Shown in pieces: positions 1 to 62,313 of a stretch of DNA of 62,313 nt. The translations under genes were made by a program, and so were the position numbers. The stretch is taken from the IMG/VR virus record IMGVR_UViG_3300025261_000001; one strand, given 5' to 3'. A model generated the notes under the pieces. That model saw nothing but the letters and a program-made list of their open reading frames with translations, had not been told where the DNA came from and searched no databases. Positions within the stretch are counted from its first letter, which is position 1; every line of letters starts with the position of its first letter. The DNA comes from a virus.

Positions 1-127
1 CCGGTAAACTGATCGGCGTGATAACGATGGACCCGCCGTGCGTGATATCGATCATAACATCAACCGCATCACCTTGCCAACCCAGGGTTTGAATCAGGTT
101 GCTATTGCCAGCGTTGTCTAGCTGCGC
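1..127. repeat. Terminal direct repeat, copy A (identical to 62187..62313)
   Basis: First 127 nt (ccggtaaactgatcggcg...gttgtctagctgcgc) recur base-for-base as the last 127 nt of the window. This is typical of an assembler overlap on a circular or circularly permuted genome. Confidence 0.95.
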
Positions 128-181
128 TACCTGTGCCCCAGAGTTTAGGTCGAGAATTTGCATCTGGACCCGGAGTTTCAT
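1..181 (-). CDS. Hypothetical protein, 5' portion of a 78-aa gene split by the linearisation point
   Basis: ATG at 181..179 overlaps the upstream stop (TGATG). The frame runs off the window start and, via the 127-nt overlap, continues from 62186 to TAA 62133..62131 (MKLRVQMQILDLNSG...FPEGEDGA). Confidence 0.5.
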   Translation of the reverse strand, partial: MKLRVQMQILDLNSGAQVAQLDNAGNSNLIQTLGWQGDAVDVMIDITHGGSIVITPISLP

Positions 182-360
182 CACGCACCGCCAAGAGTCA
201 TTTCTTTAATAACTAACTCGCGGTTCTGGTGAATGTAGTCTTCGTGGTTGTCGCCCTTCTCGGTGAGGGTAGCGAGCAGGGAAGTCCCATTGCGGGTTTC
301 CTCCCATACTTCCACGTAGACATTAGGTTCGACCAGTTCAATACGGACTTTGGTGGTCAT
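181..360 (-). CDS. Hypothetical protein (59 aa, below ORF-track cut-off)
   Basis: ATG 360..358 overlaps the stop of the 80-aa gene (TGATG), and the stop TGA 183..181 overlaps the next ATG. Peptide MTTKVRIELVEPNVYVEVWEETRNG...IKEMTLGGA. Confidence 0.5.
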   Translation of the reverse strand: MTTKVRIELVEPNVYVEVWEETRNGTSLLATLTEKGDNHEDYIHQNRELVIKEMTLGGA

Positions 361-602
361 CAGCCTTTGCGCCTGTTCGTTGTTTTCTTCACGACTCGCA
401 GGTTGCTACGAGCGTTGCTCAGCTTACTTCCACCAGTGGACCCGCTCTTGTGATCCACTTCCTTGCCGTCCACCTTGGCTTTACCTTCCCGACCTAATGC
501 CCGCACAGCCTTATTGCGCTGATTACGGTTATCGATCTGGGACTGCTTGCCATGGTACTCGGCGTATTCTTTCGCGTAGTTACGCGGCTCTTTGCGTGGC
601 AT
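360..602 (-). CDS. Small basic protein with a DHK (HNH-like) motif
   Basis: 80 aa, Lys/Arg-rich, motif GKEVDHKSGSTGG. Start ATG overlaps the upstream stop (TAATG). Confidence 0.6.
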   Translation of the reverse strand: MPRKEPRNYAKEYAEYHGKQSQIDNRNQRNKAVRALGREGKAKVDGKEVDHKSGSTGGSKLSNARSNLRVVKKTTNRRKG

Positions 603-760
603 TAGCCGATCATCACCGGGATATAGATAAAGTCCCCAACGTTAATAACGCTAGAGTCCGTGATCTGGGGATTGGCGAACATCAACGCTTCAACAGTCAA
701 GCCGAAACGTACAGCAATGTCCGCGTAGGTGTCCAACGGTTTAGCGCGATAAATCGGCAT
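602..760 (-). CDS. LysM-domain micro-protein (52 aa, below ORF-track cut-off)
   Basis: MPIYRAKPLDTYADIAVRFGLTVEALMFANPQITDSSVINVGDFIYIPVMIG fits the LysM pattern Y.V..GDT...IA..y.....L...N......l..Gq.l.IP. Stop overlaps the next start (TAATG). Confidence 0.6.
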   Translation of the reverse strand: MPIYRAKPLDTYADIAVRFGLTVEALMFANPQITDSSVINVGDFIYIPVMIG

Positions 761-1038
761 CGTGATAGCCCCGTGTTAGAATTAATTGCCGGTAGCCCAT
801 CCATACGGATCGTTACCCGGCTACAGGTAGACTCGGTTCAAAGCTCCGAACTGGCGGTGTCCGTACTAATAGACTACCGGCAATTAATTCAGTGGAACAC
901 TAAGCATCGTTGCCCGGTGTGTGGAGGGGAGCCACAGTATGCGGTCTGATACTTAGTGCTCCACTGAATTAACTACGCTGCATGGCGGTTTCACGCGGGG
1001 GAGGGGACATTACTCCCGCCATGCAGTGCAGAAACTTA
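761..1038 (-). other. Structured non-coding spacer with three consecutive long hairpins (candidate ncRNA or leader)
   Basis: Three stems: 978-988/1016-1026 (11 bp), 884-904/952-972 (21 bp, with an A/C mismatch on the + strand that is G.U on the - strand), and 779-795/874-890 (17 bp perfect). The last two share 884-890. Only tiny ORFs are present. Confidence 0.5.
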
Positions 1039-1584
1039 TTACTTCAAGTGCTGCTTGATTTCCCAGAGCTTGGCCTTGAGCCAGCCCTTAGCAGCAGCGG
1101 TGGCGTTACCCAGCATGGTTTCAATCTGGGTTTCGATTTCGGTCGCCACATTATGTGCTGCGGCCTTCGACTGCAAGTGCTTCTGTACTTCGTTCTCTGC
1201 GGCTACCGGGTCTTTCAGATACGGCTTACCGGGAGGGTGGTCAAGCTCCTGCTCGTCCTGCAACTCCGCTCCATCCAGCGCCGCTTTCAGTTCCGCGTCC
1301 TGCGCCTTCTGCTCTGCGTTCTCGCCGTCGAGGATGGCCGCACGCTCTGCGAGCGCTGCATTGGTGGCCTTCTGTTCGTCGGTCAAGCCGTCTTCCTGCG
1401 GCGGCTTCTGGTCTTCGGTCTGGCTTCCCGCCGCAACGTCTGCGCTTTCAGAACCAGTCGTGGACCCTTCCTGATTCGTGGGCGGGGTCTGGTCAGACGT
1501 TGCGGCGGTACTCTGGTCGGCAGGCTGTCCAGTCGGAAGCTGTTGGCCTGTCTGTTGTTCGTTGGTATTAGTTTCGTCGGTCAT
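1039..1584 (-). CDS. Acidic hypothetical protein with a disordered Q/T/E/D-rich N-terminus and a coiled-coil C-terminus
   Basis: 181 aa. SD AAGGTG lies 4-5 nt upstream of ATG 1584. The long + strand ORF 982..1710 is its Leu/Arg-rich antisense shadow. Confidence 0.7.
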   Translation of the reverse strand: MTDETNTNEQQTGQQLPTGQPADQSTAATSDQTPPTNQEGSTTGSESADVAAGSQTEDQKPPQEDGLTDEQKATNAALAERAAILDGENAEQKAQDAELKAALDGAELQDEQELDHPPGKPYLKDPVAAENEVQKHLQSKAAAHNVATEIETQIETMLGNATAAAKGWLKAKLWEIKQHLK

Positions 1585-1678
1585 CGGGTCACCTTAATGG
1601 GTCGCGGCCTGCCGCGCAAGAGGTTGTATAAAACTCTACAACGCCCGGGGGCCGAACGCAAGCCCCCTCTAATAAAGG

Positions 1679-1704
1679 AGCCGGGTGAACTTAATCACCC
1701 GGCT
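1679..1704 (-). terminator. Candidate rho-independent terminator after the 137-aa gene
   Basis: 10-bp perfect stem agccgggtga/tcacccggct with a 6-nt loop. On the - strand it is followed by CCTTTATTAG. Confidence 0.45.
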
Positions 1705-1751
1705 ACCTAGACCTACTTCCTGTAGCTACCGCTTCCGAAACTTATTGGCGA

Positions 1752-2165
1752 TTACTCGTCGCCAAGCAGGTCTTCGCCGTCTTCCGCAAGGTTCTGCTCG
1801 TCTTCCTGCGTCACGGGTTCCTGCTCGTCGGCGGCACGCTCGCCGTTGTGCCACACGCGGAGGGTCGGGGTACCATCGCCGCCTTCCTCGCCGTCCGGGA
1901 AGTAGCGCGTCACGACATGAATACCGAGCTTCTTGCCGAGCGAGCTAAAGTAGCTCTGCTTCTGGCTGGCCTTACGCTTGGCGTCTTCTGCCTGCGTCAG
2001 CACCACGCCTTCCTTGGTCTGCGCGCCTTCCGTGCCGGTGACCGGGATCGCGAAGGACTGGCCCTGCGACATCTTGTCGAGCGGGTACTGCGAACCACGC
2101 GGGGCGAATTCGATTTCACGCTTGGGGATCGAGACGCCATCTTCGATAACGATATTGAACGACAT
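1752..2165 (-). CDS. Hypothetical protein with a strongly acidic C-terminal tail
   Basis: 137 aa. SD TAAGGAG lies 8 nt upstream of the ATG. C-terminus ...ADEQEPVTQEDEQNLAEDGEDLLGDE. Confidence 0.7.
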   Translation of the reverse strand: MSFNIVIEDGVSIPKREIEFAPRGSQYPLDKMSQGQSFAIPVTGTEGAQTKEGVVLTQAEDAKRKASQKQSYFSSLGKKLGIHVVTRYFPDGEEGGDGTPTLRVWHNGERAADEQEPVTQEDEQNLAEDGEDLLGDE

Positions 2166-2263
2166 GACTGTAACTCCTTAGAGGTTTGGTTGGTTGTGCG
2201 GCCCTGCACTGCGACCGTGGACATAGTAGAACAGACGCGATTTCAACTTGTCAACTACTTTCT

Positions 2264-2557
2264 TCAACTTTCTTTGTCGGGGTCAATCAAGTCTGCTGCC
2301 ATCGCTTCCAGACGGTCGGCCAACTTAATCACTTCGGCCTCACGCAACTGCCGTCCCTTGTCTCCCTGACTCATAAACCGATACCACCCAGCGGTGTAGC
2401 GTACCGATATCTCTTTGCCATGGGCGCGCTGCCATGCGGTTTCAAGGCGGCGGCACACGGCGTCAATGTGTTCTGCTTGCGCATACTGGCGATCCATCTG
2501 CCTACCCTTGGCCTTGTCTGTCCGTACGTTCCGGCGAACCTCATAGCGCGTCGTCAT
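2264..2557 (-). CDS. Hypothetical protein (paralogue of 3381..3614)
   Basis: 97 aa. The ATGA overlap with the upstream gene indicates coupling. Shares the pattern W/Y....G....V/I.Y...W...........R..E.....L with the 77-aa gene. Confidence 0.65.
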   Translation of the reverse strand: MTTRYEVRRNVRTDKAKGRQMDRQYAQAEHIDAVCRRLETAWQRAHGKEISVRYTAGWYRFMSQGDKGRQLREAEVIKLADRLEAMAADLIDPDKES

Positions 2558-3006
2558 AGGTTGAACGTCCCCACCGGGTAGCGGGCCTGTCCCGAGCCGC
2601 CCAGACGCTTACACACGCCCACCCAGCCGTTATCGTGGTTGTGTCCATGGCCGTGCTGCGGACGGAGCATGCAGACCAAGTGCGCCAGTTCGTGCGGCAC
2701 TACGTCTTCAAGTACGGCATTCAGGTTTTGTTCCACGGCGGCTTTACTGATCCGCACCAGCAACAGCACCTTGGCATTAGGTCGGCGGATCACGCCCGCC
2801 GCACCGGCTGCGCCGCAATGCTTGAGCTTCAACATGGACTCTTGGTTATGGAACGCCAGAACAAAATCGTGAGGCTCGTGAATCTGGTACGTGTTCTTAG
2901 CCTCAGTCCACAGAGCCTTAGCCCGCTTGATGACTTTATCAATGTCATCGGTACGGTTGTCGGCGTTGTAGTATTTAAAGGGTGACCCCTGCAACCCGTC
3001 AGGCAT
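2554..3006 (-). CDS. SprT-like zinc metallopeptidase
   Basis: 150 aa. HExxH in VVPHELAHLVC, followed by HGHGHNHDNGWVGVCKRLGG, matches the SprT-like layout. Confidence 0.65.
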   Translation of the reverse strand: MPDGLQGSPFKYYNADNRTDDIDKVIKRAKALWTEAKNTYQIHEPHDFVLAFHNQESMLKLKHCGAAGAAGVIRRPNAKVLLLVRISKAAVEQNLNAVLEDVVPHELAHLVCMLRPQHGHGHNHDNGWVGVCKRLGGSGQARYPVGTFNL

Positions 3007-3196
3007 GACGCTTAAACTCCGCTACTGGTTCGTGTGAGAAGTGGACAATCACGTTGTCCGTTCCGTCTTCCAACTTTGTCTTGCACCAGCACTCCCGACT
3101 TAATTCGTGGCCCTTGCCGAACAAAGGTATGACGTGGAAGTCTGTACCTTTGTCGAACACACCCCACTGACCGGCTGAGACTTTATGCGGCTTCAC
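2999..3196 (-). CDS. Hypothetical protein
   Basis: 65 aa. GTG start with AGGAGG 6 nt upstream, and a GTGA overlap with the upstream stop. Confidence 0.6.
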   Translation of the reverse strand: MKPHKVSAGQWGVFDKGTDFHVIPLFGKGHELSRECWCKTKLEDGTDNVIVHFSHEPVAEFKRHA

Positions 3197-3378
3197 CAGT
3201 TACCTCCTATCGTCTCAGCTTCCCCGAACGTACACGGCCCGCACAGCCCTGTGGCTGGATGGACTGGCGATTGCCCGCATACTTCACACTCGTAATCCCA
3301 TCGCGGTTCATTGCTATTAGGGTCGAGCGGTGGCCGTGGGTCTACGTGACCTTGCCCGTCTACGCGCTTATTATTCAT
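3193..3378 (-). CDS. Small Cys-rich (zinc-ribbon-like) protein
   Basis: 61 aa containing CEVCGQ...17 aa...CGPC. Confidence 0.55.
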   Translation of the reverse strand: MNNKRVDGQGHVDPRPPLDPNSNEPRWDYECEVCGQSPVHPATGLCGPCTFGEAETIGGNW

Positions 3379-3380
3379 GG

Positions 3381-3614
3381 CTAGCCCAGCCTGTATTCAA
3401 GTTGGCGAGTCATTTCCATCAGGCGTTGCCGCGTGATGCGGTTCGACAAACCTTCGATCTTGATCCAAGGGTTATCGTAGCTAATCGCCGGATGGCACCC
3501 GTAGACTTTATAGTACGCGTCCGTGTACCGTTCCACCAGTCCTTTCAGACTGCGATCCATCTTGTGCTTGCTCTGTTCCTTGGGCATCAGCACGTTAGAC
3601 TGAATGGTGACCAT
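3381..3614 (-). CDS. Hypothetical protein (paralogue of 2264..2557)
   Basis: 77 aa, ...YYKVYGCHPAISYDNPWIKIEGLSNRITRQRLMEMTRQLEYRLG. Confidence 0.6.
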   Translation of the reverse strand: MVTIQSNVLMPKEQSKHKMDRSLKGLVERYTDAYYKVYGCHPAISYDNPWIKIEGLSNRITRQRLMEMTRQLEYRLG

Positions 3615-3617
3615 GGG

Positions 3618-3794
3618 CTACACCCCTACGTCATACGTGCCGGTTTCGATAGCCACATAAAGTTCATCAGACGGAGCGTCCTTTGGAACTTTACTGTTCA
3701 GAGTAGCTACCAGAGCGTTAGCTTCCGTTACATGCGCTGAGTCGTACTTAGCCACTTGAACGCCGGTAATCAGATTAATTACTTTGATGGTCAT
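3618..3794 (-). CDS. Hypothetical protein (58 aa, below ORF-track cut-off)
   Basis: ATG 3794..3792 overlaps the upstream stop (ATGA). Peptide MTIKVINLITGVQVAKYDSAHVTEANALVATLNSKVPKDAPSDELYVAIETGTYDVGV fills an otherwise empty 177-nt gap. Confidence 0.5.
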   Translation of the reverse strand: MTIKVINLITGVQVAKYDSAHVTEANALVATLNSKVPKDAPSDELYVAIETGTYDVGV

Positions 3795-4165
3795 ATGTGT
3801 ACGCCTCCTTCCATAAATGGGACTGCGACTCTAACGGTTGAGGAAGACTGCATCTTACGACATTCTTCCGGGTCAGCATACAACATTCCCCACCTGCCGT
3901 CATCATACTGGTTGGCGTACAGGTAGCCCGTGGCATGTGCTGGCGGGGGTCCGAAGCACGGGATATTAAGTTCTTCCTTGGTGGTATGGTTAACGCCTTC
4001 ACCTTTCCCGTTGACCCATCCAAGCTCACCACTCTTGTCACCTTCACCCATCAGAATAACGTCCATGTCTTTCGCGGTGACGTTACTCACCTGAACTACT
4101 TTCCACCAATGTCCTTTGGCGTCTCGTACGGTCAATCTTTCGTGGGGTGTGACATTGTACGTCAT
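3791..4165 (-). CDS. Hypothetical protein
   Basis: Start placed at the internal ATG 4165 (MTYNVTPHERL...) with GGAG 8 nt upstream. The track start at 4240 would overlap the upstream gene by 70 nt. Confidence 0.6.
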   Translation of the reverse strand: MTYNVTPHERLTVRDAKGHWWKVVQVSNVTAKDMDVILMGEGDKSGELGWVNGKGEGVNHTTKEELNIPCFGPPPAHATGYLYANQYDDGRWGMLYADPEECRKMQSSSTVRVAVPFMEGGVHI

Positions 4166-4170
4166 GTGCG

Positions 4171-5091
4171 TCACTCCAAGTTGTCGTAGATATCTCGGGG
4201 TAGATCGTCGGAGTTGCCGTAGATACTGCCAGCATCCCACGGTCTATTAAATACGTAGTCCTTGTGGTACATGTCCCGGATGGCCCAGCCATCGCCGCTC
4301 TGTGAGCCGGGGCCGTACTCCCAGATAAGGTACTCATGCAAATACTTCTGGTTGAACTGGCAGACCATGTGACCGAGTGAGTATACCTCACGGCAGTCTG
4401 TTTCGGGGTTATCGTAAACACCTACTTCGGCGGTGCGTTCCTGCTCGGGCAAGCTCTGCTGATGCCGTCCTGTCTGCTGCGCATGCTTCTGCACAGCTTC
4501 CTTCATATACTGCACCAGTGTACTGAGCGGCGTATGTCCGGCAAACTCACAGTAAAGCGTGTCGCCGTTATGCTGGCTCAAGCTACACCGCATTTCGATC
4601 ATGTCATCATAGGCACGACGACCGAACGTTACTTTGATGAACTTAAACTCTTGCTTGAGCCCGTCTATAAAGTTCTTATACGCCTCGCCAGTTAGCAGGC
4701 ACATCGCCGTATCGACAAAGCTCCAATCGCCTAACCGCACGATGGTACGTGAGTCTTCGCCACGGTTGCGGGCGGTACGCTTAAAGTCATCACGCGCCAT
4801 CATACGCTGTTCCAACTGAGAGTAATCAAAGCCGTACATGCCCCGGTATCTGTCTACCTTTGACATAGCCTCAAACATTTCCCTAAGCTTCTCCCAATTA
4901 GTAGGCGGGATAGTCTTAGCCTCGTCAATCATTTCTATGTCAAACGTCTGACGAGTCTTAGGTACATTAAACTTCGGTTCAATCTCCACCTGCGATTCGA
5001 TGAACCGCTTGTCGCCGCGTATCTGCGCTTCCTTGGACTTAAACTGTGTGAGTTGCTTCGCGGCAACTTTATTGCCGTACTTACGCGACAT
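4171..5091 (-). CDS. Hypothetical protein (306 aa)
   Basis: Start placed at ATG 5091 (MSRKYGNK...). The track start at 5166 lies inside the upstream gene. Confidence 0.65.
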   Translation of the reverse strand: MSRKYGNKVAAKQLTQFKSKEAQIRGDKRFIESQVEIEPKFNVPKTRQTFDIEMIDEAKTIPPTNWEKLREMFEAMSKVDRYRGMYGFDYSQLEQRMMARDDFKRTARNRGEDSRTIVRLGDWSFVDTAMCLLTGEAYKNFIDGLKQEFKFIKVTFGRRAYDDMIEMRCSLSQHNGDTLYCEFAGHTPLSTLVQYMKEAVQKHAQQTGRHQQSLPEQERTAEVGVYDNPETDCREVYSLGHMVCQFNQKYLHEYLIWEYGPGSQSGDGWAIRDMYHKDYVFNRPWDAGSIYGNSDDLPRDIYDNLE

Positions 5092-5509
5092 GGTGAATAC
5101 CTGTCGGCTGGGTGTTGCTGTTAGCGAACTGGATAAGCTTAAAGAAGCTCGGGGGAGTGCTACCAACTTGGCGCTCGTACCCCTGCCTCAGTAGGAAACC
5201 TGCGAAGCGGTCATTAATGACCGACTCGAAAAAGATAGCACGCGACCATTCAGACATCGCCACGGCACGCTCAATCTGGGGCAGCAGCACTTTGAACTTA
5301 CCGCGCCCGGGATCGTCGTTGGAAATATTAGCTATGTCGAGCGTGCGCGTAGGCGTGCTGTCTTCGTACGTAGCCGAACGCAGATAACGATGGTGTGCCA
5401 AGCGCACGTAGATATCGAACGGTCCTACTTCAACCCACTTACGTTGAGCGTAGCCCATAGCGAGCGGGTGAGCTTGGATAAATTCGTATAGGTCTTGGAA
5501 ACCTTTCAT
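5081..5509 (-). CDS. Hypothetical protein, possible GNAT-like acetyltransferase
   Basis: Start at ATG 5509 is preceded by GGGAGGGA 7 nt upstream. The segment DDPGRGKFKVLLPQIE...FFESVINDRFAGFLLRQGYE loosely resembles the GNAT acetyl-CoA motif. Confidence 0.3.
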   Translation of the reverse strand: MKGFQDLYEFIQAHPLAMGYAQRKWVEVGPFDIYVRLAHHRYLRSATYEDSTPTRTLDIANISNDDPGRGKFKVLLPQIERAVAMSEWSRAIFFESVINDRFAGFLLRQGYERQVGSTPPSFFKLIQFANSNTQPTGIHHVA

Positions 5510-5673
5510 GGGGTAATCCCTCCCGGCCAAGTGACCCAGATCGTCACGCATGGTATTAAGTTCAAACACAGCCGCTTGTTATGCGGTGCCCAATGCCCAC
5601 CGATCCAGAGACTACCCTTCCGAAACAGTACGCCGTACTTAAATCCCTTCCGGGTAGTCCCTAAGATCATGGC

Positions 5674-6108
5674 TTAAGCCTCCATCGTGGCGACGCTGGC
5701 CTTGTTGGATTCGTGCTGGTCAATAAACTTCTGGAAGTAGTCGATACGCTCGGACAGCAAGCGGTCGCCGGTCTTGAAGTTCGGACGCAGACCGTACACT
5801 TCCGGGTCAATCTGGCTATCGTCCAACTGCTTGTAACACCACGTCATGGCATCGCGGACGTACTGCGCCGTCACCAGACCTAGCTTGGCAGACGGCATAT
5901 GCGCCAGCTTATCGGTCAGGCTGTAGCACATGCTGATGGTGCTGAGCATTTCGTGCAGGTTGTCGTTGAGCACATGGAACTGAGCGTGCAAGTCGCTGCC
6001 GATCTTGGCGCGCATCTTATCGCACGCCTGCTTTTCAAGGCGCTGCTTTTCCTGCCGCTTTTCCAGTTCTTCGCGCAGCGATTCTGCGAGGGTTTCACCG
6101 AAAGACAT
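5674..6108 (-). CDS. Hypothetical protein
   Basis: 144 aa, with AAGGAG 6 nt upstream of the ATG. Confidence 0.7.
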   Translation of the reverse strand: MSFGETLAESLREELEKRQEKQRLEKQACDKMRAKIGSDLHAQFHVLNDNLHEMLSTISMCYSLTDKLAHMPSAKLGLVTAQYVRDAMTWCYKQLDDSQIDPEVYGLRPNFKTGDRLLSERIDYFQKFIDQHESNKASVATMEA

Positions 6109-6137
6109 TGGTATCTCCTTATCTGTTGAGGTTGATA

Positions 6138-6602
6138 TTACTTCGTGAAACCGGACAACTTCGCAGCGACACCTAGCGGCATCGCAAGGTATACACGGAA
6201 CCGTTGGTCTGATGCTCCGGTAAAGGCTTCCAGTTCCGGTAGATTGAACGCGAACCCAGCCGCCTCAAACAACCCATTATCCACCACGACCACAATGTCA
6301 TGGCTCTGGAAGCGCTGAAATGCTTCGGTCTTGCTGACTTCGACGGCCCCAAAGTTGTCTTTGAGGTATTGGGCTTTACCCTTTCGGCTTCCCGTTTCAA
6401 TGTAGTACCCCATGATTAACTCCCATGTACCCATCACCATATTAGCTCGCCGGATAATGCTTTCCTCCATGGCGAACCCCGCATCATTCAACTGCACTTG
6501 CTTGTAACCGGTGGCTCGGTCGGCCTGTCGGCGCAGTACCATTAAGTCTTTGGCGTACTTAAATGCGCCTTCGGCCAGTACATTATTGACTGTCTTGTCC
6601 AT
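6138..6602 (-). CDS. Hypothetical protein
   Basis: 154 aa, with GGGAGGG upstream of the ATG. Confidence 0.7.
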   Translation of the reverse strand: MDKTVNNVLAEGAFKYAKDLMVLRRQADRATGYKQVQLNDAGFAMEESIIRRANMVMGTWELIMGYYIETGSRKGKAQYLKDNFGAVEVSKTEAFQRFQSHDIVVVVDNGLFEAAGFAFNLPELEAFTGASDQRFRVYLAMPLGVAAKLSGFTK

Positions 6603-6696
6603 ACACCCTCCCGGCTAGACATAGTAGCACGTTCAACTTTGGGCGCGCAAGCCTCGCTGCGCGCCTCTGAGCCATACCTTATAGGAGGGTGGCGCG

Positions 6697-7932
6697 TTAC
6701 GCGGCCATCCCCGCCAGATCGTCAACCGGCGTGCCCTGCTGCGCATCGCGTGCCCTGGCCTCGGCCTCACGTCGCGCCTGCCGTGCAGCTATCAGTTGTG
6801 CACGTTCCTCGGATGCGCGCTGCTGCTCTGCGATGTATGCGGCCTGTTCCCGTGCCGTCTGTCGGCGTTCCTCGGCCTTGTGACGCATGCGAAGCGCCAT
6901 CTGTACGGTTTCGCTGCGGTAGTCTGCCGGGTCAATCCCCAGCGTTCGCAGCATGCGATGGAATCCGGCCTTGCGGACGCTGTAGGGCATAGAATCTAAT
7001 TGGGCTTTGGTAAACAGGTCGGACTTATTCACATGGGTCATGTCACTGTCGCGGACATATTCGACAATGGCATTAGTCAGCATGATATGCTTGAGCAATG
7101 CGCTAGCGTCTTCGCGCATTTCAAAGAACCGAAACTCAATCGTCCCATAGCTGCCGTAGCCGGTGAACCGGATGGCATTACCTTTCCCGATGTTCTGCGC
7201 GAGCACGTCAATAGCGACTTTACCACCGTGGGAGCGCATGCGGTGCAGCTTGAGCCGCCACCTAGCCATGTCGCTCCGGCATGCCTCCGCGTCACGCAGA
7301 TACATACGGCGATAGCGTTCGTTTTGAGTGACCGCATGCGCGTGGTTCGTGTATTGGATAACGTTGTCGCGACTGCCTTGAATCATCCGTTCAAGGTCTT
7401 CCTCGTTCCAGCCATTAGCACGCGAAAATAGCGTCTGCGTACTCATCGGCTCGGCGTTAATGTCGTCCACCACGTTGAGGTGCGCCCACGCCAGCCACGG
7501 ATTCATCGCTGCAAACGCATTCATGCGCGCCTTGTACGCCTCGCGCTTGTTACGGTCCCTGCCGAACAGGACGCCCGTATGGATATGTGCGCCGCCACCT
7601 GCCATCCAATCGACCACGGGGTTGAGGTCCATCATGGACGCCTCGCGCATAATGCGGCGCATGGCGCTGTGCAGCTTAGCGCTATTAATGTAGGGCTTCG
7701 TCGGGACTTCCACCACGCTCGGGTCCATCGAGCAGCCATAGTGCGGGATTTTCTTATGTTCCAGCACGCGGCGCAGCATGGTCGCGAACGCGCTGCAAAG
7801 GTCGCTATCGTTCACATGGCACGCGGCTTTGCCGAACACTTTTTCACCCTTAAACCGCTTGATCTGGCGATCCAGAATGGCCGGCGAAAAGGTCAGTTCT
7901 ACGCCCATCGTTGTTGCAAGTTTCATAGACAT
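6697..7932 (-). CDS. Putative amidoligase (glutamine-synthetase-like COOH-NH2 ligase fold) with a charged helical C-terminal tail
   Basis: Start at ATG 7932 (GGGAG upstream). Motifs seen: MGVELTF near the N-terminus, GGGAHIHTG centrally, and YGTIEFRFFE later. Two of the three signature motifs of the amidoligase/GCS2 fold are good and the first lacks the second Glu. Confidence 0.45.
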   Translation of the reverse strand: MSMKLATTMGVELTFSPAILDRQIKRFKGEKVFGKAACHVNDSDLCSAFATMLRRVLEHKKIPHYGCSMDPSVVEVPTKPYINSAKLHSAMRRIMREASMMDLNPVVDWMAGGGAHIHTGVLFGRDRNKREAYKARMNAFAAMNPWLAWAHLNVVDDINAEPMSTQTLFSRANGWNEEDLERMIQGSRDNVIQYTNHAHAVTQNERYRRMYLRDAEACRSDMARWRLKLHRMRSHGGKVAIDVLAQNIGKGNAIRFTGYGSYGTIEFRFFEMREDASALLKHIMLTNAIVEYVRDSDMTHVNKSDLFTKAQLDSMPYSVRKAGFHRMLRTLGIDPADYRSETVQMALRMRHKAEERRQTAREQAAYIAEQQRASEERAQLIAARQARREAEARARDAQQGTPVDDLAGMAA

Positions 7933-8057
7933 ACTCCCTGCGTGATTAGTGTTGGTTTTGGGACTGGTTTTTGTCGCGGGTTTTGCTGTGCGTGATAGCC
8001 CCGCTTGCACTGACTTTGTATCATAGCCTATACACCAGTGCAAGCGGTTTGCAATCC

Positions 8058-8414
8058 TTAGTTCGGTTTGAACTGTACGTGCTTGGCTACATGCTCAATC
8101 GTAAGTGTGCTGGCCTGACTGTTGCCGGTGTCAGGATCACAGTCGAGTAGCAGCGCCGAACCGGCTAGCACCTGCCATGTGTCCCGGTCGTTCAAGTCGT
8201 GCCGCCACTGAAAGTAATGCTGCAATTCGGGCGGCACAAACAAACCTTCATCATCCACATACAGGTCATGGGTCACGCCGTCCGTCTCACCCACACAGAC
8301 AATATCGAATAGCCCTGAGTCTGCATGGATTAACTTACTGATGGTTCGGAAGTCGCCGTTATAATCCACTTCGGTAATGGTCTTATCGGCTGGGTTAATC
8401 AGAATAGCGCGCAT
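8058..8414 (-). CDS. DUF3846-like protein
   Basis: 118 aa. MRAILINPADKTITEVDYNGDF...LYVDDEGLF follows the DUF3846 pattern. GGAG lies 8 nt upstream. Confidence 0.55.
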   Translation of the reverse strand: MRAILINPADKTITEVDYNGDFRTISKLIHADSGLFDIVCVGETDGVTHDLYVDDEGLFVPPELQHYFQWRHDLNDRDTWQVLAGSALLLDCDPDTGNSQASTLTIEHVAKHVQFKPN

Positions 8415-8460
8415 AACATTATCTCCGGTGATTAGGCGTGAATGCCTAAGTTAATAAACT

Positions 8461-8646
8461 TTAACCCATGACGCATACGCAGATAGTTAACTTCCTCGCG
8501 CATGGCTTGGCTGCGGCGGCGCTACAGAATGCAACACCGGCTTGACTAAAGTGTGAGCCGCTTGAACGTACATACTCAATGCTATACGTCCAGCGCTCGG
8601 CCCCATCGTTGCTCACAGTGCCAGGGCGAATGTCTAATACTTTCAT
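8461..8646 (-). CDS. Hypothetical protein
   Basis: Start at ATG 8646 (MKVLDIRPG...) with GAGGGA upstream. The track start at 8664 overlaps the upstream gene. Confidence 0.45.
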   Translation of the reverse strand: MKVLDIRPGTVSNDGAERWTYSIEYVRSSGSHFSQAGVAFCSAAAAKPCARKLTICVCVMG

Positions 8647-8648
8647 CG

Positions 8649-8930
8649 TTAGTATCCCTCGCATGACAAGTCAAACATCGCCCGATCGTTTGCCTCACGC
8701 TGCACCCATGCGGCTTCGTTAGCCGCTGCCAGCGCCGCCACGCGCAACGCTTCAATCAACCCGTGGACTGCTATGGCTTGCATGTCGCGCGCCTCTCGTG
8801 CCGTGGCGTAGCCGCTGGCGCTGTGGCTTAGGTCGCCATCGATACGGATCGTATAGCGCCATACTTGCGGCCTGCTCGGATGGTACGGGGCGCGGTAGAT
8901 GCGCCCCGGTTCAACGGTATGTTTACTCAT
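8649..8930 (-). CDS. Hypothetical protein
   Basis: 93 aa. The start overlaps the end of the upstream gene by 4 nt. Confidence 0.6.
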   Translation of the reverse strand: MSKHTVEPGRIYRAPYHPSRPQVWRYTIRIDGDLSHSASGYATAREARDMQAIAVHGLIEALRVAALAAANEAAWVQREANDRAMFDLSCEGY

Positions 8931-9823
8931 ACGTCCTCCATGCTGCGCTGCTTTTCAATCTGCTTATGGACCCATGACACCGGGTCGCTACCAAACTCGT
9001 AAGCGTCCGTAAGGTAGCCGCCCTGCATCACAACGTCCTGCGGGTCGAGGTTGAGATACTTACGGAACTCTCGTTCACGGTGGCTGTTGCCGTGCTGTGT
9101 CGGATGGCCGAACAGCCAATCACACCCGGCCATCATATCGACGTCTGTGGCCACACTCGCCAGCTTGAACGCTACGGCTCGGCAATACTGGCGCGTTGCA
9201 AAGACGGCTATGGTATTCATCAAGTCTACCGGGTGAGTCTCGATAGGCACCGTCCCGATATAGCCTGCCCCGCTGCGTTGCAGTGCCACCAGTGCGTGTA
9301 ACTCTACCGGGCGTTCTTCTGCCGTGCGCATAATGAGTGCCGCAATGCCAGCCGCACGGCGTTCTAGTTCGGCCTGTCCCGTGCCACCGGACACGACGCA
9401 CTCAATGTAATACTTGATCGGCGCTACGTTGTTTTCTTCGCGTGCACGTATCCGCATGCTATCGGGTGCGCCTGCTAGGTAGTCGCCTACCATGGGGTAG
9501 GCACCCATGAGACTAGGGTGCCACTGGTCGATAGCACGATCACGGAATGACGCGTCAATCTGATTAACCAAGTCGCGCGCCGGTTTCATGTGGGACTCAG
9601 TGATGCCGCGCTCGCAGTGGTGGACGGCATTACGTTCCGAAGTCTCCCCATAGAACGCCTGCGCGCCACGGTAGTTACCGCCATAAGCTAGCTCAATAAG
9701 TGAGCGTCCGCTCTCTGCCGTGCGGTACGTCTCGCTAACACTGGTGAACTTCTCCACCACAAGCGAACCGTAATAACGTCCATCGATCTTAACGCGCTCG
9801 CTTATTTTCTCTTGGCTAGACAT
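8927..9823 (-). CDS. Hypothetical alpha/beta protein immediately downstream of the AAA+ ATPase (possible partner subunit)
   Basis: 298 aa with an alternating beta/alpha-type pattern around IKYYIECVVSGGTGQAELERRAAGIAALI. No clean DxSxS MIDAS motif, so a vWA assignment is not supported. Confidence 0.6.
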   Translation of the reverse strand: MSSQEKISERVKIDGRYYGSLVVEKFTSVSETYRTAESGRSLIELAYGGNYRGAQAFYGETSERNAVHHCERGITESHMKPARDLVNQIDASFRDRAIDQWHPSLMGAYPMVGDYLAGAPDSMRIRAREENNVAPIKYYIECVVSGGTGQAELERRAAGIAALIMRTAEERPVELHALVALQRSGAGYIGTVPIETHPVDLMNTIAVFATRQYCRAVAFKLASVATDVDMMAGCDWLFGHPTQHGNSHREREFRKYLNLDPQDVVMQGGYLTDAYEFGSDPVSWVHKQIEKQRSMEDV

Positions 9824-9860
9824 AATCGTTTCCCGTTAGTTAGTGTTGTGTGGGTTTCAA

Positions 9861-11273
9861 TTACATACGGTTCGTAACGGTGCGCCATTGATCGTCGCTC
9901 ATACCCTTGCGGATAGTCGCAGCAATAGCGAAGTCTTGCGTAAACCCAGCGCGGATAAGCGCGGCACCACGGATGCTAGCGCGAGGCGACACCACATGCT
10001 TGATACCTGCACCCTGCACCGCTTTGCGCACCTTGTGCACATAGTTCACCCACGCATCATTGCTCGCGAGCGCACGCTCTAACGCTTCGTCGTAGCCCCA
10101 CTCCAACATGATGAACCGATCCACGGTAGCCGCATCCAACTTGTTACGGCCCACATACTCATGGGTTGCACCACTGCCGAACGTATTAGCTGCCGCGATC
10201 ACGATACAGTTTTCATGCCGCACAACGTCACCGTCCGGGAACACACAGTGACCATTCTCAAGCGCGGCATTGAGTGCCACCATGGCTTGCGGATTGCTTG
10301 CGTCCACTTCGTCAAACAGAAACACCCCGCCATGCTCATACGCTTCCCGGAACGGCGTGCGGTGCACCGTGCCGCCCGCATCACGAAAGCCAGTCAGCTT
10401 GTAGTCTGTATCTACTGCGCCGGTATGGTGGAAGTCCAAACCCATAACCTTTGCCGCGTTCATTGCTGCGGTCGTCTTGCCGCTGCCAGCCGGACCGGGA
10501 AGCCATACCGGGAACGCGTAGCCGTTATGGTCACGCACCTGTAAGAGCGACAACAACACCGGGAATTGCTTGTGCTGAATCCCCGCATTTTCCGTGCTGG
10601 TATTGCCTTCGCTATCCGTGCGCGCAATGTGAACCACGGTAGGCACCGCGCCAATCTTTGCTAGCTCCTGCCCGCACACTGCCCGCGCAATCGCTTCCAC
10701 CTGCGCCGGATCAATCGCAGGCTTATTGCTCGCTGCCAATGCCGCCATGAGATTAGCCAAAGCATCCTTTACTTCTGGCTGTGCATTCGCTTCGCCGTTG
10801 TCCGTAGGCGTCACTTGAGCCGCACTATGCGTAGCGGCTGGCTGCGCACGCTGCACTCGGCGCGGATTAGGTAGCGGCACGCTATCTGTCACCATAGAGC
10901 TAACAATCTCCTGTATGTCATCACGCGCTGCGCTGGCTTGTTCCATGGTCTGGTGATTCCCGGTGTTGTTGAAGTCGCCGTCTTGAATGTATGCGGTATG
11001 CGGCTTGCCCGCCTTACCTTTGCCCGCCTCAATAATGGCATGGCTTGATGCTTCCAACGCCGGTAGATGCGCTTCCATTTCGTTCATGCGGTCGCCGTAC
11101 GTCTGCACCATGTGTTGCGCGTAGTTCGCCTTGAACGGTTTGGCGAATGCCTTGATATCCGTAGGCTTTGCACGGCCAGACATCGCCATTTCCAGTTTGT
11201 TTATGTCGCTGGTAACAAGGTTTGCAATACGCAGCGCCATAGGGTGAGAGAACTTAAACGATAGAGTTGCCAT
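9861..11273 (-). CDS. AAA+ ATPase, MoxR/AAA_5-like C-terminal domain with a ~230-aa unique N-terminal region
   Basis: 470 aa. Walker A LPGPAGSGKTT, Walker B VFLFDEVD, followed by ...IVIAAANT...RF, typical of dynein-related/MoxR AAA_5 modules. Confidence 0.7.
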   Translation of the reverse strand: MATLSFKFSHPMALRIANLVTSDINKLEMAMSGRAKPTDIKAFAKPFKANYAQHMVQTYGDRMNEMEAHLPALEASSHAIIEAGKGKAGKPHTAYIQDGDFNNTGNHQTMEQASAARDDIQEIVSSMVTDSVPLPNPRRVQRAQPAATHSAAQVTPTDNGEANAQPEVKDALANLMAALAASNKPAIDPAQVEAIARAVCGQELAKIGAVPTVVHIARTDSEGNTSTENAGIQHKQFPVLLSLLQVRDHNGYAFPVWLPGPAGSGKTTAAMNAAKVMGLDFHHTGAVDTDYKLTGFRDAGGTVHRTPFREAYEHGGVFLFDEVDASNPQAMVALNAALENGHCVFPDGDVVRHENCIVIAAANTFGSGATHEYVGRNKLDAATVDRFIMLEWGYDEALERALASNDAWVNYVHKVRKAVQGAGIKHVVSPRASIRGAALIRAGFTQDFAIAATIRKGMSDDQWRTVTNRM

Positions 11274-12085
11274 GATTTAGGTGTCCTATTGTTAGTGTTG
11301 CTGGTGTCACTTCGGGGTTTAACTTCGGCTCGCTTTCAAGGCGAGGCATGAGTATAGCAGGGTCTAGAATAAAGTTCTACTAGGTCTGCCACGGGCAATA
11401 GATCGATGGATAAGCGAACCTCGCCCGGTTTGTTTCCTGTGTTTCCTAGTGGTGTCGGTGAATGAGTGTCACGCACTGGCAGGAAACAAACCGCGATAGG
11501 TTACAAGCGCACTAAAAGGTTACAGCGAGTTAATAGGATACAAGCGGGGTCTAGCTAGCAGGTGTTGCCGGTAAGCGTATCGAGTTAGATAGACGGGCAG
11601 GGTTTAACGAAAAATGTACAGACAGACTAAGGTTACAAAAGAAACGCATGGAATCAATCACTTACGTGCGGCGTTTCCTCTGTTTCCTCTCTAGACAGTA
11701 GCTAGCGAAAATCGAGGCGTTTACAGCACACGCACTAAGTAACCTTGTTTCTAAATGGTGTAGTTACGCACTAATCGGAAACGGCAGGTCTAAATGGTTA
11801 CTAGTGGTGGTGCGGTTTTCGCCTCGCGTGTGAACCTCTATTAAAAACTGGATACAGGTTACAGTTAAATACTACAAATGAGCAGTACCAATGGTTCCCG
11901 CTGTTTCCTACTTGTAACCTTTTATGGAAATTAAACGGAATTCTAATAATCCGTCTGTGTTGAACCTACGGCTAGGATACATAGCAATTTACGCACACAG
12001 TAACCTTGTAACTTTCCTGTGTACCTAATACGGCCACCGTCCATGGCAGCCTATTAAGTCGGGGTGAACCCTATTTAGAACTTAA
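11274..12085. repeat. Gene-free iteron island (candidate replication origin or regulatory array)
   Basis: No ORF of 60 aa or more in any frame. Four GTTTCCNNTGTTTCCT-type motifs (11432, 11673, 11893, 12012). Twelve GG(T/A)TAC / GTAAC(C/T) motifs. Five (A/G)CGCAC motifs. A 13-bp perfect inverted repeat at 11426-11438/11481-11493. Confidence 0.8.
11344..11379 (-). promoter_or_regulatory. Candidate extended -10 promoter upstream of the AAA-ATPase operon
   Basis: On the - strand, TGCTATACT (-10 TATACT at 11356..11351 with an upstream TG). Weak -35 TAGAAC at 11379..11374 with a 17-nt spacer. Confidence 0.3.
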
Positions 12086-12304
12086 TTAATAGGTAAACCC
12101 AGCTTGCACCATCGCATTACCTTTTCTGTACACAACGTGATTGACATCATCACAGTCGATTAATTCATACTTGCCAGTTGCGCGGTCGTAATCTCCACGC
12201 TGATAAACCTTATTACTGTCCGGCTTGAGCTTAATAAACTCGCCTTTCGGTAGAGACTTAATCATATACATACCCAGTTCCACGGTATTAGCTTGCGTAG
12301 TCAT
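12086..12304 (-). CDS. Hypothetical protein, first gene of the leftward arm
   Basis: Start at ATG 12304 (MTTQANTVELG...) with GGGAG 8 nt upstream. 72 aa. Confidence 0.65.
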   Translation of the reverse strand: MTTQANTVELGMYMIKSLPKGEFIKLKPDSNKVYQRGDYDRATGKYELIDCDDVNHVVYRKGNAMVQAGFTY

Positions 12305-12348
12305 ATGCGAGACTCCCATTAAGTGACGGCGTAAACGTTGAAAGAGTA

Positions 12349-12369
12349 ATTAACTAGATATTAGTTAAT
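12349..12369. promoter_or_regulatory. Operator-like palindrome ATTAACTA-N5-TAGTTAAT
   Basis: Perfect 8-bp inverted repeat with a 5-bp spacer. It lies between the candidate early promoter and the first leftward gene. Confidence 0.4.
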
Positions 12370-12409
12370 CGGAACTACGGATTAAGCGGCCCGGAGCCTT
12401 TCTTACCGT

Positions 12410-12445
12410 AGACTCTATTATACCATCCTTTTTGATTAAGTCGGA
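12410..12445 (-). promoter_or_regulatory. Candidate early leftward promoter (extended -10)
   Basis: On the - strand, TGGTATAAT (consensus TATAAT at 12422..12417 with TG at 12425..12424). -35-like CCGACT at 12444..12439 with a 16-nt spacer. Flanked by CTTAATC(CG) repeats. Confidence 0.5.
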
Positions 12446-12751
12446 TTAAGTTTAATTATCCCGGCCAGTATTATCTCTGATTAATTCCATCCGGCAGGCC
12501 ACGGCGGGGGTAGGGGGCACCGGACCAAGCGATTTCGCACCCCCCTGTCGATCCGGCAAGCCCACTCCGACATACATACTAGAATACCCTTGTAACTCAG
12601 ATAATCCGCGCATACTTCGATCTACTTGAGATAGACACCACCCCGTCAATCTGTTCCCAGAAAATATCTCGCACCCTTTGAAAATTCGCCCTTGCGTCGG
12701 CAGTGCGGCCCCGCGTACTCTGTAACCCTATCGACCCGGACGTTGTAGAAT

Positions 12752-13387
12752 ATGCAACAGCACCCAGCCCCCGCAGCCTTTAATGACTCTGTAGCCCTAC
12801 GTGCGCAGAACCTACGCTTCCGTGGGATAGGCAACCCCTACGCTTTCTTGAATGGCATTGGCATTGTACCCATTAAGGAATTCCTGTTCCGTGGGGCTAC
12901 GATCATCGAGCTAGCGGAAACCATCAACCTTCCCGTCAGCACTATACGAAACTGGATCGAGCAAGAAGGCCACCAGAACGATATTGACGAGGCTAGCACA
13001 CTCTCCGCAGAAGGCTATCTGGTACAAGGCGAGAGGATGTTGCGTACTGCGGCTAATAAGTTCGAGTTGGATCGGGCAAAGTCAATGCTGGAACATGGAC
13101 GTTGGCTGGCGTCGAAACGCGATAAGAAAACCTATGGTAACCTTCCCGGTGAACAGGGTGGTGCCGCAGCCGTCAGTTATACATTCAATATCGGTGCAGA
13201 TAATGCGCAGATCAACATTGCACAGCAGACCAACCTGCGACATAAGGGCGAGGAAGATGCACCTCCACCGGTCACATTTGACTTAAATACATTCCAGATC
13301 GACGGACATAAACCTGATCACTTGCAGAAAGTTCACTCGGACTTTCCGGCCATTGCTGCCCTAGAAGTCCCGGAGGACTACGAGTGA
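12752..13387 (+). CDS. terS: Terminase small subunit
   Basis: 211 aa. HTH-like ATIIELAETINLPVSTIRNWIE. The stop overlaps the GTG start of the large terminase (GTGA). First gene of the rightward arm. No clear SD, so the start is uncertain. Confidence 0.65.
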   Translation: MQQHPAPAAFNDSVALRAQNLRFRGIGNPYAFLNGIGIVPIKEFLFRGATIIELAETINLPVSTIRNWIEQEGHQNDIDEASTLSAEGYLVQGERMLRTAANKFELDRAKSMLEHGRWLASKRDKKTYGNLPGEQGGAAAVSYTFNIGADNAQINIAQQTNLRHKGEEDAPPPVTFDLNTFQIDGHKPDHLQKVHSDFPAIAALEVPEDYE

Positions 13388-14838
13388 CTGTAGTTAATAA
13401 GACCTACACAGCAGAGCCCACGCCGCAGCGGTTACATAATGATCGTGGGATGGACGTGCAGTACATCGAAGGACCGATGGGTTCAGGTAAGTCTACTGCG
13501 TGCATGATGGAGATACTCATGCGTGCGTTCAGGCAGCAGCCGGACGAGAATAAGATACGTAAGTCGCGCTGGGCGATTGTGCGTAATACGTACCCTGAGC
13601 TTAAGACTACCACTATTAAGACTTGGCAGGAGTGGGTACCGGATGAAGTAGCTCCGGTGGTTTACTCTATGCCGATCCTATGTAAGTTTAAGCAGCGCAT
13701 GGCGGACGGTACGAAAGTTGAGCTAGAAGTTTATTTCATGGCGCTGGATACCCCAGATGACGTGAGTAAACTTCTGTCACTGGAACTGACTGGTGCGTAC
13801 ATCAACGAAGCTCGCGAAGTACCGTGGGAGATTTTGGAAGGTTTGATTTCGCGTATCGACCGATACCCGAAAACCATTAAGGATGACCAAGGAAACAAGT
13901 TATATGGTGCGACTGAACCCGGCGTTATTGCCGACAGTAATCCGCCTAGAACTACACATTGGGCGTACACAAAGTTTGAACCGGGAGCATCCGAAGAACC
14001 TGCACCGCAATCGTGGCGTCGATATAAACAGCCGCCTGCGGTGTATTGGGATGGAGAACGGTGGGTTCTTAACCCTGATGCAGAGAACTTACGGAATCTA
14101 TCCAGCGATTACTACGACCGACAGCTAGCGCTGGGTGAAGAACACATTCGCGTGAACTTGGCCGGTGAGTATGGCATGACTAAGCGCGGTAAGGCCGTGT
14201 TTAGTAAGTTCAGCGAAATGAAGCACGTCGCTAAAGAGATATTGCTACCGCGACGCGGTACGACAATCTTGCTAGGCGTAGACTTTGGCCTGACTCCGGC
14301 AGTGGTAGTTGGACAACTTAATATGAAGGGACTGGTGTTACTGGATGAGTTACCAGCAACCGATGAGTCTCTTGAAGACTTCCTAGATCAGTATGTGCTG
14401 CCACTACTTCGCACAAAGTATAATGGCTACACAGTAGTAGCATCAGGTGACCCTTCCGGTTCGGGACGGTCTAGCTTAACTAAGATGACGTCAATACAAA
14501 TGATGATGCAGCGAGGCATCAAGACGTATCCTGCGGTAACGAATAACTTCGGTAAACGTAAGGAAGCGGTCGATTGGTTCCTAGGTCGCGATGAAGGTTT
14601 CGTGGTAAGTCCTAACCTTTCACACATTCGTGAAGTAATGGGAGCGGGTTATGTATGGAAGCAGACCCGGAATAATGCAGGCAAAGTGCTAGACATCGCA
14701 GATAAGAATGAATTCTCACATATGGCAGATGCGATCCAGTACCTTGCGCTCTATGCCCGCTATGGTGCAGGCGTGGCCTCTAAGCCCGAAGACAACGGCA
14801 AGCCAGCGCAGAGTGGCCCGGGGTTCCGGTACGCTTGA
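13384..14838 (+). CDS. terL: Terminase large subunit
   Basis: 484 aa. Walker A GPMGSGKST, Walker B/catalytic LTGAYINEA, and C-terminal nuclease acidic motifs LLGVDFGL, SGDPSG, HMADAIQY. GGAGGA lies 6 nt upstream of the GTG. Confidence 0.9.
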   Translation: MTVVNKTYTAEPTPQRLHNDRGMDVQYIEGPMGSGKSTACMMEILMRAFRQQPDENKIRKSRWAIVRNTYPELKTTTIKTWQEWVPDEVAPVVYSMPILCKFKQRMADGTKVELEVYFMALDTPDDVSKLLSLELTGAYINEAREVPWEILEGLISRIDRYPKTIKDDQGNKLYGATEPGVIADSNPPRTTHWAYTKFEPGASEEPAPQSWRRYKQPPAVYWDGERWVLNPDAENLRNLSSDYYDRQLALGEEHIRVNLAGEYGMTKRGKAVFSKFSEMKHVAKEILLPRRGTTILLGVDFGLTPAVVVGQLNMKGLVLLDELPATDESLEDFLDQYVLPLLRTKYNGYTVVASGDPSGSGRSSLTKMTSIQMMMQRGIKTYPAVTNNFGKRKEAVDWFLGRDEGFVVSPNLSHIREVMGAGYVWKQTRNNAGKVLDIADKNEFSHMADAIQYLALYARYGAGVASKPEDNGKPAQSGPGFRYA

Positions 14839-14894
14839 CGGGCGGCGCTGCGCGCCCTACGGTCAAGGCTCGGGGCAAGTTGCAAGGGTGGCGC

Positions 14895-15380
14895 ATGAAC
14901 GGTATCGACCAAGGTGTGTGGATCATCAACCGCACCTTTCAGGACTACTTAGACCCGAAATACAACTCACTGTCTGCTAAGTTGCAATTAGGTACGACTG
15001 GACTACAAGAGTCTAAATTCATCGACCGTATCCAACAGCCGAATGGGCCTGCCCATAGTTTCTGGCAGATGGAGAAAGGCGGTGCAATTCACGGTGTACT
15101 CAAGCCGGGTTCAATTGTATTGGCTGATGTACAAGCACTGTGCGCCAAGTTAGGCGTGGCTCCCACGGAAGAAGCTATTTACGCAGCAGTAATCAACAAC
15201 GACATTCTCGCTTGTGGTATCGCCCGACTGGCGTACTACTGCGACCCCAACCCGCTTCCAGAGGTAGGTGACGTCGATGGTGCTTGGCGCTGCTATATAC
15301 GAAACTGGGGTCCGGGGAAACCTAAGCCCCTTACATGGCCGGGGAACTATACTGCGGCCAGGAGGGCGTTTAATGTCTGA
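14895..15380 (+). CDS. Endolysin candidate, SLT/lytic-transglycosylase-like
   Basis: 161 aa from ATG 14895 (the track ORF begins at TTG 14835). Motif GLQESKF...NGPAHSFWQM resembles the SLT E-S...G.A.G..Q signature. Holin and spanin genes follow directly. Confidence 0.5.
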   Translation: MNGIDQGVWIINRTFQDYLDPKYNSLSAKLQLGTTGLQESKFIDRIQQPNGPAHSFWQMEKGGAIHGVLKPGSIVLADVQALCAKLGVAPTEEAIYAAVINNDILACGIARLAYYCDPNPLPEVGDVDGAWRCYIRNWGPGKPKPLTWPGNYTAARRAFNV

Positions 15381-24701: not shown

Positions 24702-25762
24702 TGGGCAGAATAATTACCCCGGATCAAGCTCTCATTCTCCCGAAAGGTCCGCGCGGGTTTAATGCCGATGGCCTAGAGATACCCACCGCCTATGCAGGTT
24801 TAGGTGGGCGCTACCGTATGCAGGTGCATAAAGCCAAGTCTGGTACGCTCAGCCATGACACAGGGTGGTTCAGCAATCTCATCACTAATACTGGCCTCGT
24901 CAATATGGCGACGGCTGGCATTATCAATGAGTGGGCAGCGGGTTGTGCGGTAGGTACAGGTAACACTACCCCCCAAAACACTGACACACAGTTAGCTAAC
25001 TACCTAACTAAAGTCGGTGCGCAGGGGTCGTACAACCCCGCAGGTATTATGAGTTATGTACCCCAGAACGGCTCAACGCCGCCTATGTGGGTGCTGACGT
25101 ACACCTTCGTTTTCCCGACAGGAGCAGCCGCAGGTAATCTGACTGAAATCGGTACATTCTCCCCGAATAACCCCACGGGGCAGTTAGCACTTACCAGTCG
25201 CGCACTCATCGTAGACTCTAATGGTAACCCGACGTCGATCACCGTACTGTCTAATGAAATTCTGACAGTCACGTATCAAATTCTGTTCTATCTGGACCCG
25301 ACTGACCACGCGTTTACTTTCAACGTGAATGGTAGTCCGGTGACAGGTACGTACCGCATAATGAACATGGCGACGCCTACGGCGTGTTACTGGACCCTCC
25401 AGTCAAGCTCTGGCAGCAACGGCTACGCGTCTACGTATATCTATGTATACTCCGGCAACATGGGCATCAATACAGGCGCCCCAACAGGATCGAGTACAAG
25501 CTTTACATGCTATACCGGCAATTGCACGATGACGTTCGTAAACGATATCGTCAATTCCGATACCTGCTATGTGGATGTTCAGAACGTAACGTTTACGGCG
25601 ACACAGGCCAATTACGCAGGCGGTATTAATTCCTTCTCGGCAGAAAGCCGCTTCCAGCGTATGCAGTTCGGTAACCTAAGCGCACCGATCAACAAGATCG
25701 CGGGACAGCAGCTTACTATGGGCTTCCGCTTCGCATGGGGCCGCTACCCAGCAGGTTCGTAA
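24701..25762 (+). CDS. Hypothetical tail protein
   Basis: 353 aa, Thr/Gly/Asn-rich and beta-rich in composition. TAATG coupling. Confidence 0.6.
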   Translation: MGRIITPDQALILPKGPRGFNADGLEIPTAYAGLGGRYRMQVHKAKSGTLSHDTGWFSNLITNTGLVNMATAGIINEWAAGCAVGTGNTTPQNTDTQLANYLTKVGAQGSYNPAGIMSYVPQNGSTPPMWVLTYTFVFPTGAAAGNLTEIGTFSPNNPTGQLALTSRALIVDSNGNPTSITVLSNEILTVTYQILFYLDPTDHAFTFNVNGSPVTGTYRIMNMATPTACYWTLQSSSGSNGYASTYIYVYSGNMGINTGAPTGSSTSFTCYTGNCTMTFVNDIVNSDTCYVDVQNVTFTATQANYAGGINSFSAESRFQRMQFGNLSAPINKIAGQQLTMGFRFAWGRYPAGS

Positions 25763-25763
25763 T

Positions 25764-26348
25764 ATGGCGATGCCTAATAATTCGTTGTCCCAGATCGCCA
25801 TTAAGTACACATGGCGCGGGCGCGACACACAAGACCCTACGGACCTACAGGACACCGAAGAAGGCGGCGTCGCACTCAATAACACGTCGATGGGGCTTGA
25901 GTACCAGCTATGGACGTTTACGTATGATGCCCATTACGCCTACGTCAATGCACCTAATCAACCGAAGATCGCTCTGTTCGCTAAGGATGGCATAGAGAAC
26001 ATCAGAGGATGCTTCGACCAGAACATGAACCCCTTCGTGGCGTTCTTTCAGGGCGGTCAATGGCAATACTGGTGGTATGATACCGTGTCGTCGGGGATGG
26101 TGTTTAGTTCCCTGCCCGTAGGAGTTACTTCGGTAGCATGCACCTTAGACGACAAACGGCAGATAAACTCCAATACATCGGACATTCTACTGTTCTATAC
26201 CAACAACGGAAATCTATATCACCGTAGACAGCGCGACCGATACACCGCCGAACTACTCGTTCGGGCCGGAGTGGGCGGCACGCTAGTCAAGGTCGGTATG
26301 AACGGTATTCAACGACTACAGATTAAGATGCAGACGCCCCCACTATGA
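25764..26348 (+). CDS. Hypothetical tail protein
   Basis: 194 aa, in the tail module. Confidence 0.6.
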   Translation: MAMPNNSLSQIAIKYTWRGRDTQDPTDLQDTEEGGVALNNTSMGLEYQLWTFTYDAHYAYVNAPNQPKIALFAKDGIENIRGCFDQNMNPFVAFFQGGQWQYWWYDTVSSGMVFSSLPVGVTSVACTLDDKRQINSNTSDILLFYTNNGNLYHRRQRDRYTAELLVRAGVGGTLVKVGMNGIQRLQIKMQTPPL

Positions 26349-26896
26349 AGCGCGCTTATCTCGCTAATGGATACCTTGTTCAGCCGCTTAGCGAGAAAGG
26401 TTACGTCGCTACAGTGGACGCGGCAACGTGGCTGTACTTAAATACGTTGCTGGGCACGGACTACTGCTACCTAGTCATCGCTGGCAGGGAAGTTGTCAAA
26501 GTCCTTGGGCTACAGGCGACCAATCAGGTTCTATTGCAGCGCGGACTAGAAGGCACGCATCGGAAGACATGGATTGCAGGCCGGTCTATTAAGTACGGAC
26601 TCACATGGTCAGAAGTACAGGACGCTACAACGTACATAGGGTATACCCTTAATGTAAGCGGCGGCGTGTCATGGGATGGAGTTAATATCTTCTACCCCGA
26701 ACTGAACTTACTAGGTATAGGCGGCATCACATGCGATGGCACGTATATTGATGATATCCCCGATAATGTAGGGTGCTGCATTAGTACCGAGCCGCCATCG
26801 ATCCCGCTGCAATACTTACCACTACGTCAAGTGTATTTGACAGGCGCATTTGACTACAGAATTACAGATTCAGGCGATTATAGGGTGTATCAATAA
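26345..26896 (+). CDS. Tail-fibre-type protein carrying the shared N-terminal anchor module (paralogue 3)
   Basis: 183 aa. MKRAYLANGYLVQPL...DYCYLVIA...LLQRGLEGTHRKTWIAGRSIKYGLT. Confidence 0.55.
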   Translation: MKRAYLANGYLVQPLSEKGYVATVDAATWLYLNTLLGTDYCYLVIAGREVVKVLGLQATNQVLLQRGLEGTHRKTWIAGRSIKYGLTWSEVQDATTYIGYTLNVSGGVSWDGVNIFYPELNLLGIGGITCDGTYIDDIPDNVGCCISTEPPSIPLQYLPLRQVYLTGAFDYRITDSGDYRVYQ

Positions 26897-27477
26897 TGGG
26901 TAAGTACATCAGTGATCTGCCTGCGAAAACTCCACTGGTAGGTTCGGAGTTAATTGAAATACAAGACGGTGCCGGTAGCGGCTCTAGTAAGCACGCGACC
27001 GTGCAAGACGTGGCCAATTTATTTGAGCCGGCCTACCCCGTCTCGTCCGTCAATGGGCAGACCGGAGCGGTTGCTCTAACCGCAGATAACGTCCCCGAAG
27101 CGACACCGACACCGACCAATAAGTATTACACGACTAAGCGCAACGCGCAGAGTCCGGTTAATGCGCTTGCGATTGTGGCGGGCGTCGTTACGATTGACTG
27201 TTCACTAGGTTCGTATTTCACGTTGCTGCTTAATGCCAACGTGACTAGCATCGTGTTCGCCAATCTGCCAGCGGCGGGGATCGGCCAGACCATCGCTATC
27301 CGCATGCAGCAGGACGCCACCGGAAACCGCACGGTTGCGCTTCCAAGCGCCTTCAAGGCCACCACGGGTAGTCTGTCCTCCCCGGTCGCCACGGCGGCGC
27401 TCTACACCCTTCTGATGGCGACGACGTTCGATCAGGGCACCCGCTGGGAATACACCATGCAGGGAGTAGCTTCGTGA
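26896..27477 (+). CDS. Tail fibre protein
   Basis: 193 aa. The N-terminal ISDLPAKTPLVGSELIEIQDG...SKHATVQDV and SVNGQTGAVALTADNV motifs are common in phage tail fibres. Confidence 0.55.
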   Translation: MGKYISDLPAKTPLVGSELIEIQDGAGSGSSKHATVQDVANLFEPAYPVSSVNGQTGAVALTADNVPEATPTPTNKYYTTKRNAQSPVNALAIVAGVVTIDCSLGSYFTLLLNANVTSIVFANLPAAGIGQTIAIRMQQDATGNRTVALPSAFKATTGSLSSPVATAALYTLLMATTFDQGTRWEYTMQGVAS

Positions 27478-30077
27478 TCGGATTGCTCGCGCACACAGCC
27501 TTATACCTGGCAATTACCGGAACCGTACCCGTCGATTTAGGCGACGCGCAGTGGTCGAATACCGCTGCGCTTTTGCATTGCGAGACGAATACCTATACGC
27601 ATAAAGCGCTTATACGCGCAGATCAGCCGAACAATACGACGACGTTTACCGACGAAACAGGTAATACGTGGACGGCAGGTGGTACAGCTAAGATCGTTAC
27701 CACTAATAAAAAGTATGGCATGAGTTCCATGTACTTCGATGGATCGGTGAACTGCTGCTATACTGGCCCGACTAACTTCGTAGGTATCGGTACTCAAGAC
27801 TTTACATTCGAGGCATGGGTCTACCCGACTAAGGTACAAGATACTACAGCAGTCGATGCTAACGACCGCTGGATTTTCGGCGGCTGGAATACAGCGAATG
27901 GATGCTTCGTGGTGTTCTTAGGTAGCCAGAACTACCAGCTACAGTTATGGGATGGATATAACGCGAACAAGTCTATCGTCGCTGTCCGCCCGTTCATGTG
28001 GAACCATGTCGCTATCGTACGTAAGTCCAACACACTCTACTTTTTCGTCAATGGAGTGTTAGGCAATACCATCGCGAACTATACAACCAGTTTCGTAAAC
28101 CAGACCGGCACATGGATCGGCGGTGAGAAGGGCGTTAGTAGTCGATGGTTCTCTGGCTATATCGACAGCGTTCGCTGGATCACAGGCACGGGGCTGTACA
28201 CCACAGACTTTACACCTCCACTGCGCGAGTTTGATTACACGGTAGCTAAGCCGACGGACGAAGTAGGTAACCGCTGGAACCTGAGCGGCTCGTCGTCGCA
28301 TGTCTATCCTAGCCCTACATGGAAAATGTTTGGGTCTACCTCGTACTATTTCGATGGTGCAGGTACTAATTACCTGTATACCACAGACGTAGCGGCGCTT
28401 AATTCTTCGGATTACACAGTAGAAGGATTCTTCTGCTTAGACCAACTTAGTACGTCATACATCAGAACCCTATGGTCTAACTACGATGGCAACCAATCTC
28501 ACGGCAGAATCTTACTAACGGTTAGTACAAATAATACTCTCAACTTCGGAGAGCAGGATTCCAACGGCAATAATAGCTCCGGCGGCAATACTACAGTTAC
28601 CGTAGCCGCTAACACGACGTACCATTTCGCCTGCGTTAAACAAGGTACGACATGTACACTGTACTTAAATGGTGTAAATGTATTACAGTTTACATCGGTG
28701 GCGCGTACTCAATATACGAATATGCTAACACTAGGTATATTCGACTACACATCGGGAACGTATAATTACCCATATAAAGGTTATATTGATGAGGTTCGCG
28801 TGTCGCGCTTTGCGCGGTATACCGCGAACTTCGTCGTGCCCGCACAACAGTTCTCCAACAAAGGCAAGACTGCCGCATTGCTGCATTTCGATGGCGCAAA
28901 CGGTAGTACCGTATTCAATGACGATATCGGGTCTACGTGGACGGCTAATGGTTCGGCAGCGCTTAGCACTGCGCAGCAAAACTTTGGGCCATCGTCGGGC
29001 TACTTCGATGGGGCGAGTGGGTATATATCTACGCCCGCAGCGAATGACTTTAATCTGACAAGCGGGGACTGGACAGTAGAATGTAATTTCTACTGCACTG
29101 CGCTAACTTCGGGCAGCCAAAGTCTTATCGACAAAGACGGCACGTTCGGCAGATCGTTCGCGCAATACGACCTATCCATCAGTTCTACTGGTAAGCTGCT
29201 AGCTACCATAGGTACAGGCAATGGCACAGGCTACCAACAGACGATAACAGGAACGACGACTGTAACGCTCAATACGTTCCACCATACCGCAGTCGTACGG
29301 TTAGGATCAACGTTCTACCTATACCTTGATGGCGGGCTAGAAGGCTCCTTAGCAATCACGGGTACCATGGCCGAAGGCAGTAAACCATTACTGGTGGGCT
29401 ACCAGACAGGACAACCTACAGCGGTAAGGTTTAATGGCTACATAGACGAACTACGCATCGTAAAGGGTGAAGCGAAATATCGCACCCAATTCTTGCCGCC
29501 TATCCGCGCGCATCTGGCGGACGCGAGCAATGCGGTGTATGCTTTCTCCGACGACTACACCACCGGGTCGCTGGGGAATTACCTCGATCTTGCTAGCTCG
29601 CCAGTTACCACTTGGACATATGGCGCAGGCCAGTTAATCGCAGTCCACGGTACGGGAAGTAGTGAAGCGGCTAAGCTCTATAATGGATTACGGGCCACAG
29701 ATTTCCGTGTCGATTGGACTATGACACAGGCGGACGATTCTGGCGTAGCTGTACGGTATCAGGACATTAATAACCGTTATGTAGTTGCCTGCTACGATAA
29801 CTCGTCCAGTGAAGGTAGTGCGTCGTACAGTCGAGTCACGGTTTATCGTGTTGTTGCTGGTACGGCTACTCAGATCGGCACGAGCACCATTCCAACATGG
29901 ACACGCGGAGTCGCTACTAACTTCACGGCTACGATTAGCGGCAACTTAATTACGGTTTACGTCAATGGTACACAATACCTGAGTATCACAGATAGTACGC
30001 CGTGGTCTGGATTAGGTAGGTGCGGTCCTCGTATCTACACGGGTCAGAGTAACTATACTAAATATAAGGTGCAGTAA
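27474..30077 (+). CDS. Large tail/receptor-binding protein with three LamG (concanavalin-like) repeats plus a C-terminal jelly-roll-like domain
   Basis: 867 aa. Three repeats each contain D(F/Y/W)T(F/V)E..(V/F/N).., a ...Y(F/L).(V/L)(N/D)G... element and (S/K/N)GYID(S/E)(V/L)R. AGGGAG SD before the GTG. Confidence 0.6.
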   Translation: MIGLLAHTALYLAITGTVPVDLGDAQWSNTAALLHCETNTYTHKALIRADQPNNTTTFTDETGNTWTAGGTAKIVTTNKKYGMSSMYFDGSVNCCYTGPTNFVGIGTQDFTFEAWVYPTKVQDTTAVDANDRWIFGGWNTANGCFVVFLGSQNYQLQLWDGYNANKSIVAVRPFMWNHVAIVRKSNTLYFFVNGVLGNTIANYTTSFVNQTGTWIGGEKGVSSRWFSGYIDSVRWITGTGLYTTDFTPPLREFDYTVAKPTDEVGNRWNLSGSSSHVYPSPTWKMFGSTSYYFDGAGTNYLYTTDVAALNSSDYTVEGFFCLDQLSTSYIRTLWSNYDGNQSHGRILLTVSTNNTLNFGEQDSNGNNSSGGNTTVTVAANTTYHFACVKQGTTCTLYLNGVNVLQFTSVARTQYTNMLTLGIFDYTSGTYNYPYKGYIDEVRVSRFARYTANFVVPAQQFSNKGKTAALLHFDGANGSTVFNDDIGSTWTANGSAALSTAQQNFGPSSGYFDGASGYISTPAANDFNLTSGDWTVECNFYCTALTSGSQSLIDKDGTFGRSFAQYDLSISSTGKLLATIGTGNGTGYQQTITGTTTVTLNTFHHTAVVRLGSTFYLYLDGGLEGSLAITGTMAEGSKPLLVGYQTGQPTAVRFNGYIDELRIVKGEAKYRTQFLPPIRAHLADASNAVYAFSDDYTTGSLGNYLDLASSPVTTWTYGAGQLIAVHGTGSSEAAKLYNGLRATDFRVDWTMTQADDSGVAVRYQDINNRYVVACYDNSSSEGSASYSRVTVYRVVAGTATQIGTSTIPTWTRGVATNFTATISGNLITVYVNGTQYLSITDSTPWSGLGRCGPRIYTGQSNYTKYKVQ

Positions 30078-31489
30078 TGGCACTCAAAATTCTCTACACC
30101 CGCGTTCAAGGGTCGCTTACAGCAAACATTTCGGCAGCAGCAACTTTACTGCCCGTGGATGCGACAACCCTTGCGGTACTCACTGCCCAAGTAAACTTTG
30201 CGGGCGGCGATTGGACGTACTTAACACTGACTAACGGTATCTATTCCGAAGAAGTCAAAGTCACAGGATTAAGTACGACTAATCTCGTTGTGACCCGTGC
30301 ATGCTCCGGGTCTACGGCGCAGATATTCGCCGCCAGTAATACGTCGCTCTACGACCATGTAGGCGCAGATGCGATCAAGGATATTATTGCAGCTAACCCG
30401 TCGCCATCCAGCGTCACCGTAGGCGGTGCGGGTATTGTTGCAGTGACCCAGCCGACGACAGGCAATTATGTCGTCAATGTGTCTACGCCTACCTTTAACG
30501 GCGACAACGGCGTAGCGGTCACAGGCAACTGGCCTAACTACACTATCTCCTATGAAGGCTCGGGGGATGGATGCGGTTGCGGCGGTGGGTCCAGCAGCGG
30601 TGGCGGGGTCGATACCCTCGTCCTTGAGAGTAGCATCCTCACGGGCAATATCACAGGCGATACACTTACCTTAAATCTGCCTGCCCCGACGTTCACGGGC
30701 ACAGGTGGCGTTACCGTGTCCGGTAGCTGGGCCACCGGCTTCACTATCGCAGGCGCAGGCGCAGGCGGTACAGGCACCGTGCAGTCGGTCAGCGTGGGCG
30801 CAGGCTTGACGCTGGCGGGTACGCCAACCGTTAATCCTACCATCAGTCTTAGTAATACAGGTGTTACCCCCGGCACTTTCGGCGGTATTACCGTCAATGC
30901 GCAAGGTCAGATCACCAATATTGCAAGCGGATTCGCGCCGGTATACGGCATCACCATGTCCAATGGTGGTACGGTCACCGAAGTGGCTAATGTCGCAAAT
31001 ATTACGCTTAATGTCGCCGCAGTCGGTGTCCAAGGTATCGTAGAATTGGCGGACAGCAGTTCGCCATTCAATGCGAACGAAGACACCATGGCGGTCACTT
31101 CAAAGGTGGTGTCGCAGGCTATTAGTGCACTGTCTGCCACGCTGTTAGGCGGCACGCAGACGGCCGGTGAATCGGCATCTAGCTATACAAATGCCGTAGC
31201 ATCTACAGCCATGTCGCTGAACCTTAGTAGCAGCCAGAAGTGCTTGCTGATCGGTGAGATTCAGGTGATCGATAGTGGCGGCTCAACCGTCCCAAGCTAT
31301 GGCGTGTGCATCATCGCCACCGATGCGACTGTGTACTTTAGCTCTCGCATCACACAGCAAGGCAAGCAAACGTTCGTCGCGCTACTGTCCGGTGTCACTG
31401 TCTCGTCTAAGACCATCGGCATTTCGACAACCGCGCTCTCTGGAACGCAGTCAGTAGCTACAGCCACCCTTGCAGCGATCATTGTCTAA
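30077..31489 (+). CDS. Tail-fibre-type protein carrying the shared N-terminal anchor module (paralogue 4)
   Basis: 470 aa. MALKILYTRVQGSLTANI...DWTYLTLT...VVTRACSGSTAQIFAASNTSLY. Contains a Gly/Cys-rich hinge SGDGCGCGGGSSSGGG and repetitive GxGxV segments. Confidence 0.55.
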   Translation: MALKILYTRVQGSLTANISAAATLLPVDATTLAVLTAQVNFAGGDWTYLTLTNGIYSEEVKVTGLSTTNLVVTRACSGSTAQIFAASNTSLYDHVGADAIKDIIAANPSPSSVTVGGAGIVAVTQPTTGNYVVNVSTPTFNGDNGVAVTGNWPNYTISYEGSGDGCGCGGGSSSGGGVDTLVLESSILTGNITGDTLTLNLPAPTFTGTGGVTVSGSWATGFTIAGAGAGGTGTVQSVSVGAGLTLAGTPTVNPTISLSNTGVTPGTFGGITVNAQGQITNIASGFAPVYGITMSNGGTVTEVANVANITLNVAAVGVQGIVELADSSSPFNANEDTMAVTSKVVSQAISALSATLLGGTQTAGESASSYTNAVASTAMSLNLSSSQKCLLIGEIQVIDSGGSTVPSYGVCIIATDATVYFSSRITQQGKQTFVALLSGVTVSSKTIGISTTALSGTQSVATATLAAIIV

Positions 31490-33315
31490 TGGCAAGTATA
31501 CGGATCACGACATTCGGCGGCATTAATACGGAAGTAGCCGCCCGTAATTCTGAACCTAATATTGCTACAGTAGCGCATAATTGCCTACTGTGGGATGGCA
31601 CACTGCGGCCCACCGCTAAGTGGCAGAGTAACCAAGGCGGACTTAATCAGCGGTATACGCTTGAGTTCGACGGGACCAATCTCTACACCATTAACCTAGA
31701 ACGCGCGCAGTTAATGAAGACTGCGCAGTACGTCAAGGGTACAGTCATTGGACTTAATCCCTTCGTCGTTGATAATGACCGGTCGAATATATGCTACCAG
31801 AACGCATATACACAGATCGACCAAGTGGTTGAAGTGGGGGTAACCCCGCCGGTAGTTTCAACCTACTCCGGCATCGCCTATACCCGACAGTTCGCATCGA
31901 ACAAGCCCGTGAGCAAGCTTTACGCTTGCTCACTGGTGCGCAACAACAATGGCCGTCTCGAAGAATCTCCTTTAGCGCTTATACCCCAACAAGACCCCAA
32001 TGCGCAGCTATATGAAGGCGACACGGCTACACTCACTGTACGTATCAGTGACGCGCCTGTACGTGAGAATTGTTACCTCCGAATTTATCGGGCCATGTCT
32101 AGCCTTGATACAGGCCATGCAGTAGAGAATAAGTTCGATACCGAGTGGTACTTAATCGCGGAAGTGAAAACCTACGTCGCCTTCTTGGGCGGCGTCTTCC
32201 GCGAGTACGTCTACATCGATACCGCGTCAGTAACGAATAACCCGCTGGACTTATATTTGGCGGGGCACTTCTACGCACCTAATGCACTGACCTATAACTT
32301 CCTGACGCAGACCGAAGGTGGATGGTTAGTCGCAGCGACGACGGATGGTCAGATGACTATCTCCGAGCGCTACATGACGCATGCGTGGCCGACTGAGAAT
32401 ATCCAAGGTATTCCCGGCACCATTACCGACATGAAGTCCTCGTACGATAACGTCTATATCGGCACGACCGGCAAACCCTATATCGCCTCGCTAGCCATGG
32501 GTGAAGGTGGGCTACAGGTAGGTATCAAACCCTTCCACGAAGACTACGCCTGCCTACCGGGAACCATGACTAAGGCCGCTGGTGGCGTACTGTACGCGTC
32601 GGCGGCAGGTGTCGTATCCTTAAACCAAGACGGCATGCGCCTCGTGACAGCGGGCGTGGCCAGTGGCATCCGGCCCCTGTACCATGCGGAGTACACAGAC
32701 ACTTCGGTTACGCCCAACGTAGACGCATGTACTGACGTTAACTTCGCAGACACTACTTACGGCACGTATTTCCGAGGGACGTATTTCGGATTTATGAATC
32801 CGCCGATTAATGGCGGCTTGACTTTATCCATCGGGTATATGTTCGATACCGGGTCCAGTATCGATGGTTCGCATCCCATTGCCCGATTAAGTACGTTCGA
32901 CTATCCGGCGGGCAAGGTACTGTCTAGCGTCATCACAAATGATGGTATGGCGGTACTGGCAAATAATGCGGTATGGACTATGCCGCTGCCGAACATGCCT
33001 AATAAGAATAGCTACGCCCAAGCAGCAAAGAACTGCTATGTGTGGCGAAGCAAGAAATACGTATTCCCGGGCCTCACAACCTTTGGTGCGCTCAAGGTAG
33101 TGCATAAGTGTGACGGGTTTGTCCGGGTTAAGGTTTACTGTGACGAGGTTTGCGTATACGACACTAACGTACCCAGCAACAAGCCGCTGACTTTACCGCC
33201 GAGCATCGTGGGTATAGAATGGCAGCTTGAAGTGCATGGCAACGCTACCGTCCACGAAATTCACATGGCGTCGTCTACGACAGACCTAATCGAACAAAAG
33301 GCAATGACACAATGA
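31489..33315 (+). CDS. Large hypothetical tail protein (tail tube/nozzle-type candidate)
   Basis: 608 aa. TAATG coupling. Lies in the tail module. No motif recognised. Confidence 0.55.
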   Translation: MASIRITTFGGINTEVAARNSEPNIATVAHNCLLWDGTLRPTAKWQSNQGGLNQRYTLEFDGTNLYTINLERAQLMKTAQYVKGTVIGLNPFVVDNDRSNICYQNAYTQIDQVVEVGVTPPVVSTYSGIAYTRQFASNKPVSKLYACSLVRNNNGRLEESPLALIPQQDPNAQLYEGDTATLTVRISDAPVRENCYLRIYRAMSSLDTGHAVENKFDTEWYLIAEVKTYVAFLGGVFREYVYIDTASVTNNPLDLYLAGHFYAPNALTYNFLTQTEGGWLVAATTDGQMTISERYMTHAWPTENIQGIPGTITDMKSSYDNVYIGTTGKPYIASLAMGEGGLQVGIKPFHEDYACLPGTMTKAAGGVLYASAAGVVSLNQDGMRLVTAGVASGIRPLYHAEYTDTSVTPNVDACTDVNFADTTYGTYFRGTYFGFMNPPINGGLTLSIGYMFDTGSSIDGSHPIARLSTFDYPAGKVLSSVITNDGMAVLANNAVWTMPLPNMPNKNSYAQAAKNCYVWRSKKYVFPGLTTFGALKVVHKCDGFVRVKVYCDEVCVYDTNVPSNKPLTLPPSIVGIEWQLEVHGNATVHEIHMASSTTDLIEQKAMTQ

Positions 33316-33827
33316 CGGACATTGGCACAACAGTAAGGGAACGGCTGCAAAAGCATACGGAGCAGGACGACAATATCCGTAAAATCCTGATGAAGCACAT
33401 GGAGCTAGACGACGATAAGAAGGAGAAGAATGCAGGGTACTATGCGTGGGGACTGCATGCCGTTGAGTGCGGTGTCCAGATCGCTAATATTCTGCTCGCT
33501 GCTAAGCACCCGGAATCCGGTCGCGGCCTACGTGCCTTGCAGGACTTGACCTACGGACTTAATGGCAACGACTTCTGGAATAAGAATGCTCCGGCGTTGA
33601 TGCCCATTATTACCGTAGCGTTGAATGCCCAGAAAGATTGGGTGGACCTAACAATCCGCCACAAAGAACTGGACGAGTACGCAGGCTACGACAAGCTGCT
33701 TTCGGGCGCACAGGCCGTGGCATTAGAAGTCTTCTCGATGCTGCTTTACATGACCGGCGGTCCCTTGCTCCTTGGTACGGTCAGCGTCAATCTCAAGATC
33801 GACCTAGCCCCTTATTTCGTGAAGTGA
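33312..33827 (+). CDS. Hypothetical virion protein
   Basis: 171 aa, ATGA coupling. Confidence 0.6.
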   Translation: MTDIGTTVRERLQKHTEQDDNIRKILMKHMELDDDKKEKNAGYYAWGLHAVECGVQIANILLAAKHPESGRGLRALQDLTYGLNGNDFWNKNAPALMPIITVALNAQKDWVDLTIRHKELDEYAGYDKLLSGAQAVALEVFSMLLYMTGGPLLLGTVSVNLKIDLAPYFVK

Positions 33828-33828
33828 C

Positions 33829-34599
33829 ATGGCAACAGCGAGCTTCGTAACTGACTTGACGGAAGTGCTGACACAGGCCGTAGAAGCTGCGGCAGGTATC
33901 GGCTCGCTTATTTCCGGCTTCAAGAATGTGTCGCTAGCTCGCAGTTACTATAACCTGTACAACACGCAGCGCCAGTATTACTACGCCACCTTCCAGCAAG
34001 GTGTGGAGAAGCCGCTGGCCGCAGCCACGTATACCGATCCGTACTACAACCTAAACTACGCAGGCCGTATAGCTACGCTGTACGATCCGAACAGCGGCCC
34101 ATTAGGTGGGTCGAGTACGGATATCGCAGGCTGGTGGAGCCGGCATGGGGCGATGTACGCCACCGCGCCTGACCCCTTAATCGTTGAATTAAATACGGAC
34201 ACCGCACGCCTTCAAGTGGATTGGGCAAACTACTTATTTCGGTTTGAGGAATTGTGGTTCGATATCCGCAACGATACTCGCTGGGCGAAGCGTCTAGCGG
34301 TACACAACATCGGTATCAAGCAAGGAAATGCGATATCCCATGCGCTCGATTATAGTCTTAGCAACTACCAAGATAACATCGTTGATATGGCGAGCCAGCT
34401 TGCGACATATGGGAATGGCATCGCTAAGTACGCAGGATATAAACGCGGACTTAATGATGTATCGACGCAGTTCCAGACTAACGGAGGCTACCAAGATAAG
34501 CCTTCGCCGTTCCGGTTCGATATCGACGCACAGGCTAAGTCATCCGCGAACGCTAATGCGTGGCAGGGAGCGCCGTTCTTAATCGACGGTGGACAGTAA
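33829..34599 (+). CDS. Hypothetical internal-virion-type protein (tandem paralogue A)
   Basis: 256 aa. ...ARSYYNLYNTQRQYYYATFQQG... and ...LAVHNIGIKQGNAIS...ATYGNGIAKYAGYKRG match the next gene. Confidence 0.6.
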   Translation: MATASFVTDLTEVLTQAVEAAAGIGSLISGFKNVSLARSYYNLYNTQRQYYYATFQQGVEKPLAAATYTDPYYNLNYAGRIATLYDPNSGPLGGSSTDIAGWWSRHGAMYATAPDPLIVELNTDTARLQVDWANYLFRFEELWFDIRNDTRWAKRLAVHNIGIKQGNAISHALDYSLSNYQDNIVDMASQLATYGNGIAKYAGYKRGLNDVSTQFQTNGGYQDKPSPFRFDIDAQAKSSANANAWQGAPFLIDGGQ

Positions 34600-35363
34600 T
34601 GGCCGCTAATCAACTTGGCATAGACACACCTGCACCTTATCGAAGCTTAGGCCAGTTCGGCTATAGCTCGGGCGCAGGTATGCAGACGTTCGGTGCAGAC
34701 GGTGCTTTCGTGGCCCAGACGTCTATGTCTATCGATAAAGGCGGTATGCGTGGTCTAGGTCTGCTAGCCATGGCTATCGCAGAATACGAATTAAAGTCCA
34801 AGGCGATTGATTTAGCGCAGGACTACTACAACTTAAATAAGCAGGACTACGCGTTCTTCCAGAGCACGCATCAAGGGCCAATTTCACAGACCGCCCAAGA
34901 AGCAATGTCCTCGACGACGAATCCTACTTATAACTACGACTACTATGCGTCCGCTCCGGGCGGTATCGCGAGCGTACTAGCCAATACAGAACGCCAGTGG
35001 TTTGAGTCACGTCGCCGCACGTCAAAGTATAATATCGGCGTCCAACGCCGACTTGACTACGACATGGCGGTGGCTCGCGCACATACTGTCATCGCAGGCT
35101 GGAACGCAGGTAGTCGCTACGAACTTAATTGGGCCGATGCCCACAATAACCGTGCTAACGACCGCAAGTTGGCTGTAGCTAATATCGGTCTAGGTATCGG
35201 CGCGATTGTCCGCCAAGGTATGGCCGCAAGTGTGACGCGGCTCGCTAGTAGCTACGACGCTATTGGCGATACCGTGGCAAGCATCGGTAATGGCTTTGCA
35301 GCGCACGCTGGCTATCAAGATGGCCGCGACAATACAAGAACCCGTATAAACGGAGTCGGCTAA
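34599..35363 (+). CDS. Hypothetical internal-virion-type protein (tandem paralogue B)
   Basis: Start at ATG 34599 (TAATG coupling). ...AQDYYNLNKQDYAFFQSTHQG... and ...LAVANIGLGIGAIV...ASIGNGFAAHAGYQDG. Confidence 0.6.
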   Translation: MAANQLGIDTPAPYRSLGQFGYSSGAGMQTFGADGAFVAQTSMSIDKGGMRGLGLLAMAIAEYELKSKAIDLAQDYYNLNKQDYAFFQSTHQGPISQTAQEAMSSTTNPTYNYDYYASAPGGIASVLANTERQWFESRRRTSKYNIGVQRRLDYDMAVARAHTVIAGWNAGSRYELNWADAHNNRANDRKLAVANIGLGIGAIVRQGMAASVTRLASSYDAIGDTVASIGNGFAAHAGYQDGRDNTRTRINGVG

Positions 35364-36217
35364 TGGCACGTCAAGTATACTTCGACCCATTCGGGCGCTA
35401 CACCGAGGGTTACGATCAAGGCACCGGGCGTGAGCTACAGGTGCAGCGTGAGGGTCGCCAGAACCGGCTGGAAGACTACCAGTACAATAACTTTCTACCT
35501 TTGCAGCTTCGCAATCAGCAGCGCGAAGATACATTAGGTCAGGCAATTTTGCCGTACCGTATTGCCGCTGCACCGCTTAGTTATGAAGATCAGCGCCAGC
35601 AGCTATTCTCGCGCCAGCTTGGTAACGACTATGGCGTATCGCGGTTATTCGGTTTAGGTACACCGGCTGCGGCGCATGTCGCAGACTTCTATGGCTTTCA
35701 CTATGCCCCGGGCGCTAATGGTCAGGTAAACTGGACCGATAATCAAGGTACACCTATTGGTGCTACAGGCGACATTAATAGTACCGTCTATAATGACGCA
35801 AACTATGAACGTGCGATGCAGCAGCAAGCTGCCGCGTTACAGCGCTTGGGTGTAGTTAGTAATATTGAAGATCGGCGTTACTTGCTGCCGTATCAGGCTG
35901 GACAGATTAATGCGCAGATCGGCTATTTGGGAAACCATGGTGACTACTTCGCTAATGGTGGCGCAGCCGGTGCGCGTGCAGCTAATCGACCGCCATTAAG
36001 CACGTATGGGGCTAACTCCGCTGTATTCGGCTGGCCCGGTATGGGCGCACAACCCCAAGGCGGTCAGGGTAATCAAGGTGGTCAGGGCGCAACTCCGCAG
36101 AATACAACCGGCCAGCTACCGGCCTACGGTGGACAGAGCTACTACGCACCTAACCCGGCGTATGATGCTTTCCGTGTACCACAGGTAAATACTAATGATG
36201 GGGACTTAGACCAGTAA
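35363..36217 (+). CDS. Gln/Gly/Asn-rich hypothetical virion protein
   Basis: 284 aa with a low-complexity tail PQGGQGNQGGQGATPQNTTGQ. Confidence 0.6.
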   Translation: MARQVYFDPFGRYTEGYDQGTGRELQVQREGRQNRLEDYQYNNFLPLQLRNQQREDTLGQAILPYRIAAAPLSYEDQRQQLFSRQLGNDYGVSRLFGLGTPAAAHVADFYGFHYAPGANGQVNWTDNQGTPIGATGDINSTVYNDANYERAMQQQAAALQRLGVVSNIEDRRYLLPYQAGQINAQIGYLGNHGDYFANGGAAGARAANRPPLSTYGANSAVFGWPGMGAQPQGGQGNQGGQGATPQNTTGQLPAYGGQSYYAPNPAYDAFRVPQVNTNDGDLDQ

Positions 36218-36945
36218 TGGCTGACCCTATCCTAGATGCCACTAATGCCGCGAACTTCGGATTAGGCCCTAAGCCTGACCCGCAGCAAGACGCGCCCATG
36301 GTGGCTAACCCCAACGCAAGTTCGTTGCCGGATGAATATGCGCCGCCAACGATGCCTAATAATGTAATTCAACTGCCGCAGTTAATGCGTAATAAGTATT
36401 TTGCAACTGAGGTTGAACCAGATGCAGTACAAAACGCACAGCAGTTTGAAGGTACACGCAATCTCCTTACGAACATTATCAAGCAGAAAGAATCGACCGG
36501 TAATTACCAAGCGGTTAATACTGAGAAGGTTGGCAATACCGCTAGCGGTGCATATCAGTATACCGACAGTACATGGAATAATTACGGCGGTTATCCAAAG
36601 GCTGCATTAGCGCCTAAAGAAGTACAAGACCGTAGGTTCCAAGAAGACATTACAAACCGACTCGCTAAATACAATGGCGACCCATACAAGGCGATAGCTG
36701 AGCACTACTTACCCGCGCTAGCTAGCGATCCGACAAAGTGGAATCAGTCGTTTCGCGTGCGTGGCAGGACTGTTCAACCCGTCCTCAACTATGTACGATA
36801 TGTGGTCAAGGGCACACCCTTAGAGGCTGGACTAGATGATTACCTCGTTCAACAACATCAACAGCCCATTGGTAGCCCCCACGGGTCCGGTGTCGTTGCG
36901 CAACAACCAACGAATGGGGTCGGAGTTACAGGTCCAACTAGCTAA
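36217..36945 (+). CDS. Virion-associated lytic transglycosylase (SLT domain)
   Basis: 242 aa. IIKQKESTGNYQAVN...GNTASGAYQYTDSTWNNYGG matches the SLT E-S...A.G.yQ signature. Confidence 0.65.
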   Translation: MADPILDATNAANFGLGPKPDPQQDAPMVANPNASSLPDEYAPPTMPNNVIQLPQLMRNKYFATEVEPDAVQNAQQFEGTRNLLTNIIKQKESTGNYQAVNTEKVGNTASGAYQYTDSTWNNYGGYPKAALAPKEVQDRRFQEDITNRLAKYNGDPYKAIAEHYLPALASDPTKWNQSFRVRGRTVQPVLNYVRYVVKGTPLEAGLDDYLVQQHQQPIGSPHGSGVVAQQPTNGVGVTGPTS

Positions 36946-37216
36946 GTTTGGTGTAATGCGTGAGGAAGCTAAGGAAGGCACTCATAATACGGCTAGCTTC
37001 TTTGGGCTTAGTAAACAGGGTAGTGATTTCAAAGAATCATTTCCGAACGATATTAGTTCCCTGACCAATGAACCTGATATGCGCTTAGCGCAATTCGTGC
37101 CTTCGGGAACACAGACGACTAACTTACTGCAAACAGTTCCATACGGTAAGAAGTTGTCGATGAAAGACCCTAAGACGATCAAGGCGTACTTAAGAAAATT
37201 GTTGGAGTCCATCTAA
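36836..37216 (+). CDS. Hypothetical protein (start uncertain)
   Basis: 126-aa track ORF. ATG 36836 has GAGG 9 nt upstream but overlaps the SLT gene by 110 nt. Alternative ATGs at 36914 and 36956 lack an SD. Confidence 0.45.
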   Translation: MITSFNNINSPLVAPTGPVSLRNNQRMGSELQVQLAKFGVMREEAKEGTHNTASFFGLSKQGSDFKESFPNDISSLTNEPDMRLAQFVPSGTQTTNLLQTVPYGKKLSMKDPKTIKAYLRKLLESI

Positions 37217-37217
37217 T

Positions 37218-40200
37218 ATGGCTGACGGATTATCGGCATTCGGCTTACCGCCGCAGCAGAACGCACCCCCGTTACCGCCGCCCGCGCCTGTCCAACCGAA
37301 CTACCCAATAGCAGCCCCCGGCACAGTCGATGCGGGGGCTTCGCCGTTTATGGGTCAACGGTTACCGCCTGCCGCGAGCGTACCTCCGTTACCCCCGGCT
37401 CCGCCCGTCGCTACTGCGCCAACTAATAATGGGCCGCGCGGTTTAGGTACGCCGCCTGCACAGGATGAACCGCACCCGCTGACACTGCCCGAAGCTTTGC
37501 AGCAGTGGGCACAGGTCAATGGTCGCAAGCCTACGGCTGATGAATTCGACCAGATTGCTAATGACTATCGCACTAATACTTTCGTGCCTACAATCACGAA
37601 GCTAAAGGGTGTAAAGTCAGATGCTATTAAGGCCGAAGAAGCTTCGTTCGATAACCAAGTACAGCAAGTCCGTAATCAACTTTATCCGGCTCCCCCGCCG
37701 AGTGCTGGCGGCACCGCTGGTAATATAGCGCTGTCTGCGGGCCAGCAATTCGGCGGACGCCTACTCAATAACGCAGCGCAGGTATTCGGTTTAGCTGGTG
37801 GTGGTTTAGCTGGTGGTGCTGCGGAATTAGGTGTTCCGGGCGCAGCGGCTTTACGTGACTATCTGTTCCGTGGCGTCGATCCTAATGCCAAGGGCAGTGG
37901 CATGACGGACGATCAGGCCGTACAAGCAGCTTTACAGCGTACAGGTGCCGATAAGCATTTGAATGATCCGCGTTTTGCTGGGTTGATTCAGGAAATTACA
38001 CAGCGCGCGATTGCTAATAACCATCCTGACGATAGCGCCAGCTATACCACAAATCAGTGGATGAACGCAGCCCACCAACGCAGCCCATCCGGTGCAGTAA
38101 TTGGTGACGTAGCTGCATTCGTGCCGCAGACTTTATTAGGTCCGGGTGGCGTAGCTATCGCATCTGCGGCTCCTTCGGGTAATACTGCTGAACAGCAGCT
38201 TGGTCAGGGTCAGCAATTAAGTCCGGTCTTAAAGCAGTTCGCTGTAGATAGTGGACTTAATCTGCTACTGACTAAGCTTGCACCGGGCTATGGTAAGTCA
38301 CTACTATCCAAGATTCTCACAGGTGCAGGTATCGGTGTCGGTACAGGTGTAGCACAGCAGACTTTAGACGCTCAGGTTAATCCCGAAGCGAATAAGTCGC
38401 CTACACTTGAAGACTTAATGAATCCGCAGACGGCGACGCAAGCAGGTATCGGCGCACTACTGGCCGCACTGCACGGCGGCGCGGCTACACCTATCCTCAA
38501 TAAGCTCCGCAGCAAGTCCGCAGAGGCCCCGGCTAGCGCGCCTGCCGCCGAGACGGCCCCGAACGCTACCCCTGCCGAGGGTGCAACGCCTGCCGCCGCG
38601 CAGGCCCCGGCACAAGCCCCCAGCACGGCCCCGGCTGACCGCTGGACGGCTGCAATGCAGGACGCACCGGAGCAGGGTTTAGCAGACGCAGATTTCGCTA
38701 AGCAGTCCAAGGCTACGCTTTCTGACTTTAACCAGAAGGCTAAGCTCTATGCGTCTACGGTTAAGAATAGCAAGACACCAGAAGCGGTTGTGGATAACGC
38801 CACGGCGCTCGCTTCGCGTAACCCCGCATGGGCAGATATGTCCGGCGAGCAGCGCGCCACGCTGGTAGGTGACTTGGCTACCACGCTGGGCAAGAAGGCT
38901 GGCGTGAAACCTGATGCTATCTCGGATCACTTAGCATCGTTACAAGGCGCACCTACGGAAGCTGCACCTACGGCGGAAGCTCCTACCGCAGAGGCTACAC
39001 CGCCTGAACAGGCTGCACCTACGGCACAAGCTCCGCTGGCAGAAACGCCGACGCCGCCCGAGTTGCAGGGTCAACAGCCTACCGTTAATAAAGTCGCAGT
39101 CGATCCGCTCAAGGGTGCCGCTGACCAATTAAGTGCATATTTAAGTGGTGACCAGACGGCTGTACCGGATCAAGTTAAGACCAGTCCGATCTACCAAGCC
39201 TTGCAGGGTGCGGGATTAAAGTCTTCGGATGAAGTCATCAATGTACTGCGTAAGTTCAATGATGATGGCTCAGTTAAGCCGACTGCCGAAGTAACAGGTA
39301 CCAAGCTCGCTGGTAATCGCTTAAAGAAGGGCGGTGCAGCTAAGACCGCTAACCAACAGATTGACGATCAACACAGTGCCGTCGCAAGCACTGTGGCGGA
39401 AGCTTTGTCTGATAAGTCTACGCCGACTGACACCGCTAATAAGCTCAAGGCTACAGCCAAGGGCATTAGCCAGAAGCGCTATAATCAGGAATATCTGAGT
39501 GCGCTGATGAATGATGGTGCGCCGACACAATCGGAAGCGAAGTACCGCAACGATCCTAGCTTTACCGAAGCTCGTGCCGCACTGCGTAAGGGTGAGATTA
39601 CCTCGCCTGACCAGTTAGGTGATTGGCTCAAAGCCCACCGCGCCACAAGTGAAGGTACCTCATTCGGGGAGCAGGCTCAGGCGATTACGCCGGACAACAA
39701 TAACAAACAGATGGGCGCTCTGTTAGGGGCTAAGTCCGTTAAGGCTGATGCGGTAGTAGCACGTAAACATGCGCGTGATGTGCATGACGCATTAGTTAAG
39801 CTGGGCGAAGACTCTAAGACCATTAAGTCGATGACGCTGGGCGATGCTCAGAAGATGCTGCAACGCCGTCTTAATGGGGACATTGGTGCCGAGCCGCTTC
39901 CCGAACCTACTAAGCCGCTTAAGTCCACAAAAACTAAGGCTGCAAAAGCACCGGCGGCAGAGGCTCCCGCTAGTGTAGACCCTTTAGAACAAAGCCTCCG
40001 CGAAAGGCTGGGCGATAAGCTCAGCCTAAAGGCTACGAGCGAGCTATACGATCATGTAGCCGACGCGCGTGGAGGCGGTGATGCAGGTAACCTATATGAC
40101 AATATCACGGGCCTGTTAGAGTCTGGTGATATTACCAAGGATGATGCTAAGTGGTTACGCAAGCTTGGCAAGGGCGATAGCGTCAATGATTTAATTGAGA

Positions 40201-43200
40201 ACAATGCAAGTGGCGAATCGTCTGCCTCGCTGGAAGCTCAACGCCGTCTAGCCGATGAAAAGGAAAAGGGCCAGACCCGCGCCGTGATCGGCAGGGATGG
40301 TAAGGTGCGCGCCTTGCATGGCGTCGATGCCGTGGATACTCACGCCCGTCCCGGCGAAGTCATCGTACAGCGCAATATCGGTAAGGATCGCTGGACCGTA
40401 CTTAGCCATGGCGACGATCTTGGTAAGGACGTGGTTGAGGGTAAAGTCAACCGGGCTAAGTCTGACTTGGAAGACTTGCACAATGGCGTAGAAACCGGTT
40501 TCGCAGGTGAGGACGACCATACCCCGTTCGGTGAACACACCCTCAACATGGATGATGTCGAGGAAATTAATGACTTCCGTGATGCCGCCCGTGGCGGAGA
40601 AAAGCTGACCGAAGAACGTACCGCTCCGCTCCAAGTGAAGCGCGAAGTTAATAAGGTTATCGAAGGTATCCAAAAGGGTGACACCGCGCAGGAAGCCGGT
40701 GAGAAGTTATCTGCGCTCAAGGATAAGTTAGAGCAGCGTCGCATGGAACAGCTTCTACGCGAAGCACAGCGTGAAAAGCAGCGTGGGCCGGACTATATCC
40801 GTTCGCGTCTGTATAAGATGATTTCGGATAATCTTACCCCGCTGGGCGAGAATGACCACGTAAAGGCCGGTGACTTTGCTAACTGGCTACTGGAAAAGAA
40901 TCCGAGTCTCGGCAACGATCTTGGTATCAGTATCCATCAGATGAAGGGTGCAGCGGGTAGCTATGATCCATTAAGTCGTATTCTACATTTAAATTCGCAG
41001 GACATTAACCCCGGTACAGCCGTACATGAATTGCTGCATGCGTCCGAACAGTTAATGCCCAAGGAATTGCAGGATAAGATTCGTGCAGAGTACATCGCAC
41101 GTCTGGGTAATAAGCTTAAGCAGGCTACAGCAGATGGTAATCGCTGGGCCAAGCTTTACTTACAGTCGGCCATGCACAACTATGTTAACCCTAACGCGGA
41201 AGCGCGTCGGGTAATGAATACCATCTTGCAAAAGTATCGAAGCGAAGTCCCGGTAAAGGATTACTACAAATACTATGATCCGTCCGAGTATTTCGCAAAT
41301 GAAGGTACAGATATCCTGTCCCGTAAGTTTGAGAATAATGGCTGGGTAGGTAAGGCCAAGGAATGGATGAACGAAATGGTTCAGCACTTAAAGAACCTTT
41401 TCGGCTGGGATAATAGCTCGGCAGTATATAAGGGTATCAAGAATGCACTTAACACCGAAGGCGGTGAGCGTAGCAGTGGCATGCTTAGTCGTCGTGGTCC
41501 GGCTCGCGATGTCGAAGGAGGTGCGGCAGATGATGCCAACCGATTTCAAGACATTAACGACGAGGGTGAAGGCTCGGAAGGCGAAGCCGAACCCACTCAA
41601 GAAAAGTTAGGCTATGAGCCTACTGAGAAGGTAAGTGACGATGCTTATCTCTCAACCAAGACGCCCAAAGAACAAGCCGTAGAAGCGAAGGCTGATGCGA
41701 AGGAACGCATTCAGAGCCAAGGTAAAGTAGGTAATGGTCAACGCTTCTGGGAACAGGTAGCGAAGGCTGACTACGGCCTCGAAAAAGCCATGCAGGAGTA
41801 TCGTGGTAAGGGCATTGAAGTAACGCCCGAGAATAACGTAGATGATGCTTCCTACACGAAGAATGGTCTGACAAACGAATATACTAACCGTGACTTCGAT
41901 GAAGTGGTCGCGCCGGTAGACGATTATTTGTCGAAGAACTGGTCTAAGTTCGCCAAGAATAAGGGCGCATTCTTAGATGACTTAAATACGTTCTTCGGCA
42001 ATATGAACTTTATCGAGCGCATGAAGTCGGATCACTTGGAGAATGCGCCGCTCAACAACGGTGCAGAGATTGACCGCGCCGAAGTCTTAGAGAAGGTAGC
42101 AAGCGGCGATCTTGACCCGGCCAAGGGTCGCGCCGAACTGCAACGCCTGATGGCTAATAATGGCTCGATCACATGGGATGATTGGGCACGCCAACAGAAG
42201 GTGCCGGTGGATGAGATTCAAGCTACGCTCAAGCAGTTAAAGGCACGCGGCTACGATGAGAAGTCGATGGCCGACTTAAATGGTATGCTCGATAATGTCC
42301 GTGACCGCCAGCGTTCGCGCCTTGAAGGCGCAGGCTTGGTAGCTAAGGATGACCCGTGGACGAAGTTCTATGGATGGAAGTGGTATGTACCGCTTAAGGG
42401 TTCACCGGAAGATGTATTAAGTAATAACTTTGACCTTGCTTCGCGGCAGGGTAGCTTGCGCGTACTTAATGCCCAGCTACAGGCGATGGAAGGTCGTAAG
42501 ACAGAAGGCGAGCGCCCATTTAGCCGTCTGTTCGTAGACACGAGCCGCGCCGCCGAGCGCCACGCTCACAGCTATTTCCTCGACCGTGTGTACAACTTGG
42601 CAGCGGAACATGGCAAAGAGATTGGCGCTAAGATTTATCCGTTTGAAGGCCGTCCGCGTGATGGCTATACCAACGAGAATGGTGACCACTTTGCCGAACT
42701 ACGCGCCCCTAAGAATGGCGTTATTGTGCACGATGGTAATCAGCATTACGTCATCACTCTGCCGAAGGATAGTCAGTTACTTCGCGGACTCGTGCAGATG
42801 AATAATGTGGAAGCGCCGAACGCATTAGATCGTATCGCAGGTAAGGGAACGCATATTCTCTCGCGCCTGTATACGACCGTGCATCCGGCGTGGCAGACAT
42901 TCTCAGGTTTTGCGCGTGACTTAACCTACACTCCGATTACACTGGCAGCAACTAAGTTTAGCAATCCTTTAGAGGCCATCCCGTTCTGGAATAAGTACAG
43001 TAAGAACGTACTGCAAGCCTACGGCGCACTGCCCGATATGATCCCGACTTTATTGGGTAAGCATAATGCGCTCCGCGCTAAGGGCGAAGCCGATCCGCAA
43101 AGCTGGGCTGGCTGGACACAGCGTTATATGGCCGCAGGCGGTAGCAATGCCTTTAGTCATGTATTCGATGTAAAGTCGCTGGAAAACACATTCACCAATA

Positions 43201-44561
43201 AGCTCAAGGATACCCGCCCCGGTGTGGATGGTGTCGTAGACATAGGTAAGTGGGGTTGGGAGCAGGTATTAAAGTATACAGGTAACTATGCTAACTTTAT
43301 GGAAGCAATCCCCCGTGTCGCGGCTTTCCGTACACTGGTGGAAGGTGGTGCATCCGAACACGACGCGGCCACGCAAGTTCGTAAGCTGCTGGACTACAGC
43401 CAGTCCGGCATTAAGGGCCGTCGCATCAATTCGTGGTTAGCGTTCTTCCGAGTCGGTGCTACGGGCGTGGATGCCATGCGACGCGCTTTCACTAAGCCGA
43501 CAGGCGGGTTTGACTACGCTAAGGCGGCTAAGTGGCAGACGTTCATGGCGGCGCTGGGTGCGGTAGGCTACATGACCGCTAACATGATGCTGGGTAAGGA
43601 TGACGATGGCATAGATCGCATTGCTAAGCTCAAGCCTGAAACTATCGGCACTAAGATTTTGATCCCGCTGCCCGGTGGAAAGATCGGCGGTATCAGTCTG
43701 GGTCTAGGCTTACCTCAGATCATGCTGAGTGTCGGTGCGCTGGGTGCGGCGTTCGCTAACGGCCACCAGTCGGCAGAGGACGCCGGGAAGGCGTATCTAT
43801 CGATCTTGGCGCGTAACTCGGCCCTGTCCCCCGGGGGTATCAAGGACGCAACGCCGACGAACGTGGTGAGCGCCCTGCTGGGTTCCTTCGTGCCTACGGT
43901 AGCGCGCCCGCTGGTGGACGTGGCGACCAATACCAATAGCTTCGGTACTAGCATCCACAACGACAGCCCCAACTCCAAGGCATACCACTCCGACCAAGGC
44001 CGGGGTACTACGCCTAAAGAGTACAAGGAAATGGCGAACTTCCTGCGCCAAGTAACGGGCGGGACAGTGGACTACTACCCGGAAGACATTAGATACCTGA
44101 TTCAGAACTACGGCGGTCAGTGGGGCACGGACATTATGAAGATGATCGTGTCTGACCCCAATAAAGCGGCTGGTGCAGGCGAAGAACCTAATAGGCTCGC
44201 TAGCCACTTTATCGTGAATGATGGTCAGTTCTATATGCAAGACCAGTTGTACAAGACGCTCGATAATCTTGGCGACTCGGTTAAGCGATATAACCACATT
44301 GTAACGCAAGCTCAAGCCGATGGTGCTGACAAAGACCAAGCCAAGGCGCAAGCGCAACAGGTACTTAATCGTGATAGCGCCATGCGTAACGAGGTGTCGG
44401 CGTACGGTACACTTCAACAGGCGGTCAAGCAGTACAACCAAGGCTTGAATGATCTACGCCAGAATAAGCTTGCTAGTGACCAACGTAAGCAGCTTGTACG
44501 TAAACAGCTTGATAGCCAGCTACGTCAAGCTCTGACACGCGCCCAAGCCGTAGAACAGTAA
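37218..44561 (+). CDS. Giant multidomain virion/ejection protein with an HExxH zincin motif
   Basis: 2447 aa. Pro/Ala-rich N-terminus. Gly/Ala-rich hydrophobic (TM-like) segments around aa 170-440 and 2080-2160. Ala/Pro/Thr/Glu linkers. HELLH at aa 1270-1274 (nt 41025..41039) in the context GTAVHELLHASEQ. Confidence 0.7.
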   Translation: MADGLSAFGLPPQQNAPPLPPPAPVQPNYPIAAPGTVDAGASPFMGQRLPPAASVPPLPPAPPVATAPTNNGPRGLGTPPAQDEPHPLTLPEALQQWAQVNGRKPTADEFDQIANDYRTNTFVPTITKLKGVKSDAIKAEEASFDNQVQQVRNQLYPAPPPSAGGTAGNIALSAGQQFGGRLLNNAAQVFGLAGGGLAGGAAELGVPGAAALRDYLFRGVDPNAKGSGMTDDQAVQAALQRTGADKHLNDPRFAGLIQEITQRAIANNHPDDSASYTTNQWMNAAHQRSPSGAVIGDVAAFVPQTLLGPGGVAIASAAPSGNTAEQQLGQGQQLSPVLKQFAVDSGLNLLLTKLAPGYGKSLLSKILTGAGIGVGTGVAQQTLDAQVNPEANKSPTLEDLMNPQTATQAGIGALLAALHGGAATPILNKLRSKSAEAPASAPAAETAPNATPAEGATPAAAQAPAQAPSTAPADRWTAAMQDAPEQGLADADFAKQSKATLSDFNQKAKLYASTVKNSKTPEAVVDNATALASRNPAWADMSGEQRATLVGDLATTLGKKAGVKPDAISDHLASLQGAPTEAAPTAEAPTAEATPPEQAAPTAQAPLAETPTPPELQGQQPTVNKVAVDPLKGAADQLSAYLSGDQTAVPDQVKTSPIYQALQGAGLKSSDEVINVLRKFNDDGSVKPTAEVTGTKLAGNRLKKGGAAKTANQQIDDQHSAVASTVAEALSDKSTPTDTANKLKATAKGISQKRYNQEYLSALMNDGAPTQSEAKYRNDPSFTEARAALRKGEITSPDQLGDWLKAHRATSEGTSFGEQAQAITPDNNNKQMGALLGAKSVKADAVVARKHARDVHDALVKLGEDSKTIKSMTLGDAQKMLQRRLNGDIGAEPLPEPTKPLKSTKTKAAKAPAAEAPASVDPLEQSLRERLGDKLSLKATSELYDHVADARGGGDAGNLYDNITGLLESGDITKDDAKWLRKLGKGDSVNDLIENNASGESSASLEAQRRLADEKEKGQTRAVIGRDGKVRALHGVDAVDTHARPGEVIVQRNIGKDRWTVLSHGDDLGKDVVEGKVNRAKSDLEDLHNGVETGFAGEDDHTPFGEHTLNMDDVEEINDFRDAARGGEKLTEERTAPLQVKREVNKVIEGIQKGDTAQEAGEKLSALKDKLEQRRMEQLLREAQREKQRGPDYIRSRLYKMISDNLTPLGENDHVKAGDFANWLLEKNPSLGNDLGISIHQMKGAAGSYDPLSRILHLNSQDINPGTAVHELLHASEQLMPKELQDKIRAEYIARLGNKLKQATADGNRWAKLYLQSAMHNYVNPNAEARRVMNTILQKYRSEVPVKDYYKYYDPSEYFANEGTDILSRKFENNGWVGKAKEWMNEMVQHLKNLFGWDNSSAVYKGIKNALNTEGGERSSGMLSRRGPARDVEGGAADDANRFQDINDEGEGSEGEAEPTQEKLGYEPTEKVSDDAYLSTKTPKEQAVEAKADAKERIQSQGKVGNGQRFWEQVAKADYGLEKAMQEYRGKGIEVTPENNVDDASYTKNGLTNEYTNRDFDEVVAPVDDYLSKNWSKFAKNKGAFLDDLNTFFGNMNFIERMKSDHLENAPLNNGAEIDRAEVLEKVASGDLDPAKGRAELQRLMANNGSITWDDWARQQKVPVDEIQATLKQLKARGYDEKSMADLNGMLDNVRDRQRSRLEGAGLVAKDDPWTKFYGWKWYVPLKGSPEDVLSNNFDLASRQGSLRVLNAQLQAMEGRKTEGERPFSRLFVDTSRAAERHAHSYFLDRVYNLAAEHGKEIGAKIYPFEGRPRDGYTNENGDHFAELRAPKNGVIVHDGNQHYVITLPKDSQLLRGLVQMNNVEAPNALDRIAGKGTHILSRLYTTVHPAWQTFSGFARDLTYTPITLAATKFSNPLEAIPFWNKYSKNVLQAYGALPDMIPTLLGKHNALRAKGEADPQSWAGWTQRYMAAGGSNAFSHVFDVKSLENTFTNKLKDTRPGVDGVVDIGKWGWEQVLKYTGNYANFMEAIPRVAAFRTLVEGGASEHDAATQVRKLLDYSQSGIKGRRINSWLAFFRVGATGVDAMRRAFTKPTGGFDYAKAAKWQTFMAALGAVGYMTANMMLGKDDDGIDRIAKLKPETIGTKILIPLPGGKIGGISLGLGLPQIMLSVGALGAAFANGHQSAEDAGKAYLSILARNSALSPGGIKDATPTNVVSALLGSFVPTVARPLVDVATNTNSFGTSIHNDSPNSKAYHSDQGRGTTPKEYKEMANFLRQVTGGTVDYYPEDIRYLIQNYGGQWGTDIMKMIVSDPNKAAGAGEEPNRLASHFIVNDGQFYMQDQLYKTLDNLGDSVKRYNHIVTQAQADGADKDQAKAQAQQVLNRDSAMRNEVSAYGTLQQAVKQYNQGLNDLRQNKLASDQRKQLVRKQLDSQLRQALTRAQAVEQ

Positions 44562-44570
44562 ACAAAAAGA

Positions 44571-44597
44571 GGCCCGGTAGTGGTTAGCTACCGGGCC
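44571..44597. terminator. Convergent-arm hairpin terminator
   Basis: 10-bp perfect stem ggcccggtag/ctaccgggcc with a 7-nt loop, between the last + gene and the last - gene. A U-tract (TCTTTTTGTTT) is present only for the - strand transcript. Confidence 0.6.
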
Positions 44598-44633
44598 TAA
44601 ACGCAGGCGCTACACCTGCCGCAAGTGATTCTG

Positions 44634-45032
44634 TTACAGCCGTACGGCGCGCATCAGTGCGTCAGCTTGACGATACATCGACCGTGCCCGCTCAATAGCT
44701 TCTATCAAGTCTGCTTGCAGGCCAGTCTGGGGCGCGGGCACCTTGTCCATGCTCGCCTTTTCGGGCGTAGGCTCCGGCTCTTTCGTCAGAATGGGACTCA
44801 GGACGCCATGCAACTTCGATAGTACATCTTGCGTATTATGCGTAATGTTAGCCAGTTCTTTGAGCAAGTATTGGTAATTGTAGGCATCGCGCAATGTCTG
44901 CGCGCCTACAGCTTGATTCTCATTGCCGTAGCCTGCGGCTAGCTCTGGCATACTCCGTGTAGGTCGCGAAGCACGATCCAGTCCGGCGATATCTTGGTCA
45001 AAGTCTGGTTCACGGCGATAGTCATTGCTCAT
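44634..45032 (-). CDS. Hypothetical protein
   Basis: Start at ATG 45032 (MSNDYRREPD...) with GGAG 7 nt upstream. 132 aa. Confidence 0.6.
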   Translation of the reverse strand: MSNDYRREPDFDQDIAGLDRASRPTRSMPELAAGYGNENQAVGAQTLRDAYNYQYLLKELANITHNTQDVLSKLHGVLSPILTKEPEPTPEKASMDKVPAPQTGLQADLIEAIERARSMYRQADALMRAVRL

Positions 45033-45060
45033 TTGCATTCTCCAATATATGTTTAGAAAT

Positions 45061-47964
45061 TCAAGATACGGCGATTGCCGTGGGGTCGATCGGAAGTTCT
45101 TCAATAGACTTAACGAGAGCTTCATGGGTTAGGTCTATCTCCCATACCTTGAGATTAAGTCCGGGCAAATTAGTGCCAGTGGTCAGACGTTTCTGCAAGT
45201 TGGAATTAATGATGACACCGATGTCTTGCAGTTCCTTGCGAAGCCAACTCGGGTCGATCTTGCGCAGGTTGCAGTATTCGCGAATACTCTGGATCGAAAT
45301 GTATCCACGATACGGCTGCTTGCTGACATACTCCAAGCGGGCTTTAATTGCGTGCTGCTGGCCGTTCATCGCTACCAGATCAAGCTGACCATCATTGATT
45401 CGCACGATGGCAGACAGGTTGGTATTAATAAATTCAGACAGCGTACTGATGGGATCGGACACCGAAGTCTTCACGACCGTACGTACTTCATCGCTCTGAC
45501 CTAATGTACGGTTTACCAAGTTCTCTACATCGTAGCTATGCAGCTTGAGCGCATCGCGGCTGATCTTGCCGCCTACCAGTACACACGCCAGCAATGCACC
45601 CCAGAACCGTTCTTCGTTACGCAGCTTGCCTTTAGCTACGATGCCATCGATAGCCTTCTCTAAGATAGCCTTGATTTGAGTGGCACGAGGCAGAACGTAT
45701 TTAATATATTCCCGTCCAGCAATTCCATAGTTCTCCTTGATGACTTGTAACGCTCTGTCAAGGCGGACCTTATATTCTGGGTGGGACGGTTGTATATTAA
45801 GTTCAAAGATACGCATTGCCTCGGCATTGTAGCCTCGACGTGCGTTTGCCAACTTATCGTATAGGGAGGTGTTTGACGTAGAGCAGACAATAGTATCCCA
45901 GAACGTTTCATTGACTTTATTATTTCCTTCGCGAGTTGCGCGCATCTTGCCGCGACCGCCAGTGAAGCTAAGTACGAAATTGCTAAGGCGATCCCCTTCC
46001 ATCTTGGTCACTTCATCAAACGCCACCGGCACGGATGCAAGGTAGCCAATCTGATTATAGATGGAATTATCGGTGTCGTTCACCAGTACATGGTTAGAAG
46101 TCGGCTCACCCCACACGGACGTCATAAACTTCATCGCCGTAGACTTACCTGCACCCGACTGGCCCACGATATTGTACAGCACGCCACTGTATTCTGTGAG
46201 CGCCATTAGCGGGGCCGCGAAGCCGAGCATACTGGCAAGAATGTAGGGGTCGCTATCAGGGATATCGGCGTAGACGCTAAATGCTTGCTTCCACTTACCA
46301 ATCTCTCCCTTAGCTTCCGTAGCCTTCCCAGCTTCCTTCAAGAACGGAGCTACACCGGCAGGAACGAGTTTACCTTCCTTGTTGATGTAGCCACCGCCCA
46401 CGACAAACTTGGGATCGGTACTAAACGTGTCTCGCCATCCGAAACGACTGAACTCGATTTCTGCTGCGTGGTTCATCTGTAGATGCCGAATGTAGTCAAC
46501 GAGATACTTGCAAAGGTGAGCGGCTTTATTAAATTCCGCAATGACGCCTTTATCGCTAAGGTACTGATTAAGTTTCTTAGCTTCGGCTAGCAGACCCGAT
46601 GGCAGGCGAAACTTCTTAAGGCCGTCATGTGGTAGCCAAAGATGAATCTCCATCGCCTCGTTCTCGGTCGCTTCGGTACGTAGGCGTTTAGTGGGATAGA
46701 AGTCGTAATCGTAGATACGGTTAATAACTTCGTCCCATGTCCCGTTCTCTTGCTTAACCTTAGTTCGGACGTAGATACCACCTGACTCTCCACGGAAATA
46801 CGGAGACGGGGGCAGCGGAATGGTGACTTCCTCTGTGGACTTATTACCTGCTTCGTCCTGTACAACGGCTGTAACGACTTCTGCTTCTGTGGCCGGTACA
46901 TCGAGTCGGGCTACCTGTAGCGGAGTCTTGACGGTATCTGCGAAGGGGCATCCCTTGCAGCGTTCGGGATTAATTGAACGGAACTTATTGCATGTGGTCG
47001 GGCCAGTCTGGGCCGCAGAAACCTGGGCGTACTTTAAGTATGTTGCTTCGGGATCATAATCATTATGTCCCTGCGATAAAAGGTGTGCGACCTTCTCTTT
47101 AGAGATTGTAGCGCCTTGCTTAGTACGGAACTCTAGATATGGTGCCAAGCCAAGCATGGCATACCATTCCGGTTCGCTGGCCGTAGCCTTATTTTTGAGA
47201 TATTCTTTTGACCAATTGCACTTCTTAACCATAGCCGCAAGATCGGTCGGCCCACTGTCAACGACTGTGGTGCCAATGTCTACGGTCTTCGGACCATCAT
47301 CCTTAATGATACGGTTAAGCGTATTGCTGAACGTGCCGAAGTCTAGGTACTCATCGAACGTCTGGATAAACTCTACAGGCGTAGCGGGGTCAGACTTCAA
47401 ATTGAAGGACAGGGGTACACGCAGTACACCGGCACTGTCAGATACGCGCGATCCATCCGCCACCACTTCGGGAGCGATGGTTTCAATAGCTCGCTTGAAT
47501 TTATGTGCGATCTTCATCCATAGCTTAGACTCTACACCCTCGGCCATGGGCCAGTAGACATGGAGTCCAAAACCAGAATTAATGATCGTAGGCTGCGGCA
47601 TATTAAAGGCCGCTCGCACTACTTCAACACCGGCCAGCGCATCATCGAAGTTAGTATAGAATCCCGGCTTATCGTCGCGGATATCTACGTCTAACACAAA
47701 TACGCGGGTGAGTTGTGCGTTCTGCTGGATACGTACGCGATCCTTGCCACCGACTTTAATTGTCTTCTCCCGCAGAGTCGAAATGCAGAAGTAGTAATTA
47801 TATCGCTGGAAATTAATGCGCTGTAATGCAGCCGCAAACTGTTCGATATTATCGAACGTAAGGTGCTTAAAGTAGGGCTTAGGTTCGGCGGGTACTAACC
47901 ATGCGAGGCATGGCCTACCCTGCTCCGATAGCACGGAGCTAAAAAACTCCACCTGTGATTGCAC
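45061..47964 (-). CDS. Primase-polymerase (AEP) fused to an SF3 (D5-like) helicase
   Basis: 967 aa. AEP motifs VFVLDVDIRD and NSGFGLHVYW. SF3 Walker A VGQSGAGKST, Walker B PVAFDEV, motif C VCSTSN. GTG start with AGGGG 5 nt upstream. Confidence 0.85.
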   Translation of the reverse strand: MQSQVEFFSSVLSEQGRPCLAWLVPAEPKPYFKHLTFDNIEQFAAALQRINFQRYNYYFCISTLREKTIKVGGKDRVRIQQNAQLTRVFVLDVDIRDDKPGFYTNFDDALAGVEVVRAAFNMPQPTIINSGFGLHVYWPMAEGVESKLWMKIAHKFKRAIETIAPEVVADGSRVSDSAGVLRVPLSFNLKSDPATPVEFIQTFDEYLDFGTFSNTLNRIIKDDGPKTVDIGTTVVDSGPTDLAAMVKKCNWSKEYLKNKATASEPEWYAMLGLAPYLEFRTKQGATISKEKVAHLLSQGHNDYDPEATYLKYAQVSAAQTGPTTCNKFRSINPERCKGCPFADTVKTPLQVARLDVPATEAEVVTAVVQDEAGNKSTEEVTIPLPPSPYFRGESGGIYVRTKVKQENGTWDEVINRIYDYDFYPTKRLRTEATENEAMEIHLWLPHDGLKKFRLPSGLLAEAKKLNQYLSDKGVIAEFNKAAHLCKYLVDYIRHLQMNHAAEIEFSRFGWRDTFSTDPKFVVGGGYINKEGKLVPAGVAPFLKEAGKATEAKGEIGKWKQAFSVYADIPDSDPYILASMLGFAAPLMALTEYSGVLYNIVGQSGAGKSTAMKFMTSVWGEPTSNHVLVNDTDNSIYNQIGYLASVPVAFDEVTKMEGDRLSNFVLSFTGGRGKMRATREGNNKVNETFWDTIVCSTSNTSLYDKLANARRGYNAEAMRIFELNIQPSHPEYKVRLDRALQVIKENYGIAGREYIKYVLPRATQIKAILEKAIDGIVAKGKLRNEERFWGALLACVLVGGKISRDALKLHSYDVENLVNRTLGQSDEVRTVVKTSVSDPISTLSEFINTNLSAIVRINDGQLDLVAMNGQQHAIKARLEYVSKQPYRGYISIQSIREYCNLRKIDPSWLRKELQDIGVIINSNLQKRLTTGTNLPGLNLKVWEIDLTHEALVKSIEELPIDPTAIAVS

Positions 47965-47978
47965 GTCTGCCCCTGCGG

Positions 47979-48260
47979 TTATGCTGCGATGGTACTAATA
48001 AGTTGTTCCAGAATAGTCTGCTTCGCATCCTGTGAGAGCGCAGCATCTAGAGGCAGCTTACCATCCTTTGTCAGTGCTTCGATCTTATCTAACGCGCTGT
48101 CTATCGACTCGCGAACGGTGGCCAGCGGTTTAGCCCGCTGGCCCTTCCGTAAGATCAAGTAGATGGTTGTGTAATGAACTTTAGACAGCGCCGCTAGATT
48201 CCGGGCATTAAGTCCGGAAGTATCTAATACAGAATTAATTCGAGCGGCGATGTCTGTCAT
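47979..48260 (-). CDS. HTH (XRE-like) DNA-binding protein
   Basis: 93 aa. GLNARNLAALSKVHYTTIYLILRKG resembles a Cro/C1-type HTH. TAATG coupling to the upstream gene. Confidence 0.5.
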   Translation of the reverse strand: MTDIAARINSVLDTSGLNARNLAALSKVHYTTIYLILRKGQRAKPLATVRESIDSALDKIEALTKDGKLPLDAALSQDAKQTILEQLISTIAA

Positions 48261-49393
48261 TACTCAAGTCCAGCTAAGATGTCAGCAAGTTCGTCGTCAC
48301 TACCTACTTCTTCGACCGGAGCAGGGGCGGGCGCTGCGGCTTGACGCTGTTGCGGGGGCGGTACATTAGACTGCACTACCGGACGCTGTGCCGTGGTTTT
48401 CTGGGGTTGCTGCGCAGCGGGGCGTTGTGCTGCGGCCTGCCGTACCGGCTGCTGCGCTTGGGCCTGTGCGGGGCGCTGCGGTTGTTGCGTGGCCGGACGC
48501 TGGGCCTGCTGGGCTGCGGGCTTGGTCGCCGTCTGTGCCGGACGCTGGGCCTGCGGTGCGGCTTGGCGCTGGGGAGCCGGGGCCGGTGCGGGCGCTGCTG
48601 CCGGTTCGTCTTCGTACACCTGTTCCTGCGGGACATCGCCGGAAGTCGGTTCTTCGCTAGACACGTCCAAGGTGGACATCGAAACGGTCTTGAGCGAGAT
48701 AACTTCCTCACTATGCACCAGCGAGTCTACGGCGTCGGCTTCGTCTTCCGTGATGTAGCGGTTCGCACCAAACAGAAGCTTGGGTACACTGGAATTAACG
48801 TCGAACTTAATACGCGTCACGATAGCACCCAGATCGGCACCGCGCGTATTGACCATCTTAATGTAGTCATTAAGATTCTTTTCGTTCTGCGTACCTTCAC
48901 CGAACAAGCCCTGCGACTTCACGTCCAGCTTGTAGACCATGCGCTTGTCGGTATCACCAGCCAGCATCACGACCACACGGCGGAAGTAGGAGCATGCCTT
49001 GAACTGCTGGCCGTCAACGATCTTGGAACCCTTGGCGTTCTGCTTGCACAGCATGCACTTGTCGGCCTGCTTGTTCTTCACGTCTTCTGCGGGCACAAGG
49101 CCATCGGCAGAGTAGCAGGACGGCGGCTGATTCTCGCCAGACTTATAGGCACCATCGTAGTAGACACGGCTAACAGCCGGTGCAGCGCCGAGGATGATGA
49201 CGTCGAGATAGTTTTCCTCAAATACGCCTTCCTCAATACCCGCAACCACCAAGCGGAAGCGCGAACCTTTCAGGCCGATACGGTTACCGCCCGTATACAT
49301 ACCTTGCATCAGGTCTTGCGTCACGCCGAAGCTACGGCCCTGTAGGTGGGCTGGCAAACCACTGCCACCTAATACCATCATGTCATTTGCCAT
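48260..49393 (-). CDS. Putative ssDNA-binding / replication accessory protein with a repetitive Q/A/P/R linker and an acidic C-terminal tip
   Basis: Start at ATG 49393 (GGAG 9 nt upstream). Globular ~260-aa N-domain with a Cys cluster (CYSADG...CMLCKQ...C). A ~100-aa AQRPA-type repeat linker, then DDELADILAGLE. Confidence 0.4.
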   Translation of the reverse strand: MANDMMVLGGSGLPAHLQGRSFGVTQDLMQGMYTGGNRIGLKGSRFRLVVAGIEEGVFEENYLDVIILGAAPAVSRVYYDGAYKSGENQPPSCYSADGLVPAEDVKNKQADKCMLCKQNAKGSKIVDGQQFKACSYFRRVVVMLAGDTDKRMVYKLDVKSQGLFGEGTQNEKNLNDYIKMVNTRGADLGAIVTRIKFDVNSSVPKLLFGANRYITEDEADAVDSLVHSEEVISLKTVSMSTLDVSSEEPTSGDVPQEQVYEDEPAAAPAPAPAPQRQAAPQAQRPAQTATKPAAQQAQRPATQQPQRPAQAQAQQPVRQAAAQRPAAQQPQKTTAQRPVVQSNVPPPQQRQAAAPAPAPVEEVGSDDELADILAGLE

Positions 49394-49397
49394 TGTC

Positions 49398-49679
49398 TCA
49401 GACTCCGGTGTTATCGAGCAGGCCATACAGGCCCGGGTTATTACGAGGGTTATTACGATACTGAAGCTTAAACAGGTTCAGTAGTTCTTTCGGATCGTGC
49501 TTGGCAATCGTTTCGCGGATCGTGCCGTCTGTCTCAAGAACTTGGAAGTTGTATTGAAAGTCTTGCGCCAGTTCCAGGATACGGCTATCGATGATGCGCG
49601 TCGTGGGATCGGTCAAGTATTCTTCCATGTTGGCATAGGACACTTGAACCACGGCAGGCTTTATTAGGTTGTGCTCCAT
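49398..49679 (-). CDS. Hypothetical protein
   Basis: 93 aa, TAATG-type coupling. Confidence 0.6.
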   Translation of the reverse strand: MEHNLIKPAVVQVSYANMEEYLTDPTTRIIDSRILELAQDFQYNFQVLETDGTIRETIAKHDPKELLNLFKLQYRNNPRNNPGLYGLLDNTGV

Positions 49680-50068
49680 TAGCTTCTCCGAATGATGATT
49701 CCGCGTTCCTGTTGAATGTTTACACCGGCAGGAAGCTCACCGGATTCTTCGTAGTATTCCTGAATCGACTTTACGGAGATACGCTTTTCCACAAAGTCGA
49801 ATCGACCCATGGCTACGATAGATTCCCAGAAGGAAGGCCAGTCAGAGCAACTACCCTTCCACTTCATCTGTTCGTAGGCCGTACCGTGCGCCGAACCCAA
49901 CTTAGTAGCTCCGGTCGCATCAAGCTGGCCCATAAGCCAACCCTCTAACTTCTCCATCTGATCCTTGTAGACTTGATCTTCTGCATCGTAGGCTTTCTTC
50001 AAGTCGCTACGCTTATCGCGAAGTTTCAAGTATGCGGAGATAACTGTATCTGCGTTAACCTGTGTCAT
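49679..50068 (-). CDS. Hypothetical protein (N-terminal coiled coil)
   Basis: 129 aa, in the replication module. Confidence 0.6.
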   Translation of the reverse strand: MTQVNADTVISAYLKLRDKRSDLKKAYDAEDQVYKDQMEKLEGWLMGQLDATGATKLGSAHGTAYEQMKWKGSCSDWPSFWESIVAMGRFDFVEKRISVKSIQEYYEESGELPAGVNIQQERGIIIRRS

Positions 50069-50118
50069 GGTGGCTAGTCCTTTGGCTGGGGTTGAAAATT
50101 CTACTAGACCTTCCCGGG

Positions 50119-51663
50119 CTATGCAAGCGCCGCGTTGTATAGGTCTAGCACTTTGGATTGAAGGTTCTCGCGGGATTGAAGTACAGAGTAGATAGCAGCT
50201 TCCATCGGATGACAGAAAATATTGTACACCGACATAGCTAGCGTCTGACCCGGACGATCAATGCGCGCATTGGCTTGTAGATACTGGTCAATAGAGAAGA
50301 TCGGCGCATACCAAATAATCACATTGGCCGATGTAAGGGTCAGGCCATGTGCGGCGACTTTCGGGTGAGCGACCAAGACTTTAGTGTCTGCGTCGTTCTG
50401 GAACCGATCAAATATCTCTTGCCGCTTGGTACCGCTTACTTCCCCGTTAACTAACTCTACCTTCCATTTCCGAGCTAGATGGTTGACGACTAAGTGCATC
50501 GAATGAATAAACGGGACGAAGATAATTACCTTCGCTTCCGCCGATGCTACTAATTCGTCAACTAGGTCTAGCCGAGGTTTGGGATTTAGTTCGACCGGGT
50601 TGCCATCGTTGTCCTTAACTACGCCGCACATAATCTGCTGTAACTTAATCAGCTTGACGGCGGCATTAACTGCCTTAATCTCTACGCCCGATTCTTCATC
50701 CTCGTGGCGCATGGTTGCCTTGACTGAGGCGAATACGTCTGCTTGTTCATCGGACATAAGGCATGCCCGCGAATTGTACGTAATCGGCGGCAGGTCAAGA
50801 CAGTCCTTCTTAGTGAAACGTATTGCAGGCTGCATAAGCTCAAACACACGTTCGTGTGAGCCTTGCTTGGGGAACCATTTGTACGGACCCCGCTTATACA
50901 TAAGCGTTTCCTGAAACAGCTTGAAGCTGGCCGGGATCGCGCTGGGGTTCACTAACTTAATCAGTCCGTAGGCATCCGTAGGCGCGTTAGATACTGGCGT
51001 ACCAGTGAGCAGCCATAGACGTGTGTTGACTTTCAGAATCTCTTTGAGTGCTTTGTATCGCTTGGTATTCGGGTTACAGTAGGCACTGGCTTCGTCGGCA
51101 ATGATTAAGTCAGGTTGCCATTTCTTTACTTCGTCCTGAATAGATACCAGTCCATCAAAATTAATGACACAGATATCAGCGCCCGAATTAAGTAGCTCGA
51201 TACGCTTGTCCCGCTTGCCACTGAGTTGAGCAACGTTCCATTGTGGAACCACACTAAACGTTTCATTGACCCAGACACCCATGACAGAGAGTGGTGCGAT
51301 GATAAGTACCTTCTTGATGAACCCGCGCTGCTTGAGATAGTCCATCGTCCACAAAGCTGCGGCGGTCTTGCCGGTGCCCATGGTATTAAATACAAAGGCA
51401 CGGTTGTTTAGGGTTAGAAATTCCGCGGTCTTTGTCTGGTGCTCCATAGGAGCAAACCGACCACCAAAGACAAAACCATCGTACAGAATGGGACTCGGTG
51501 CATTAAGTCCAAGATTACGTAGTACCTTCGCGCTGTCGAGTGTATGCTTAACAGCAACAATGCGCTTGCCACGGTAATTAATCTCCTTCGCAGTCGGGAT
51601 CGCAACCGTGATCGATTGCGGGTTGTTCACCGACATTACTAGCGCGCCGTCTCTTACGAGCAT
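50119..51663 (-). CDS. SNF2-family helicase
   Basis: Motif I NTMGTGKTAAAL, motif II LIIADEAS, and C-terminal helicase motifs (LVAHPKVAAHGLTL, QANARIDRPGQ). Start uncertain (ATG 51714, 51663 or 51636). The N-terminus overlaps the VRR-NUC 3' end. Confidence 0.8.
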   Translation of the reverse strand: MLVRDGALVMSVNNPQSITVAIPTAKEINYRGKRIVAVKHTLDSAKVLRNLGLNAPSPILYDGFVFGGRFAPMEHQTKTAEFLTLNNRAFVFNTMGTGKTAAALWTMDYLKQRGFIKKVLIIAPLSVMGVWVNETFSVVPQWNVAQLSGKRDKRIELLNSGADICVINFDGLVSIQDEVKKWQPDLIIADEASAYCNPNTKRYKALKEILKVNTRLWLLTGTPVSNAPTDAYGLIKLVNPSAIPASFKLFQETLMYKRGPYKWFPKQGSHERVFELMQPAIRFTKKDCLDLPPITYNSRACLMSDEQADVFASVKATMRHEDEESGVEIKAVNAAVKLIKLQQIMCGVVKDNDGNPVELNPKPRLDLVDELVASAEAKVIIFVPFIHSMHLVVNHLARKWKVELVNGEVSGTKRQEIFDRFQNDADTKVLVAHPKVAAHGLTLTSANVIIWYAPIFSIDQYLQANARIDRPGQTLAMSVYNIFCHPMEAAIYSVLQSRENLQSKVLDLYNAALA

Positions 51664-52036
51664 GTTTTCTGTACTTCGTGAAGTCGTGGGCCAAGTCGTA
51701 AGGCAGCATGCCATGCGTGGAGATATACTCTACCACGGCTTCTGCCTCGCTCAAATTAAGTTCGTTGATACACAGACTCATTCCGCCAGCATTCCATATG
51801 TCGATGGCGTAGTTAATCTGTAGATCAGTGGGCTTATTCTTACCCGCCTTCGTCTCGATTGTCCAGAACAATCCGCGCTGGCAGATAATGAAGTCGTGCC
51901 GTCCTGCTGTACCCATTTCCGATGCAGGGGGCATATCCCACTTAATATTCTTGTACTTATCTAGGATAGCTTTAACTCTATCCTTTACCCAGGATTCTGG
52001 TATTTTATCTACACCGGGTATGAACCCTCTACCCAT
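51578..52036 (-). CDS. VRR-NUC nuclease
   Basis: 152 aa. PD-(D/E)xK core GRHDFIICQRGLFWTIETKAGKNKPTDLQ. Confidence 0.7.
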   Translation of the reverse strand: MGRGFIPGVDKIPESWVKDRVKAILDKYKNIKWDMPPASEMGTAGRHDFIICQRGLFWTIETKAGKNKPTDLQINYAIDIWNAGGMSLCINELNLSEAEAVVEYISTHGMLPYDLAHDFTKYRKHARKRRRASNVGEQPAIDHGCDPDCEGD

Positions 52037-52160
52037 GACGTAGCACCGTTATTGCTGTGTAGATAATGTATCCTAAGCAGTAGACTATGACGGCTACTGC
52101 TGTAATAAATAGTCCTACGCTATCCCACTCTATCGCCGGTTTCTTCCATTGTGGGGGCAT
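52029..52160 (-). CDS. Candidate single-TM micro-protein (43 aa)
   Basis: MPPQWKKPAIEWDSVGLFITAVAVIVYCLGYIIYTAITVLRHG. The ATG lies inside the 3' end of the nuclease gene, and the stop overlaps codons 2-3 of VRR-NUC. It bridges a 93-nt gap. Confidence 0.35.
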   Translation of the reverse strand: MPPQWKKPAIEWDSVGLFITAVAVIVYCLGYIIYTAITVLRHG

Positions 52161-52822
52161 GTCGTGACTGGACATCCTGCGAATCCTGTGCGGGGATTAG
52201 GTTTGCATAGCCCAGATGGCTTCGCGGGCCATACGTCATTAGCTTCACTCCACAACATATCTTCCACACCTTGCAGGAATTGTTCAAGCAGTTTCGGTGC
52301 CCGGTCGCGATGATATCTCGCGGACGTAGGTTTACTCGGCTGCTGGAACCACACAAACAAGGTAGTAACTTCCTCCACCTCGGGGAACTTAGCAAACGTC
52401 ATAATAGCCATCATATCTAATTGCAGGCTATTAGGTTTAATCTTACCGGTCTTATAGTCAGCGTTTAATGCCTTGGTACCATTGACTTTAATTAAGTCGC
52501 CCTTACCACGCATCCAAGCTTCTGAATCCCAGAACCCGACCGGCTTTAAGTTCTCGTCGCAGGCTAGTTCTAGTTCTGCATAGTTGTCACCGGGAGCCGC
52601 TAAGATGCGATCCACCACCGGTTGCATATGCACCATGTTCTTTGGGACTTCTTTATTAACCTTGGCATAGTCCTCGAACGCCTTATGAACTTCCTCACCC
52701 CAGATAATCTCTTTCGACTTTTCTTCGCGGATAGACTTTACAATGCGAAGCTCGTAGAACTGGCGCGGGCAGGTCTGGTATGCAGACCACGAACTATACG
52801 ACCATGGAATGATGCGCGCCAT
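52130..52822 (-). CDS. Cas4/RecB-like PD-(D/E)XK exonuclease with Fe-S-type cysteines
   Basis: 230 aa. N-terminal Cys (QTCPRQF), motif GKGDLIKV...ALNADYKTGK, and a C-terminal CKPNPRTGFAGCPVTTC (1+3 Cys arrangement). Confidence 0.7.
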   Translation of the reverse strand: MARIIPWSYSSWSAYQTCPRQFYELRIVKSIREEKSKEIIWGEEVHKAFEDYAKVNKEVPKNMVHMQPVVDRILAAPGDNYAELELACDENLKPVGFWDSEAWMRGKGDLIKVNGTKALNADYKTGKIKPNSLQLDMMAIMTFAKFPEVEEVTTLFVWFQQPSKPTSARYHRDRAPKLLEQFLQGVEDMLWSEANDVWPAKPSGLCKPNPRTGFAGCPVTTCPHNGRNRR

Positions 52823-53169
52823 TAGTTATCCCTGATTATTAGTAGCTTAATGTTAGCGCGGTGCGCTGTGTTCATCATGTCGCGAGTGCCGCCGTTGCCG
52901 GGGAAGGCGACCACCAGAGAAGGCCGTAGCAGCGCCATGGCGCTATTCCTTGGTGGCCCCGCAGCATCCCCCATCTTATGCCACAACGCGGGCACGGTGG
53001 CGCAGTGTACGCCCGCTTCGTACGCCCATTCCCGGGCCAGAGTGTCGGCTCCCTTCGCACCGCCTTCGATCAACACATCGATAGGCTTAGTGGTATGAAT
53101 CTTAGTCAGGATGGACCAGACACGCGGTTTGTTAGTGTACTTACGGCCACCGCAGACTAAGATAATCAT
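52822..53169 (-). CDS. DUF2493 / SLOG-superfamily (LOG/DprA-like Rossmann) protein
   Basis: 115 aa. MIILVCGGRKY...VLIEGGAKGADTLAREWA...GPPRNSAM...VVAFPGNGGTRDM follows the DUF2493 pattern closely. Confidence 0.75.
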   Translation of the reverse strand: MIILVCGGRKYTNKPRVWSILTKIHTTKPIDVLIEGGAKGADTLAREWAYEAGVHCATVPALWHKMGDAAGPPRNSAMALLRPSLVVAFPGNGGTRDMMNTAHRANIKLLIIRDN

Positions 53170-53402
53170 TCCATGTATCCTACTTTGAACCTGTCCGGAA
53201 TATTAGCGGCAAAGATACGCTTACCGTACAGGTGGGTTAAATTGCCTTCGTGATCCGTCGAACCGTACTGCAAAACTTTTGTAGACGCCCTTAGCTCTGC
53301 GAAGCCTTGGTTATTCACCAAGATGGTATTAGATACCTTACCATAGCCGTTATTAATGGCGTAGCTCTTTAGAGCCTCGGCTATCTCTTGCAGAATCTCC
53401 AT
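53166..53402 (-). CDS. Hypothetical protein
   Basis: Preferred start at ATG 53402 (MEILQEIAEAL...), coupled by TAATG to a 54-aa upstream micro-ORF. The track start is 53489. Confidence 0.5.
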   Translation of the reverse strand: MEILQEIAEALKSYAINNGYGKVSNTILVNNQGFAELRASTKVLQYGSTDHEGNLTHLYGKRIFAANIPDRFKVGYME

Positions 53403-53566
53403 TACGCTTTCCCCGGGATATGCCATGCCAATATGAAATACTTGCACCCTTTCCGCTTCCATAGCCGGTAAGCTTTGAAGCATTCCCAAAAGCTGTGGCC
53501 GGTGTAGACATTATGTCTGGTAGACCACTCAGGGTTATAGCAGCCAAGTTCGTAAGTGAATCCCAT
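53402..53566 (-). CDS. Candidate Cys/His/Trp-rich micro-protein (54 aa)
   Basis: MGFTYELGCYNPEWSTRHNVYTGHSFWECFKAYRLWKRKGCKYFILAWHIPGKA. TAATG overlaps at both ends. Competes with the N-terminal extension of the 53166..53489 track ORF. Confidence 0.35.
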   Translation of the reverse strand: MGFTYELGCYNPEWSTRHNVYTGHSFWECFKAYRLWKRKGCKYFILAWHIPGKA

Positions 53567-53649
53567 TACTTGCCCCACTTATGTGTATAGAGGAAAGCGA
53601 TGAAACAGAATACAGCGCCCACGATAACCCACACGATCCAGTCTGGCAT
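53566..53649 (-). CDS. Candidate single-TM micro-protein (27 aa)
   Basis: MPDWIVWVIVGAVFCFIAFLYTHKWGK. The ATG overlaps the ligase stop (TGATG) and the stop overlaps the next ATG (TAATG). Confidence 0.4.
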   Translation of the reverse strand: MPDWIVWVIVGAVFCFIAFLYTHKWGK

Positions 53650-54563
53650 CACATATCCTTTTTATCTCTGAACCCTAGAAAGATAGGGTGGCGAGGCTTA
53701 TCCACGACACCGATAGGGAAATGCTTGTATTTGACGTAGCGACCTAAAAGGTACTTCGGGTTCCGTGTCCACGCTTCCCAGAGATTCTTTCTCTGTTCAA
53801 GCGTAAAGCCAGCACCCACGTCAAACTCCACTCCACTATAAACATCGCGTACATTAAAGCCACCAAGTACATCGGAGGCGACTTTATTCTCAGCGTGGGT
53901 AGATCGTTTGGTATGTCCTCGTGCATCGATAGTCGCCTCATTGTTGTTGTGCATCAGTTCAAACGCACCAATAATTTCGGCTTCACTATCCTCAAACCGT
54001 TTCAGCTTGAGCATGTAGCCTTCACGTACGGTCGAGCGGTTCTGCTTGTACGGACCATCCGGGCTACGTAGGATAACACCTTCATAGCCTTCATTCAAGC
54101 GGGCTTCCTCGTACGCATTAAGTTCGTCTGGCGACTTAATCAGGGTTTGAGGTAACCAGATAATAGGGTAGTCATCACCGTCTATGTCGTAGATGACTTG
54201 AATGCGTTCCTTCGCTTCGCGTGCTCGTGCCCAATAGGGCTTCTCTACGTCCCACTTGTCGAAGATATACCACTTAACGTCCGGCTGACCATCCCTACTC
54301 ATAACACCTGACATGGTGTTCTGCATGCAGTTAGGGTGGTTAGGTGTACCTACGACAAGTTCACCATCGAAGCCATGCCAGCTAGGTGCGTTGAACTTCC
54401 ACTGGCAATGGGCATTAGGTATAGCCGTCATGGTACGCGACAGTAGCGCGCCATTCTTATTAGTAGCACGTACGCCATCGATCTTGGGGCTAGCGAGAAG
54501 GGGGTAGCGCAATGCGCCGATGTCACCCGCCTTTACTGCCAGCATGACCTTTTTTAGTTCCAT
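53649..54563 (-). CDS. ATP-dependent DNA ligase
   Basis: 304 aa. Motif I KIDGVR, motif III FDGELV, motif IV EGVILR, motif V LKLK. AAGGGG SD. Confidence 0.9.
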   Translation of the reverse strand: MELKKVMLAVKAGDIGALRYPLLASPKIDGVRATNKNGALLSRTMTAIPNAHCQWKFNAPSWHGFDGELVVGTPNHPNCMQNTMSGVMSRDGQPDVKWYIFDKWDVEKPYWARAREAKERIQVIYDIDGDDYPIIWLPQTLIKSPDELNAYEEARLNEGYEGVILRSPDGPYKQNRSTVREGYMLKLKRFEDSEAEIIGAFELMHNNNEATIDARGHTKRSTHAENKVASDVLGGFNVRDVYSGVEFDVGAGFTLEQRKNLWEAWTRNPKYLLGRYVKYKHFPIGVVDKPRHPIFLGFRDKKDM

Positions 54564-54801
54564 CTACCATCCCCTTAAATTCTGTATAAATGCGAGTGGC
54601 TATGTAGCTAAGGTTTTCGTCGAAGAATGATCCACCGTAGACACCTACTTCGCGCCCACCAATAGTAAACGCGAAGCAGATGCCATTCTTAACTAACGGT
54701 AGACGACTCACACATACCTCGGCATTACACTTCTTAGATAGTGCGTATCCGACTTTATGTGCTAGGTTATTTAAGTCCGAAGTGGACTTTGAAGTCGTCA
54801 T
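54523..54801 (-). CDS. Hypothetical protein (paralogue of 54767..55105)
   Basis: 92 aa. AHKVGYALSKK...VSR...NG...RIYTEFKG parallels AEKIGKAIVDK...VRR...NG...RIYDDFKV in the next gene. Confidence 0.55.
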   Translation of the reverse strand: MTTSKSTSDLNNLAHKVGYALSKKCNAEVCVSRLPLVKNGICFAFTIGGREVGVYGGSFFDENLSYIATRIYTEFKGMVDGTKKGHAGSKGG

Positions 54802-55105
54802 AGATGCGCTTAGCCTTTTCCTTGAGGGTCATGTCAGTACGGGTATAGAACGAGTCGCTATACGCGCATGTGATTTCCTGATTGTAGCCGCCGTTGTCAG
54901 GGCGCAGCGCAATCTCCACGAACCCATTCACACCGTTTAAGTCAGTACGCCTTACGAACAACTGGTGTTTGGGGAACTTATCGACAATGGCTTTGCCGAT
55001 CTTTTCTGCAACTTCGATGGCCTGCTGTCCGCGTTGCTTACCCATTTCTTCGGTTGGCGCATCATGGGAGATAAACTCTCCTGCTTGAACCTGTTCACTG
55101 CTCAT
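54767..55105 (-). CDS. Hypothetical protein (paralogue of 54523..54801)
   Basis: 112 aa. Confidence 0.6.
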   Translation of the reverse strand: MSSEQVQAGEFISHDAPTEEMGKQRGQQAIEVAEKIGKAIVDKFPKHQLFVRRTDLNGVNGFVEIALRPDNGGYNQEITCAYSDSFYTRTDMTLKEKAKRIYDDFKVHFGLK

Positions 55106-55271
55106 AGACTTTCTCCATCAGTACCTTGTTCCAGTGATCTGCGACGTCCCAGCCCCAGCGCACTGCGTAGCTAACTTCGTAGAGCATCCAGCCTACGGCC
55201 ATGAAAGGGAATGTTGCGATGGCGAGTGCGACCAAGTAAATGATCGAACCACCCTTCTTAAGTTTCTTCAC
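55095..55271 (-). CDS. Candidate TM micro-protein (58 aa, GTG start)
   Basis: GTG 55271..55269 overlaps the polymerase stop (GTGA). Peptide (M)KKLKKGGSIIYLVALAIATFPFMAVGWMLYEVSYAVRWGWDVADHWNKVLMEKVYEQ fills the 162-nt gap. Confidence 0.35.
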   Translation of the reverse strand: MKKLKKGGSIIYLVALAIATFPFMAVGWMLYEVSYAVRWGWDVADHWNKVLMEKVYEQ

Positions 55272-57250
55272 TTCGCGTCTCCATACCTGTAGCCTGTGGA
55301 TACTTCAATACCGAGAGGCAGACCCTTTAAGTACGATACGGCTCGGGTCATAATCTCTGTGACCTTTATGGTGTACGGACCTAATTGAGTAACAACTTCC
55401 TTTTGTTTTTCTTCATTCCATTCCTTGGTGTCTACTTCGTCTTCCGGCACCAGTGAAACTAATTCGTCGTGGGTAGTCATCACCACGGGGTAGAACTTAT
55501 GTAGTTCGATCTTCTGTTCGCGCATCACCAGAGCGGCTACGGCCTGCACAATGTTCTCTGTGATCTTACCGCCGAACAGCTTAACATACTTGCTACCGTC
55601 AAGATAGGTAACTTCACCGTCTGCGTTCTTGGTCAGGCCCGGGTACTTAATGCACAAACCATTGGGCAACTTAATCGCAGGCTGATGGAAGATCGGATCA
55701 AGACAGGTAGACACCAGCGCGTCGCCTTGCATCGGTAGGTTCACACCCACCTGACCCTGCATCATGCCATTAATGGCCTTGGTGCATTGACGCCAGAACG
55801 CTGCTACACCCTTAAATGTATCGCGGTACAGCCTGACAATGCTTTCTGCAAACTCAGCCGTGATACCTTGGATACCACTGGCCTTACAGTATTCAATGAA
55901 TCGACCCGGACCCATGCCGAAGCCCAGACCTAATACGGCGGACTTAGCAATCTGGCGTTCGAACGGCGTATCCTTTTTATTGATCGGCTTACCGTAGATA
56001 CGGGTACCGAACCAACCATAAATGTCGCCGCCTTCGGCCATCACCTTTAGGGCTTTGGCTTCCTCGCTATCGGGTCCGGCAATCTGCATTCCAAGCCATA
56101 GAGTGATACGCGCTTCAATCTGGCTAAGATCGCTGACACCGAGTACATAGGGTTCGGGAGCGTAGATAGCTTTACGAAGCGTACCCCCTCGCTTGAGATT
56201 CTGAGGATTACCCCCGCCGCCCTTGTTGCCCGAATAGCGCTGGGTGACTTGCGCGCCCGCGTAGTTATATCCGACCGGCCAGTACCCGCGCTGCGACGCT
56301 GCATGATACAGGACAGAACGCGTTTCCTCGATAGTAGACTTGTGCTCAAGTCGCGCGGCGACCAGTGCTTGTACGTCTGGGTTCTCGTGGTCGAGCAGTT
56401 CCTTAAGACCCTCATCTGTCTTTGCGAAGGCGTATGCAACCTTACCAGCCTTAGTGATCTTTGTTGGAGGCGTAACACCTAGGTTCTCCAAGGCTGTAGC
56501 AAACTTGGGATTCGACATCAGGACGGCACGGTCTTCTAAACCTGCGTTCACCAATGCCTGCGCCTTCTGGACCTTTAGTTCTTCCATGTAATCTACTAGC
56601 AGGTCTGTGTCTAGTAGCAACTGTGGATTGGTGAACGCGCGGATCGTCCAATCCATCGCCTTAATCTCACTCTTGGGGAAGTGAGGTAAAAGCTTCTGTA
56701 GTAAAGCGTAGGTTAGTTCTGTATCACCGGCTTCCCAATGTCCGCTACTATTAGGTGAGCCGTCGAATGACGTTCCTTCCACCCAGCGAGGCGCACCTAC
56801 GCAATAGTCTGCAATGCGCGCTTCAAGCTGTGGACTTAGATCACGTACATTATATGACTTAGACAGTTCATCCATCTTCGTCATATTGCATAATAGCTGC
56901 GCCACGTACTTAAGACCATGGCGCGTACTATGTGGACCCACCAATGCCCGACTTAATGCTAAGGTATCGATGTACAACTTCGGGTAGACGTTATAGTGCC
57001 AGCCTAAGATACTACCGTCGAAGGGCAGGTTATGCCCTACCATTGCATTGTTCTCTAAGTCTAACTTAGAAAGCACCGCTGGGATATGCCTAGCAGTCAC
57101 CCAGCGGCTAGGGCCATTATTGATCTTGACCCCCATGCCATGGACCTTGAAACGCTCATCGCGGATATAGGATTCCGTAGTCACGTCTTTTAGACTAAGG
57201 GAGTATCCGTCTCCGTAATAAGTTTCAAAATCGACGGTAATTAGTTTCAT
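55268..57250 (-). CDS. Family A DNA polymerase with an N-terminal 3'-5' exonuclease domain
   Basis: 660 aa. Exo I ITVDFETY, Exo II HNLPFDGSIL, Pol motif A VSDLSQIEARI, motif B RQIAKSAVLGLGFGMG, motif C VMTTHDELV. Confidence 0.9.
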   Translation of the reverse strand: MKLITVDFETYYGDGYSLSLKDVTTESYIRDERFKVHGMGVKINNGPSRWVTARHIPAVLSKLDLENNAMVGHNLPFDGSILGWHYNVYPKLYIDTLALSRALVGPHSTRHGLKYVAQLLCNMTKMDELSKSYNVRDLSPQLEARIADYCVGAPRWVEGTSFDGSPNSSGHWEAGDTELTYALLQKLLPHFPKSEIKAMDWTIRAFTNPQLLLDTDLLVDYMEELKVQKAQALVNAGLEDRAVLMSNPKFATALENLGVTPPTKITKAGKVAYAFAKTDEGLKELLDHENPDVQALVAARLEHKSTIEETRSVLYHAASQRGYWPVGYNYAGAQVTQRYSGNKGGGGNPQNLKRGGTLRKAIYAPEPYVLGVSDLSQIEARITLWLGMQIAGPDSEEAKALKVMAEGGDIYGWFGTRIYGKPINKKDTPFERQIAKSAVLGLGFGMGPGRFIEYCKASGIQGITAEFAESIVRLYRDTFKGVAAFWRQCTKAINGMMQGQVGVNLPMQGDALVSTCLDPIFHQPAIKLPNGLCIKYPGLTKNADGEVTYLDGSKYVKLFGGKITENIVQAVAALVMREQKIELHKFYPVVMTTHDELVSLVPEDEVDTKEWNEEKQKEVVTQLGPYTIKVTEIMTRAVSYLKGLPLGIEVSTGYRYGDAK

Positions 57251-57426
57251 TGCTTAGGCTTCGGCTCTTTGTCGATGGCATTGTCTCGGAGAATCTTGAC
57301 GGCAGGCGGTGCCTTGTAGCCCAGCTTTAGCTGCCGCCCGTGGATATCCAAGACGACCAACGTAATCTTGATACCCTCCACTTCCATGTCAATCACATCG
57401 CCCTTGCGGTGTGTCATCACTAACAT
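57247..57426 (-). CDS. csrA: CsrA/RsmA-family RNA-binding protein homologue
   Basis: 59 aa from ATG 57426 (AAGGAG 5 nt upstream). MLVMTHRKGDVIDMEVEGIKITLVVLDIHGRQLKLGYKAPPAVKILRDNAIDKE aligns with E. coli CsrA [48 protein letters not shown]. ATGA coupling to polA. Confidence 0.7.
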   Translation of the reverse strand: MLVMTHRKGDVIDMEVEGIKITLVVLDIHGRQLKLGYKAPPAVKILRDNAIDKEPKPKQ

Positions 57427-57787
57427 ACATGCTCCTTTGCGTTCGATACAAACATTCTTTGGAGCAGAAGCAGCGTTTCTTTCTGCTCCTACTACTTCGT
57501 TGTGCTGTGGAAAGAACAAACTCTTTCCCACATCCTGCGCACGTCCCTTTCTCGTACACGCAAGGGTTAGACTTAGCGGTGTTTTCTCCACTACTGAGCA
57601 GCTTTAGGTTATCGTACTCGTCATTAGTGACGTCCCCATCTTTATGATCGACGGTTTCGTCACCCACTAGCCTACGGCCTAACTTAATTTCGAGCCGGAC
57701 TTTAGCTAACTGCCTTGCTGAACGTCGAAAGCCATCGTACATAATGACTATCGAACGCCTATCTTTTCGCACATAAGGGCCATACAC
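57389..57787 (-). CDS. HNH homing-type endonuclease (start uncertain)
   Basis: HNH core GDETVDHKDGDVTNDEYDNLKLL plus a C-terminal CAGCG...CFCSKEC zinc finger. The track ORF start at 57937 lies upstream of tRNA-Leu and reads through it. Likely starts are GTG 57787 or ATG 57742. The 3' end overlaps the csrA start by 38 nt. Confidence 0.65.
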   Translation of the reverse strand: MYGPYVRKDRRSIVIMYDGFRRSARQLAKVRLEIKLGRRLVGDETVDHKDGDVTNDEYDNLKLLSSGENTAKSNPCVYEKGTCAGCGKEFVLSTAQRSSRSRKKRCFCSKECLYRTQRSMYVSDDTPQGRCD

Positions 57788-57840
57788 CGTACGAAACTCT
57801 GGGTATAGTAACTTTATGGCAGCTAGCTCACTGTCCGATA

Positions 57841-57925
57841 TGGTGCGACAAGTGGGACTCGAACCCACAAAGCTCTCGCTGGCGACTCTTAAGGACGCTG
57901 TGTTTACCAATTTCACCATTGTCGC
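57841..57925 (-). tRNA. tRNA-Leu (anticodon UAA), type II with long variable arm, CCA encoded
   Basis: Cloverleaf read by eye: acceptor gcgacaa/ttgtcgc, D-arm gtg-aaattggtaaa-cac, anticodon arm gcgtc-cttaaga-gtcgc (one T.T mismatch), 13-nt variable arm, T-arm gtggg-ttcgagt-cccac, then acca. Confidence 0.8.
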
Positions 57926-57950
57926 GTACTCCACCATCGCGGCTATTCTA

Positions 57951-58544
57951 TTAACCGCCCTGTGTATCGTTACCTACGCGTGTTGCGTACCACTTATCAC
58001 GCAGTGCACGGCTGGCCTCACGCATAAGATTCGCTTGGTGCACGGCATCGTTCAGGGCGTTGTGTGCGTCTGCCTTGTGGATGGCAGGGTACGCCGTGGG
58101 GATCACCGACATAACCGTACGCACGTCGCGGTGGTTCCAGAACGGCCATCGGTAATCAATAGCCGGTACGGTACGCTTGAGCAGGGAGTTCAGGATAACA
58201 CAGTCGAAGTCCGGTCCCTTAGCCCAGATACCCTTAGCCCGATTAATTTCTTCCATTAAGTTCGGGATTACGTCGAGGAATCGCTCGGGCTTCTGTGCGC
58301 TGTATTCACTCGGGAAAGCAGCCAAGCGGGCTTCGTCGCCCTGACCCATCCACCACGCAATGGTTTTGTAGTCGGCTTCCGCGCCATCCTTCATCTGACT
58401 TTCTACATCGAGGATATGGTACTGCATGCCGTGCGGCTGGACCGTGGGATCATCCCAGCTAAACCAACACCAGCCGACGCTAAGTACCGGCGCGTTAGGG
58501 CCTTGGCCCAAAGTTTCGATATCGATACTGATATCTGTAGACAT
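57951..58544 (-). CDS. DEDDh 3'-5' exonuclease (DnaQ/RNase T-like)
   Basis: Start at ATG 58544 (overlaps the upstream stop). Exo I SIDIETLG, Exo III HNALNDAVHQ. Confidence 0.7.
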   Translation of the reverse strand: MSTDISIDIETLGQGPNAPVLSVGWCWFSWDDPTVQPHGMQYHILDVESQMKDGAEADYKTIAWWMGQGDEARLAAFPSEYSAQKPERFLDVIPNLMEEINRAKGIWAKGPDFDCVILNSLLKRTVPAIDYRWPFWNHRDVRTVMSVIPTAYPAIHKADAHNALNDAVHQANLMREASRALRDKWYATRVGNDTQGG

Positions 58545-58918
58545 TACACTTTCTCCTTCGCGCCATACTGCGACCATACGAATTCGCAGATACGGTGCTG
58601 CAAGAGTGTGAGCATGGCAATCTGTTCCTGCGGGGTCAGTCCCGGATGCTGAGCGGCCCAGCGCTGCAAGTCGCCCCACGCGTCGTTTGCCGCCTTCGCG
58701 TGTTCGTCCCCGGCCTCACCCTGCGCCTGCCCGTCCGCGCCCTCGTGAACCTCTTTCGGGACGTTAGCGGCGTATTCTTCGGGCGTGACGCGGGTTGCGT
58801 CCGGGTCTTCCTCTGCGGCCTTGTGGGCTTCCGCACCTTGCGTTGCGAAGTAGATAGTTTCCTTCGGTTCCAAGGTAAGGTTATCCAGCACGACACGCTT
58901 CCAGTATTTGTGGCTCAT
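58544..58918 (-). CDS. Hypothetical protein
   Basis: 124 aa with an acidic central region. Confidence 0.6.
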   Translation of the reverse strand: MSHKYWKRVVLDNLTLEPKETIYFATQGAEAHKAAEEDPDATRVTPEEYAANVPKEVHEGADGQAQGEAGDEHAKAANDAWGDLQRWAAQHPGLTPQEQIAMLTLLQHRICEFVWSQYGAKEKV

Positions 58919-59478
58919 AGCTTTTCAAGCTCCGTTCGTAGGTAATTAGTTAGAGCCAACTTAATTGACTCGGCTTCCTCGGGTCCAACAAGGATACGGG
59001 CTGCTGCCAGCAATTCCTTGCCCGCATGAATGGCTTTCAAATGCCACGCATGGTTCCCATACAGTAGACGCATCGCCTCGCACAGATGGATATTGCCGGG
59101 ATGCGTCGCAGAAAACTTTACATCAGTCCACAACTTTAAGTGACCTTGACACGCTGCCTTGCGATCATCACGCGTGATCCAGTGGCTCACGTCCTCCACC
59201 GTGTATCCTGCATGAGTACACACAGCTAGCGCTTGGCGGTACAGGAATATTAGGTAGGACTCTAACACTCTCTTGGCTGCAAGCGCTGAGCGTGGCGATG
59301 GCGATCCCAACCCCAAAATAGTATTCGCCAAGCCTAGATGCTCTAAACCCCATTGAACCGGAATCTCTGTGTCCCATGTCAGTCCGCATGCGTCTAGCGC
59401 CTTTTGGGTGATTTCGTCCGCGTCTTCGCACCAGAAGCCACCTTTCTTGACACGGTTCGCGGTTGTGGTGATTGGCAT
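58915..59478 (-). CDS. Hypothetical protein
   Basis: 187 aa, helical composition. Confidence 0.6.
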   Translation of the reverse strand: MPITTTANRVKKGGFWCEDADEITQKALDACGLTWDTEIPVQWGLEHLGLANTILGLGSPSPRSALAAKRVLESYLIFLYRQALAVCTHAGYTVEDVSHWITRDDRKAACQGHLKLWTDVKFSATHPGNIHLCEAMRLLYGNHAWHLKAIHAGKELLAAARILVGPEEAESIKLALTNYLRTELEKL

Positions 59479-59503
59479 TTAGTCTGTTCTCTGTAGCAGT
59501 CCA

Positions 59504-59731
59504 TTAAGTTCTGCGCAATGCGTTGGATACCGTACGCTTGAAATTCTGTTCCAGCGTCCTGCCTTTACTTGAATTGATGGTAACGATAGCTAAATCATCG
59601 CCGTCCTTGTCGGTACGGAAATAAGTTGTAGCCCCGTAACCACCAATCATGAAATTCGGTATATCAGTAATGCCTAGCTTCACTAGCGCCTTTCGGAATT
59701 CCTTTTCCGAAGTATACAGCGCGTAGTGCAT
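59504..59731 (-). CDS. Hypothetical protein
   Basis: 75 aa. Confidence 0.55.
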   Translation of the reverse strand: MHYALYTSEKEFRKALVKLGITDIPNFMIGGYGATTYFRTDKDGDDLAIVTINSSKGRTLEQNFKRTVSNALRRT

Positions 59732-59766
59732 AGGGCATTGAATTAACTCCCTATTGCACCAATATA

Positions 59767-59943
59767 TTATTTCTTCCCTTTACCCAGACCGCCGACTTTA
59801 TTCAAGTTGGGGTTAGCCTTCTTGGCTGCGGCACTGGCCTTCTTAGCACCAGCGTACAGGATGGCACCTGCCGATTTCTTAGACACACCTTCCTTGGACA
59901 TGATGGACTTCTGAGCAGCTTTGAAACCCATACCTTTAGCCAT
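59767..59943 (-). CDS. Small Lys/Ala-rich basic protein (58 aa, below ORF-track cut-off)
   Basis: MAKGMGFKAAQKSIMSKEGVSKKSAGAILYAGAKKASAAAKKANPNLNKVGGLGKGKK. The start overlaps the upstream gene end by 8 nt. Confidence 0.5.
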   Translation of the reverse strand: MAKGMGFKAAQKSIMSKEGVSKKSAGAILYAGAKKASAAAKKANPNLNKVGGLGKGKK

Positions 59944-60145
59944 TTCGTGGACTCCTACCGGGGAGGTTATGTTGACGCTTGAACTTTAGGCCAGCCTTAA
60001 TAGCCGCCTTACATTCAGCCTTCTTCTCTGCTTTCGGCTCCGTCCGTTCCTCGTACTTGGAGCCTTCGACCGGGCCTTTGCCACCGTCGATCTTGCTCCA
60101 CTTCTTCCTGACCTTTGTGAGACTGCTATTCTTTTTAGTAGCCAT
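59936..60145 (-). CDS. Small Lys-rich basic protein
   Basis: 69 aa. Confidence 0.55.
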   Translation of the reverse strand: MATKKNSSLTKVRKKWSKIDGGKGPVEGSKYEERTEPKAEKKAECKAAIKAGLKFKRQHNLPGRSPRNG

Positions 60146-60344
60146 GACGCCTCCGAGGACGACCTTTAATAACCCACTTAGCTGAGTTGACGTATTTATT
60201 GTACGCGGCCCGCATCGAACGACCTTTACCTGCTACACGTTCCGAGCCAGATAGCAGGCCGGGGTGTATTACATAGCCCTGCGCCCAATACCATCCGAAT
60301 CGCATCTTAATCTTCGGTTTGGTGTAATGAGCTTTATTGTACAT
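60135..60344 (-). CDS. Small Arg/Lys-rich basic protein
   Basis: 69 aa, with GGAGGG 5 nt upstream of the ATG. Confidence 0.6.
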   Translation of the reverse strand: MYNKAHYTKPKIKMRFGWYWAQGYVIHPGLLSGSERVAGKGRSMRAAYNKYVNSAKWVIKGRPRRRHGY

Positions 60345-60365
60345 GGTATCCCTCCACGAGCTTTA

Positions 60366-60635
60366 TTACTTCGCGGCTTTCGCCTGCCCGACTTGGAAGG
60401 GCATCCACTCAGCGTAGAAACCATGTGCGGGCTTCTCATCGCCTTCCTGCAACAACTTAACCGAAGTGCACCCCGTCATCAAATTACCGTGCTGATCGTG
60501 CGCAGCGAGGTTAACGCACCTATCGCTATGCACGTAGGTAATCATCGCCGCAAGCGGCTGGGTCTTGTCGTAGCGGATATCATTGAAGCTAGACGGCGTG
60601 AACCAAACAATGCGACCGATGGTGGGCTTAATCAT
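60366..60635 (-). CDS. Hypothetical protein
   Basis: 89 aa. The start lies only 16 nt downstream of the tRNA-Thr 3' end. Confidence 0.6.
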   Translation of the reverse strand: MIKPTIGRIVWFTPSSFNDIRYDKTQPLAAMITYVHSDRCVNLAAHDQHGNLMTGCTSVKLLQEGDEKPAHGFYAEWMPFQVGQAKAAK

Positions 60636-60651
60636 ATTAGTTCCTGTGGTG

Positions 60652-60727
60652 TGGTGCCGGTAGCAGGAATCGAACCCACGACCGCCTACTTACAAGGTAG
60701 ATGCTCTACCAACTGAGCTATACCGGC
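60652..60727 (-). tRNA. tRNA-Thr (anticodon UGU), CCA encoded
   Basis: Cloverleaf read by eye: acceptor gccggta/taccggc, D-arm gctc-agttggta-gagc, anticodon arm tctac-cttgtaa-gtagg, T-arm gtggg-ttcgatt-cctgc (two G.U pairs), then acca. Confidence 0.8.
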
Positions 60728-60909
60728 GAAACTTTGTAGCCCGTGACGTGGGCCAGTCGATCTAGTCATCAGTACGAAGGCGCCCGATCTGAGCGGCGAG
60801 CTAACTACGTTGTATGCTACCAGCAACACACTACGCATGGACGGTAACCCGGAACCCTTAGAGCCTATGTTTCTCTAAGGCCAGCGTCAGCTTAGGCGGA
60901 GCAACGCTC

Positions 60910-60915
60910 ATTATA
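60910..60915 (-). promoter_or_regulatory. Consensus -10 hexamer TATAAT upstream of tRNA-Thr (candidate internal promoter)
   Basis: Perfect TATAAT on the - strand about 180 nt upstream of the tRNA, in a 256-nt gene-free stretch. No good -35 or TG extension. Confidence 0.3.
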
Positions 60916-60983
60916 CTAACCTAGATTGGTCCCGTTGTTGACGTGTACGGTGACCTTCCACGGCACGGCCTTCCAGCCCAGCA

Positions 60984-61127
60984 TTACAAATGCTTGATAC
61001 CGCCCATCCACACTTTCTTCACCGCGTCATTAGGGAGAATCTTTCGTTCCTGATAACCTTTAGGCGGAAACACCAACTGAGAACGCCATGGATGTTTCTT
61101 CTTAGCTTTCGGTTTAGCGGCGGTCAT
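60984..61127 (-). CDS. Small basic hypothetical protein (47 aa, below ORF-track cut-off)
   Basis: MTAAKPKAKKKHPWRSQLVFPPKGYQERKILPNDAVKKVWMGGIKHL. The ATG overlaps the upstream stop (ATGA). Confidence 0.45.
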   Translation of the reverse strand: MTAAKPKAKKKHPWRSQLVFPPKGYQERKILPNDAVKKVWMGGIKHL

Positions 61128-61387
61128 GTCGTCTCACCAAGATTCATTTCCATCTGTACTTGGTTTGCGCGGTCAACGTCCTCGCGCAAGTAGATCGTAT
61201 TGACCGTAGTGATATCGCACGGACCCTTAACGTCGAAATGCGTAATAAGAATCCTTGAAGTATGTACGTACGGCTGATCCCCTAGCCGTGGATGCCCTTT
61301 AATTCCGCCAAGGTTCGCGAACCAACTACCGTCCTCAAACCTCTCGAAACCCTGAAACTCCTTGAAGGTTACAATAGGGCGGTTCAT
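61124..61387 (-). CDS. Hypothetical protein
   Basis: 87 aa, ATGA coupling. Confidence 0.6.
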   Translation of the reverse strand: MNRPIVTFKEFQGFERFEDGSWFANLGGIKGHPRLGDQPYVHTSRILITHFDVKGPCDITTVNTIYLREDVDRANQVQMEMNLGETT

Positions 61388-61716
61388 GCTACCACCCTAT
61401 CAAAGCCGTAGCCCTTGAAGTAATCGACGTATTCCCGGACAAGTGCATCGACCCCTTTATCTCCGCTCTTATGTTCTTCGACCAGCCCATCAGTCTCTTG
61501 GTATTCCACGAAACCTGATTCGACGTAGCTGTATGTCGGTGGACCTAGTGTTACTTCGTATTCTTCGGTATTGCTGTCGTCGTTGTGCGGAATGCGCAAC
61601 GTCAGACCTTCGGTCGGTTGAAACGGTAAAGTCCGTATGGACTTAAATATTAGGTCTTCCCCCTTCGGCGTCTTCACTGTGATATGTATAAGTAGCCGGA
61701 AGTAATTTGGACTCAT
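61384..61716 (-). CDS. Hypothetical protein
   Basis: Start at ATG 61716 (MSPNYFRLL...), overlapping the upstream stop (ATGA). Confidence 0.6.
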   Translation of the reverse strand: MSPNYFRLLIHITVKTPKGEDLIFKSIRTLPFQPTEGLTLRIPHNDDSNTEEYEVTLGPPTYSYVESGFVEYQETDGLVEEHKSGDKGVDALVREYVDYFKGYGFDRVVA

Positions 61717-61925
61717 ACGCGCACCCCTATATCGGCCCATGCGAGAATGTCGCGGGCCTCCCTGAGCGTTGGTAGGTAGCTGCCTTGAACAAGGCTGACT
61801 AGGACGGATTGCGCCATGTACCTAATGCGGTTCTCCATGGCCTGACCCGAGTTAACAAGGCGGCAATGGTTAGGTACGGCGATTGGGCGGACTTGCGGAT
61901 CGAAATTCACTGAACTAACCTCCAT
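61713..61925 (-). CDS. Hypothetical protein
   Basis: 70 aa, no clear SD. Confidence 0.5.
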   Translation of the reverse strand: MEVSSVNFDPQVRPIAVPNHCRLVNSGQAMENRIRYMAQSVLVSLVQGSYLPTLREARDILAWADIGVRV

Positions 61926-61937
61926 GCTAGTACACAG

Positions 61938-62111
61938 TTACGGGCCGGTATAAGGTACCTGAACCCCGTTGATTGTCACCGTCCTAGGCTTTTGAATCTC
62001 CTGCAACTGCATCACGCGGTTGTTGGGCCGCTTGTCCAGTTGGTACATCTGCTTGCGCAACTTTTTCGGAACGTCACGAAAAAGGTTTACTGTGGTTTTC
62101 TTCACGCGCAC
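61938..62111 (-). CDS. Small basic hypothetical protein (57 aa, GTG start, below ORF-track cut-off)
   Basis: GGGAG lies 6 nt upstream of GTG 62111. Peptide (M)RVKKTTVNLFRDVPKKLRKQMYQLDKRPNNRVMQLQEIQKPRTVTINGVQVPYTGP. Confidence 0.4.
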   Translation of the reverse strand: MRVKKTTVNLFRDVPKKLRKQMYQLDKRPNNRVMQLQEIQKPRTVTINGVQVPYTGP

Positions 62112-62130
62112 AACTTACTCCCTATTGTGG

Positions 62131-62313
62131 TTAAGCACCATCTTCCCCTTCCGGGAAAGGTATAAACGAAGGCGGTACGCCCGCCCCCGGTAAACTGATC
62201 GGCGTGATAACGATGGACCCGCCGTGCGTGATATCGATCATAACATCAACCGCATCACCTTGCCAACCCAGGGTTTGAATCAGGTTGCTATTGCCAGCGT
62301 TGTCTAGCTGCGC
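62131..62313 (-). CDS. Hypothetical protein, 3' portion of the 78-aa gene split by the linearisation point
   Basis: Same frame as 1..181 once the 127-nt overlap is collapsed. Stop TAA at 62133..62131. Confidence 0.5.
   Translation of the reverse strand, partial: AQLDNAGNSNLIQTLGWQGDAVDVMIDITHGGSIVITPISLPGAGVPPSFIPFPEGEDGA
62187..62313. repeat. Terminal direct repeat, copy B (identical to 1..127)
   Basis: Exact 127-nt identity with the window start. Confidence 0.95.

What the first reader, a model, noticed from the sequence alone, without database searches (positions are those of the whole stretch)
11274..12085. 812-bp gene-free island packed with iterons and inverted repeats in an otherwise gap-free genome
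Seen in the sequence:
- No ORF of 60 aa or more exists in any frame between the AAA-ATPase start (11273) and the stop of the first leftward gene (12086). Most other gene junctions in this genome overlap by 1-11 nt.
- Four tandem half-site motifs GTTTCCNNTGTTTCCT-like lie at 11432-11447, 11673-11688, 11893-11909 and 12012-12026.
- There are twelve copies of GG(T/A)TAC or its complement. The forward copies are at 11499, 11518, 11536, 11631, 11796, 11850, 11857 and 11975. The complementary GTAAC(C/T) copies are at 11739, 11914, 12000 and 12008.
- Five (A/G)CGCAC motifs lie at 11471, 11507, 11730, 11766 and 11991. Two of them head a longer near-repeat acgcacNNagtaaccttgt (11730 and 11991, 17 of 19 identical).
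- A perfect 13-bp inverted repeat cggtttgtttcct/aggaaacaaaccg lies at 11426-11438/11481-11493.

Inference: this is a multi-site protein-binding array. It is most simply the replication origin for the prim-pol/SF3 helicase, and/or a regulatory hub of the early arm. Transcription into one or more ncRNAs cannot be excluded, because the early promoter at ~12420 reads into it. Its size and motif density are unusual for a 62-kb phage.
Basis: partly seen in the sequence, partly recalled or inferred. Interest (0 to 1): 0.7.

Follow-up and report, generated by a model that had tools for sequence, protein, structure and literature searches.

The report
Iteron array, probable phage replication origin
The 812-bp gene-free stretch is a real array of about 20 copies of one short DNA motif that is conserved across a family of uncultured ~62-kb soil phages, and it is most likely the phage's replication origin, a known kind of element.

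Summary
The interval 11274-12085 has no ORF longer than 46 aa and is the largest gap in a complete ~62.2-kb phage genome. Its motifs are far above chance: AGGWWACA occurs 12 times against 0.17 in shuffles, and 12 of the 19 genome copies lie here.

The core is G-W-W-A-C-A (GAAACA, GTTACA or GATACA). It often extends to a ~17-bp iteron, CAC(T/C)-N5-GWWACA. Copies lie in both orientations and commonly form tandem pairs 7, 9 or 18 bp apart.

Nine relatives (TerL 57-84% identical) carry a 0.6-1.0-kb array of the same core between the AAA-ATPase and TerS genes. The sites are much better conserved than the spacers. A conserved leftward extended -10 promoter sits at the left edge, and four relatives have DnaA-box-like sequences.

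The phage's 967-aa prim-pol/DUF927 helicase resembles the SaPI Rep and SCCmec Cch initiator-helicases, which bind short iterons flanking an AT-rich centre. Its C-terminal region gives only a weak winged-helix-like fold match.

Best reading: an iteron-type lytic origin (confidence about 0.55), possibly also serving as a transcription-control region. The ncRNA, hidden-gene and packaging-site readings are disfavoured. This is a new member of a known kind and of moderate interest.

The parts
11274..12085 (.). Gene-free island as reported. It comprises the promoter and leader of the AAA-ATPase gene (left ~150 bp), the iteron array, and a 3' hairpin of the p77 gene.
   Evidence: No ORF longer than 46 aa. 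Largest gap in the genome. 14 of 16 indel runs against L021 are not multiples of 3. No tblastx match to the relatives L001-L014. Against L021, short stop-free stretches match only where the DNA itself is conserved.
11426..12026. Array proper: about 20 GWWACA-type sites (GAAACA, GTTACA, GATACA and GAAACG/GTTACT variants) in both orientations. Under the relaxed pattern, 11 sites face plus and 11 face minus.
   Evidence: 16 of 23 core sites are kept as sites in L021.
11417..11502 (.). Inverted-repeat module. Two minus-facing sites (TGTTTCC TG TGTTTCC, 11431-11447) and a plus-facing AGGAAACA (11481-11488) form 23-nt arms around a 40-bp spacer.
   Evidence: I1, 87% complementary.
11475..11546 (+). 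Run of four plus-facing sites spaced 17, 19 and 18 bp apart (11481, 11498, 11517, 11535). It includes two long iterons, CACT-N5-GWWAC, at 11475-11487 and 11511-11523. TRF reports an 18-bp unit in 2.6 copies at 11498-11546.
   Evidence: Highly conserved in L021 (columns 201-252).
11630..11688 (.). Convergent module. AGGTTACA plus GAAACG (plus-facing, 11630-11646) faces the tandem pair GTTTCC TCT GTTTCC (minus-facing, 11673-11688).
   Evidence: (I5).
11739..11802 (.). Divergent module. Minus-facing sites at 11739 and 11747, with a long iteron at 11747-11759. Plus-facing sites at 11778 and 11797, with a long iteron at 11770-11782.
11800..11893 (.). Most conserved block of the island, about 95% identical to L021 against 67% overall. 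It holds the AT-richest 40-mer (11839-11878, 75% A+T) with GGATACA-GGTTACA. Plus-facing sites lie to its left and minus-facing sites (11902, 11913, 12000, 12008) to its right. Candidate DNA-unwinding or helicase-loading centre.
11894..12012 (-). Right-hand set of minus-facing sites: the tandem pair GTTCCC GCT GTTTCC (11894-11909), TGTAACC at 11913, and GTAACC/GTAACT at 12000 and 12008. One plus-facing AGGATACA lies at 11974.
11351..11359 (-). Leftward extended -10 promoter element TGCTATACT at the left edge of the array. It is conserved in relatives.
   Evidence: window TGCTATACT, L021 TGCTATAAT, L023 TGCTACAAT, L024 TGCTACACT, L003 TGGTAGAAT. All are on the same strand and at the same edge.
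12032..12051 (.). GC-rich hairpin centred on CCATGG just after the p77 stop codon. In L021 it is a perfect 6-bp stem, GCGGCC/GGCCGC. It has no U-tract for leftward transcription.
   Evidence: plus direct reading of the sequence. Function not established.
12086..12319 (-). p77, the first gene of the leftward arm (72 aa from the second ATG). Homologues lie next to the array in L021, L024 and L008, and one gene away in L023. The predicted fold is a small SH3-like beta-barrel, not a helix-turn-helix.
12417..12425 (-). Early leftward promoter: the only perfect TGnTATAAT in the genome (TGGTATAAT). It reads through p77 into the array.
45061..47964 (-). 967-aa prim-pol + DUF927 helicase with a C-terminal region that gives a weak winged-helix-like match. 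It is the candidate initiator that would bind the array, and it lies about 33 kb away.
   Evidence: Pfam DUF927 at 1.3e-27. PHROG primase/helicase families. AEP-type motifs in the family consensus. PDB 5dgk (Cch) at 3e-13 and 8tch (SaPI protein) at 3e-8. C-terminal model pLDDT 85, best fold match Cch at E 0.013, then very weak winged-helix proteins.

Best explanation
The island is the phage's origin of lytic DNA replication, of the iteron type.

Proposed mechanism (inferred unless marked otherwise):
1. About 20 GWWACA sites, some extended to the ~17-bp iteron CAC(T/C)-N5-GWWACA, are bound by a phage initiator. The most likely candidate is the C-terminal region of the 967-aa prim-pol/DUF927 helicase.
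2. Site clusters of opposite orientation bracket an AT-rich, highly conserved centre at 11839-11885. Two helicase rings would self-load there and melt the DNA.
3. The protein's own prim-pol domain primes, and the phage Pol A extends.
4. Forks then move outward along two roughly 30-kb arms whose genes are all co-oriented with fork movement.
5. Transcription from the strong early promoter at 12417-12425 crosses the array and may help to open it.
6. The promoter at the array's left edge (11351-11359) may be controlled by the same bound protein.

Shown here: the sites exist, are far above chance, are conserved as sites across the family, and work at the level of double-stranded DNA. Inferred: which protein binds them, and that replication starts here.
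For: 1. The array is real and under selection.
- Site columns against spacer identity: 91% vs 62% (L023/L024), 98% vs 87% (L003/L012), 75% vs 65% (window/L021). Retained sites: 25 of 29, 18 of 19 and 16 of 23.
- At five orthologous sites GAAAC and GTTAC have swapped, and at a sixth GATAC has become GTTAC. The site is kept while its central dinucleotide changes.

2. The feature is family-wide. Nine relatives with TerL 57-84% identical carry a 0.6-1.0-kb array with the same core between the AAA-ATPase and TerS genes. In several this coincides with a gene-free gap of 830-1000 bp. L024 has 26 GAAACA per kb, L023 has 21, L021 has 12 GTTACA, L027 has 9 TGAAACA, L028 has 5 AGGTTACA, and L029 carries a GTCACA variant.

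3. Recognition is at the dsDNA level. Orientations are mixed in every array, and the strand majority differs among relatives. Same-orientation neighbours prefer spacings of 7, 9 and 18 bp.

4. The architecture is origin-like. An AT-rich centre is bracketed by opposed sites. Long iterons have two half-sites about one helical turn apart. A perfect DnaA box, TTATCCACA, lies inside the arrays of L023 (plus two near-boxes within 50 bp), L024 and L008, and L002 has a one-mismatch box.

5. A cognate-type initiator is encoded. The phage carries a replisome (Pol A, SNF2 helicase, ligase, exonucleases). Its prim-pol/DUF927 helicase has a helicase domain matching SCCmec Cch and a SaPI protein. Its C-terminal model weakly resembles the Cch C-terminal region (E 0.013), followed by very weak winged-helix hits. 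According to PMC9371898, SaPI Rep and PriRep5 are self-loading initiator-helicases. Their C-terminal winged helix binds 6-12 penta- or hexanucleotide iterons arranged on both sides of an AT-rich region in opposite orientations.

6. The position fits. The array lies within 0.5 kb of the point where the two transcription arms diverge. The convergence point (~44.6 kb) is nearly antipodal on the 62.2-kb circle. The cumulative GC-skew minimum is at 12-13 kb.

7. There is precedent. A repeat-rich noncoding region is the experimentally defined origin of the PLE satellite (PMC7145576).
Against: - No direct evidence of origin firing or protein binding exists. Everything about function is by analogy.
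- The window's own array has no DnaA box, even allowing one mismatch.
- In SaPIs the origin lies immediately downstream of rep. Here the helicase gene is about 33 kb away.
- About 20-34 sites over 0.6-1 kb is more than the 6-12 iterons reported for SaPI origins (PMC9371898).
- The orientation pattern is a series of alternating clusters, not one clean symmetric origin.
- GC skew and arm symmetry are confounded with transcription direction, so they are not independent evidence.
- The conserved promoter at the array's edge fits a purely regulatory role equally well.
- The C-terminal fold match is weak: E 0.013 for Cch and above 0.3 for winged-helix proteins.
Confidence: 0.55

Rival explanations
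1. The array is a transcription-control region. It would be a multi-operator platform for a phage or host regulator that controls the promoter at its left edge (11351-11359). Bound protein could also act as a roadblock between the strong early promoter (12417-12425) and the roughly 30-kb downstream leftward arm, timing the switch from early to middle expression. This is not exclusive of the origin reading.
For: - A leftward extended -10 element is conserved at the same edge of the array in the window, L021, L023, L024 and L003.
- The genome's only perfect TGnTATAAT fires into the array.
- Sites occur as tandem pairs at fixed 7-9-bp spacing, as operators often do.
- The core G(A/T)(A/T)ACA resembles, from my memory only, half-sites of OmpR-type winged-helix regulators.
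Against: - Twenty to 34 sites spread over 0.6-1 kb is far more than known bacterial or phage operator regions need.
- Most sites lie several hundred bp from the promoter.
- The AT-rich conserved centre and the DnaA boxes in relatives are not explained.
- No candidate regulator was identified. p77 is a beta-barrel rather than a helix-turn-helix, and the 93-aa protein at 47979-48260 has no family match.
Confidence: 0.2
2. The array is a packaging recognition region (pac or cos accessory sites) bound by the small terminase, or it marks the physical ends of the genome.
For: - It lies 0.7 kb upstream of TerS (12752) in the window.
- From general knowledge, terminase small subunits are known to bind arrays of short repeats, as at lambda cosB, SPP1 pac and P1 pac.
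Against: - The distance and the intervening genes between the array and TerS vary widely among relatives. The range is 0.7 kb in the window, about 1.3 kb with several genes in L003, and about 3.8 kb from TerL in L028.
- A different noncoding segment directly upstream of TerS (12516-12751, C-rich) is better conserved, at 78% to L021. It is the better pac/cos candidate.
- The assembly closes as a circle with a 127-bp overlap elsewhere in the genome.
Confidence: 0.07
3. The island encodes one or more structured non-coding RNAs, or a long structured leader, transcribed from the early promoter.
For: - It is probably transcribed, because it lies between p77 and the AAA-ATPase gene downstream of the 12417 promoter with no intrinsic terminator found.
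- Predicted folding is better than in shuffles: z = -5.1 on the minus strand and -3.1 on the plus strand.
Against: - Inverted copies of one motif give low folding energy on both strands without any RNA function.
- There is no Rfam match at gathering thresholds or at E up to 10.
- Motif strand preference flips between relatives.
- The one stem examined (I2, 25-nt arms, second-longest by separation-limited ranking) shows no compensatory change in L021.
- Conservation follows the 6-bp sites, not helices.
Confidence: 0.05
4. The array is a centromere-like or nucleoprotein-organising site, or a decoy or sink for a host DNA-binding protein. It would recruit many copies of a protein for segregation, genome compaction or titration.
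For: - The site number and density are high (29-41 relaxed GWWAC matches per kb), as in the repeat arrays of some plasmid centromeres (my general knowledge).
- A second dispersed motif, ATTAAGT, suggests that this phage lineage uses genome-wide DNA-binding factors.
Against: - No ParA, ParB, ParM or TubZ-like protein appeared among the roughly 20 larger proteins scanned. That scan was not exhaustive.
- No integrase or plasmid-maintenance genes were seen, and the gene content looks lytic.
- No host protein with this specificity was identified.
Confidence: 0.06
5. The island hides a small protein-coding gene, for example one with an unusual start codon.
For: A 52-codon stop-free stretch on the plus strand (from 11805) matches a stretch in L021 at 71% over 35 aa.
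Against: - That stretch is the ~95% nucleotide-identical block, so any frame looks conserved.
- Seven of the 9 gap runs in the window row, and all 7 in the L021 row, are not multiples of 3.
- There was no tblastx match to L001-L014.
- Gene callers left the equivalent 830-1000-bp gaps empty in L021, L023 and L024.
Confidence: 0.03

Closest known systems
SaPI/PICI replication origins with their Rep or PriRep initiator-helicases (Staphylococcus aureus pathogenicity islands)
   Same: - Short (5-6 bp) iterons on both sides of an AT-rich region, in opposite orientations.
- The initiator is itself the helicase, sometimes fused to a primase (PriRep5), and reads the iterons with a C-terminal winged helix (PMC9371898).
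- The window's helicase domain matches a SaPI protein (8tch, 3e-8) and Cch (5dgk, 3e-13). Its C-terminal model weakly resembles the Cch C-terminal region.
   Different: - About 20 sites over 600 bp here, and up to 26-34 per kb in relatives, against 6-12 iterons in roughly 300-bp origins.
- Many sites extend to a bipartite 17-bp iteron.
- The array is about 33 kb from the helicase gene rather than immediately downstream of it.
- The element is a 62-kb lytic-looking phage with its own Pol A, not a satellite.
- Binding has not been tested.
Phage P4 ori and crr with the alpha primase-helicase
   Same: An octamer iteron is repeated many times in both orientations, in noncoding DNA lying kilobases from the initiator gene. 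It is bound by the C-terminal domain of a fused primase-helicase.
   Different: - P4's iteron sequence (TGTTCACC, as I recall) differs from GWWACA.
- P4 splits its sites into two regions (ori and crr). Here there is one contiguous array.
- No sequence relationship to P4 alpha was tested.
PLE (Vibrio cholerae phage satellite) noncoding-region origin with a RepA_N initiator
   Same: A large noncoding region with several repeat types is the experimentally defined origin. Its iterons are bound by the element's initiator (PMC7145576).
   Different: The initiator family differs (RepA_N), the repeats are longer and semi-palindromic, and the element is a satellite rather than a phage.
Iteron origins of theta plasmids and oriC-type origins with DnaA boxes
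   Same: Arrays of repeated initiator sites lie next to an AT-rich unwinding element (PMC4980987). Relatives L023, L024 and L008 carry perfect TTATCCACA boxes inside the array.
   Different: - Plasmid iterons are 17-22 bp direct repeats in small numbers (my general knowledge).
- The window's array has no DnaA box even at one mismatch.
- No Rep_3 or RepA-type initiator appeared among the proteins scanned.

Membership tests
Iteron-type replication origin of the SaPI Rep/PriRep kind | Multiple short (penta- or hexanucleotide) repeats recognised as double-stranded DNA | tested here: met
   About 20 GWWACA sites; AGGWWACA 12 observed against 0.17 expected. Orientations are mixed and no strand preference is conserved. 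Sites are conserved more than spacers.
Iteron-type replication origin of the SaPI Rep/PriRep kind | An AT-rich region with at least two iterons on each side pointing in opposite directions | tested here: met
   The 40-mer at 11839-11878 is 75% A+T and lies in the most conserved block. Plus-facing sites lie at 11778, 11797, 11851 and 11858 on the left. Minus-facing sites lie at 11902, 11913, 12000 and 12008 on the right. The array also holds further clusters, so the layout is more complex than in a SaPI origin.
Iteron-type replication origin of the SaPI Rep/PriRep kind | The element encodes a self-loading initiator-helicase with a C-terminal winged-helix domain | tested here: inconclusive
   The helicase homology is clear (5dgk 3e-13, 8tch 3e-8). 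The C-terminal model (pLDDT 85) matches the Cch C-terminal region only weakly (E 0.013, TM 0.41). Winged-helix proteins follow at E above 0.3.
Iteron-type replication origin of the SaPI Rep/PriRep kind | [quoted passage not shown] | tested here: not met
   The helicase gene is at 45061-47964 and no noncoding gap follows it. The array is about 33 kb away.
Iteron-type replication origin of the SaPI Rep/PriRep kind | Specific initiator binding and origin firing | not testable with these tools
   This needs EMSA or footprinting, marker-frequency analysis or a plasmid origin assay.
DnaA-dependent origin | A cluster of DnaA boxes (TTATCCACA or near matches) | tested here: not met
   No box with one mismatch or fewer lies in 11274-12085. 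Boxes are present in the arrays of L023, L024, L008 and L002, so some relatives may recruit DnaA.
Described RNA families (Rfam 15) | A covariance-model match at the gathering score | tested here: not met
   Only two tRNAs match in the whole window. In 11150-12800 the best hit is 21.7 bits against a gathering score of 82.
Terminase recognition site (pac/cos) | Fixed linkage to terS and coincidence with the genome ends | tested here: inconclusive
   Linkage to TerS is variable among relatives. The ends cannot be mapped from an assembly. A better candidate lies at 12516-12751.
Plasmid-type partition centromere | Adjacent or encoded ParA/ParB-, ParM/ParR- or TubZ/TubR-type genes | tested here: inconclusive
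   None appeared among the roughly 20 larger proteins scanned. Small ORFs were not all scanned.

The most novel reading that the evidence does not exclude
The array may not be merely an origin. It could be a high-capacity protein-loading platform that couples replication initiation to the transcription programme. It sits between the genome's single strongest promoter and the roughly 30-kb downstream arm. Once it fills with the initiator or another phage protein, it would both fire replication and gate read-through and the adjacent promoter. Sites would be read partly by DNA shape, because GAAACA and GTTACA interchange freely at orthologous positions. Such a combined origin and timing switch has not, to my knowledge, been described for phages.
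Probability: 0.15. Interest if true: 0.6.

Novelty: new member of a known kind. Interest (0 to 1): 0.38.

Why it matters
This work gives a concrete, testable origin candidate and a defined recognition motif for a large family of ~60-66-kb soil phages that appears to be uncultured. The family has at least 177 TerL relatives at E below 1e-100. It replicates with a prim-pol/DUF927 helicase of the SaPI Rep/Cch type.

If confirmed, it would extend the 'self-loading initiator-helicase plus short iterons' mechanism from small staphylococcal satellites and SCCmec to full-size phages of other hosts. It would also provide a minimal replicon for engineering these phages. The repeated GAAACA/GTTACA swaps at conserved positions offer a natural dataset on how such initiators read their sites.

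The element itself is an expected kind of feature, so the general significance is moderate.

Tried and rejected
- Rfam at gathering and at permissive thresholds gave nothing relevant.
- tRNA and tmRNA scan: the only two tRNAs lie elsewhere in the genome.
- DNA similarity of 10800-12800 to 50,697 phage records gave no match.
- The sigma-70 consensus scan of 10800-13000 found 0 promoters, and its single terminator-like hit is on the plus strand inside the array. Extended -10 elements were found by a targeted pattern instead.
- Direct DNA alignment to relatives at 78-80% TerL identity failed. Only L021/L022 (84%) align.
- The viral-contig scan with the primase-helicase produced no pattern hits. 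The genome-contig scan with TerL found no relative, so there is no prophage or host clue. The metagenome scan added little.
- The cultured distant relatives Rollin and RHph_TM3_14A (TerL 33%, primase 26%) are organised differently and show no GWWACA cluster.
- DnaA boxes are absent from the window's array.
- The stem I2 as an RNA helix is not maintained in L021.
- Hidden small gene: rejected on indel phase and the lack of conserved ORFs.
- p77 as the array's DNA-binding protein: the fold is an SH3-like beta-barrel resembling a ribosomal uL2 domain. The family is a widespread ~60-aa module also repeated in giant proteins. It is neither supported nor excluded.
- Covariation between the helicase C-terminal helix and the motif variant: the wing (KRLxxGT) and the helix (WLRRELxxxG) are conserved across lineages with GAAACA, GTTACA and GTCACA arrays, so this was uninformative.
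- GC skew: the minimum lies at 12-13 kb, but it is confounded with the switch in transcription direction.
Full report
**Context**

The window is a complete phage genome. Its ends overlap by 127 bp, which gives about 62.2 kb. Genes form two arms. The rightward arm runs from TerS (12752) and TerL (13384) to about 44561. The leftward arm runs from 12319 down through position 1 and on from 62313 to 44634.

The phage encodes its own replication proteins:
- family-A DNA polymerase (55268-57250)
- SNF2-type helicase (50119-51714)
- ATP-dependent ligase (53649-54563)
- PD-(D/E)XK nuclease and a 3'-5' exonuclease
- a 967-aa prim-pol + DUF927 helicase (45061-47964)

The nearest cultured phages are very distant: Pseudomonas phage Rollin and Rhizobium RHph_TM phages, with TerL about 33% and primase about 26% identical. 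The protein database holds at least 177 TerL relatives at E below 1e-100, many on 60-66-kb contigs. The two whose record names state a source come from forest and farmland samples.

**1. The observation**

The interval 11274-12085 has no ORF above 46 aa. It is the largest stretch not covered by arm-consistent ORFs of at least 60 aa.

The fourth 'tandem half-site' (12012-12026) is degenerate, and the copy at 12008 is GTAACT rather than GTAACC.

An unbiased k-mer comparison of the island with the rest of the genome picks out two 8-mers, AGGTTACA and TGTTTCCT. Each has 5 of its 6 genome copies here. These are variants of one motif, AGG-W-W-ACA, for which 12 of 19 genome copies lie in the island.

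In 2000 dinucleotide-preserving shuffles of the island, the mean count was 0.17 and no shuffle exceeded 3. The island also ranks first in the genome for local 7- and 8-mer repetition.

**2. Anatomy**

That site is (g)CAC(T/C)-N5-G-WW-ACA(A), about 17 bp, with its two halves roughly one helical turn apart. There are five such long iterons in the window: 11441, 11475, 11511, 11747 and 11770. Shuffles give 0.09. The remaining sites are short cores.

Across the window's array and eight of the relatives' arrays, same-orientation neighbours prefer centre-to-centre spacings of 7, 9 and 18 bp.

Sites face both ways in alternating clusters. It is two opposed copies of AGGAAACA with shared flanks.

The AT-richest 40-mer (11839-11878, 75% A+T) lies inside the best-conserved block. 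Plus-facing sites lie to its left and minus-facing sites to its right.

The left ~150 bp of the island is not array. It carries a leftward extended -10 element, TGCTATACT (11351-11359), and the leader of the AAA-ATPase gene.

To the right, past the p77 gene, lies the only perfect TGnTATAAT in the genome (12417-12425, minus strand). Early transcription from it would cross p77 and then the array.

**3. Comparative evidence**

Relatives were fetched through TerL. DNA in this zone does not align between most of them. Even so, each carries an array of the same core between the AAA-ATPase and TerS genes.

| Locus | TerL identity to window | Array interval | Main motif and count |
|---|---|---|---|
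| L021 | 84% | 3744-4576 (833 bp) | GTTACA x12 |
| L023 | 83% | 2693-3583 (891 bp) | GAAACA x21 |
| L024 | 81% | 3539-4538 (1000 bp) | GAAACA x26 |
| L003 / L012 | 79% / 86% over a fragment | ~2260-2990 | AGGAAACA and AAGAAACA, plus GGTTACA |
| L008 | 78% | ~2590-3300 | CGTGTTTC x6 and GAAACA pairs |
| L002 | 78% | ~2800-3420 | GTGTTTC x4, AAGATACA x3 |
| L027 | 69% | ~3900-4600 | TGAAACA x9 |
| L028 | 63% | ~1600-2250 | AGGTTACA x5 |
| L029 | 57% | ~1-600 | shifted core GTCACA, plus GTTACA and GAAACG |

Where pairs align, the sites are conserved far better than the spacers:

| Pair | Site-column identity | Spacer identity | Sites retained |
|---|---|---|---|
| L023 / L024 | 91% | 62% | 25 of 29 |
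| L003 / L012 | 98% | 87% | 18 of 19 |
| window / L021 | 75% | 65% | 16 of 23 |

In the window/L021 pair, six of the retained sites have a changed core. Five are GAAAC/GTTAC swaps and one is GATAC to GTTAC. So the site is kept while its central AA/TT step flips. I take this as a hint, not a test, that the central dinucleotide is read by DNA shape rather than by base contacts.

The position of the array relative to its neighbouring small genes is shuffled among relatives. It therefore behaves as an independent module.

A leftward extended -10 element sits at the same edge in five genomes.

Perfect DnaA boxes (TTATCCACA) lie inside the arrays of L023 (with two near-boxes within 50 bp), L024 and L008. 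L002 has a one-mismatch box. The window, L021 and L003 have none.

**4. What it is not**

It is not a hidden gene.
- There was no tblastx match to L001-L014.
- 14 of 16 indel runs against L021 break the reading frame.
- Gene callers left the equivalent gaps empty in L021, L023 and L024.

It is not a known RNA. An RNA role is unlikely for three reasons.
- The motif faces both ways, and the majority strand differs among relatives.
- The stem examined, I2, is not maintained by compensatory change in L021.
- The good folding scores (z = -5.1 and -3.1) appear on both strands, as inverted copies of one motif would produce without any RNA function.

It is probably not the packaging site. Its linkage to TerS is loose, and a better-conserved C-rich noncoding segment (12516-12751, 78% to L021) lies directly before TerS.

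**5. Most likely function**

The helicase domain of the 967-aa protein matches the SCCmec Cch helicase (5dgk, 3e-13) and a SaPI protein (8tch, 3e-8). The family consensus shows AEP-type primase motifs: LDVDI, SGxGLHVYW and a Cys cluster.

An AlphaFold model of residues 780-967 has mean pLDDT 85. It contains a helix-helix-strand-strand unit and matches the C-terminal region of Cch best (E 0.013). A list of winged-helix DNA-binding proteins, including Cdc6/Orc1 on origin DNA and PriRep1 on dsDNA, follows at weak scores.

PMC9371898 describes the SaPI Rep and PriRep5 proteins as self-loading initiator-helicases. Their C-terminal winged helix binds 6-12 penta- or hexanucleotide iterons placed on both sides of an AT-rich region in opposite orientations.

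The window's array fits that description, on a larger scale and at a distance from the gene. A repeat-rich noncoding region is also the proven origin of the PLE satellite (PMC7145576).

The array lies within 0.5 kb of the point where the two arms diverge. The arms meet again almost opposite on the circle, so forks leaving the array would run with transcription on both sides. This is consistent with an origin but is not independent evidence for it.

I therefore favour an iteron-type lytic origin, at confidence about 0.55. The main reservation is that the same sites may serve, partly or wholly, in transcription control of the adjacent promoter and of read-through from the early promoter (about 0.2).

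**6. Novelty and score**

Iteron-rich noncoding origins are a known kind of element, and a specialist would expect one near the divergence point of a phage genome. Four things are new here:
- the particular motif
- the large number of sites
- the bipartite long iteron
- the conservation of the arrangement across a large uncultured soil-phage family that uses a SaPI-Rep/Cch-type helicase

I rate it a new member of a known kind, with interest 0.38.

Noticed in passing
whole window; densest at 12053-12451: The 7-mer ATTAAGT/ACTTAAT occurs 63 times against about 6 expected from base composition (z = 23), by far the most over-represented 7-mer. ATTAAGY occurs 71 times against 14.9 +/- 4.1 in shuffles. 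Copies lie on both arms and in both orientations. Inside genes they occupy all four frame and orientation classes that avoid an in-frame TAA, so this is a DNA-level signal rather than a codon effect. It is lineage-specific: 1.01 per kb here, 0.74 in L021, and near zero in most other relatives. Eight ATTAAGY copies cluster around the p77 gene and the early promoter. Function unknown.
   Followed up: partly
window 12516-12751: A noncoding, C-rich segment directly upstream of TerS falls within a blastn match (12516-12800) that is 78% identical to L021. That is better than the array (68%) and better than neighbouring small genes. Similar C-tracts precede TerS in L003 and L008. It is a candidate pac/cos site or a late promoter and leader.
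   Followed up: no
window 12417-12425 (minus strand): TGGTATAAT is the only perfect extended -10 (TGnTATAAT) in the 62-kb genome. It is presumably the main early leftward promoter. Two ATTAAGT copies lie in its upstream region.
   Followed up: partly
window 12086-12319 (minus strand): p77 belongs to a widespread ~60-aa domain family with no Pfam model. It gave 302 representatives at E below 1e-3. Members stand alone, sit at the C-terminus of 100-380-aa proteins, or are repeated up to 15 times in 2-3-thousand-residue proteins. The predicted fold is a small SH3-like beta-barrel resembling a ribosomal uL2 domain. Its gene stays next to the array in several relatives even when the order is inverted, as in L008.
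   Followed up: partly
L023 3343-3390; L024 4249; L008 3059 and 3125; L002 3290: Perfect or one-mismatch DnaA boxes (TTATCCACA) lie inside the arrays of some relatives. L023 has three within 50 bp, flanking an AT-rich stretch. The window and L021 have none. This suggests that different lineages depend on host DnaA to different degrees.
   Followed up: partly
window 12032-12051: A GC-rich hairpin around CCATGG follows the p77 stop codon. In L021 it is a perfect GCGGCC/GGCCGC stem, even though the flanking sequence differs. It has no U-tract for leftward transcription. It could be an RNA-stability element, or a weak terminator for rightward transcripts.
   Followed up: no
window 37218-44561 (plus strand): A 2447-aa protein at the end of the structural arm carries an LPD38 'large polyvalent protein' domain at residues 2145-2323. 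The rest of the protein has no Pfam match.
   Followed up: no
window 47800-48400: This is the second most locally repetitive zone of the genome. CGCAGC occurs up to 9 times in 800 bp, in GC-rich sequence overlapping the start of the prim-helicase gene, the 93-aa ORF and the 388-aa ORF at 48260-49426. It is probably a coding-level amino-acid repeat.
   Followed up: no
window 1-127 and 62187-62313: An exact 127-bp direct repeat at the two ends of the window shows that the assembly closes on itself and the genome is complete.
   Followed up: yes
window 8927-11273 (minus strand): The gene immediately left of the island is a MoxR/CbbQ/CobS-like AAA+ ATPase (AAA_5 plus CbbQ_C; PHROG 'porphyrin biosynthesis'). 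It is followed by a DUF7192 protein. The pair is conserved in all close relatives. Its role in this phage is unknown.
   Followed up: no

What the first reader, a model, noticed from the sequence alone, without database searches (positions are those of the whole stretch)
57247..57426. Phage-encoded CsrA/RsmA homologue translationally coupled to the DNA polymerase gene
Seen: the 59-aa ORF has a strong SD (AAGGAG, 5-nt spacer). Its sequence MLVMTHRKGDVIDMEVEGIKITLVVLDIHGRQLKLGYKAPPAVKILRDNAIDKE aligns over its whole length with E. coli CsrA. Shared elements are ML.(L/M)T.R.G(E/D), VL, G.Q(V/L)(R/K)(I/L)G, AP..V and the conserved Arg of the VHRE segment, with one 2-aa insertion. Its stop overlaps the polA ATG (ATGA). 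The six-frame track hides it inside a 114-aa ORF.

Established: CsrA proteins bind GGA motifs in mRNA leaders and globally reprogramme translation and mRNA stability.

Inference: this is a phage copy that could hijack or buffer the host Csr/Rsm network during replication, or regulate phage mRNAs. Phage-borne CsrA genes are uncommon and poorly characterised.
Basis: partly seen in the sequence, partly recalled or inferred. Interest (0 to 1): 0.65.

Follow-up and report, generated by a model that had tools for sequence, protein, structure and literature searches.

The report
Phage CsrA gene abutting DNA polymerase
An uncultured 62-kb phage carries a real but divergent copy of the bacterial RNA-binding regulator CsrA inside its DNA-replication operon; phage csrA genes are already catalogued, so this is a new member of a known kind.

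Summary
A 59-codon ORF lies on the minus strand at 57426..57247. It has an AAGGAG Shine-Dalgarno (SD) site 5 nt upstream, and its TGA stop overlaps the ATG of a family-A DNA polymerase (ATGA).

- **Family:** it scores above the Pfam CsrA gathering threshold (38.3 vs 27 bits). The RNA-binding arginine is kept (R47 = E. coli R44). An AlphaFold2 model (pLDDT 86) matches only CsrA/RsmA/RsmE structures.
- **Divergence:** identity to E. coli CsrA is about 30%, and it falls far below the NCBIfam csrA equivalog cut-offs.
- **Conservation:** all eight related viral contigs (polymerase 61-78% identical) keep a csrA between the exonuclease and the polymerase. Six of them place thyX and a DUF3310 gene in between.
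- **The overlap:** direct abutment with the polymerase is specific to this phage, which also gained an HNH endonuclease upstream. Such overlaps are the norm in this genome.
- **Prior knowledge:** phage csrA genes were surveyed in 2020-2021 (about 1% of phages), and one was tested for fitness in 2025.
- **Targets:** unknown. One lead is a conserved GGA-loop hairpin in the polymerase leader of three relatives. It is absent here.

Verdict: a real CsrA homologue, a new member of a known kind, of moderate interest.

The parts
57247..57426 (-). csrA-like gene, 59 codons plus stop
   Evidence: Pfam CsrA 38.3 bits, above the gathering score of 27. The AF2 model matches only CsrA/RsmA/RsmE chains. Public assemblies call the same gene with PF02599 on 11 contigs. 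Orthologues occur in all 8 close relatives.
57432..57437 (-). Shine-Dalgarno AAGGAG of csrA, 5-nt spacer to the ATG
   Evidence: Read directly. Duplex with the anti-SD is -7.9 kcal/mol. The site contains a GGA.
57247..57250 (-). ATGA overlap of the csrA stop (TGA) and the polymerase start (ATG)
   Evidence: Read directly. The polymerase has no usable SD of its own (-2.1 kcal/mol).
55268..57250 (-). family-A DNA polymerase with a 3'-5' exonuclease domain, 660 aa
   Evidence: Pfam DNA_pol_A, and PHROG 17 at E 3e-73.
57389..57787 (-). HNH endonuclease gene, about 132 aa (start uncertain). Its last 38 nt overlap the csrA start in another frame.
   Evidence: PHROG 14913 at E 9e-16, matching residues 56-169 of the 182-aa mechanical ORF. 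The first ~32 codons of that ORF are tRNA-Leu. A 132-aa version is called on one public contig. It is absent from all 8 relatives.
57841..57925 (-). tRNA-Leu (anticodon TAA)
   Evidence: ARAGORN and Rfam tRNA at 55.8 bits.
57951..58544 (-). DEDD-type 3'-5' exonuclease (Rv2179c-like), 197 aa as called on public contigs
   Evidence: Pfam PF16473 at E 9e-33, gene call. It is conserved upstream of csrA in the relatives.

Best explanation
This is a genuine, expressed, divergent member of the CsrA/RsmA family. It is carried as a stable component of the replication-gene operon of an uncultured lineage of ~62-kb phages.

By homology, the protein most likely forms the usual intertwined homodimer. That dimer binds GGA motifs in RNA, typically in hairpin loops and Shine-Dalgarno regions, and so changes translation or stability of the bound transcripts.

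The gene is transcribed with the exonuclease, HNH and polymerase genes on one long minus-strand message. It has the only strong ribosome-binding site in this stretch. Ribosomes terminating at its TGA probably restart at the overlapping polymerase ATG. CsrA and polymerase would then be made together during the replication phase.

Shown here: gene identity, fold, conservation of the key arginine, clade-wide conservation, and operon anatomy.
Inferred: dimerisation, RNA binding, coupling, and the targets.

The targets are unknown. The likeliest are host Csr/Rsm-regulated transcripts or sponge RNAs, as proposed for other phage CsrA proteins. Phage mRNAs are a second possibility.
For: **Family membership**
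- Pfam CsrA scores above its gathering threshold.
- PHROG 'CsrA-like regulator' matches.
- PDB sequence hits are all CsrA/RsmA/RsmE.
- The AF2 model has pLDDT 86.4. Its 14 best PDB fold matches are all CsrA/RsmA/RsmE, with TM 0.6-0.7.

**Key residues**
- M1, L2, G36, A39, P40 and R47 are invariant across 19 aligned family members. They correspond to E. coli M1, L2, G33, A36, P37 and R44.
- R44 is the arginine essential for RNA binding (PMC7366521, citing Heeb 2006 and Schubert 2007).

**A real gene under selection**
- An identical protein is called on 11 public contigs.
- Orthologues are present in all 8 relatives whose polymerase is 61-78% identical. They are always on the same strand, between the exonuclease and the polymerase.
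- Non-synonymous differences (0.29-0.39 per site) are well below synonymous ones (0.71-0.81). dN/dS is about 0.17 for the one pair that is not saturated.

**Operon and coupling**
- No promoter-like or terminator-like site lies on the minus strand between 55 and 60 kb.
- The stop and start overlap as ATGA. SD strength is -7.9 kcal/mol for csrA and -2.1 for the polymerase.

**Precedent**
- Phage csrA genes sit in early, replication or recombination operons in VvAW1, F116 and Dartukuta.
- Knockdown of the PTXU04 csrA homologue reduces plaque size (PMC11879866).
Against: - No RNA-binding, dimer or expression data exist for this protein.
- It is divergent, with 30% identity to E. coli CsrA. It scores 33 bits against a 73-bit NCBIfam equivalog cut-off.
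- The basic pair R6-R7 of strand beta1 is H6-R7 here. It is not kept in the relatives (G-N, H-T, S-K, A-A), so affinity or specificity may differ from canonical CsrA.
- GGA-loop hairpins are no more frequent in the window than in random sequence: 95 and 101 observed against 93.5 +/- 9.9 expected.
- No CsrB/RsmY/RsmZ-like RNA is encoded.
- The host is unknown, so whether it has a Csr system is unknown.
- The polymerase overlap is unique to this phage and is typical of junctions throughout the genome.
Confidence: 0.75

Rival explanations
1. The phage CsrA is a dedicated regulator of the phage's own replication genes, above all the DNA polymerase. In relatives it would bind a GGA hairpin in the polymerase leader. 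In this phage the leader was lost, and control was replaced by direct translational coupling. CsrA binding at its own GGA-containing SD would then throttle both genes as a negative feedback.
For: - A conserved hairpin, AGGCC-AAGGA(U/C)-GGCCU, presents GGA in its loop. It matches the known ARGGAU loop preference of CsrA (that preference is from my own knowledge of SELEX work, not tested here).
- The hairpin lies 17-19 nt upstream of the polymerase ATG in L001, L021 and L022. In L005 it lies upstream of an inserted small ORF whose SD, AAGGAG, supplies a second GGA 13 nt away.
- L021 has a second GGA hairpin 30 nt upstream.
- GGA hairpins within 80 nt upstream of the polymerase occur in 6 of 12 csrA-positive loci and 8 of 45 csrA-negative loci.
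- The csrA SD here contains GGA. A second AGGAGC lies 52 nt upstream.
Against: - The hairpin is absent from the window and from four other csrA-bearing relatives: L024, L025, L026 and L027.
- The stem shows no covariation. The loci are related, so the 6/12 against 8/45 contrast is not independent.
- The identical 19-nt hairpin also occurs in an unrelated viral contig, between a tail-fibre gene and a small membrane-protein gene, with no csrA in the 13 kb held. It may be a target of host CsrA, or something unrelated to CsrA.
- The csrA leader fold is not significant (z -1.5), and that leader lies in window-specific HNH DNA.
Confidence: 0.15
2. The protein keeps the CsrA fold but no longer acts as an RNA-binding repressor. 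It might instead act as a decoy. Possible routes are forming inactive heterodimers with host CsrA, or soaking up a host CsrA antagonist.
For: - The beta1 basic residues are variable across the clade.
- Divergence is high.
- The C-terminal tail is short and proline/lysine-rich, and the model shows only a 3-residue helix.
Against: - The essential arginine and the GxxAP core are invariant.
- The hydrophobic beta1 (MLVM) and beta5 (VKIL) positions are conservatively kept.
- No precedent for such a decoy turned up in the papers read.
Confidence: 0.07
3. The ORF is a chance reading frame or an untranslated remnant.
For: It is short. Its first 12 codons overlap the end of the HNH ORF.
Against: - The Pfam score is above threshold.
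- The ORF is conserved with intact length in 8 diverged relatives, with dN well below dS.
- It has a strong, correctly spaced SD.
- The HNH profile match ends before the overlap.
Confidence: 0.02

Closest known systems
Chromosomal CsrA/RsmA/RsmE global translational regulators (E. coli CsrA, Pseudomonas RsmA/RsmE; PDB 1Y00, 1VPZ, 2JPP)
   Same: Same Pfam family, size and predicted fold. The N-terminal ML(V/I)(L/M)T motif, the G-x-x-A-P core and the essential arginine (R44 equivalent) are all present.
   Different: - Identity is only about 30%.
- There is a 3-residue insertion between beta1 and beta2.
- H replaces R6.
- 'ILRDNA' replaces 'VHREEI'.
- The C-terminal helix is very short.
- It falls far below the csrA equivalog cut-offs.
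- It is encoded in a phage replication operon, with no sponge RNA in the genome.
Previously catalogued phage-encoded CsrA/RsmA homologues: E. coli phage PTXU04 gp28, Pseudomonas F116/H66 'RsmM' type, Vibrio VvAW1 gp26, Burkholderia Bcep22/DC1/CSP3 (PMC7366521, PMC8450108, PMC11879866, PMC10269572)
   Same: - It is a small CsrA-family gene carried by a tailed phage.
- It lies among early, replication or recombination genes. In VvAW1 the gene overlaps a DEDD exonuclease gene, and here an exonuclease lies two genes upstream.
- Like PTXU04, this phage also encodes a giant 'polyvalent' protein, shown by an LPD38 domain.
   Different: - tblastn at E <= 1e-3 finds no match to any of 50,697 deposited phage records.
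- The closest protein anywhere is 45% identical.
- Direct ATGA overlap with the DNA polymerase gene was not seen in the three cultured phage contexts inspected (VvAW1, F116, Dartukuta) or in its own relatives.
- The lineage is uncultured. The nearest cultured phages are at 32% for both polymerase and capsid.
Plasmid- and ICE-borne CsrA homologues (RsmQ of pQBR103, PMC9928087; Legionella ICE CsrT, cited in PMC7366521)
   Same: A mobile-element copy of a host global RNA-binding regulator, proposed or shown to reprogramme host translation.
   Different: Those sit on plasmids or ICEs and act over long-term carriage. This one is in what looks like a lytic phage's replication module, with no integrase seen among the ORFs examined. 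Nothing is known of its targets.

Membership tests
CsrA/RsmA protein family (Pfam PF02599) | Profile match above the curated gathering score over most of the domain | tested here: met
   38.3 bits against 27, E 1.3e-9, model positions 1-50 of 53. A precomputed PF02599 hit is attached to the same protein in public data.
CsrA/RsmA protein family (Pfam PF02599) | Conserved arginine essential for RNA binding (E. coli R44), and the G-x-x-A-P core | tested here: met
   R47, G36, A39 and P40 are invariant in alignment A1. L2 and R47 are invariant in the 46-sequence alignment A2. The role of R44 is taken from PMC7366521.
CsrA/RsmA protein family (Pfam PF02599) | Beta1 RNA-contact motif M-L-(I/V)-L-(T/S)-R-(R/K) | tested here: inconclusive
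   The sequence here is MLVMTHR. The hydrophobic positions are kept conservatively, R6 is H and R7 is kept. Relatives have G-N, H-T, S-K or A-A at positions 6-7.
CsrA/RsmA protein family (Pfam PF02599) | CsrA fold (five strands plus a short helix) | tested here: met
   The AF2 monomer has pLDDT 86.4. The top 14 Foldseek PDB matches are all CsrA/RsmA/RsmE, with TM 0.6-0.7 and probability 1.0. Beta1 and beta5 are modelled as coil, as expected for a chain that pairs them with a partner subunit.
CsrA/RsmA protein family (Pfam PF02599) | Intertwined homodimer | not testable with these tools
   Only single-chain prediction was available.
CsrA/RsmA protein family (Pfam PF02599) | Binds GGA-containing RNA | not testable with these tools
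   This needs gel-shift or CLIP experiments. In-silico site counts in the window are at chance level.
Chromosomal csrA equivalog (NCBIfam TIGR00202 / NF002469) | Score above the equivalog cut-off | tested here: not met
   33.0 bits against 73, and 28.8 bits against 70.1. It is a family member, not an orthologue of the housekeeping regulator.
Complete Csr/Rsm system | Cognate multi-GGA sponge RNA (CsrB/CsrC, RsmX/Y/Z) encoded alongside | tested here: not met
   Rfam at gathering thresholds finds only two tRNAs in the window. GGA density peaks fall in glutamate-rich coding DNA.
Translationally coupled gene pair | Stop/start overlap, with no independent ribosome-binding site for the downstream gene | tested here: met
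   ATGA overlap. The best anti-SD duplex for the polymerase is -2.1 kcal/mol at position -22, against -7.9 for csrA.
Translationally coupled gene pair | The arrangement is conserved in relatives, which would indicate a selected link | tested here: not met
   The gaps between csrA and the polymerase in the 8 relatives are 258 to 1730 nt. thyX and a DUF3310 gene lie between them in six relatives.

The most novel reading that the evidence does not exclude
In this phage lineage CsrA is a dedicated post-transcriptional governor of replication. In relatives it acts through a conserved GGA-loop hairpin in the DNA polymerase leader. In this phage, deletion of thyX and the DUF3310 gene fused the regulator directly to its target by stop/start overlap. 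Binding of CsrA to its own GGA-containing SD would then set polymerase output. This would be the first defined cis-target and role for a phage CsrA.
Probability: 0.12. Interest if true: 0.65.

Novelty: new member of a known kind. Interest (0 to 1): 0.38.

Why it matters
What phage-borne CsrA proteins do is still open. Surveys list them. One knockdown shows a fitness effect. Host manipulation, including repression of CRISPR-Cas, has been proposed but not shown.

This case adds an uncultured phage clade in which csrA is as stably kept as the exonuclease and polymerase genes around it. That argues for a role in the lytic replication programme, not an accessory 'moron' role. It also supplies a concrete RNA candidate to test, the GGA hairpin ahead of the polymerase gene in relatives.

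It does not by itself reveal a new mechanism.

Tried and rejected
- **Word-indexed protein search:** it returned only the protein itself. The full HMMER scan was needed and gave 67 weak family hits, the best non-self at 45% identity.
- **Deposited phages:** megablast and tblastn found nothing for the locus or the protein.
- **The search for related loci with the 19-sequence CsrA alignment:** it failed for lack of a conserved 7-10 column stretch. I replaced it with a degenerate DNA pattern and later with a polymerase alignment.
- **The same pattern in GTDB genomes:** it hit only 8 contigs, mostly chromosomal CsrA of Campylobacterales. This gave no host clue.
- **Sponge RNA:** the Rfam scan was negative.
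- **Binding-site statistics in the window:**
  - CANGGANG occurs 42 times against 26.9 +/- 5.1 expected. This is a mild excess with no link to start codons.
  - GGA density peaks lie in glutamate-rich coding DNA.
  - GGA-loop hairpins are at random expectation.
- **Hairpin at 59711-59692:** it has a 7-bp stem, an AAGGAA loop and z -2.9. It is not conserved in the one relative with a detectable homologue, L022, so I dropped it.
- **csrA leader fold:** the SD can pair with an upstream GCUCC. The fold is not significant (z -1.5) and lies in window-specific HNH DNA.
- **dN/dS between the window and its relatives:** synonymous sites are saturated, so only the proportions are informative.
- **Nearest cultured phages by polymerase (KPP25 and a Rhizobium phage):** neither has a csrA within 7 kb of the polymerase.
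Full report
**1. Observation**

The feature is on the minus strand. Reading 57960..57230 in reverse complement gives ...CAAAGGAGCATGT ATG TTA GTG ATG ACA CAC..., ending ...CCT AAG CAA TGA.
- The ATG is at 57426 and the stop is at 57249-57247, giving 59 codons.
- AAGGAG (57437-57432) lies 5 nt before the ATG.
- The next gene's ATG (57250-57248) shares three bases with the TGA (ATGA).
- The mechanical ORF list shows the gene only as the tail of a 114-aa GTG ORF.

The insertion relative to E. coli CsrA is 3 residues, not 2.

**2. Identity**

- Pfam CsrA (PF02599) matches residues 1-53 at 38.3 bits (gathering 27), E 1.3e-9.
- PHROG 9500 'CsrA-like regulator' and two sister PHROGs match at E 4e-6 to 2e-5.
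- A sequence search of the PDB returns only CsrA, RsmA, RsmE and RsmN/F chains.
- An AlphaFold2 model built on 46 family sequences has mean pLDDT 86.4.
- Its 14 best structural matches in the PDB are all CsrA/RsmA/RsmE chains, with TM 0.6-0.7. The next hit has probability 0.14.
- In an alignment with E. coli CsrA, Pseudomonas RsmE, B. subtilis CsrA and 15 other family members, the invariant columns are M1, L2, G36, A39, P40 and R47. These are E. coli M1, L2, G33, A36, P37 and R44.
- R44 is the residue reported as essential for RNA binding (PMC7366521).

The protein is nevertheless divergent.
- Identity to E. coli CsrA is 30%.
- The NCBIfam csrA equivalog models score 33 and 29 bits against cut-offs of 73 and 70.
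- An exhaustive HMMER scan of 1.84 billion representative proteins finds only 67 proteins at E <= 1e-3. The best non-self hit is 45% identical.
- H replaces R6, and 'ILRDNA' replaces 'VHREEI'.

**3. The gene is real and conserved**

The identical protein is called, with a CsrA Pfam label, on 11 public contigs. Three of them were compared and are 100% identical in DNA to the window across the exonuclease-to-polymerase stretch.

A search of IMG/VR with a polymerase alignment returned 80 loci. An HMM built from the family alignment finds a csrA in every one of the eight close relatives (polymerase 61-78% identical). It is always on the polymerase strand, between the DEDD exonuclease and the polymerase. 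It also finds csrA in a few distant loci. It finds none near the polymerase of the nearest cultured phages, KPP25 and Rhizobium phage RHph_TM3_14A.

The CsrA proteins evolve fast. They are 41-46% identical to the window's, where the polymerases are 77-78% identical. Non-synonymous change (0.29-0.39 per site) is still well below synonymous change (0.71-0.81). dN/dS is about 0.17 for the one unsaturated pair.

**4. Neighbourhood and what is special here**

The window is essentially a whole phage genome.
- Terminase, portal/adaptor, capsid and baseplate genes, and a 2447-aa protein with an LPD38 'polyvalent protein' domain, lie on the plus strand (12.7-44.6 kb).
- Primase/helicase, helicase, ligase, polymerase and exonuclease genes lie on the minus strand.

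The local order on the minus strand is orf187, orf124, exonuclease (58544-57951), tRNA-Leu (57925-57841), HNH endonuclease (about 57787-57389), csrA, polymerase. No promoter-like or terminator-like site is seen on this strand between 55 and 60 kb, which fits one long transcript.

In six relatives, csrA is followed by thyX and a DUF3310 gene before the polymerase. The csrA-thyX junction overlaps by 4 to about 20 nt. The window lacks both genes, so csrA abuts the polymerase. It alone has the HNH gene. The non-conserved tail of that HNH gene runs 38 nt into csrA in another frame.

The csrA-polymerase overlap is therefore a lineage-specific consequence of gene loss. One- and four-base overlaps are the norm at junctions across this genome.

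Coupling is still plausible. csrA has a strong, well-placed SD (-7.9 kcal/mol). The polymerase has none (-2.1 kcal/mol). The polymerases of two relatives checked (L001, L005) also have weak SDs, at -3.5 and -3.9 kcal/mol.

**5. Mechanism**

The best-supported reading is a functional CsrA-type RNA-binding regulator made together with the replication proteins. Identity, fold, the key arginine, conservation and operon anatomy are shown. Dimerisation, GGA binding, reinitiation at the polymerase ATG and the targets are inferred.

I looked for targets and found nothing convincing in the window.
- No sponge-RNA family is present.
- GGA-loop hairpins are at random expectation.
- There is a mild excess of CANGGANG with no positional pattern.
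- Density peaks are explained by glutamate codons.

There is one lead from the relatives. A hairpin, AGGCC-AAGGA(U/C)-GGCCU, presents GGA in its loop. It sits 17-19 nt upstream of the polymerase ATG in L001, L021 and L022. In L005 it sits upstream of an inserted small ORF whose SD supplies a second GGA.
- This resembles a high-affinity CsrA site. That resemblance rests on my knowledge of the SELEX consensus and was not tested here.
- It is absent from the window and from the other four relatives.
- It shows no stem covariation.
- The same 19-mer also occurs in an unrelated viral contig with no csrA in the part held.

I therefore rank 'dedicated regulator of the polymerase' as a minority rival.

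**6. What is known**

Phage csrA genes are established.
- Sobrero and Valverde (PMC7366521) found them in 30 of 2517 phage genomes, including F116, H66, Bcep22, DC1, VvAW1 and PTXU04.
- Campa et al. (PMC8450108) searched GenBank phages and IMG/VR with PF02599 and a phage-specific HMM. They proposed host manipulation, including CRISPR-Cas repression.
- CRISPRi-ART knockdown of PTXU04 gp28 reduced plaque size (PMC11879866).
- In the current phage collection, E. coli CsrA alone detects 88 records by tblastn, many of them annotated as csrA.
- The contexts inspected are early, replication or recombination regions. In VvAW1 the csrA overlaps a DEDD exonuclease gene.

This locus is therefore a new and rather divergent member of a known kind. 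It has no detectable match in deposited phages. It belongs to an uncultured lineage whose nearest cultured relatives share 32% identity in polymerase and capsid.

**7. Verdict**

Novelty is modest. The added value lies in three points: clade-wide conservation of csrA within the replication module, the demonstration that the polymerase overlap is a recent and local arrangement, and a testable hairpin candidate in relatives.

Noticed in passing
L001:3932-3947; L021:5968-5983; L022:5970-5985; L005:2167-2182; L104:9530-9548: A conserved 16-nt hairpin, AGGCC-AAGGA(U/C)-GGCCU, has GGA in its loop. It lies 17-19 nt upstream of the DNA polymerase ATG in three csrA-bearing relatives, and upstream of a small inserted ORF in a fourth. 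The same 19-mer lies between a tail-fibre gene and a small membrane-protein gene in an unrelated viral contig. It is a candidate CsrA site or an unusual ribosome-binding element. It is absent from the window.
   Followed up: partly
window 57389-57787 (-): An HNH endonuclease gene is present only in this phage among nine clade members. It is wedged between tRNA-Leu and csrA. Its non-conserved 13-residue tail overlaps the first 12 csrA codons in another frame. It is probably a recent homing-endonuclease insertion.
   Followed up: partly
window 57841-57925 (-) and 60652-60727 (-): Two phage tRNA genes, tRNA-Leu(TAA) and tRNA-Thr(TGT). The mechanical 182-aa 'HNH' ORF and some public gene calls read through tRNA-Leu, so those N-termini are artefacts.
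   Followed up: yes
window 57247-57250 compared with L001:2504-3924: This phage lacks the thyX (Thy1) and DUF3310 genes that sit between csrA and the polymerase in six relatives. No copy is found elsewhere in the window by tblastn.
   Followed up: yes
window 37218-44561 (+): A 2447-aa ORF has no PHROG match but carries a Pfam LPD38 'large polyvalent protein associated' domain near its C-terminus. E. coli phage PTXU04, which also carries a csrA homologue, has a 2198-aa putative polyvalent protein. Whether the co-occurrence is meaningful is unknown.
   Followed up: no
window 59692-59711 (-): A perfect 7-bp stem with an AAGGAA loop (UUCGGAA-AAGGAA-UUCCGAA) lies 20 nt inside a 75-codon ORF, within a larger fold (z -2.9). 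It is not conserved in the one relative with a detectable homologue (L022).
   Followed up: partly
window 57459-57489 (-): Two GGAGC elements could compete for one GCUCC: the csrA SD, and a copy 52 nt upstream. This gives alternative pairings that would hide or expose the csrA SD. The fold is not statistically significant (z -1.5) and lies in HNH coding DNA.
   Followed up: partly
L007:11030-11287 (-), L009:5075-5332 (-), L006:8324-8548 (+): CsrA-like genes with the same K-x-G-(F/Y)-x-A-P-x-x-V-x-I-x-R-D signature occur in unrelated viral contigs. One is a high-GC temperate phage with an integrase nearby. Another is a 66-kb contig where the gene precedes a YqaJ-like exonuclease.
   Followed up: partly
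window 8927-11273 (-): A MoxR/CbbQ-type AAA ATPase (PHROG label 'porphyrin biosynthesis', CobS-like) lies next to a DUF7192 protein in the minus-strand early region.
   Followed up: no
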